Notes: generated by a model from the sequence alone, not told the origin. Shown: positions 1-45,177, counted from the whole stretch's first letter. The stretch: DNA of 45,177 nucleotides, filler included, from Jimgerdemannia flammicorona (GCA_003990765.1; 2 parts of 2 records of this genome joined end to end with filler, not necessarily neighbours in it), one strand, 5' to 3'. Numbers and translations: made by a program.

Positions 1-1558
1 CAACTGGGCGGCCTTGTTCTCGGATTTTTCTAGTAAGCCATTCAGGCAGGGCATCGAATAAATGGTCTGCTCTTGTACCATTTCGTGCTTCGTCATTGGC
101 AATGTATCCTAGGCCAACAGTGTTCAGAAGTGACTCGAGTTTCATACAGAAGGTTTCAAATTCTTCTTTACCATGTACATCGAATTTGAGGTTGTGGAGT
201 TTTACTCGAGATTCGGCAATTATTGTTTTGCTGCAATATTGAGCAATTATGAGTTGTTTGAGTCCAGGGGCTGCAGGATGGGCTCTATATCCTGGGGCAT
301 TGTTTGCTGCATTCTGGGCAACTACTGCAGGTTGGGTATCCCATGTGAGGGGTTTTTCAGAAAGGGTTCACCACCATTCTTCGGCAGGTCCTCGGAAGAA
401 TGTAACAACTCGGCGGACATAGGCTGTAGTTGTAGCAAAGAGTTGTTCCAGGGTGTGGTCTTGATTGTTTGTCAGAACGCGGTCAGCAACTCGTTCATTG
501 GTCTATTGATTGGCTTCAAAGTTGGTGTCAACTATACTAATGAAGCTTTGGACTTCTTGTGCAGTACCATTGAAGGTAGGTAGGCTCAGATTTTTGGTAG
601 ATCGGATCTGTTCAGCTAAGGCAGTAATGGTTGCTGCCATTATAGCTACTTAGGCTGTGAGGTCTAGAATCTGTTGGTTTGCTATGTTGTTTACTGGAGG
701 CGGTTGGACTGCTAGTAGTGGTGTTACTGGTACTACTTGAGGTACTGGTGCAGAGTGTGATGGGGTTCTTTGGGTCTGTGTAAGTTGCTGGAGTAGTAGT
801 TGTGGATCTGGAGTGAGGGCTTGATAGATAGCTGTTTGTTGCTGTGTAGGTATATTCTGTCCTGATGGATGTGTGTCTCCTTTGGTGGTATATTCAGGAT
901 CGAATTCGGTGAGATACTCCTCCTCTTCTTTGGTTTGGTCTCCATGTAATTGAGTTTGCTCAGCGTCAAAGTAGACAGAATCAGTTATATATCTGATTTC
1001 AGATGGACTTAATTCAAAGTCAAGTTCAGGTTCGGTATTAGTTTCAGATTCAGATAGGGCTGTAGCAGGGCCTGCTTCAGGTTCGGGGTCAGGTAGTTGA
1101 TGAAGGGTTTCTCTTGCTTCTTCCTTAAGAATATGGCGGGCCTTGCTATTCTGGAATCGGTAGTATAATGTGGTCTTGGTCCTGGTGCGGTGAAAGTCAG
1201 TAGAGTTGAGCCACTTGGCTACAGAGGCTTGGGCTTCATGAGGAACTAAGGCTAGAAAGACTGCTGCTGGTTGTCCTAGGTCACTTGGATTTGTGGAGCT
1301 GACAAAACTCTTGTTGAGAAGAGTAAAGAAGGCTTCAATAAGACCTTCTTCATCTTGACTTGCTGGGTGTAGTGCAAGAAGTTCGGTGAATAGGGTTTCG
1401 CCTATTTGCTGGTTTAACTTGAGTACTTCTTTCTTTGAATGAAGTTTATCCCACTTGTTGCAGGTGTGGAGGTCAAATTGTCCTTGTACGTCAGGTTCAA
1501 TTCTCTCCAGATTGTCGGATGGTTCAGGATAAATTCCAGTTCAGAGGTTGGGCTTTAT
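1..1558 (-). pseudogene. gag: gag with long N-terminal extension (copy A)
   Basis: Minus frame is stop-free from 1540 to 653. It continues past a TAA (CAG in copy C) into capsid-like ...EPTFNGTAQEVQSFI...FFRGPAEEWW*TL...LTWD...LFDALPEWL. Confidence 0.75.
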
Positions 1559-1632
1559 ACCAACTTGTAGGAATTCACAGAAAGGTTTGTAGTGGGGTGA
1601 GGAAGCGTCTTGAAGCGGAATTGGATTGTAAA

Positions 1633-1647
1633 CCGCTACTACCAAGT
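1633..1647 (-). promoter_or_regulatory. primer-binding site (tRNA-iMet-like)
   Basis: Minus strand reads LTR end ...TACA-ACT-TGGTAGTAGCGG, complementary to a tRNA 3' end ...CTACCA. Confidence 0.65.
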
Positions 1648-3722
1648 TGTAAGAGGGTTACTTTTTAGGGTAACTGTTACGTAGTTCTGGAAGGGTTTTC
1701 TGGAAGTTCTGGATATTCTGGAAGACTGTTTTCTTATGGTCAAGATCAATTTCATATGGAGTACATCCTCTATGCTTATTGATTTCAAGATTGGGTTGAC
1801 GTCTCAACCAAAGTCCTTTCTCGGACTAGTTCTGGATGTTCAGGATTTTCCATATTTCAGGAAGTTCAAGAAACTAAGACCAGCTTAGTTGGATTGGCAT
1901 ATCGCTGCAGACAATACCCAATTAGGAAATTTCGTGATGGGGTTAGGAGTGGGACCTAACAGAGAGCAGATTTACTTAAGAGTGGTTTGTGGGTTATTAA
2001 ATAGGTTTATTCGCTATTCATGATATTACTATACTAGGAGTAGTTGTATGAAGGGATATTGTGGGGAAGTGCTCAGGAGTTGTGTTCAGATTGTTCAAGT
2101 CTGTTTGAGTCTGAGATTCTGAGGTCTGGGGGAGGGAGTATTTATACTAGTGAGGGGCTATCTGAACTATGCTGAATATGGATGTAGCACTAAGTGCCTT
2201 ACTGAGTCGGAATGCAGTCACATAGTACAAGTGTGATCTGATATGTCAAGAGATCGTCTGACTGCTGAGTCAGTTCACAGTCACATCATACAAGGCTAAT
2301 TTAACTATACTATGACTGCTAGACTATTTATAGGTTTAGACACTATCTGGGTAGTCCTCGATGACATCACCATCGATTGCATCATCTCTGATGAAGTAGT
2401 TGTCTAGGAATAATGGTTCGCGAATTACTTCTCCTTGTTGGCTGAGGTAATAATACATTGGAACTTCATCTCCGTCCCACAGGATAGCATCATCTGTTTC
2501 GTATGCTGGATAAGGTGTTGGTGGGCGAAGGATGGGTGTACTGTCTTTGCTTTCATCGGATTCGCTATCTGCGTACCTTCTATAGATTACAGCACTATGA
2601 GTTGCGGAGTTGTAGTAAGCTGGCGGCTGTGGTTCAAGTCGCTCATACTCAAGTGGTAGCATTGTTGGTTCAATCTCGAGGGTTGTCTGGAGGTACAGGT
2701 TGTGTTCTCTGGTCTCTTCATTATAGTTGAAGTAGTCGGGGGTGAACGCAGGTTGGTATTCATGCCAGTGGTCATTGTCCCAATAAGTCTTGTATGTGGT
2801 TATGAACTATTGTAAATTCATCGGCAAGGTTGGCAGAGTGATCAGGGTTGGCAGAGATCCTTGGCTAGAGGTCATGTCGGCGTCAGAGGGATCATTGTCT
2901 TCTACTTCATCTTCATCAAAGTGGATTATATCGTAGACATCCTTCATGGCGTATCCGACTTGAGGCATTTGCAGGATATGGTCATCAGGGTGTGGGAAGG
3001 TTCTGTCTGTAGTTTCGACATACTCGAGGTACTTGTGGTTGATTTCTTATATCATGTCATCGATTTGGCCGTAGGACAGGGTAGAAACCATTTCACTGAT
3101 AGTGACTCGGAGGCAGGGAATAAAGGTATTGTACTCGTAGAAGAGTTCTCAATGTTTGCAGGCGATGAGCTTCTGGTGTTGAGACATCTGGGTAATGTCT
3201 GTATCATGGTGGTGTTCGACCATATCTTCCAGGAGGCAGCCGATCTGGTAGTAGCTTGAGATTTGTCCGATTCGGTAGGCCTCGCTAAGCATGTTCAGGG
3301 CGTTCCATCGGGCTTCCATGAAGTAGAGGGGTGCCAGGCTATGGATATTCATGAGGGGCAGAGGGGGTGTGGCTCGGTTGATAATAGCATTCCAAATGTC
3401 AGTACGGATGCAGTTGTAGATCTCAGTGGTCATGTTTGTGTGTTTGGAAGTTGTGGTTGTTATTTGTTTTGATTCTCTGATTCGACGCATCTTGGTGCTC
3501 GGTATATATGCATTTGGTCCTGATTGGTAAGATTCCATTTGTGTAGATCTTGTGTTCCGTGACTTCATATTGACTCAGCTTTGTGTGCTGTGACTTTGGT
3601 TTGACTCAGCTTCGTGATCAAGCAGGTGATTTCCAGATATGTTCAGAGGTCGCGTGTAATTTCAGTGGCTTTGTTCAGAGGGTGACATGTATTTTCAGTG
3701 GCTTGGAGGTTGTGCGCTTACA
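1648..3722 (-). repeat. 5' LTR of copy A (2075 bp, contains ORF-X)
   Basis: Inverted termini TGTAAG/CTTACA. Minus-strand TATAAATA near 2139-2146 and AATAAA at 2006-2011. Colinear with 5797-7297. Confidence 0.9.
2336..3568 (-). pseudogene. ORF-X: LTR-encoded accessory protein of unknown function (411 codons, 3 transition-derived stops)
   Basis: ORF-track ORFs 3149..3568 and 2336..2662 are one frame with no frameshift. Contains YYQIGCLL...IACKH*ELFYEYNTFIPCL...LSYGQI and an acidic tail. Confidence 0.8.
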
Positions 3723-4429
3723 TGCAGTAATTGCCCAGAATGTAGCAAATAATACCCCAGGATATGGAGCCCATCCTGCAGCCCCTGGACTCAAATAACT
3801 CATGATTGCTCAATATCACAGTAAAACCATGATTGCCAAATCTTGAGTTAAACTCTGCAACCTCAAATTTGATATATATGGCAAGGAGGAATTTGAAACC
3901 TTCTGTATAAAACTCAAGTCACTTCTGAACACTATTGGCCTAAGATACATTACCAATGATGAAGCATGAAATAGTACAAGAGTAGACCATTTATTTGATA
4001 TACTACCTGAATGGCTTATAAGGAAAATCTGAGAATAAGGTCACCCAGTTGGTTGTGATCACCAACAATGGTACCTGGTAAGAATCAAGACTATGGTTAA
4101 GTGAATCCTAACAGCTGGACCAATTCTGCCTTGAAGACAATTTAACAATAAGGAAAAGACTTGGACTAAGAAAGAAGAACCTAAGCATAAAGCATCTTAA
4201 GCTCCCTCAACATCTACCTCATGAATACTCCAAAATCATGAATCCATCTAGCTGAGTATCTTCAAGAAACTCACTGAAGGAGAAAGAAATGAACTTCAAA
4301 GAAGTGGAGCATACTTCTATTACTAAAAGACAGAATATATGACCAGTGTCTGCCCTAACTGAAAATCCCAAACAGCAACATATGCAAGTGTTACTACTCT
4401 GCACTACCTCAATAATCTGACTATCAAAA

Positions 4430-4840
4430 TACTGAACTTTATTAAGTTAAGATAAACTGCTAAGGCTCTAACTAAAGAAAGTCAAAAAGCAGCTAGATAT
4501 GACCTATATATAGTCAAAGAAGTTACAGTTTCCAACTGAGAAGTCAAGCAAATCTATATAAGAATCAGCATCCAAATTCCTAAAGGATATATTGAAAGAA
4601 TATGCTATCACAGCAGCCTAGTACTGAAAGAACTCTCAGTAGAAGGAGGAGTTATTGATAAAAATTATACAGGTGAAATTATTGTTCTTATCTGAAATCA
4701 TAGTTAGACACCCTTCAAGATCCCCATTGGTTTCTGCATTGCTCAGATCCTATTTGAAAAAATCAAGTCAACTCTGATAGTCAAGGAAGTCTCTGAACTA
4801 CTACTTATCATCCAAGGATCTAAAGAATTTGGCTCATCAA
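4430..4840 (+). pseudogene. dut: dUTPase (copy B, between zinc knuckle and protease)
   Basis: ARYDLY...SSL...VEGGVIDKNYTGEI...IAQILF...GSKEFGSS, i.e. trimeric dUTPase motifs I-V. Confidence 0.9.
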
Positions 4841-5059
4841 ACAAAGCTCCAGCCCAACCTATCATGAGTAAAGAAGAACAATTCTACAAAAAAATTAAAG
4901 ATAGATATATACTCAGTGGTTAATACCCCTATAGCATTAGAATGTACTCTTTTTAAATAATTAATGATTGCTTCTCTTGTGTCAATGAACTAGCTCAAAG
5001 AAGAACCAACAGAAGAAAAGCTCTTATAACTGAAATCACTACCATTGGATCAGACAAAC

Positions 5060-5410
5060 TACTTATACTTTAAGCTTTTGTCAACTGAGTACTTATCAAG
5101 ATTATAATAGACAGTAGTGCCTCAGGCAACTTCATCAATAAAGAAATAGCCAATAGACTCAAGGTCCTGACATCTCCAGTACAACAAACTCAAGCAGTTA
5201 TTATAGCTGATAGAATCTCTCATATTATTAGTAAGGAAGTCTGTAACCTGCCCTTCCAAATTGGTAACTACTGAGTATATGTTACCCTCCAGATTATACT
5301 ACTTCTTGACAATAAAATCATTCTTGAAACCCTATGGTTGAAATAAGAGAATCTCATGATTGATTGGATAAAATATTCTCTGACCATCAAGAAAGGATAC
5401 TATAACTTCA
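5060..5410 (+). pseudogene. retropepsin aspartic protease (copy B)
   Basis: IIIDSSASGNFI at ~5101-5136 and IILETLWL (degraded ILG.PWL) at ~5320-5340. Confidence 0.85.
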
Positions 5411-5796
5411 AACTGTAAGATGAAAAGGACCCACTCAGCTCTAGTAACTCTAGACCAAAGGTCACTTATATAAATAAGCTACAGCTCAAGAAATTGGCTA
5501 AGAAATGCCCTCTCTTTGCCATCTCTATCTGCCTATCCAAAGAAGAACCTGAGAACTCTGAAGAAGACTTTTCTAAAGTTAACAGCTATGTTAGACTCTT
5601 ACTCCAGAAAGTCTGAGATATAATTCTGAACTGAACTACAAATCCACCTACACCTGTTATTATTAATAACCAAGAAGAATACAAAGTTGACAAATCCTCA
5701 ACAAATACAGTCACAAGAACCATTCAAATGATACAATAATACTAGATCAAATTAGAAGATCTTGATGAGGATATCAAAAGCTAAGAAGGAGAGAGT

Positions 5797-7297
5797 TATA
5801 AGTACATAACCTCTAAGCCACCAAAATCATATATGTATCATCCTCAGAACTAATTTAGAAACCATATACAAGACTACAAAACAAGTTACTAAAGAGATCA
5901 CCTGATTATACAAAATATGCCAGCAAGCATAAGAACCTACTGCTAAGATACAAGAATACCAGAAGAAATACTACAACTATAAGACTGATCCTAAACCACT
6001 ATAACTAGTTTTAGTATACTATACTATTACAAAAGGAAACTAAAGTACCAAACTCAAACCAGGATGAGAAGAACCCTATCTCATCTATCAAAAGTTCATA
6101 AACTACACTTATTAACTCAAGACTAAGATATACCACAACTATATAAAGACTTCATTACTTAGTAGAAGTAAAATTCATTTAAACAACTCCATTCACTCTA
6201 TCTATATCACCTCTATTGAAGGATGACAGATACTTTATCTAAACTCAAGAAAGCCAACATTGTCAAAACCAATCTCAAGCTCATCCATATAATAGATATT
6301 ACTACTAGAAATTGTCTCAAATTATAGAAAATATCATTTCCAAGAGGTTCAAACTCTCAGCTGCAATATTGAGAGCCCTCACTCTAGACAAGAATGATTA
6401 GTCCTTACAAATGTGCCAGCAGTCCAAAAAAAAAAAAAGAGAACCAAGATCTGTTATCCTTATATAACCACTACCACCAAGGACAGCCTTAATCTTACAA
6501 GAGATAGAGGTGATGATATCTTTGAAACTGATGATGTCAGAAGTTAGAAAACTACTCAGACTTTGCCAGAGATAATGTTATCAATAGTGATATCATCAAA
6601 GACTAACCAGATAGTATCTAAATCTATAAATAGCTTAGTAGTCATAGTATAGTTAGATTAGTCTTATATGATATGACTGTGAACTGACTCAGCAGTCAGA
6701 CAATCTCTTGACATGTTAGATCACATTTGTATTACATGACTATATTCTGACTCAGCAAGGCACTAAGTACTATACCCATTTTCAGCATAGCCCAGATAGC
6801 CTCTCACTAGTATAAATACCCCTTCCCTCAGACCTCAGAATCTTAGACTTGAATATATAAGAACATTCCTGATCACTTCTCCACAATATCTCTTTATACA
6901 ACTACTCTTAGTATAGCAATATCATGAATAGTGAATAAACCTATTTAATAACCCACAAACTACTCTTAAGTAAATCTGCTCCCTATTAGATCCCACTCCT
7001 AATCTTGTCATGAAATTTCCTAATTAGATATTGTCTGCAGCAATATGCTGATTCAACTAAGCTAGTCTTAGTTTTTTTGAACTTTCTAAAATATGAAAAA
7101 TTCTGAATATCCAGAACTAGTCCAAAAAAGAACTTTGGTTGAGATGTCAATCTGATCTTGAAATCAATAAGCATAGAGGATGTACTCTATTGAAATTGAT
7201 CTTGACTTTAAGAAAACAGTCTTCTAGAATATCCAGAACTTTCAGAAAATCCTTCCAGAACTATATAATAGTTACTCTAATAAGTAACCCTCTTACA
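5797..7297 (+). repeat. 3' LTR of copy B (1.5 kb, degraded ORF-X with deletions)
   Basis: Starts TATAAGTACATAACC (TGTAAGCGCACAACC in A) right after the PPT and ends CTCTTACA. TATA box at 6811, AATAAA at 6934. Confidence 0.9.
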
Positions 7298-7517
7298 GAA
7301 TGATAGGTAAAGAAAAAACTCTCATCAAAGTACATTACAGTAAATAGGGCCTGGTTCTTTCAGATGAGATAAGTAAAGGACTTATATATGAGGTGGGAGG
7401 AGATCTTCAATATCTTACTACTTAAGCCTATGAGCCTCAATCATATTGTTATATCAGCTCCTGATTCTAGTTGAGTATAGCCAAGATATCTAAAATGGGT
7501 AGCCTTGAGTCCTCTAA

Positions 7518-10354
7518 GAAAGTAGTATAATCTGGAGTATAATATATACTCATTAGTTATTAATTTGGAAGAGTAGGTTGTGGACTTTCTTGCTAATAAC
7601 ATGAGAGGTTCTATCAGCTATAGTAATGGCTTGAGTCTGTTATATCAGAGAGGTCAGGACCTTGAGTCTATTGGCTATTTCTTCATTAATAAAGTTGCTT
7701 GAGGAACTACTGTCTATTATGATCTTAATAGATACTCAATTAATAAAAGCTTGGAGGGTAAGTAGTTTGTCTGATCTGATAGTAGTGATTTCAGTTTTAG
7801 GAGTTTTCCTTCTATTGATTCTTCTTTGTATCAGTTTATTAATACAAGAGAAGCAATCATCAATCATTTGAGAAGAGTATATTCTAATACTATGGAGATA
7901 TTAATCACTTGGTATAAGTCTATCTTCAATTTTCTTGTAGAATTATTTCTCCTTATTTATAGTAGATTAGACTGGGATCTTGTTTGATAAGCCAAATCCT
8001 CTGAATTCTTAGATAGTAGACAGTAGTTCAGGGACTTCCTTAACTGTTAGAATTGATTCAATTTTCTTAATTAGGATCTGAGTAATACAAAAACTAATAA
8101 GGATCTTGAAGAGTATCTAACTATGATTTCAGATAAGGATAATGATTTTGCTTATATAATCTTTATTAATGACTCTTCCTTCTACTGAGAGTTCTTTTAA
8201 TATTAGGCTACTGTGATAGCATATTCTTTCAATATATTATTCAGAAATTTGAATGCTAATTTCTGATAAATTTACTTGACTTCTCAGTTGGAAACTATGA
8301 CTTCTTTAGCTATATATAGGTTATATCTAACTGCTTTTTGACTTTCTTTAGTTGGGGCTATAGTAGTTGGCCTTAATTTGACAAAGTCTGATATCTTAGT
8401 AGTCAGATTATTGAGGTAATATAGAGTGGTAATAGTTACTTGTATTACTGTTCAGAGTTTTCAATTGGGGCAGACACTGGTCATATGTTCTGTCTTTTGA
8501 CAATAGAAGTATACTCAACTTCTTTGGAGTTTATTTCTTTCTCCTTTAGTGAGTTTCTTGAAGATATTTAGCTAAGTAGATTCAGGATTTCAGGGTATCT
8601 AAGAGGTGGATGTGGAGGGAGCTTAGGATGCTTCATACTTGAGTTCTTCTTTCTTAGTCTAAGTTTTTTTCTTGTTGTTGAATTGTCTTTGGGGCAGAAT
8701 TAGTCTAGCTATTAGAATTTGCTTGACTATAGTCTTGATTTTTACTAGATACCATTGTTGGTAGTCATAACCAACTAAGTATTCTTGTTTGTAGATTTCC
8801 TTATAAGTCATTCTGATAGTATATCAAACAAATGGTCTGCTCTTGTACTATTTCATACTTCATCATTAGTAATATATTCTAGGCCAATAGTATTCAAAAG
8901 TAACTTGAGTTTTGTATAGAAGGTTTCAAATTCCTCCTTACTATATATATCAAATTTAAGATTGCAAAGTTTAGCTTGAGATTCAGCAATTATGAGCTGT
9001 TTGAGCCAAGGGGCCATGGAGTGATCTCTATACCTAGGGGCTTTATTTACTATATTTTAGGCAATAACTACAGGTTAGGTATTCCATATAAGAGATTTTT
9101 CAGAAAGAGTTTGTCACTATTCTTCAGTAGATCCTCAGAAGAATATAACAACTTAATAGATATAGACTATAGTAGTAGCAAAAGGTTGTTCCAGGGTGTA
9201 GTCTTGATTATTTGTTAGAAGATAGTCAGTAACTTACTCATTAGTCTATTAGTTAGCTTCAAAATTAGTATCAACTATACTAATGAAGCTTTGGACTTCT
9301 TGTATAGTACTATTGAAGATAGGTAGGCTTAGACTTTTTATTGATCAGATTTGGTTGACTAATATAGTAATGATTGCTACCATTATGGCTATCTGAGCTG
9401 TAAGATCTAGAATCTATTAATTTACTATATTGTTTACTGGAGGTAATTGGACTACTAGTAGTAGTATTACTGGTATAACTTGAGGTACTAGTGCAGAGTA
9501 TGATGGTGTTCTTTGAGTCTATATAAGTTGCTGGAATAACTATTGTGGGTCTGAAGTAGAGGCTTAATAGATAACTATCTATTGTCCTATAGGTGTGTTT
9601 TGTTCTGAGAGAGATATATCTCCTTTAGTAGTATATCTGAGATTGAATTTACTGAGATACTCCTCTTTCTCTTTACTTTGATCTCTGTATAATTGAGTTT
9701 ACTCAGCATCAAAGTAGATAGTATTGGTTATATATCAGATTTCAGATGAGCTTAATTCAAAAGCTAGTTCTAACTTAGTATTGGCTTCAGTTTCAGATAG
9801 GATTGATACTGAACCTACTTCTGATTCAAGATCAGATTGTTGATGAAGAGTTTCCCTGACCTCTTATTTAAGAATATAGTAGGCCTTATAATTCTGAAAA
9901 TAGTAATATAAGATAGACTTGGTCCTGGTATAGTGATAGTTAGTAGAGTTGAGCCACTTAACTATAGAGGCTCATGCTTTATAAGGAACTAAGACTAGAA
10001 AGACAGCTGCTAATTGTCCTAGGTTACTTAGATTTGTAGAGCTGGCAAAACTCTTATTAAGAAGAGTAAAGAAGACTTCTATAAGATCTTCTTCATCTTA
10101 ACTTATAGAGTGTAGAGTAAGAAGTTCAGTGTATAGAGTTTCATCTATCTACTAATTTAATTAGAGTACTTTTTTTTATAGATAAAGTCTGTCTCACTTA
10201 TTATAGGTATAGAGATCAAATTGTCCTTATACATTAGGTCTAATTCTCTTCAGATTATCAGATGGTTTAGAATGAATTTCAGTTCAGAGATTGGACTTTA
10301 TATTAACTTATAAGAATTCTTATAGAGGTTTATAGTGAAGTGAGGAAGTGACTT
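7518..10354 (-). mobile_element. Ty3/Gypsy copy C (A/B family), heavily mutated internal fragment: gag, dUTPase, protease, no LTRs
   Basis: 8770-10354 aligns with 1-1612. 7518-8770 aligns with the reverse complement of 4050-5305. Confidence 0.9.
7990..8400 (-). pseudogene. dut: dUTPase (copy C)
   Basis: Reverse-complement homolog of 4430-4840. Confidence 0.8.
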
Positions 10355-10422
10355 GATTCAGATTGAGTAATTCAGATTAATCCAAGTTAATTCAAATTTG
10401 AATTAACTTATTCAGAGTATTA
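10355..10422 (-). mobile_element. terminal fragment of the hAT family (left TIR plus subterminal repeats, inverted)
   Basis: TTTGAATTAACTTATTCAGAGTATTA is a transition-degraded reverse complement of TAGTGCTCCGAATGAGTCAATTCAAA at 31076. Confidence 0.7.
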
Positions 10423-12871
10423 GTCTATTCTAAGAAGTAAGATAAGAAGCTATTAATCAATAAAAATATTAAGTTATTACTTAAAGAATTCAAGAATATC
10501 TTTCCAGATAAGCTATCTGGTCTACTCCCTATATAAGAAATTGATCATGAAATTGAACTGACTCTAGAAGCTATACTACTCAAGAAATACATATATCACA
10601 TATCACCTCTTGAGATTGAAGTAGTCAAGAAAAAACTAGAAAAGTTACTTATATAAAAAGTCATTCAATTAAGCAAATCTCCCTATAGTTTACTAGTTTT
10701 ATTTATCAAGAAGAAAGATGATATCCTGTAACTACTAAGTACTTAACAAGCTTATAGTTAAGAACTAATATCTGTTACTCTTGATTGATCAAATTTTTGA
10801 TGCTCTTAAGAATATTAAGTACTTTACCAAGCTGGATCTTATATTAGATTACTATTAAATCCAAATTAAGTCAGAAAATATCTCTAAGACTATATTCATA
10901 ACTCTCTTCAGACTCTACAAATTTTCAGTCTTAGCATTTGGTCTTACTAATATACTTACTATATTTTAGACCCTCATAAATAAGATATTTAAGGACTAAC
11001 TATTTATCTTCTTGTTAGTATATCTTGACAACATCTTGATCTTTAGTATAACTAAAGAAGAATATCTTAAGTATATCTGAGTAGTTCTGGAGATTTTATG
11101 AAAATATAAACTATATACAAAGCTCAAGAAGTGTAAATTCTTTAAAGAACAAGTTAAATATCTTAGTCATATTATCTCTATATAAGGAATTCAAGTAGAT
11201 CTACACAAGATAGAGATAATTCAAGAATAGCTTATTTTATTAGACCTTACAGAACTTCAGTCCTTTTTTGGTCTAGCTGGCTACTACTATCACTTTATTT
11301 GAAATTTCTCTAACATTACTGAGCTACTGACTAATCTCATAAGGAAGACTCTTAACTCTGATCTCTATGTACTCTACATCTAGGATTTCTTTTATCAATA
11401 AGTCTTTTAAGAACTCAGGAACTGTCTGATCCATGCTCTAGTCCTATACAATATAGATCTAAGTCTGAAATTTACTATTACTACTAATTTTGTCATTAGA
11501 ACAGTCTTATTACAAGATGATGGTAAAAAATACTGCTCTATTGTCTTTAAGTCTTACAAGTTATCTCTGGCCAAATAAAAGCTAGCTACTCATGAAAAGA
11601 AGCTACTAGCAATAATATATATATTAGACTACTAGTAATACTATCTAGAAGGTATTGAGTTTGATGTCATTATTGATCATTAATTACTCAAGTATATTAA
11701 CACCCAATCTATTCTATTATATCTATAAGTTAAGTGGAGCCTAAAGCTTTAAACTTTCAATTCAATAATTATCTATAAGTCTGGAAAAATACTTATAGTA
11801 CTAGATACCTTATTCAGATGTCTAGACCTTATCATAATCATACAAGTTACCTTAGCATCAGAATTTCTAAACTAAATCAGACAAGCTTACAAAGAAGACA
11901 CTATTGTTACTAGAGATTTCTCAAACAAGCTCAAGGATATATACTATCAAGGACAATCTGATCTACCATCAAGACAAAGTCTATCTATCTGACAATATAA
12001 ATCTATACTATAAGATACTATAAGAATACTATGACTCCCTACTTACTGGCTATCTTGAAATTGAGAAAACTGTCAAAAATATCTAATACTACTACTATTG
12101 ACTAAATATAATTAAGAAAATCAAGAACTATATTGCTAGCTATAACCTCTATCAGTGTAATAAGTTTACTAACTAAGCACTAGTTAGTTTACTACAACTA
12201 CTGCCAATCTCAATTAAGAAGTTTAAATAAGTTATAATGAACTTTATAACTCAACTACTATAAACTCAATCTAGTACTGATACTATCATTATATTTGTTG
12301 ACTACCTGATCAAGACTATGATTGCTGAACTCATTACTACCAATGCTACTATACCTAAGATTACAAGAATCTTCTTCAAGTCTATCTTCTATCACTATGG
12401 CCTATCATAAGTAATTATCGGTGATTGTTATCCTAAGTTCACCAGTTACTTCTGATAAATACTCTTTAAGACTCTGGAAACCCAATTGGCTATATCTACT
12501 ATCTTTCATATATAAACTAATAGACAAACTGAGTCTATAAATAGAACCTTAAAGAAAATACTTAAAAACTATATCTCTTATAAGTAAGATAATTAGGACT
12601 ACTATCTGACTTATATAGAATTTATATTGTAATAGTAATTCCAGAATAATGACATCAGCACAGGAGACAGCCTTTCCTTATAAGCCACTAGATTGGAGCA
12701 CAAGAAGATCATATAGTATATGAGATGAGCAATAATGACCAACTATGAGTCATTGTGACCACAGCACAAGCATCCTGAAGAATATAAAAGAAGAATCAAG
12801 GAACTACAGTAGCAGCAACCAATAAGAACCACCAATTCCAAAATAGCTCAAATATTTACCATAAAACAAAA

Positions 12872-13703
12872 ATGCCTGCTGCATGCCAAACCTCAAGGTC
12901 AAGGAATCACCAAGATATCTCAGTTAAGGAAAGGATGTTCCAAGACATCAGAAGAGCCATGAGGATCTGCTCAAGAAGGACTCCTAGTGTCAACCTGGGT
13001 ACTGCAGACCCTTATCACTTTATTCTCTACCACTGTGAAATGGAAACAAGGATTACCTTTGCTACCAAATGCCTCCAAATATGGCAGGAGTATGAAATAG
13101 GAAATCTCCTCTGCTGGGAGTTCCCACAGGCCAGCACCCAAGAGCTACAAGATGCCACTCCTATGGATATGCGAAACAAGAATAGCTAAAAAAATCCATC
13201 AGATCTTCAGGCATGCACCATGGTTGATCCCCAACTTGGAGTATGTTAGAGTCTCAGATTTCAGAGATCTATCATTCTGCCATATCAATGCACTAGAAGC
13301 CAGGGTGGCTACAGAAGCCCAGTCCACTATTACCCTCAACAGAGAAGAAGTAGAAGACTTCTGGCACCCTATCCTTCAGGACAACCCAGACCAATTTCTG
13401 CAAGGATTGATCTCAGTATTCTAAGGCCCAAGCATCCAGGTTAGATCTCCACAAGACCCCATATTTGTTTCCTATTTTGTAGAAGAGAACCTCATAGACT
13501 AGAGAGCTCCAGATCTTGTTCCCGATTTTCTCACCACAGTCGAATGTGATGACGTCATCAGTGATGATATCATCCCACGTGACATCGACATATACAAGAT
13601 GCATAATGAAGCATACGAAAATGATGAATTCATAGATCTCATCTCCTTCAGTGATGATAATGACAAGGATGAAGCTCCCATAGTCCTGAACTTTCTGCTC
13701 TAA
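12872..13703 (+). pseudogene. ORF-X homolog inside solo LTR E
   Basis: 12872..13189 and 13152..13424 joined by one frameshift, then read through two stops to TAA at 13703. YEIGNLL...IAKKIHQIFRHAPWLIPNL...DFRDLSF plus acidic tail. Confidence 0.75.
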
Positions 13704-13711
13704 GTTCTGTG

Positions 13712-13878
13712 TTACACTGGATAATACCAGCACTGGTATTCTCATGTAACACTGGATAATGCCAGCACTGGTATTCTCATATAACACTGAATAATGCCAG
13801 TACTGATATTCTGAGGTAATACGAAATTGTTCCAGCACTGGCATTTTGATGTGATACTAAATAATGCTAGCCCTGGAA
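13712..13878 (+). repeat. 35-bp tandem repeat (about 5 copies) in LTR E
   Basis: Unit TAACACTGGATAATGCCAGCACTGGTATTCTCATG, located between ORF-X and the TATA box. Confidence 0.85.
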
Positions 13879-14797
13879 CTTAGTAGTTTTAGTTATTGAA
13901 ATTTATATTTAGCTTTATATCTTAGCAACCATTAAATTATATTTTGTATAAATACCCCTCTTATTTCCTCTGAAATAAAGTCAGTTCTTCTCAGTATAAT
14001 ATACACACTTCCTTGCAAGCCATCTAAGAGATAACAAGACAGTTAAAGATAAGAAGTTTGAGGACTATAAGACCTTGGGAAGGCACTCCAATAAGAACTT
14101 ACTTATAACAACTTGAGTTAGTCTAAGAAATATATCTTGAAGAGAATCTGGTATATTTGAAGGACTCAGTAACCACTATATGACAATATATAATAATATC
14201 ATCTAATTATCTACTGATCTTTTCTCCTTTCAGCTACTCTATGATCAAGATTCCAAGACCTCTGCAAGTCTAGTCTCTTTCAAGAAAAACAGTCAAATAT
14301 AAGTTCCTACTACTAAGAATCTCATAGATAAGATAGATAAACTACTAAGATTATTACTATAAATCTTCAGAAAGCCCAATAATGCTAAGTCAAATATACT
14401 GATAAGAAGTGCCATAATGTCATATATATTATTAAAAACTAAGTTCTACTGTCTACTGAGAACCTCAAGATAAGATATAATCTCAAGTCAACTATCTATT
14501 AAATAAATTTCATTTCAAATATATTAGACTCTTTAAGATTATCAAATAAGTCTCAGTATTCTTCCACTATCTTTAGTTATCTGAAACTATAAGGATACAT
14601 CCAGTTTTTTATATATCATATCTTAAGACCTAAAACTAATTACCATTCTACTCTAATTAAATTCTCAAGCTATCTGCCCTCATGATTATTGAAGACTCTA
14701 TTAAGTATAAAGTTGAGAAAATTCTTAACAAATTAATCTGCTACCATTGTCTTGAATATCTAATCAAGTGGATAGACTACTCTGAATATGATACTAC

Positions 14798-15273
14798 TGT
14801 AACATAGTGGACGCTAAGATGGGCAAGTATGTCAGATTTCTGTATCTTGAAAACTTGACCATTCCGACTCTTGCAGAGTCTCTTGAAGTTGTAGGGGAGG
14901 GTGGGTGAGTTCGAAGTGTATCTGCCTACAGACTTACTAGTTCCTTTGCTATCTCTTTACTTTGAACTATTTCGATCTGAGGTTTATTCACTCGAAGATA
15001 CTGGGTTATTTATACAAGTTTGCTAGCTATGAGAGGGTGGCTAAGTAATAAATGAGTCATTTGAACTTTGTCAAAACATTTGGACAATATCTAAATGCTA
15101 TACTAAATCGGGGTATTCAATTTAGATAATGTCTAAAATTTAGACAATGTCTAAGAATTTAGACAATGTTGAAATCGAGGACTGCTAACTATAAGGCTAT
15201 ACTACTTTGGGACTGGATGCAATCAAGTGTCTATTCCCTATTTCCTTCTTCCAAATTTGGCTGTATCATCACA
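14798..15273 (-). repeat. 3' LTR of F
   Basis: TGTAAC...ATCACA; direct repeat of 21051-21526. Confidence 0.95.
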
Positions 15274-15310
15274 ACTTCCTCCTGAATGGATGATCTCATC
15301 TCTGAGGCAT

Positions 15311-15772
15311 CTATTCAAACTTCCAGGCTTCAATGGTCTGTATGGTCTTGTACTGTGCAATTTGCTGTATGACTGTTTCCCAATGATGTCTCTTCACTTT
15401 CTTGAAGTCAGTGGGGGTTACTCCTCTCACGTAGTCTATTGCTGCTTCATCTTCTCAGAATAACTTGTGGATCCTTTTGGCAATAGTGATCTGTGAGTGA
15501 GAGAGTTGACACTTGGCAATCCAGTCCTCTTTGGTCTTTGCTGGATCCTGATTAAGCACCTGTCCAAGCTTGAAGTACTCTTGGAATTCTGCACGATACT
15601 GATAGGCTCTAAAGTACGAGATCCAAGAGAGATGAGTCTGCACAATACTCTGAATATCCTCATAGTATGCCTCTATGGTTGGAGGCTTGGTGGTGTACTA
15701 TTGTCTTTCAATGGCTCTTTGGGCAGCACTAGTGATCTTGAGTGCCATCGCAGTACTTTTGTTACTGGCCAT
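15311..15772 (-). pseudogene. ORF-X homolog at the env position of F (154 codons, 2 stops)
   Basis: MASNKSTAM...YFKLGQVL...IAKRIHKLF*EDEAAIDYVRGVTPTDFKKV...WKFE*. The ATG overlaps the last 11 nt of pol. Confidence 0.8.
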
Positions 15773-18700
15773 GATATTTCTTGAGTCAGTTTTGGTGAAT
15801 GGTGGTAGGGGTTATTGTGTCTGAGGGTTTTTGTAGCCAAAAGGTGGTCCCTTTTATATCTTGCACAAGGTAAGGTCCTTCCCACTTGGGCTCCAGTTTT
15901 CGTGACCATGAAGCTTCTACCATATTCCGATACACTAGGACCTTGTCTCCTATCTTGATAATCTCCAAGAGCTTGTGGGTCTTTTCCACATTCCTCCATT
16001 GTAGTGTCTGTGCCTTGGTTATGTAATCCTTGGCCTTCTTCCTGATTTGGTGTAGTCTCCATATTTCCATATCCACATGTTTCCATACAGTATCTCCATT
16101 GGATGATAGGGTTCCTTGAGAACATTCTTCTCCGAACAGCATTTCTCGAGGGGTAAAGTGGGTGCTTTGTGATCGGATATCCCGGAGAGCAGATAATGCT
16201 ATTGGCAGATAGTGATCCCAGTTCTCGTAGTTATCACAGATCTTGGCGATAACATTCTTGAGAGTTTTGTTGGTCTTTTCTACTTGTCTATTTCCTTGGG
16301 GGTGATAGGCTGTGGTCCGAATGTGCTGGATCTTGTACTTCTTGTAGAGAACCTCAAAGAGCTAGTTCACAAATTCTGTTCCTCTATCTGTAGTTACTTG
16401 TATTGGGGTCTTGAATCAGCAGATGATTTCCTTGTAGAAGAAATTGGCAATTGACTGTGCATTGGCTTCCTTGAGGGGTCCTGCTTCTATCCACTTCGTA
16501 AAAAGGTCTATGATGACAATGATGTATCAGTTACCAGTCAGGGTCAAGGGTAGAGGGCCAATTACATCCATTGCTATATGGGCAAATAGTACTGGTTCTA
16601 TGTGTGCTGATCCTAGAGCTTGATTCCATTGGTCTTGTTTCTGTTTCTGACATTTGTCGCATGTCTTGACAAATTGTCTGATATCTTCCTCCATCTCTGG
16701 CCACTATATTGTTCTTATTGCCTTGTCATATGTATTCGTTCCTCCTAGATGGCCAAGTTCATGTACTGATTTCATCACTTGCTCTTTCTTGTGTTCTGGT
16801 ATGACCAGTAGTTTTCCTTTCTAGTATTTCTCTGTCAGTTTCGAATTGTTTCTATGTCTTGTTGATAATCGTTTGTATCCATTCTTCCAGATGTTGGGGC
16901 ATCTTTCGCTGTCCCAGGTATATGATAATTCTATAGTAGAGCTTCTTATTCATGATTGATTTGTTGGTTAGAGGTAGTTTGAGGTGTTCGTGAGAGAGCA
17001 TCTGTATTGGAATTTGTTCTTCCAGAGTGGTGTACGATGGTTACATCATAGGCTTATAACTTCATTATCCATCTGGTATAGATTCCCTTAGGTTGTTCAG
17101 TTGTCAGTAGCTAGGTGAGAGCTGAGTGGTCCGTCTGGATGGTGAAGTGTCTTCCAGCCAGATAGTAGTGGAACTTTTCCACAGCCCAGATGACTGTAAG
17201 GCATTCCAACTTATAAGACTTGTATTCTTTTTCAGCCCCTCGGGTTCCGCAGCTAAGATATACAATGATATACTCTTTTTTATCTTCTTTTTAAGCTAGG
17301 ACTGCTCTTAGTCCCTGTGTACTTGCATCTGTCTGAAGGATAAATTCTTGGGTCCAATTGGGTCATCTGAGGATGGGTGTCTGAGTTAATCTGACCTTGA
17401 GTTCATCAAATAATTTTTGTTGTCTGTCAGTCCACTGGAACTTGGTATCCTTCTTGTTGAGTTCATAGATTGGACCTGTGATGTTGGAGAATCCTCTAAT
17501 GAATCTGTGATAGTAGGAGGCAAGTCCCATGAAGGCTTGGGCTTCTGTGACAGTAGTGGGCCCTGAGTATGCTGCTACTGCTTATATTTTGAGGGGGTCT
17601 GTGTGTGTTCCATCTTGATTGATAATATGGCCAAGATAGGAGATCTCGATTTCTGTGAACTTGCACTTCTTGGGTTTGATATAAAGGCCATGTTGTCTTA
17701 GTCTCTTCATTATCTGCTATATGTGCTGCAGATGTTCCTCAGGTGTCTTGCTGTAGATGATTACATCATCGACATAGGCCATTATCCATCTTCCCATGTC
17801 ATAGCAGAAGATTTTGTTCATCATTTACTGGAAAGCTTGCTGGTGCATTGCACATTCCGAATGGCATTCATAGGTAGATATAGGTTCCATCTGGAGTGAT
17901 GAAGGCTGACTTTTCACTTGCCATCTCTGTGAGTCTGATTTGGTGAAATCCTGAGTATAAGTCCAAGGTACTGTAGTACTCTGCTTCATCTCCCAGTGTT
18001 ATAAGGATGTCACTGATAAGCGGCAGTGGTTGGCGATCCTTCTTGGTAACTGCATTGAGCTTCCTGTAGTTGACACAGAGCCTTGGGGCAAATTCTCCAG
18101 GTTTGCTTCCTTTTTTTGGGGCTAGTACAACTGGTGAAGACTAGGGGCTGCTGGCTTCTTTGATGATGCCAGCTTCTTCCATCTGCTTGATTTCTTCTCT
18201 GAGCCATTCTTGGTAGGCTGGTGGGACAGGTCTTGCCTTCTGGTAAATTGGTTCGGTGTCTCTGGTATCTACCTTGTGATAGTAGTGTGGGATCTTTCCC
18301 TTGATATCCTTGAAATCTGTGGCAAGGACATCCTCGAATTTGTGGAGTATTTTCTTGAGTTCCTCCTTAAGTGGGAATTCATCTCCAATGGTATAACTGT
18401 GCTTGCTCATGTCCTCCTTCTTATGCTCGAGTTCAGTAATCTTGGTGCTAGTGAATACTCCTCTTCCTGTGGATCCAAATCCTTCCTTTCCTCTTTTCAT
18501 TTCCTCCAGATTCTTGACTTCTATAATCCTTGGCTGTATGATTGGGAAGATCAACATCTGTGCCAATCAGTCCTTCTTCTTGACTGGGAATGGAATTGTA
18601 GGATTGTGGTTCCTAGCAATGAGTAGAATTTCTCCAGTATAGTCTGAATCAATGACTCCTCCTTCGATTGTGATTTCGCTTCTAGCCAGGCTGCTTCTTG

Positions 18701-19600
18701 TCTTGAGAATTCTGACATGATCCTTTGGGATGGTCATCTCTAGTCCAGTTGTGAGTAGGGTGGTTGTCTGAGGTTCCAGTACAGTTTCTTCTACTGTAGC
18801 GATATCCATTCTGGCTGTATTTTCTGACTTGTATTCTGGCAAGACTACATCAGGGTGGATCTTTCGAATCTTGACCTTGATTTCTTCTTCATCATCACTG
18901 TCCTCCAGAAGGGCTGGTGGTTCATCATCTTCCTCCTTCTCTTCTTCTCTGATCTATTTTTCAAGAGCTTTCTGCCTTCTTTCCTGGTAGATCTTGTTGG
19001 TTCTGATGGTGCACGGGTAGCAATCATTGATATGCTCCATACAGTACATCTTGATTCCATGAGGACAGACTCCTTGTGGGGCATAGCCTTCTGTGATCTT
19101 CTTGCACTATTCTTCTTCACTCATCCATCCAACTTTCTTCTTCTTTGGGGTAGTCACCATATAAGCTTCCTCTTGCTCACTCTCTTCTTCCTCCATATTG
19201 GGCAGGACTCCTTTGTTGATGTTGATGGAAATTCGTATCTTCTGTCCCCGGTAGGTGATCTGCATCTTCTGAGCATTGAGATCAATTACCACCTTGGCTT
19301 TGTGAAGCTATTGATTGCCGATGAGGATGTCATAGTTGGTGGCATTGGTTACGATTACATTTACTGGAATTATTGCTCCTCCAATCTTGATGGAAACATC
19401 TCGGATCTTTCCCAGAGGTATGGCTCTTGTGCTATTGGCTGTGACAAATACTAACTTAGTTGCTTCTTCCACATCCCAACCTAGGCAGTCTGCTGCCTTC
19501 TTACTGAGGAGACATCCTCCTGCTCCCATATCAATGATGGCTTCAAAGGTTCTATCTTCAATTTGGTATATTGCATAAGCAGAGGTTTTGCGATTGTCCT
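15762..19600 (-). pseudogene. pol: pol of F (protease, dUTPase, RT, RNase H, integrase)
   Basis: IIDMGA protease (~19530), YVDD (~17765-17776), RNase H LQTDAS (~17330), HELGH...CDKC zinc finger (16665-16765), WEGPY (~15875). Confidence 0.95.
18465..18860 (-). pseudogene. dut: dUTPase of F (between protease and RT)
   Basis: ARMDI...TRSSLA...IEGGVIDSDYTGEI...AQMLI...RGKEGFGSTG. Confidence 0.95.
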
Positions 19601-19919
19601 CACTTTCTTCTCCTGAGTTCTCTTGAACATTATTGGCCTAAGTTATCTTCCATCCTTGTTCCTTGGTTGTTTCAGCAAGTCCAAACCTCATTTGCTGTCT
19701 GAATGTTGGGATTTCTGTGAGCTGACCAAAGATTGCATTGACCTTTTGTTGACTGAGATCCTTGAAGATATTATACTTGAAGGTCTTGGTCTTGCAAAGC
19801 TTCTTTTCTTTTTCTCCTTCACTGGCTGGAGTGGTTCCTCAGATGATATCTTGAACTGCTTGCTCCAGCTCGATATCTTGGTCCATCTCTTCAGCTTGGC
19901 TTTCTGTGGCAGTTTCTAT

Positions 19920-20936
19920 TTACTTTTCCACTGGGTTCTTCTTGGGTCTTCCTAGCGGTCTCTTGTAGGGTTCTTTGCAAGCATCCTTCTTAGTGGTCTG
20001 AGCAGGATAGGCCTTCCATTCCTCTTTATCGGATTCTCCAATTTCTTCAAAGGTGATTGTATTGGTCTGCTCCTTGTTTCGTGTGGCATTGCTTGATTGA
20101 GCCTTACATTTGGTTTCACTCATACATTTGTAGGAGTAGTGGCCTTCTTCTCCACAGCTGTAGTAGGTACCTTTCTTCTTGTCTGAGGTGATGGCAAACT
20201 TCTGAACAGAGTGGCGATCTCTTCCTCGGATTTCCTTTACCACATCTCCCAGGTGGGCAGTCATTTCAGCAAACCTTTTGGCGAGTTCCTCCATAGGGTC
20301 ACTGTTCTTTTGCTGCTCTGTAGCTTTTGGCTGAGGTGTGTTTCGATTGATCATTGTAGTGGGGATCACACTGGTTACCTTGGGTACCTCGATTCTGACT
20401 CCTGTAACTCTCTCCATTGTATGGTCTTATGGGTGTCTGGCTATCCAGTATCACTGAGCATAGGTGACCTTCTGTGGCAGATCCAGAATTACTGGTAATG
20501 AGCAGATGGCCATGGCTATTTCTGGATGGACTCCTTTCATGAAGGTTGCTTCGGCTACTTGATCTCAGATAGCAGCAGCATAATCTACAAGGATTATCTG
20601 ATATCGAATTCTGGTATAGAATGTGTTTGGATCCTTGCTCATTCCTTGGCATATTGTGTTGAGCTGATCCTTCAGGGCTTGCTTGATCTCATCTGTGTAA
20701 TATATATTTCAGAGCCAGATCTTCTGTGCTGTCAGTATGGCATTGGTATTATTTCCTGCATGGGTTGCAGCTGTGAATACTGCTCTGGCAGGGCCTCGTA
20801 GGCTGAAGAGCATGAGGACTACTTGCTGTGCTGCTGTCAGAGTCCTTACAGCAGCATACTGCTCGAAATCATCAATGAAGGTGATGATTGATTCATCTGA
20901 GATATATCCATGGAATACTGGCAGTCTCATATCCAT
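19920..20936 (-). pseudogene. gag: gag of F
   Basis: LPVFHG...FIDDFE...LRGPA capsid-like region; knuckle YYSCGEEGHYSYKC near 20125-20165. Confidence 0.85.
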
Positions 20937-21050
20937 CTTATCTGGGTATTGGGGCTTGGTTTGTATGGTTGTTTGGGTAGTGGTGGTTGTTCATTGTTTA
21001 GCTTGAAAGTGAGGAATTCATCTTAAATTACCAGCCAATGGGCACCAAGT

Positions 21051-21526
21051 TGTAATGTAGTGGACACTAAGATGGGCAAGTATGTCAGATTTCTGTATCT
21101 TGAAAACTTGACTGTTCTGACTCTTACAGAGTCTCTTAAAGTTGTAGGGGAGGGTGGGTGAGTTCGAAGTGTATCTGCCTGCAGACTTACTAGTTCCTTT
21201 GCTATCTCTTTACTTTGAACTATTTCGATCTGAGGTTTATTCACTCAAAGATACTGGGTTATTTATATAAGTTTGCTAGCTATGAGAGGGTGGCTAAGTA
21301 ATAAATGAGTCATTTGGACTTTGTTGAAACATTTGGACAATATCTAAATGCTATACTAAATCGGGGTATTCAATTTAGATAATGTCTAAAATTTAGACAA
21401 TGTCTAAGAATTTAGACAATATCAAAATCGAGGACTGCTAACTATAAGGCTATACTACTTTGGGACTGGGTGCAATCAAGTGTCTATTCCCTATTTCCTT
21501 CTTCCAAATTTGGCTGTACCATTACA
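21051..21526 (-). repeat. 5' LTR of F
   Basis: TGTAAT...ATTACA with adjacent PBS at 21031-21047. Confidence 0.95.
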
Positions 21527-21912
21527 CTACTTAGAAACTACTAGTTAATCTTAAAAACTCCCAAGACCTAGTCCAAGACTTTGAGGTAAAATATATTATC
21601 CAATCTTTATAGTGACTTCTTGGAATTATTGACAATCTATAATAATAACTAGTACCTTATATATTAGAAGTTTACTTTGAGATATCAGAACTAGCAGAAT
21701 ATCTAGTAAACAAAAAGTCTACTAAAATGAAGCTACTAGCTGGATTTGAATCTCTCCTAATTAGTTAGTCTGATAATAAATTCTCTGTCCTATATAAGAA
21801 TGACCAGTTCTTGCCAATGTACTGATATAAGTTGAGAAATTTTAATTAAGTATATTTAGTCTGGTATAATCTAAGAACTTAATACGAATATTAATTCTTA
21901 AGGAGGGAGGAA

Positions 21913-22377
21913 TGTAATAATTTTATAGCTATATTTTAATTTTAATACTTTTTATATCTTTTCTGCTAGTCTTTTCTTGTCTTTTCTTAAATATTCTACT
22001 ATATTCCAGTATCTTCTAAGTATTTAGAAATATTCTCTTAATACTAAGACATCATTAGAACATTTTTATTTTTTCTCAGTACTAAGTAGTACTAAGTATC
22101 TAATTATAGAATCTTTTGGAATATTGTAGAATTCTATTAGTCATCTTTGTCAAAAATCCATTTCTTAGTCTTTCTCTTCTTTTTCAAGATCATTCCAGAT
22201 CTTTCTTTCAGATTTTGTATAAATATCCTTATTCTCCACTTGAATAAAGCTTAGAATATTTTCTCTTAGAATTCCTTTGAGAATCCTTGAACCTATAAGT
22301 ATCTCTTCAAGCTACTTTAGACCTACTAGAACTACCAGATTTAGCTACTTTCTTTTAAAGAAACTAGAACTATTATA
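21913..22377 (+). repeat. 3' LTR of D (465 bp)
   Basis: Follows PPT AAGGAGGGAGGAA; homologous to 27484-27947. Confidence 0.9.
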
Positions 22378-22539
22378 TACTATACACTTAATAATTAAGT
22401 ATTAGAAGCTCTCAGCAGACTTTTTCTATAAGAATTACTTAGTGAAAGCTTATATATTATACTTAGTAAAATTATTTAGTAAATATTAAAAATATATATA
22501 CTGATAATATTTCAATATTTGATTGGTCTTATCTTATAA

Positions 22540-22639
22540 NNNNNNNNNNNNNNNNNNNNNNNNNNNNNNNNNNNNNNNNNNNNTTAATTAATTAANNNNN
22601 NNNNNNNNNNNNNNNNNNNNNNNNNNNNNNNNNNNNNNN
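22540..22639. other. assembly gap / artificial contig linker
   Basis: 44 N + TTAATTAATTAA (stops in all six frames) + 44 N. Confidence 0.95.
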
Positions 22640-23374
22640 TTTTTTAAGCAACAGCTATAGATGTATAGACCTTCTAGTTGGATTAATACTTTGAACTCAC
22701 AGAAATGGAAGATGATATGCAAGTCTAATTTGCTACTACACTTCTCTGAGGAAATGCAGCCATCTGGTGGTGCAATTATATCATAGTTATATATATACAT
22801 AAATCAGAGATTGGGAAGAGCTCTTCATAAGTAGTTCAAGTCTACTAATGCCACCAAGCTAGCCAGAGATAAGCTAGTGAACATCAAGTAACTCAAGTCT
22901 ATACAAAGCTACAATATACAATTCTTGTCAATCCTATTTGAGCTACTAGTGGTATCTGAGGATAAAAAGATAGACAACTATGTCTGAGATCTGAAGGGAA
23001 ATATACAAGTCAAGATTGAGCTAGAAGAGCCCAAAACTCTTAATGAAGCCATGAGAATTGCTGATAGATTTAATGTCATCATCTTTGGTAACTACTTCAA
23101 ATCAGAATGCCACAAGAAGAACCACTTCAAGAACTACTACAGAAACCAACCAAGGACAGTTGGCCTAGTATCAATAGACTTAGACACTATGAACAAAAAG
23201 AACACCAAGCTCACCCCTGAAGAAAAGGACTGTCTGAAGAAATCCAGAACCTATTTCTTCTGTTGTCAAATAGGACACATTACAACCAAATGTCCTAGGA
23301 AGACTAGCAAACCCTCAAGACCAGTTACTGTATTGTTCAAGAACATATCTGTCAATCCCACTACCAGTCAACTT

Positions 23375-23780
23375 GAGCTCAAGATTAAGAAGCTTCATCT
23401 GAAGGCCCAGATCCCTCAATATCAAATAGAAGGAGCCATTGGTCTTGATCTACACTCAGTCAAACAAGTCACTATTCTAGCTAAGGGCTGTACTCTAGTA
23501 TCTACTAGAATTGCAGTTCAATGTTCTGAAGGACATTATGCTAGAATTGCACCACAATCAGAACTCAGTGTCAAACATCATTTAGATATAGACACTAGTT
23601 TGATTAATCCAGAGATAAGTTAAAGTCTTGCTTATCAACCAGAAGAATCAAGACTATACAGTTAAAGAAGGAGACTGAGTCATGCAAATGATCCTAGAAA
23701 AAGCCAGCCAACTCAAGATTACAGAAGTCTAAGAACTCTCTGAAATCAAATAAGATCAAAAGGGTTTTGGCAGCACTGAT
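23375..23780 (+). pseudogene. dut: dUTPase of G (between zinc knuckle and protease)
   Basis: AIGLDLHS...YARIAPQSEL...MQMIL...KGFGST. Confidence 0.9.
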
Positions 23781-26700
23781 CAAGTAGCAAGTCTTAGTGT
23801 AAATCAAGCTCAAGCTATACTCATTTTCAAAGGCCTAGTCAAAGGGAAAGAAGTTCAAGTACTTATAGACAGCAGAGCTGTAGGAAACTTCATCAATCAG
23901 AATCTCATTGAAAGCCTCAAGATCCTTACCAAGCCTACACCCAAGAACAATAGTATAGTTACTGCAGATGATACTCTGCACTCTATTGAGTCAATTGCTG
24001 CCAAACTGCCCATCAAGATCCAGAAATATTGGGAATGAGTAGACTTTGAGGTTGCACTACTAGGAGATTATGATCTGATCTTAGAAAAACCCTAGCTTAT
24101 GAAATACAACCCAGACATTGATTGGTGCAAGATTGAAGTCACTCTACTTCAAGATAGAGCTAATATTATGATCAAGACAGACAAGACTATGAACAAGACT
24201 CAGATTGCAACACTGTTAGCTATATAGTACAAGAAAGTACTCAAAAAGGCAATGCATGTCTTTATTATAATGATCTGCTCCAAGAAATAAGACAAGAGAC
24301 TATCAGTCAATGAAAGCATCAAGCTACTACTAGAAGAATTCAAGATGTCTTTCCAGACAAGCTACCTGGTCTACCACCTATACAAGAAGTTGATCATGAA
24401 ATTGAACTGACCCCAGGAGCTGTACCACTTAAGAAACACATATACTATATATCACTACTTAAAATTGAAGTAGTCAAGAAGGAACTAGAAGAACTACTTA
24501 CACAAGAAGCCATCCAGCCAAGTAAATCTCCTTATGGCTCACCAGTCCTATTTGTCAAGAAGAAGGATAGTACTCTGTGAATATATATAGACTATTGTAT
24601 ACTCAACAAACTCACTGTCAAGAACTGCTATCTGCTACTCTTGATTAATCAAATCTTTGATGCTCTCAAGAATGACAAATACTTTACCAAGTTAGACCTT
24701 ATGTCAGGATACCACCAGATTTAAATCAAGTTAGAAGATATTTCCAAGACTGTGTTCATGACTTCCTTTAGACTCTACAAATTCCTAGTCTTAGCATTTG
24801 GTCTCACCAATGTACCTGCTACATTCTAGACTCTGATGAACAAGATATTCAAGGACTAACTATTTATTTTCCTGTTGGTATATCTTGATGATATCCTGAT
24901 CTTTAGTGCAACTAAAGAAGAACACCTTAAATACATTTGAATAGTCCTGGAGATCCTGTGAAAATACAAGCTTTATGCCAAGCTCAAGAAGTGTGAATTC
25001 TTCAAGAAATAAGTCAAATATCTTGGCCACATTGTCTCTGTATAAGGAATTCAAGTAGACCCACATAAGATAAAAGCAATTGAAGAATGGCCCATTCCAT
25101 CAAACCTCACAGAACTCTGATCCTTCCTTGGTCTAGCTGGCTATTACTGCTGCTTTGCCAGAAACTTCTCTGGTATTGCTGAGTCACTGACTAACCTCAT
25201 GAGGAAGGCTCTGCACTCAGACCACTATGTACCCTACACCTAGGATCTCTTCTGTCAATAAGCCTTTTAAGAACTCAAGAACTGCCTGACCCATACTCCA
25301 GTCCTGCATAATGCAGATCAAGGTCTAAAATTTATAGTTACTACTGATGTATCAAATTTTACCATTAGAGCAGTCCTGTTACAAGATGATGGCAAAGAAT
25401 ATCACCCTATTGCTTTCAAGTCCTGCAAGCTAGCCCCAGCTGAACAAAAGCTAGCTACTTACAAGAAGGAACTACTAGCAATAATACATGCACTAGATCA
25501 CTAGCAATGCTATCTAGAAGGTATTGAGTTTGATATCATTACTGATCATCAATCTCTCAAGTACATCAACACCCAACCTACTCTATCATATCTATAAGTC
25601 AAGTAGAGCCTCAAGCTTCAAACCTTCAATCTGACAATCATCTATAAGCCTGGCAAAACACTTATAGTACCAGATGCCTTATCAAGATACCCAGACCTTA
25701 CCACAATCATGCAAGTTACCTTAGCATCAGAATTCCTAAACTAAATTAGACAAGCTTATAAAGAAGACACAGTTGTCACTAGAGTTTTCTCAAATAAACT
25801 CAAGGATACATATACTGTTGAGAACAACCTGATCTATCATCAAGATCAAGTCTATCTATCTGAAAACATAAACCTACACTACAAGGTTTTGCAAGAACAC
25901 TATGACTCCCCCCTTGCCAGTTACCTGAGAATTGAGAAGACTGTTAAGAACATCTAATACCACTACTATTGGCCAAACATGGTCAAGGAAATCAAGAACT
26001 ATATTACTAGCTGTGATCTATATCAGTATAATAAGTCTACTAACCAAGCATCTATTGGTCTGCTATAACTACTATTAATTCCTACCAAGAAGTTTGAGCA
26101 AGTCACCATGGACTTTGTAACTCAACTACTATGAACTCAATCTGATACTGATACTATTGTCATATTTATTAACCACCTGATCAAGACTATGGTTGCTGAA
26201 TCAACCACTACCAATACTACTGCACCATATTACAAGAATCTTCTTTAAGTCCATCTTCCATCACTATGGCTTACCATGAGTAATTATTAGTGATCATAAC
26301 CCCAAGTTTACCAGTCACTTCTGGCAAACTCTCTTCAAGACTCTGGAAACCCAATTGACTATGTCTACTGTCTTTTACCTACAAACTGATAGACAAACTG
26401 AGTATATGAACAGAACTCTAGAACAAATGCTTAGAAACTATGTTTCTTACAAGCAAGATGATTGGGACATCTATCTGACTTATGCAGAGTTTATATACAA
26501 CAATGCTGTCCAATCATCTACTGGTCTTTCCTCTTTCTAGCTACTCCATAGTCAAGATCCCAAGACCCCTGCAAGTCTATTTCCTTTCAAGAAAACCAGT
26601 CAAATACAAGTCCCAACTACCAAGAACCTTATAGACAAAATAGACAAACTACTTAAGATTGTTACTATAAATCTTCAGAAAGCTCAATAGTATCAAGCCA

Positions 26701-27483
26701 AGTATGCTAACAAGAAATACCATAATATCACTTATACTATTGGAGATCAAGTCCTACTGTCTACCGAGAACCTCAAGATACAATCTCAAGTCAACTGCTC
26801 TTTGAATAAGTTCCAACCCAAGTATATTGGACCTTTTGAGATCACTGAATAGGTCTCTGCATCCTCCTATCATCTCAAGCTATCTGAAACTATGAGAGTA
26901 CACCCAGTATTTCATGTGTCACACCTCAAGACCTGGAACCAGTCACTACCCTACTCTGGTCAAATTTCTAAGCCTTCCACCTCTGTGATTATTAAAGACC
27001 ATATCAAGTATAAAGCTAAGAAACTCCTTGACAAATGAATCTACTACTGCCATCCTAAATACCTAGTTAAGTGGATGGGTTATTCTAAATATGATACTAT
27101 CTGAGAACTACTGGTCAACCTCAAGAACTCTCAAGATCTAGTTCAAGACTTCAAGGCAAAACACATTGCTCAATCTCTGTAGTGACTTCTTTGGATTATT
27201 AATGACCTATAGTAATGACCAGTACCTTATACATCAGAAGTTTACTTTGGAACCCCAGAACCAACAGAACATTTAATGAACAAGAAGTCCATTGAAATGA
27301 AGCTACTAGCTAGGTTTAAACCTCTCCTAGTTGATTAGTTTAGTAATAGGCCCTCTGCCCTATATAAGAATGGCCAATCTCCACCAATGTGCTAATACAA
27401 GTTTGAGAAATTTTGGTTAAGTATATCTAGTCTTGTGTTACCTAAGAACTCAATGAGGATATTGGTTCTTAAGGAGGGAGGGA

Positions 27484-27947
27484 TGTAACAATTTCACAGT
27501 TATATTTAGTCTTAGTATATTTTTGTATCTTTTAGTTAGTCTTTTCTTATTATTTCTTGAATATTCTACTATATTCCATCACCTTCTACTTGCTTAGAAA
27601 TCTTCTCTCAGCACCCAGACACTACTAGAACATTCTTATCTTTTCTTAGCACCAAGCATCTTATCTTAGCTAGTTATGGAACCTTTCAGAACATTGTAGA
27701 ATAGTATTAGTCAGCTTTGTCAAGAATCTATTTCTTGGTATTTTTCTTTCTTTTCAAGATCCTTCTGGATCTTTCTTTTAGATTATGTATAAATATCCTT
27801 GTTCTCTGCCTGAATAAAGCTCAGAATATTTTCTCTCAGAAATCCTTCAAGAACACTTAAACCTTTAAGAATCTCTTCAAGCTACTTTAGATCAACTAGA
27901 ACTTTCATATTTAGCCACTTCCTCTTAAAGAAACTAGAACTATTACA
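27484..27947 (+). repeat. 3' LTR of G (464 bp)
   Basis: TGTAAC...ATTACA; AATAAA at ~27813. Confidence 0.95.
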
Positions 27948-30334
27948 AACTCTCACAAAAACTGCTCCATCCACTAGTCCTAGGCCTTGATGAGTTTGTC
28001 ATCTATTGTGAGTATGATAACTGTTATATCCAAGCTCTTCTCAAAGGTAATAGTGTCATGGTAGTTGTGTAATTAGAATAGGATAGCCATGTTGGCCACA
28101 AACAGGACCCCAAAACCATAGGTAAGGTTATACTAGACTCTGCTACTATTCTTCCAGATTGGATCCTTCCTTTCTGAAATGTAAAATATTATCAGAGTGA
28201 TATTATTATTTGTATATATGAGTAGAGAAATATTACATCTGATATATCCTAATATGATATGAGCATATAGTTGAGTGAACCCTTAGCCCAGGACCTCATA
28301 CTGCCAGGCTATACTAGTGGATGCCTACTCTTAGTTTAGCCCTGGGAGCCCTAGCTTGGAAATCTGCTAAAATAGAAAGCATCTAGTTAGTCTTTTTTAT
28401 ATATAGGAGGGCAAAAACCCTCTAGACCACAGAAACCCCCTGGACTGCAGTACCAAAAAAGCAAAGCTCTTTATCTCATATGGTATGCTAAATTATACTA
28501 AGAATATATATATAGCCATATTGAGATTACTACTAAGCTGGCCTACTATATGTTCTATCTGCTCAAAGAATCCCAGATCATAGCCACTATCACTGTATAG
28601 GCCATATTATGCTCACATATAGTTTGCTCTTTAATAGTACTTTTAAAGTTCTGATAGGGGTATAGAATCTTGTGTATCTCTGGAATTGTATCAAAAAGAG
28701 TATGTTGGTGAAGAGAGTGATTATTTAGAGAGGAGAAAAAAAAAAAAGAGAGATAAGTATAGGAGATTTCAGAACTCTGGAACCCACTCTTCACTAGTAT
28801 TATAGTATATCCAATTCCTGTCCAAACCCCCCCTTTTTGCTTTTTTTGCTCTCTCTTTTCTACTATCTAGTATTTTATACAATTCTCACAAATCTTATTA
28901 ATGTGGTAGTAAAGCTCATTACTATAAAGATTCATTACCACTATTGTAACCACCTCTTTATAATCATTAATAATGATATAGTTCTCTTCATCATTGATTA
29001 CTCTTACTGGCCAATGGATCTCTTAGTTGAGAATGATTGGCTCTGATTCAAATATAGATCTCCAAGCCTTGATGATGATGCTAGTACTACTCATACTGAA
29101 CGTCTTGCCCTCAAATTTCTCTATTTGATCAGACACTAAATATGGTTGAACTCAGGTAACTTTGAACTCTCTTTTCCAATAGAACTGAGTTCTAATCTAA
29201 GGGACTGAGATAAGTATGCAGGTGGATTGTATGTGGATAGGTTTCATGCAGATAAGTTACATACAGATGGGTTGTATGTAGACAGATTACATGTAAGTAT
29301 TATGTTGGTATTTTTAGAGGAGACTACATAAAAATAAAGTTAAATAAAACATAGAGATAGGTATTTTAGAAAAAGAGCATAAGTGATAAGTTATATACTG
29401 ATGAGTTATATGAGTTAAACAAGATTGCTTATAAAGACTTACTTCTATTCCTTTTGAGACCTCTGCCATACAATATATTGACTCAATAGCTCAGCCACCA
29501 AAGATATACCCTGCAATGTCTACTAGCCTTTCTTCATCTTAACTAGATATTGTAAATAAAGTCAGTAGATCTTACTATAGAGCTATAGATCCTAAAAAAA
29601 AGCATAAGGTAAATTGAGTTATGTATGAGGGGAAATATTAAAAAAGTAAATACAAGTAAATAAATAGTAGTAGAATGAGCAATCTATATCTACTATCAGC
29701 TGTCCCAAAAAGGCTATCACATATATAGCTATGAGGTCTTTAAATTCTGAGATCTGAAGGGCTTTCATGAGTTGTTGCTGGAATTCTCCCTTATCTCTAC
29801 CATTACTACTATCATTGCCATTGCCACCACTATTACTACTGTTATTGCCTCTTTGGCTCTCAATGAGTAGCTTATGTACTACCCATATGAGAAAAAATCT
29901 AATATTGTCAGCAGAGAGTGTATTTCCATCTCAAATACTCTCTCTTTTAATAATTATTACAGGGTAAAAAAAAATGAGTAGACTGGACCAATATATGATT
30001 AAGGGCTGCTATTTTATTTACTCATAATATAGTAGGAAAGAAAAAGAATAAAGAAAAAGAATAAAGAAAGAACAAAAGAAGAGAGAGAACAAAAGAAAGA
30101 GTGATATCATCAAAGTGTAGCAGAAAAAAAAAACAGAGTGAAAAATAAACAAAAGAAAGAGTAATGTCACCAAAAATTTCATATGATTAATCTAGATAGA
30201 TTAATCCAGATGGATCAATTCAGATGGATTAATCCAGATCAGATCATGAGATCAATCTGAGTTGATTTAAATTCATTACATGATAAATCTGAATCAAATC
30301 TCATCTAGATCAATTCCATCCATTTAGAGCAATA
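27948..30334 (+). mobile_element. right arm of an older hAT copy (H1), interrupted by G
   Basis: Colinear with 34928-37482. Ends in degraded TIR CATTTAGAGCAATA. Confidence 0.9.
27953..29957 (-). pseudogene. degraded second copy of the TET/JBP-like cargo gene
   Basis: Homologous exon by exon to 34933-37068. HTD has mutated to YTN. Confidence 0.75.
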
Positions 30335-30665
30335 GTAATAAGTATAAGCCTATAATTCTACAAGTAATAAGTATAAGCTGAGAGCTTTAAATATTATAAT
30401 AAGTATAAGCCTATAATCTCATAAGTAATAAAAACCCACAAGTCTGCAATCCTGTAAGCAATAAGTATAAGTCAAGAGCTTTGAATATTATAACAAGTGT
30501 AAGTCTACAATCTCATAAGTAATAAAAGTCTATAAGTCTGTAATTCTGTAAGTAACAAGTACATATAAGCTGAGAGCTTTAATATTGTAATAAGTATAAG
30601 CCTACCCATAAGTCTGCAAGTAATAAGTATAAGCTGAGAGCTTTAGATATTATAACAAGTATAGG
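30335..30665 (+). repeat. degenerate AT-rich minisatellite
   Basis: Recurring GTAATAAGTATAAGCCTATAAT and AAGCTGAGAGCTTT modules. Confidence 0.75.
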
Positions 30666-31089
30666 TAAAATATATATAAATAAGCTAACTTTAATAATAA
30701 AAAATAAACTAAAAACCAAAAATCAAAAAATAATCTTACTTTATAAAAAACTTCAATTCTATATTGATCATCTTTCTGAAGTCTTTGAGGATATAAATAA
30801 TACTATCAATAGGATTGTTATCTGGTTAGATAATGAAGAATCTAAGACTGATAATAAATATAAAAAGAAGAAAAAGAAGATTAAAGAAATAATTAAGTAA
30901 TTCAACTCAAGGACTATATCTGAAACTATCTCTTAGACTACTCTGAAGTCTCTACTTCTGAGATCTCTAAAGATACTGCTCAAGCTCAAGCTATTATCTA
31001 AGTTCAAGCTACTACTTAAGTCTAAGCCTAAGCTACTGTTGCTATTCAAACTACTACCTAAGTTGCTGTCTAAGCTAGTGCTCCGAATG

Positions 31090-31410
31090 AGTCAATTCAA
31101 ATCAAATCTGGATTCAATTCGTCACATGACGGTTCGATCCGAATCTCAAATCTGAAGTCATCTGAATCAACTCAGATTAATCTGAATCATCTCATCCAAA
31201 TCACCCTATCCGAATCACCCATCCGAACCACCCCAATCCAAATCACTCAATCTGAATTACTCAATTTGAATCACTCAATCTGAATCACTCAATCTGAATC
31301 ACTCAATCCAAATCACTCAATCCAAATCCTCCAATTCAAATCCTCCAATTCGAATTCTCCAATCTGAATTCTCATCCGAATCCTTCAATCAAATCCTCCA
31401 ATCCAAATCC
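31090..31410 (+). repeat. left subterminal repeats of hAT
   Basis: Tandem ~14-bp ATCCGAATCACTCA / ATCCGAATCCTCCA units with C>T variants. Confidence 0.85.
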
Positions 31411-31502
31411 TCTATATGACTCATATGCTGGACGTATCCACAATACATTACATATACACACATATACAACACACATACACACATACATATGCACATGCAA
31501 AT

Positions 31503-34084
31503 ATGCAAACACACATGTTGACAGATCAGTCTTCAACAGTTCACAGTACTGATGATGCTTCAAGTCAAACATCTCTGATAGTTCCACACCTTCCACGCAA
31601 TCCTTGCTCTGAAATCTGGCAATATTGTGCTAAGATAGGAGATGATGTTATTTGTAATTATTGTAGGTAAAAAATTAAGACGCATCTATTGACTTGTTTG
31701 ACACACACATGATATTGTTTCATCCACCCCCATAAACTGCACCAGCCAGAAGTTCAAAATGCTTGATGGTATGACCTCGAACATGAATTAACACATAAAA
31801 GACAAGCACTCTGACAAATCAAAAAGAACATGGAGATAAATAAAATCGACATCCAAGCTGTGGTGGATATGTTTATCTGATTGCCTAACTATTTTTATAC
31901 CAACAATGCCATTTAATCAAAAATATTTAGCCATACTCTTCAGCAGAATTTCAAAATCAGCTTATTCGCTAGATTGTATGCACAGACCAGCCATTCACAA
32001 CCATTGAGAGTGATCAATTGCATAGCATCTTTGGTCTCCTCAAGCATGATTTATATTTACCAAGTGCTGATACTATTCGTAAAGATGTCCTGGAGGCCTA
32101 TAGGAAGGAGCACGACAATCTCTGCCAGACATTTCAGATAAAATAAGGGCAGCACTGTGACCTTTGCAAGCTGAATTATATAAAAGAGCTCACCAATTTA
32201 ACCTTACATTCAATAAGCAGAATTCAGCAGGCAAAATTTCATTTACGATTGACACATAGACATCCCCCAATGCAATTTCATTTCTGGGCATTACCAGTCA
32301 TTGGATTGACCTTGATTGGTAGCTTAAATCTCTCACCCTTGACCGTCAAACTTACTGGCCCTTATTCTGGAGACAACATTGCAGATGCTTTTATTAGTTG
32401 TATCTGGGAGCTTGGGATCACAACCAAGGTAAAAAAAGGGGGGCTTGCCATCAGGTCAGTATTTTGAGGGAGGTCCTTAAATAGAACAGATTTTGTTGGT
32501 TATTTATTTTCACATAATTTGCCAACCAAATATTTCAAGTACAGATTTTGGCCATTATGATGGACAATATCACAAACAACTCAACATTTTTCCAAGCTTT
32601 AGCAGCTAGCCTTAAACAGGAAAACATGGCCTTTGGTGCAGAAAGCTGCCATATGCGATGCCAGGCCCACATACTGAACCTTGCTATTCAGGACTATCTT
32701 ATATACATAGACAAAATATCTGAGAGAGGAGGGGCCCTGAATATAATTTCCAAGCTATACAAACTGGTTGTGTCAGTCTGATCATCCCTACAATGACGAG
32801 ACAAATTCACTGCACAGTGTAGGGCAATCAGTTTAGCCCCGAAAGAGCTTATATTGGATGTCTGTATGCATTGGAACTCAATATTTGCAATGATCCAGCA
32901 CACGCTGGAGTTTGCTGTGGTATACATCCTTTTTTTCTTCAGTTGGCTGAAGCAACTGTTTTGAATAATGGAAGATTTATTTTAAAAAATTAAAAAAAAA
33001 AAAAGCCAATAGATTCAATGATGGCTGCCAACAAGGAAATATGGGCCAAGGCTCTAGGTGAAAGTAAGTGGGACATACTTAGGAATGCTGTCAGAGTTTT
33101 GGAAGTAAGTGGTGATTGCTCTGGCTCTACACTCATTTTGTCTGCCTCTACACTATACAACACCTCACTATATATAACTGCCAGTGTTTTGATGATTGTA
33201 CGAAGGATATAGTCAAACAAATGACCTCGACAATAAGCTCTACGATACCAGTATATAATCTTCTGATTGACCGGCTAGAGGACAAGCTCAAGGACAGGCT
33301 GGAGGGTTGTAGTGATTTATGGTTAAGGCCGGATCAGAGAGACACCGTAGAGGTTACTCTAAGCAAGCTCAGGAAATACTACTCCCAAACAGATACTGCC
33401 GTATACTCAATCAGTACAGGTATGTCAATGTTGGCATGTGGCCGTTGCCCCTTCCAAAACAGAGGAAACCCCACAAAAACTCACTCTCCTTTTCTTCGAA
33501 CAGTGCTGGACCCACGCTTAAAGCTACAATACTATAAAGATCAGGGCTGGGAGCAGCACTTTATTGAGAGAACCAAGTAGGCCATAATCGAAGTGTACTG
33601 GAAAAACTATGCACTGCCACAAGGTTCTGGCTGAAGTCTGGACGAATATGCCAAGGGTTCCCTCCTGTCCCACATTTACTTCAGCAGAAAGAGGAAGAGG
33701 GAGCTGTCAGTGGAAGAGCTGCCATCAATAGATGAACTCACCATTTACCTCGCTAGTGACCACATGATCCTGCTGGAGGGTGCGGAGGTGCTCAACTGGT
33801 GGAAGGTGGGTTGTTAGGTAAGTATTATCAGGCGGGCATTGGGCCAATTTAACTCACCAATCTAACCACTGCTCTACCCACCAGAGCATACAGCTGCGTC
33901 AAATAGACTTCTCCAGTCTGTGTGGTATGGCTCAGGACTACTTGGTGATTTCTGCCTCCAGCACTCCCATCGAGTGTATGTTCTCAGATGGGGTGGACCT
34001 TGTTGCCCCAAAGAGGTGTGTACTGAATATGAGACAATCCGGACATATATGTGTCTGAAGTCTTGGTGGGACTCGGGCTGCTAA
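31503..34084 (+). pseudogene. intron-containing hAT transposase
   Basis: BED finger (SEIWQY...ICNYC / HIKDKH), DQPFTTIE, IDT*TS, MDN, RCQAHILNLAIQ, HWNS, LDPRLK, and dimerisation domain (NWWK...AQDYL...IECMFS...CLKSW). Several GT..AG introns. Confidence 0.92.
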
Positions 34085-34199
34085 AATTTGGTGGGTCTGT
34101 GGATAAGTTGGTTGACCTTGTGGAATATTTAATACCTTTCAAATTAATACCTTTCAAAATAATAAAAAAGGAAAAAAAAACCTGAGGACTCAGCCTGGA

Positions 34200-34725
34200 G
34201 TTTGTGGCCCAAGTGGGGCAGGGTTGGTGGCAGCGGTGGAGGGAGCGCGCAATATTTGCGGTCCTCAGCCAGTAGCAAAGTGCAGCCCTAAGCTGCTAGT
34301 GCCCAGGTCAGTGGGCGGGTCAGTGGGTCAGCGGAGAGAGTGTGCAAAATTTGCAGCCCTCTGCTGGTAGCAAGGGGCAGCCCCAAGCCACAAGTGTCCA
34401 GGTCAGAGGGGTAGGCAGAGGGAGCATGCAAAATTTGCAGCCCTCTGCCAGCAGCGAGGGACAGCCCCAAGCTGTCAGCACCTGGGTCAGTGGGTGGGGT
34501 CGGTTGGTGGGTTGGCGGGCATGGAGTTGGTGGAGGGAGTACACAAAATTTGTGGCCCTCTGCCGGCAGCAAGGGGCAGCCCCAAGCCACAAGTGTCTGG
34601 GACGGGCGGGGCAGGTGGAGGGAGCATGCAAAATTTGCAGCCCTCCACCAGCGGCATAGGGGCAGCCCCAAGCCACCAAGGAGTCTGGGGCAGAGGGTGC
34701 TTCTGGCAGTTGGAGGGCATTTCTG
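34200..34725 (+). repeat. GC-rich degenerate tandem repeat between the two hAT genes
   Basis: About 5 units of ~80-120 bp sharing GCAAAATTTGCAGCCCTCTGCCAGCAGCAAGGGGCAGCCCCAAGC. Confidence 0.85.
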
Positions 34726-34932
34726 GCGGTCGAAGTCACCGGTTCAGGTCCCACAGGTACCTTGGCCCTGTGCTGCAGCACTGCACTGGTGGTACTACAG
34801 AGCAGGGCCAAGGAGCCAGTAGGGCCCTACATAACGGCTAAGCTAGTGCTATATAAGAGGCGCTCGGCCCACATAAGACTGCCCAACCTGCACAAAATGG
34901 CTGCCTAACCCACATGAAAGATTGCCTAACCC

Positions 34933-37068
34933 TTACAAAAACTGCTTCACCTGCTGGTCCCAGGCCTTGATGAGCCTATCATCCATTGTGAGTGTGACAA
35001 CTGTTATGTCCGAGCTCTCCACAAAGGCGATAGTGCCATGGTGGTCATATGGTTAGAATAGGATGGCCATGTTGGCCATAAATGGGACCCCGAAACCATA
35101 GGTGAGGTTATACCAGACTCTGCCGCTGTCCTCCCAGGTTGGGCCCTTTCTTTCCGGGATGTAAAATATTACTGGGGTGACATTGTTGTCTGTGTGTGTG
35201 GGCAGAGAAAGGTTGCGCCCAACATATCCTGATGTGACATGAGTATATAGTTGGGTGAACCCTTAGCCCAGGACCTCATACTGCCAGGCTGTGCTGGTGG
35301 ATGCCTACCCTTGGTCTAGCCCCAGGAGCCCTGGCTTGGAAACCTTTCGAAACGGACAGCAACTGGTCAGTCCTTTTTATATACAGGGGGACAGAAACTC
35401 CCCAGGCTGCAGCACCCCAAAAAAGCAGAGCTCCTCACTCATACGGCATGCTAAATTATGCCAAGAATGTATGTACAGCTACACCAAGATCACCACCAAG
35501 CTGGCCTGCCATATGCTCTACCAATCTGCTTAAAGAACCCCAGATCATAGCCATCATCGCTACACAGGTCGTGTCATGCTCATGTACAGTTTGCTCTTCG
35601 ACAGCACTTCTAAAGTTCCAGTAGGGGTACAGAATCTTGTGCATCCCTAGAATTGTATCAAAAAGAGTATGTCGGCAAAGAGTGTGATTTATCTGGAGAG
35701 GGGTTAAAAAAAGAGAGACAAGTGTGGGGGATTTCGGAACTCCGGAACCCACCCTTTGCAAGTATTGCAGTATACCCAATTCTTGTCCAAACCCCCCCTC
35801 CTTGCTTTTTTCACCCCCTTTTTCCTGCCACCCAGTATTTGATGCAATCCTCGCAAATCTCGTTGATGTGGCAGCAAAGCTTGTTGCCATAGAGGTTCCT
35901 TACCACCATCGCAACCACCTCTCTGCATTTGTTAATAAAGATATGGTTCTCTTCATCATTGGTTACTCCTGCTGGCCAATGGACCCCTTGGTTGAGTACG
36001 ATTGGCTCTGATTCGAATGTAGACCCCCAAGCCTTGATGACGATGCTGGTACTGCTCATGCTGAACATCTTGCCCTCGAATTTCTCTATTTGATCAGATG
36101 CCAGATATGGTTAAACTTGGGTAACTTTGAACTCTCCTTTCCAATGGAACTGAGCTCTGATCTGAGGGACTGAGATAAGTATGCAGATAGGTTACATGCA
36201 GATGGGTTACGTGTAGGCAGGTTGCGTGTGGGTGGGTTGTGTACAGGCAGGTTGCATGCAGGTGGGTTGTAGGCAGGTTGCATGTAGGCGGATTGCATGC
36301 AGGCAGGTTGCATGTGGGTGGGTTGCATGTGGGCAGGTTGCATGCGGGCAGGTTATGTGCAGGCAGGTTGCATGCAGGCGGGTTGCATGCAGGTATGGGT
36401 GTTTTTTAGGAGGAGACCATGTAAAAATGAAATTAAATAAAACACTGAGATGGGTATTTTAGAAAAAGAACATGAGTGAGTAAGTGAGTGAGCTGCATAC
36501 TGATGAGTTGTACACTGACAAGTTGTATGCTGACAAGTTGCACAAGTTGCACAAGATTGCTCATGAAGACTTGCTTCTGTTCCTTTTGAGACCTCCGCCA
36601 TGCGATGCATTGACTCAATAGCTCAGCCACCAAAGGCATGCCCCGCAATATCCACCAGCCTTTCTTCATCTTGACCAGATGTTGTGAATAAAGTTGGCAG
36701 ATCTTGCTATAGAGCTGTGGACCCTAAGAAAAGCATGAGGTGAATTGGGTCATACTGGGGAAGTTTAAATAAATACAAGTAAACAAGTGGCAGCCAAGTG
36801 AGCAACCTACATCTACTATCGGCTGCTCCAAAAAGGCTGCTGTGTACATAGCTGTGAGATCTGTGAATTCCGAGGTCTGAAGGGCTACTATGAGTTGTTG
36901 CCAGAATTCTCCCTCATCCCCGCCATCACCATCACCATCGCCACCACCACCGCCATCACTCCTTTGGCTCTCGATGAGCAGCTTGTGTGCTGTCCATATG
37001 AGAAAGAATCTAACATTATCAGCAGAGAGTGTGTTTTCACCTTAAATACTCCCTCTTTTGATGATCAT
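34933..37068 (-). pseudogene. TET/JBP-like 2OG-Fe(II) dioxygenase cargo gene (multi-exon)
   Basis: Last exon 35343-34933 (137 codons): SGYVGRNLSLPTHTDNN...SGRVWYNLTYGFGVPFMANMAILF*PYDHHGTIAF. HxD at 35188-35196, distal His at 35038-35040. Upstream exon boundaries are approximate. Confidence 0.7.
36180..36395 (+). repeat. 15-bp intronic minisatellite (about 14 copies)
   Basis: Unit GCAGGCAGGTTGCAT. Confidence 0.9.
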
Positions 37069-37297
37069 TGCAGAGTGAAAAATGAGTAGACTGGACCAAC
37101 ATATGAATTAAGGGCTGCTGTTTTGTTTGCTTGTAATGCAGTAGGAAAGAACAAAGAAAAAGAACAAAGAAAAAGAACAAAGAAAAGAACAAAAGAAGAG
37201 AGGGAGTAAAAGAAAAGGGTGATGTCACCAAAGTGCAGTAGGAAAAAAAAAACAAGAGTGAAATGAATAAAAGAAAGGGTGATGTCACCAAAGATTT

Positions 37298-37468
37298 CAA
37301 TCCAGATGGATCAATCTGGATGGACTAATCCAGATAGATCAATCTGGATGGACCAATCCAGATGGACCAATCCAGATCAATCTAGATCAGATTACGAGAC
37401 CAATCTAAGTTGATTCGAATCTATCATATGATGAATCTGAATCAAATCTCATCCGGATCAACTCCATC
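37298..37468 (+). repeat. right subterminal repeats of hAT
   Basis: Tandem AATCCAGATGGACC / AATCTGGATGGACC, ancestrally AATCCGGATGG. Confidence 0.85.
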
Positions 37469-37482
37469 CATTCGGAGCACTA

Positions 37483-37862
37483 GGTTCAAGTGTTCTTGAA
37501 GGATTTCTGGAAGAAAATATTCTAAGCTTTATTCAGGCAGAGAACAAGGATATTTATATATGATCTGAAAGAAAGATCCAGAAGGATCTTGGAAAGAAAT
37601 AGAAATGCTAAGAGATAGATTCTCAGCAAAGCTGACTAATACTATTCTACAATGTTCTGAAAGGTTCCATGACTAGCTAAGATAAGATGCTTGGTACCAA
37701 GGAAAGACAAGAATGTTCTAGTAGTGTCTGAGTACTGAGAGAAGGTTTCTAAGTAAGTAGAAGATGGCAGAACATAGTAGAATGTTCAAGAAATGACAAG
37801 AAAAAACTAACTAAAAGATACGAAAATGTACTAAGACTAAATATAACTATGAAATTATTACA
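37483..37862 (-). repeat. truncated LTR of the D/G family
   Basis: Reverse complement of 27484-27863. The last ~85 bp are missing at the hAT junction and there is no PPT upstream. Confidence 0.9.
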
Positions 37863-38239
37863 GACCAAGCTAAGCCACACTAGTATTCTTATGTGAAAAG
37901 CAATATATTTTCAAGTTTTCACTTTACATACTTGAGTATATAAGGTGTGACAGAGGTCAAGCTTTAAGACATAATAAGTTTTACTAATTTCTGATCATTT
38001 TTGAGTGAATGGTAAGCCAAAGTTCATCTGACTCTAAGTATCTAAAAAGAAGAAGATCTGGCCTGGACTTCTCTAAGAGCTGTACAACAATAATGAGAGC
38101 TAGTAGTACAGAGGGAGGAACTAGAGATCAGGAGAGACCTATTGGTGCTGAATGTTGGTATACTATAATAGGTAATAGGAGGGCAGTGGCTAGGCCCTGG
38201 TGGCAGAGTAGGGAAGATATAGTATTGATAGAGAAAAGA

Positions 38240-39600
38240 GTCAGATATCAGGTCAGATGATGGATCAGGTGACTGATAGAGGACAGAGGTCTGGTGGTGT
38301 GATGGCTGGAACTGGCATTTCTAAAGCTAGGCTAGTAACTGGTAAAGGGACTGCTGGTGGGCTTACTGGGGTCAGAAAAGTAACTGCAGGAGTCTCTGAG
38401 AGTAAGAAGAAGACAACAATGATAGCTGGCTTAGATAAACTAGTAATATACCCATTCTTTTATAAATCAGTATTGATGTAGGTAATTTTGGTAAACTTCT
38501 TAGAGTTGGATATATCTACCAGAGAGATTCTGTGACTTATGAGTGAGGAGGTTGCTGGTGCAGAGTTACTAAAGTCTATTTCATCAGCAGAGATAGTAGA
38601 AATTGACTTTGTGGAGAAGAAAAAGATGATGAAGGTCCTGGAGAAAGAGTTGGTAGTCAAGAACATCAAGATTGACATAGTGAGGTATCTGAGGTGGGAT
38701 CTGCATATAGTACATCTGATGATAGAGGAGTTGCTGATACTGGAGAGGCAGAAGACTAAGGAGATAGTAGCAGAGATGCTGGGGGGCTTTAGTGAGATAG
38801 TCAATTTTGGCTTTATGTTCTGGGAAGGAACTAAGCTGAGAAATGGCAACTATGAAGTGATAGTGAGGCTAGAGAGCAAAGAGGCTACAGGACTAGAGAG
38901 GGACTAGTCAGAGGTAATTTGTATTGGTGGTCAAGAGTACAAGATATGGAGGAGGAAGAGATCTGAGCAGGAGGAAGAGGAATTGTTATTCACTCTAAAG
39001 GAGAGAGAGATCATAAAGGAGCTATGGAAGAGAAGATGAGAGGAGTTTGCCAAGAATTGGATCTGGATTCTGATAGAGAAGAGGCAAAAGAGATAGCAGA
39101 AAGAGAGTTAGGAATACCTGCAGGCAGTTCTCCAGAGTTTGAGAGAAGAGGAGATAGTGAGGACAGAGGTGGCCAAGAGTCAAATAGAAGAGATAGAGAG
39201 AGTGAAGATGTTTTTTTCACAGCTAAGTAGTGTGGAGAGTTTAGTTTATATACCAGTGAGAGAGAAGTAGACTAATAAGGAGAAGGCCAGAGAGAGGAGT
39301 TTTGAGAATATCACTGAAGTAGTACTGAAGACTCAATTGGAGGATGTCTATATAGCAGAGATAATGAATATTCATTGGGAGTGTCCAGAGGCAGGCAAGG
39401 TAGTGAGGCTAAAGAAGATCACTGAGGAGAATGAACTAATAGACATGATTTCTAATATCTTAACAGATAGAGAGCTGCTATAGAAGTTGAGTAGAACTCC
39501 TAGACCTACTACCCCTGAGCCTCTGGTAATGACAGCAGAGGTAGTGCTTGAGGAACTTGTAGAAGAGGATATCAAGAAAGTGAATATATTTTATAGATCT
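38240..39600 (+). pseudogene. LINE ORF1 remnant
   Basis: ORF-track fragments 38257..38481, 38539..38907 and 39024..39230 lie upstream of ORF2. Confidence 0.55.
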
Positions 39601-39949
39601 CAGGAGACTTGGGATAGATTCCTCAATATTGCTATATAGAGACCAAAGTTAGTAATAGTAATAGTGGCAGTACTTCTGGATGATGAGGGGTATAATATTG
39701 ATGAGAATAAGATAGCTGATATAAAGAAAGTTTCTTTTGAGCAGATAGATATATTCTGTGGTAGTGTGAATAGGGCTTGTATCTGGAGGGCTATCTGTAA
39801 GAAATAAAAGAAAATAATTCATAGTAGAGCTAAGAAGGTGGTGGTAATTTCAGTAGAGTTTTAAACATTTTTATTGATGATGATAAATAGTCTATATATT
39901 ATCATTAAATATCAATAGTCTGTATAATAAAGTTAAGTAGTAGTATCTG

Positions 39950-42900
39950 TTTCATTGGCTAAAAGTCAGATAGTATAATGTAGTACTTCTTTAGAATATT
40001 TGAGTATATAGTGAGTAGGATTATGATAAGTAGAGTAAGGAATAGTATAGTGATACTAGCTGGAATAAGTAGGTGAGCATTTTAGTTAGTGTTGAAAGAG
40101 ATAAGCTGGTAGAGGTAGAATTTTATAGTAATTGATTGATATGGAATAGATTGAAAGGAGGAGTTAGGGATAGACTAGTTGTGAGCTCTGTTTATCTTCT
40201 AGTAGTTGGTAGAGAGCAAAAGCAATGAGTAGAGAGCTGGCTGACTTGGAAAGACTGGAAGGAGGTTGGATTGAACATTCTGAGGAGAAACTTTAATATA
40301 GTATATAACAGAATATTGGACAGATCTGATGGTGGAATTGGTGTGGCTATCTTAGCTAGGCTTTCATAATAGCTATAGGTTGAGAGAGATATAGAGTTGG
40401 TTGATGGTATCTGATAGTATCAGAGAGAGAAGCTAGAGCTCTTCACTAGGTAATACTCTGTTGGCAAGGGTCTGGTGGAAATAAGGATCAATTAGGTTCT
40501 GGTGGCAGAAGGCTGGAGTAATGTGTAGAGATACAATAGTACTCTTGGTCAGATCACTGGAGAGTGGAGGTATGTGGTAAGTTTTAGATAGTTAGTAGTA
40601 GTAGAGGTCACTGATGACTTAATGTGGCTCTTCTCAGAAGATAGATAGAGTGGAAACAATTTGTGATAATTGTAAGGCAGAAAGTGATATAGTGAAAGAA
40701 TGACAGATAGTCAATAGAGCAGTGGTGGAGTAAATTTAAACATTTGGTAGATGCAATATTGGAGAGGTAGTAGGAAAAGAGCAAAAGAATAAGAAGAGAA
40801 GAGTCAAGTGAGGGCTGTAATAGTGGTTGAGATTGATGAAAGGGGGGAATCTGTCAGGAGAGATGTACTCCCAATTAGCTACAGAGGTGGCTAAGTTGTA
40901 GCTAGATTTAAAGGCAGCTAAGAATAGGGTGATAGATAGCCTGCTGGCAAGGCTGTAGGCTAGGCAGTTGGAAGAAAGAGAGTAGCCTACTAAGTATTTA
41001 TCAGGTATTTTAAAGACCAGAAGGGTGTAACACAGCTGGGTCTCAGTATTGTAAGAAGATGGTATTAAAATCACTGAGATTGCTGAAATGCTAGGAGAGA
41101 TCTCAGGACAATGGCAGACTCTCTGGTAGGATTAAGGAGGGCTTGTAGAGGGTGAGAAATTATAGAAGATTAATGACAATTTGGTGGACAGTTGGCTGAT
41201 AGTAGCACTACCTGAGATGGATAAGATGGTGATGAGTCTAGTGTCTCTGGAAGAGGTATTGGGGGTGCTGAGAAAAGTACAGGCAGGTTTATTATCTGGG
41301 GAGGATAGACTGCCTTGAGAATTCTGGAAGAAGTTCTGAGTTAAGTTTAGTAGCTGGTTGGTGAAAATGATAAATTTTGTACTGAAGAAAGATAGCTAGA
41401 TTAGCAATGATTTCTTAGGGTTAGTCTCTCTGCTATATAAGGAGAAGGGGAATTGGTGCATATGGCAGAATTGGTGATCTATCATATGTATTACTGAATA
41501 TAGATAGAAAGTTGGTTTCTAAGATTCTGGCTGAGAGGATATAGCAGTAGATTAGCAGACTGGTAGGTGAGGACCAGTAGGGCTTTGTCAAGGAGAGATA
41601 GATTAGAGACAGTACTGCCTAGGTACAGAATGTCTTAGAGAGTTGCAGGAGCTAGCAAGTGGATGGGTGGATAGTCTTCTTGGATCAGGAGAAGGTATAT
41701 AATAGAGTATAGTAGAATTATTTTGAGGCTATACTGCAGAAGGCAGGGTTTAGTACAGTAGATGTAAGAAGATTAATGGGTTTGGTACAAGGCTGCTGAG
41801 TAGCTATACTGATGAATGGATAGAGTGGTCTGAAGTTTACCTTGAGAAGAAGTGTGCTGCAGGGTGATCCTCTTTCCCCCCTTCTTTATATTCTCTCTTT
41901 GGAGTCTTTATTAACTTGGCTGAAGGAGCAGCTAATCAGATTACAGATGAGAGATATAGTCTAGAAGCTGTGGGCTTTTGCTGATAATATAATAATTGAG
42001 TTAGACTATATGGAGAATGTAAAATGCTTACAAGAGGAGGTTGAACAGTATAAGAGGCTAATAGAAGTGAAATTGAATTGAGACAAGTGTGAGACAATAG
42101 AGCTTAGTACTGATTTGAGAGAGAATAAGTAATTTGGATGAGTAGTGACTATGGAGAAAACTGTCAGATATTTAGAAATCTGGTTTTTGATATATGAGAT
42201 AGTACTGCCAAAGGAGTGGTAGTATAGTATAATACAGAAGTAGAGAGCTTTAATAGATTGGTCAGAGAGGAACTTCTCCTTAGTGAGTAGAGTGGTAGTT
42301 TTGAATATATACTGGTTATCTAAGTTATAGTATTTGGAGTACTACTTAGACTTTCTGAGATGGATAGTATAGAGGCTAAAGAAAATGGTGAAAGAATGGT
42401 TATGGTGAGAAAGATAGCTATAGATTAATTAAGAAACTTTAGTGATGTAGATAGCAAATAGAAGCCTAGAGTTGGTAGACTTCCAGAGGCAGTTGAAGAT
42501 ACTTCAGAGTTGGTGAGGGTGTTGATTAGTAGAGTTGATAGAGGATAATTGAAGTAGACTAACTATAGACAATTGAGAGATCAGATTTTGCCTCTATAAT
42601 GAGGTCTGGAAGGATATATGAGGTTTGCTTCAGGTTGAAAATATTAGTAAATTATAGTATAAGAGGTTCTAGTGGAGTATTATAGAGGCCTGGCTGGCCA
42701 TAGAATTGGTGGGACTGGGGATAGATGAGAGTGAGGATTCTGAGCAGTGATAGTGATGATTAGAGAATATTTATATTAGTAACCATTAGTTAGTAGAGTA
42801 CTCTCTATCTGAGGTAATAGAATAGATCAGATCTAGCTCTCTTGAGAGATAATCAGTAGGTTGGCAGAAGGCTAGACTCAGTAAAGACTGAGAGTAGAGA

Positions 42901-43206
42901 TAGGTCTGGAGCTAGGGGACTTCTTTGCTTAAAGTTATACTATCTAAGTATTAGGTGGTATAGTGGTAATTCTTGAGGAGAAATGTGATGCTAGATTACT
43001 GGACAAGATAGATGAAGATAGAAGAAGGTCAAGAATGTGAGTAGTATAATGAGGTGGATGGGGGATAATTCAGATACCAGAGTATATTCTGATAGCCTGT
43101 CCTGGTGTAGAGGAATATTAATAGACATTGGAGGGTTTTTGAGACTCTAAGAGTGGGTGGTCAGAGGATCCCACTAGTCTGGTAGTTAAGCAGTAGCTAG
43201 TGAGAG
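39950..43206 (+). pseudogene. LINE ORF2 (endonuclease region barely legible; RT; zinc finger)
   Basis: RT motifs in canonical order with many TAG/TGA/TAA stops. Confidence 0.8.
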
Positions 43207-43220
43207 AGATAGATAATATC

Positions 43221-44541
43221 CTGTGGTATGTGGCATATCACTTAGACTTTCCGGCCTGGGTGGTGAAGAGATTGACGAAACTGGCTAGGGATTGGATTTG
43301 GGCAGAAAAAAGGCCCCAGATCAATTGGGATACCCTGATAGAGCCAGTGATTAGGGGAGGCCTAGGTCTTGTGGACTTCCCTAAGTGTCTTTACTGTCTG
43401 TGAGCATAGTGGTTGAAGAGGGCAGTTGAACTACAGGGGAGAGGTTGGGTACCACTGATGCAGAAGGTGTGGAAGATGAGAGTCTCCCCTCGAGATTTCT
43501 TGAGTGACTTGCTTTCTCTGGTGGGTCTGAATGGAAGTTGGCGGATGCGGTATAAGGGCTTCTGGTAGGAAGTAGTGGATGGAGCACACCGGATTGGACT
43601 ACACTGGTGTGATAATAAGGGAGAGGTAATATGGGGCCCTGCTATATAGTAGTGGGACCATCTGCTTCTAGAGGGGACTCTGCTGGCAGAGTTTGATATT
43701 GGTGATGGAGTGGAGTGTCAGTGGGGTCTTGGCCAGGATCTTTGGCTGAGTAGTTGGTAGGCAGTGAGGATTGGTGAGGAGTGGGACTGGACAGGAATCT
43801 GGTCTTGGAGTGCTGAGGTGTAGCAGTAACTTCCTCCTAAGTTCTGGGTGGTTTGGTGGCAAATGCTGAGGAGGAATATTATGTTAAATTTCTATACTGG
43901 ATATCTAGTGGTTGGTGGTCAATTGGAGTGTGAGGAGTATTATAACATCGGACAAGTTGGGAGATTGGTACAGATGCTGAATATTGGCTGGGTGAGTGTG
44001 AGGTTTTGGGGGACTTTTGGATAGCTATAGGGGACTGGCTGGGTATTAAAAGGAGGCCAGATGGAGTGAGAGGCCATTGGGAGGATTTAAGATCTAGACT
44101 AGTAGAAGGTGTTAGTAATGGGTAGCTCACTGTAGGGTAGGTTGTAGTAGTGTGGGTTGGGCTGGCTGGTCATTGGCTTTTTGTTTTTGAGGAAGGGTGA
44201 TAGATGGGGTTGCAGGAGAAGTTATTGAGGTAGGAGGAGTTGTTGGGAGATCTACTGACTGGGTGGTGAGTTGGTTGGGGTCCCCAGGGTGGGCAATGGT
44301 ACTGGCTGGTAGAGGAGATTTGCAGGCAGAGTGGTGGGTGGGTGGAGATGGTGTTTGACAAAGTGGTCTTTCATCGGGAGGGGGTAGGGGGGAGGGGGGG
44401 AGAGGGCCCCCTAGGGGGATTGGATAGGGCTCCCTAGGGGGATCAGATAGGGGTGGGATACTGTGTATTATATAGAGGATAGACTGGTATATTAATAAAG
44501 GATGGAGTTCATGTGACTATAAAAAAATAAAAAAAATAAAA
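43221..44541 (+). mobile_element. younger 5'-truncated LINE nested in the first LINE
   Basis: 14-bp TSD AGATAGATAATATC (43207-43220, 44542-44555), AATAAA at ~44494, A-rich tail. LWYVAYHLDFP...RGGLGLVDFP repeats the 42325-42485 region. Confidence 0.9.
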
Positions 44542-44848
44542 AGATAGATAATATCAGAAGTAGTCTGAGATAGGTTCTGAGAGTCTGGATCCTGATGGCA
44601 GTATATTGGTAATGAGTGTTTGAGTAGGATTTATGAATAGGAATCAGTGAGTTGGTTGAGTAGTAGAGATGACTTCTCTGGGAGGTGGTGCAAGGGTAGT
44701 ATCAGGGAAAGCAGTATCAGCTAGAGCTATGAGGAAGATACAGAATATAGTATAGAGGAGCCAAGATCACCTAGTGCTAGATGACTAAAAGGTTTGATAG
44801 AAGGAGAGTATTAGCTAATAGACCTTTTATTTGTACATTATTGTTGTA

Positions 44849-45177
44849 CAGTATGTTCCAAAACTGAACCAATGTTTTATTAAATTTTATATTTTAATTA
44901 TTTAAATAAAAATACTCTAAATAAATATATTTTATATTATCATATATTATAGTTTTATATTAGAGATATTTAAAAATATTAAATTTATTGTTTTTAAATT
45001 TTTATTTTATCTTTAAAAAAAAATCTAAAAAAAAAAAATTATTGGTTCAGTTTTGGAACCAAATTATTTATAAATATTCTTTATTTAATAGATAGACAAT
45101 AAATTGAGATATATATTTAAAACTTATTATAATTATTCTTTTAATATTTCTCTATAATCCTATATAATTTATTTTTT
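44849..45177 (+). mobile_element. possible Tc1/mariner-type element end or MITE
   Basis: TA|CAGTATGTTCC start; perfect 19-bp inverted repeat at 44855-44873 / 45041-45059; very AT-rich. Confidence 0.4.

Follow-up and report, generated by a model that had tools for sequence, protein, structure and literature searches.

ORF-X, an accessory protein gene after the integrase of fungal-type Gypsy retrotransposons, lies inside the LTR in some lineages

The window analysed was a stretch of 45,177 nucleotides, filler included, from Jimgerdemannia flammicorona. It contained three decayed copies (A, E, and F) of an earlier undescribed gene, here called ORF-X, which encodes a small helical protein and follows the integrase of fungal-type Gypsy retrotransposons. 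The three reading frames were located where the first-pass annotation had put them, and the core spacing that it had described was kept, with 28 codons from YYQIG to LIA in A and 88 nt in E (29 codons plus the frameshift base).

Copy A was found at positions 2336–3574 on the minus strand and consisted of 412 codons with three in-frame stops. Its likely start was the Met at 3490, which was conserved with E, or the one at 3433, where the intact relative P0013 starts. The conserved domain of copy A (2996–3433, minus strand) was assigned by hhalign via P0013 (E 3.2e-6); its extent was taken from hmmsearch, with a profile that contained P0013 and therefore matched copy A by construction. The copy had a long C-terminal extension with an acidic tail at its end, and its C-terminal 251 residues shared 63% identity with P0009. 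The entire ORF-X was enclosed in the 5' LTR of element A1 (1648–3722, minus strand, 2,075 bp), which started with TGTAAG and ended with CTCTTACA; a PBS-like ACTTGGTAGTAGCGG and gag came next. The TATA motif of A1, AGTATAAATACTCC (2135–2148, minus strand), came about 190 nt after the end of ORF-X, placing the gene in U3. The order was LTR start at 3722, ORF at 3574–2336, and TATA motif at 2148–2135, with the ORF between the junction of polypurine tract (PPT) and LTR start and the TATA motif.

In the decayed copy A2, the PPT AAGAAGGAGAGAGT (5783–5796, plus strand) stood at the end of pol and abutted the start of the 3' LTR (5797–7297, plus strand). This LTR started with TATAAG, homologous to TGTAAG of A1, and contained a transition-riddled ORF-X remnant (tail 6544–6618) and a TATA motif (6809–6822). 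The ORF-X position was directly 3' of pol, the end of which appeared chromodomain-like when read by eye. The A-type LTR boundary, based on two decayed copies in one window, was compared by transition-tolerant local alignment, which showed that the A1/A2 homology started exactly at TGTAAG/TATAAG; just before this point, A2 had the polypurine run and A1 had an unrelated inverted gag. Both LTRs ended at CTCTTACA, followed in A1 by the PBS and gag. The possibility that A1 was a truncated tandem copy and not a 5' LTR was rejected, since it would require a break exactly at the junction of PPT and TG.

Copy E was found at positions 12872–13703 on the plus strand, with a Met at 12872 and the end of the frame at 13701–13703. 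It had a +1 frameshift between 13112 and 13178 and stops at 13422 and 13500. The copy was carried by a solo LTR of a fourth family (12628–14185, plus strand, 1,558 bp, TGTAAT...TGACA), which had TG...CA ends and an ATAT target duplication. This solo LTR interrupted the E1 integrase gene, and the sister copy E2 had no such insertion at 26496. Copy E as a gene of element E was ruled out, because E2 was continuous across the insertion site; lacking internal terminal repeats, the 1,558-bp insert was likewise rejected as a small element bounded by LTRs of its own. A 35-bp tandem repeat array (13679–13888, plus strand) began approximately 25 nt before the ORF-X stop and ended upstream of the TATA motif at 13945–13958; this array looks like a U3 enhancer. 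The placement of ORF-X in U3 followed from the order of LTR start (12628), ORF (12872–13703), and TATA motif (13945).

Copy F (15311–15772, minus strand) consisted of 153 codons and a stop, was interrupted by earlier stops at codons 25 and 106, and began just after the integrase frame. The PPT of element F, AGGAGGAAGT (15274–15283, minus strand), was located between the ORF-X stop and the 3' LTR (14798–15273, minus strand, 476 bp, TGTGATG...GTTACA, TATA motif at 15003–15016). The 5' LTR (21051–21526, minus strand) was 95.8% identical to the 3' LTR, and the target duplication was GTAG. The LTR of element F excluded ORF-X; the order was integrase stop, ORF-X, and AGGAGGAAGT joined to TGTGATG, and the metagenome copy L001 was arranged likewise. 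In both F and L001 the PPT followed the ORF, so that ORF-X was not embedded in U3. In a further outside relative, L002, ORF-X came directly after the integrase C-terminus.

In L001 and L002, ORF-X started 44 and 56 nt, respectively, before pol ended, in both cases in the +1 frame. Such an overlap would be expected if ORF-X were a C-terminal extension of Pol or integrase reached when some of the ribosomes shift +1 near the pol end, acting as a structural or integration cofactor in the particle or the pre-integration complex (e.g., in nuclear import or target tethering). Ty1 and Ty3 use +1 frameshifting, and the integrases of F and L002 ended without the chromodomain-like stretch that A has (read by eye). 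However, the F type and the G type (recovered with the F profile, see below) had their own conserved ATG, and the A ORF, which is in frame with pol, started about 40 codons past a pol stop that A1 and A2 have in common, additional stops lying in the interval. A Pol extension is considered quite unlikely.

A sense-strand ORF-X was located immediately 3' of the Ty3/Gypsy integrase end in F, L001, L002, and A2, while the solo LTR was without pol. Both positions that the first-pass annotation had proposed to look for, 3' of integrase and inside the LTR, were found: ORF-X was internal in F and L001, and was in U3 in A and the solo LTR, i.e., inside the LTR in two of the three window copies (A and E). 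Its description as a third gene of Gypsy elements held for F, where it lay between integrase and the PPT with the 3' LTR, and did not hold for A, where it was in the LTR, or for E, where it was in the solo LTR of a fourth family. The LTR bodies of the ORF-X families had no significant DNA similarity, as had been claimed earlier; the termini and one TATA motif were common to them. This motif, TGTATAAATAMYCC, had five matches against 0.09 expected, all five in these LTRs and in sense orientation, and was downstream of ORF-X in A and E.

Direct comparison of the three ORFs gave no significant similarity. BLASTP of A with F had an E of 0.23 and the other two pairs gave no alignment; tblastn of F against the whole window gave E of 0.11–0.47, with copy E as the top non-self match. 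Smith-Waterman shuffle p ranged from 0.0009 (second half of E with F) to 0.16, and an HMM of F and P0011, run on all six frames of the window, gave 2.0 bits for A and 3.9 bits for E, no improvement on a noise match at 3.6 bits. The significance of the three-ORF homology came from profile comparisons and not from raw pairwise similarity.

Profile comparisons showed that a domain of approximately 130 residues was common to A, E, and F, with the motifs [YF]x[ILM]G...[LMN] and xIAx[RK]xxx[LI]F at fixed spacing. The F/G profile was built from 18 outside sequences, to which A and E contributed none. It matched the intact A relative P0013 [hhalign Prob 88%, E 3.2e-6, 124 columns] and the second half of copy E at 13101–13421 [Prob 68%, E 4.6e-5, 54 columns], while copy F aligned with its own relatives. 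The hhalign score was 27.2, and column shuffles had a mean of 11.6 (sd 2.3, maximum 23.3), with none of 200 reaching the observed score. The first half of copy E (12788–13186) was not significant against the F/G profile (E 0.34), which counts against the best explanation given below; its sole match was the A family, which was weak (E 0.03).

About 23 relatives were found outside the window, mostly as uninterrupted ORFs, although the intact count is biased upward because gene callers give open frames only. The uninterrupted relatives included P0003 and L001 (153 aa), P0011–P0019 (140–168 aa), and P0013 (128 aa), and many of them shared 57–92% identity with conserved motifs and variable linkers. 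The G type was recovered by the F profile among 1.84 billion proteins (E 1.1e-4). A search with the G-type alignment found a relative encoded in none of 66 candidate prokaryote-genome stretches and none of 22 viral-contig stretches, and the ESM Atlas searched with P0003 and P0016 gave no usable lead.

Comparison of the F window copy with L001, for which only pN/pS is given because dS was saturated, showed pN of 0.21 and pS of 0.81 (pN/pS 0.26) in the ORF-X frame. Read in its two remaining frames, this DNA gave pN/pS of 1.0 and 1.8; for the integrase of F and L001 the pN/pS values were 0.087/0.49. ORF-X is under purifying selection, as the first-pass annotation had expected. These data bear on the reading that the similarity comes not from a shared protein but from cis-acting DNA or RNA signals near the LTR or PPT, or from chance, with the ORFs being incidental. 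The frame-specific constraint argues against it, as do the profile comparisons, which were significant in one register, the many uninterrupted relatives with their conserved motifs, the confident AF2 domain model described below, and the LTR bodies without DNA similarity. The insignificant raw pairwise comparisons within the window, the failure of the first half of copy E against the F/G profile, and the broken state of all three window copies speak for it. The non-protein reading is largely refuted and is considered highly improbable. The results support the earlier view of ORF-X as one old, non-env accessory family conserved at the protein level, to which no described domain corresponds.

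The ORF-X domain is predicted to be all-helical and is usually followed by a disordered, strongly acidic, and aromatic-rich tail. The AF2 model (pLDDT 78, pTM 0.70) was helical at residues 1–140 and below pLDDT 50 at residues 142–164; AF2 on six close F relatives gave a pLDDT of 53, too low to be usable. For the two tested proteins of the G type, the net charge of the last 40 residues was −14 and −15, and the overall net charge of copy A was −38. The acidic tail was present in the G, A, and E types and was minimal in the F type, which had a very short EAWEFE end. The AF2 model and the charge computation agree with the helical core and acidic tail noticed at first. ORF-X is also not env-like, as had been stated: there was no transmembrane segment (maximum 19-residue Kyte-Doolittle mean within the ORFs ≤0.95), and Pfam gave no family for P0001 and P0003 and no env family match.

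Searches of Pfam, Foldseek, VIA-align, and BFVD matched no described retroelement domain or solved fold. Nothing stood out in Foldseek against PDB (best E 0.35), VIA-align (best Z 3.5), or BFVD (best E 0.56), and the PDB sequence search found only asparaginase (E 0.22). Pfam matches were all below threshold: RAMP for copy A (E 0.012), HTH_Tnp_Mu_2 for two of eight members (E 0.03), and TBK1_ULD for one of eight. In the HTH test, this faint HTH_Tnp_Mu_2 match stood beside the same VIA-align Z of 3.5 and Foldseek E of 0.35.

ORF-X is probably a genuine family of accessory genes that code for protein in fungal-type Ty3/Gypsy elements; its product may regulate the element in trans. The gene always follows pol directly, at the 3' end of the genomic RNA, and the boundary of the LTR DNA varies by lineage. 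In the F type and L001, the PPT and LTR start lie downstream of ORF-X, so that each element has one internal copy of the gene. In the A type and the solo-LTR family, the PPT lies upstream. ORF-X is then in U3; it occurs twice, once in each LTR, and persists in solo LTRs, ahead of the TATA box and of the repeats that resemble an enhancer. The protein would be made from a spliced or subgenomic RNA, or through re-initiation downstream of pol.

The best guess is that ORF-X regulates the element in trans, perhaps as a transactivator of the LTR. Action of the protein in trans on the expression of its own element, as an LTR transactivator, is put forward tentatively, at somewhat less than an even chance; the helical domain would be a binding module, and the acidic-aromatic tail would be an activation or recruitment module. 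Two observations count against a transactivator: no DNA-binding fold was recognised by Foldseek, VIA-align, or BFVD, and the acidic end of the F type was very short, showing that not all members have a long activation tail.

In retroviruses, accessory genes located at this point of the genome, such as foamy virus Bet, HIV Vif, and Nef, often counter restriction factors. By analogy, ORF-X could antagonise host genome defence (RNA silencing/quelling, heterochromatin, or DNA editing), with a host factor sequestered or misdirected via the acidic-aromatic tail; a small novel domain with a disordered acidic tail would suit a protein-protein decoy. The host mutates repeats heavily, with C>T/G>A making up 67–74% of inter-copy differences and enriched at CpA. 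However, the window copies were themselves mutated and showed no sign of protection, and searches of Pfam, PDB, Foldseek, VIA-align, and BFVD revealed no resemblance to a known suppressor. A defence antagonist is considered unlikely.

Among the closest known systems, two are retroviral. The foamy-virus accessory genes tas/bel1 and bet are located 3' of env and run into U3 of the 3' LTR, and Tas, an activator that binds DNA, has an acidic activation region. ORF-X resembles tas/bet in being small, non-structural, at the 3' end of the genomic RNA, and overlapping or inside U3, and the working model of a DNA-binding activator with an acidic region would make it similar to Tas. Unlike tas/bet, it belongs to an element without env in a fungal host, and no sequence or fold similarity to them was found in the PDB, Foldseek, VIA-align, or BFVD searches. 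For MMTV sag and HIV-1 nef, the ORF is within U3 or overlaps it, and the polypurine tract is found either ahead of the gene or within it; Sag is a type II membrane protein, and Nef carries a myristoyl group. As in sag/nef, the A type and the solo LTR have the PPT and LTR start upstream of ORF-X, and the gene is in U3 and in both LTRs. However, the ORF-X protein lacks a hydrophobic segment and is not similar to Sag or Nef, and the F type places the gene outside the LTR.

To our knowledge, extra genes outside env are rare in LTR retrotransposons. Additional ORFs have reportedly been found in those of bdelloid rotifers. According to the accessible text of a 2010 article, fungal Gypsy elements, some with dUTPase, carry an extra ORF of unknown function (PMC2864245); its sequence, position, family, and relation to the LTR are not given in that text, and it may or may not be the same as ORF-X. 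As described in the available parts of their sources, ORF0 of rice Retrosat2/RIRE3/RIRE8 is an extra LTR-retrotransposon ORF upstream of gag-pol (PMC3485330), and Boty-like brtn of Botrytis is an antisense gene (PMC8365987). On these descriptions, ORF-X is similar to ORF0, brtn, and the rotifer ORFs as a lineage-restricted accessory ORF of unknown function that evolves faster than pol; it is set apart from ORF0 and brtn in being sense, 3' of pol, and in the LTR in some lineages.

ORF-X is a selected accessory protein without a known fold that is common to at least four diverged Gypsy lineages. Its presence on both sides of the LTR boundary is a natural experiment on the origin of sag/nef-like U3 genes, and long LTRs and solo LTRs in such genomes may hold coding capacity that pipelines would annotate as non-coding. 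If ORF-X regulates transcription or silencing, it would offer a handle on element survival in repeat-mutating fungi.

Extra genes are the step that divides simple elements from complex retroviruses. A bolder and somewhat unlikely proposal is that a 'complex' fungal retrotransposon has ORF-X as its regulatory gene, encoding a protein of new fold that transactivates or counters silencing. In some lineages the PPT would have crossed the gene, putting it in both LTRs. Each solo LTR would then amount to a dispersed unit of gene plus promoter, from which the whole family could go on receiving the factor in trans.

ORF-X, an accessory frame first annotated as one protein family common to three LTR retrotransposon families, was present as described in three copies, A (3574 to 2336, minus strand), E (12872-13703, plus strand) and F (15772 to 15311, minus strand). 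Within the window alone, the similarity among the three was too weak for pairwise tests. BLASTP of A against F gave an E value of 0.23, and the other two pairs gave no alignment. Against an HMM of the relatives of F, A reached 2.0 bits and E 3.9 bits, with a noise match at 3.6 bits.

The question of homology was settled because relatives were found outside the window. Copy F had six relatives at 63-75% identity, including an uninterrupted protein of 153 aa. A HMMER profile of the F family, searched against 1.84 billion representatives, found four proteins, among them the distant 165-aa protein P0011 (E 1.1e-4). A metagenome scan yielded two contigs: L001, a near-intact F-type element with ORF-X open over 153 codons, and L002, in which the C-terminus of an integrase was followed by P0011. 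A mixed-profile search returned 15 proteins, of which 13, at 57-92% identity, were of the P0011 ("G") type; the others were P0013, an uninterrupted 128-aa protein 88% identical to the core of copy A, and P0009, a relative of the A tail also known from another search.

Eighteen F- and G-type sequences, with none from A or E, were made into a profile, which was aligned by hhalign with P0013 (Prob 88%, E 3.2e-6, 124 columns) and with E 13101-13421 (Prob 68%, E 4.6e-5). The first half of E was not significant against this profile (E 0.34) and matched the A family only, weakly (E 0.03). In the shuffle control, a smaller, prior profile pair scored 27.2, while column shuffles had a mean of 11.6 and a maximum of 23.3, and 0 of 200 attained 27.2. 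All alignments had the register proposed in the first-pass annotation.

Comparison of ORF-X between the window F copy and L001 showed pN 0.21 and pS 0.81; the ratio was 0.26 with dS saturated. The remaining two frames of the same DNA gave pN/pS of 1.0 and 1.8, and the integrase gave pN 0.087 and pS 0.49. Over its long C-terminal extension, copy A shared 63% identity and 80% similarity with P0009. Where the window copies had stops, the relatives had sense codons, and each stop was one C>T or G>A change away from a sense codon; an exception was the stop that follows codon 175 in A, at which P0013 also ends and through which P0009 reads. ORF-X is a real, old accessory gene family.

Self-BLAST of the window and inspection of the junctions showed a nest of Ty3/Gypsy-type retrotransposons with signatures of protease, dUTPase, RT, RNase H and integrase. 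Family A had three copies: A1 (3722 to the window start, minus strand), A2 (3720-7297, plus strand, 5'-truncated and with an internal deletion) and A3 (10356 to 7520, minus strand). Element E1 (10429-14796, plus strand) and its tandem partner E2 (about 22.4-27.1 kb, within 22382-27951) had one LTR in common (21536-22381) and looked like a tandem pair with a single LTR, spanning the records joined by filler; two 44-N runs (22540-22583 and 22596-22639; 88 N in total) at that filler separated the LTR from the E2 gag. Element F (14798-21526, minus strand) was inserted into E1 just before this LTR, with GTAG duplicated at its flanks; its LTRs (14798-15273 and 21051-21526, minus strand) were 476 bp, 95.8% identical and bounded by TGT...ACA. 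The dUTPase preceded the protease in A (4460-5395, plus strand) and E (22988-24035, plus strand) and followed it in F (18570-19637, minus strand). In the gag of family A (650-1540 and 9390-10283, both minus strand), the N-terminus appeared to be extended by a long stretch that was acidic and rich in Q and P, an open frame of 296 codons in A1 and in frame with the gag core in A3; no Pfam match was found for it.

The older copies had a G+C content of about 30%, pushed there by C>T/G>A changes. Of the 350 differences that separate A1 from A3, 249 were of this type, as were 298 of the 447 that separate E2 from E1, and CpA was favoured. Across the older and younger copies compared (26-1613 with 8796-10356, 24279-26496 with 10429-12627, and 1648-2390 with 6567-7297), they were 67-74% of differences, and 42-58% of them fell at CpA. 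Repeat-induced point mutation in ascomycetes typically leaves a C>T/G>A bias favouring CpA, and the pattern here was a RIP-like signature.

The position of ORF-X differed among the elements. In F, the ORF-X stop was followed by 27 nt, the polypurine run AGGAGGAAGT and the LTR start TGTGATG; L001 had the identical order of stop, polypurine run and LTR start. The ORF-X ATG preceded the pol stop by 44 nt in L001 and 56 nt in L002, in the +1 frame, and production of ORF-X by +1 frameshifting as a Pol-linked cofactor is a live alternative to the regulatory role favoured below. The beginning of L001 (1-372, 6254-6479) was the final ~77 nt ahead of the LTR, comprising the ORF-X end and polypurine tract, and its end lay in the LTR, so the contig was either wrapped around the repeat or derived from a tandem or circular form. 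The L001 LTR contained 21-bp tandem repeats at 174-277.

In family A, a transition-tolerant alignment of A1 and A2 began exactly at TGTAAG (A1 3722), corresponding to TATAAG (A2 5797). Upstream of this point A2 had AAGAAGGAGAGAGT at the end of pol and A1 had unrelated inverted gag. Both terminated at CTCTTACA, followed by a PBS-like sequence and gag in A1 and by unrelated DNA in A2. The common start and end define an A LTR of 2,075 bp with ORF-X inside. The match between E1 and E2 stopped at 12627 and resumed at 14186; E2 was continuous at 26496, within an open integrase frame. The intervening 1,558-bp insert (12628-14185), which holds the E copy of ORF-X, started with TGTAATAGTA and ended with CCACTATATGACA, ends resembling those of the F LTR, was flanked by duplicated ATAT and had no internal terminal repeats; it is therefore a solo LTR that carries ORF-X and belongs to a fourth family.

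The motif TGTATAAATAMYCC, with one mismatch allowed, occurred five times against 0.09 expected: once each in the A1 LTR, the A2 LTR, the solo LTR and each F LTR, always in the sense orientation. This TATA motif lay downstream of ORF-X in A and the solo LTR, which places ORF-X in U3 in these two lineages, and by eye it was also seen in L002. A tandem array with a 35-bp unit in the solo LTR ran from the 3' end of the ORF and occupied the space up to the motif. Beyond their termini and the TATA motif, the LTRs showed no significant similarity in their bodies, as had been claimed. The observation was confirmed and its interpretation, a third gene of three elements, was partly right: the old family and the placement in F held, and the placement did not hold for A (inside the LTR) or E (in a solo LTR). 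In both layouts ORF-X lies at the 3' end of the genomic RNA, after pol; plus-strand priming starts before the gene in one and after it in the other, and this decides if the gene is duplicated with the LTR.

AlphaFold2 modelling of a 20-row alignment headed by the G-type protein P0016 gave pLDDT 78 and pTM 0.70, with six predicted helices in residues 1-140 (mostly pLDDT > 86) and a tail at 142-164 below 50. No fold match stood out in Foldseek (best E 0.35 in PDB and 0.56 in BFVD) or in VIA-align of 48,161 chains (best Z 3.5). A search for a Pfam family found none, with a faint match of 2 of 8 members to HTH_Tnp_Mu_2 (E 0.03), and a PDB sequence search found nothing relevant. A hydrophobic segment was looked for in ORF-X and not found, in agreement with the absence of a membrane segment noted at first. 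The tails were strongly acidic. In the two G-type proteins tested, the last 40 residues had net charges of -14 and -15, and copy A had an overall net charge of -38; these charges and the predicted helices bear out, for the G types and A, the helical core and acidic tail described for A and E. The G types ended in EGEYPPFIDFG...ELDEWDL and the F types in EAWEFE, and by eye the A and E tails had a common [ED]P[LI]F[LV]..YF motif.

ORF-X may be compared with the retroviral genes sag, nef and tas. Because its helical domain is compact and novel, its disordered tail acidic and aromatic, and its position common to retroviral regulators, our best guess is that ORF-X acts in trans as a regulator of its element, most specifically perhaps as an LTR transactivator. 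A host-defence antagonist is a live rival to this regulatory role.

A literature search for an ORF within a retrotransposon LTR found nothing relevant. According to the Figure 3 legend of Novikova et al. 2010 (PMC2864245), some fungal Gypsy elements carry an "additional ORF with unknown function", which may correspond to ORF-X. The gene brtn of Boty is an antisense gene (PMC8365987) and ORF0 of rice Retrosat2 lies upstream of gag-pol (PMC3485330).

Another repeat was present in the window as two ~2.4-kb copies (27948-30335 and 34928-37483) with 74-78% identity. One copy was G+C-rich; it had a minisatellite of 15-bp period at 36166-36409 and also repeats of ~94 bp at 34223-34610. An inverted fragment resembling the E LTR lay at 37481-37862. 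The region 38000-45177 had few long ORFs and a very strong, sustained G-over-C skew of 0.44-0.57 per kb.
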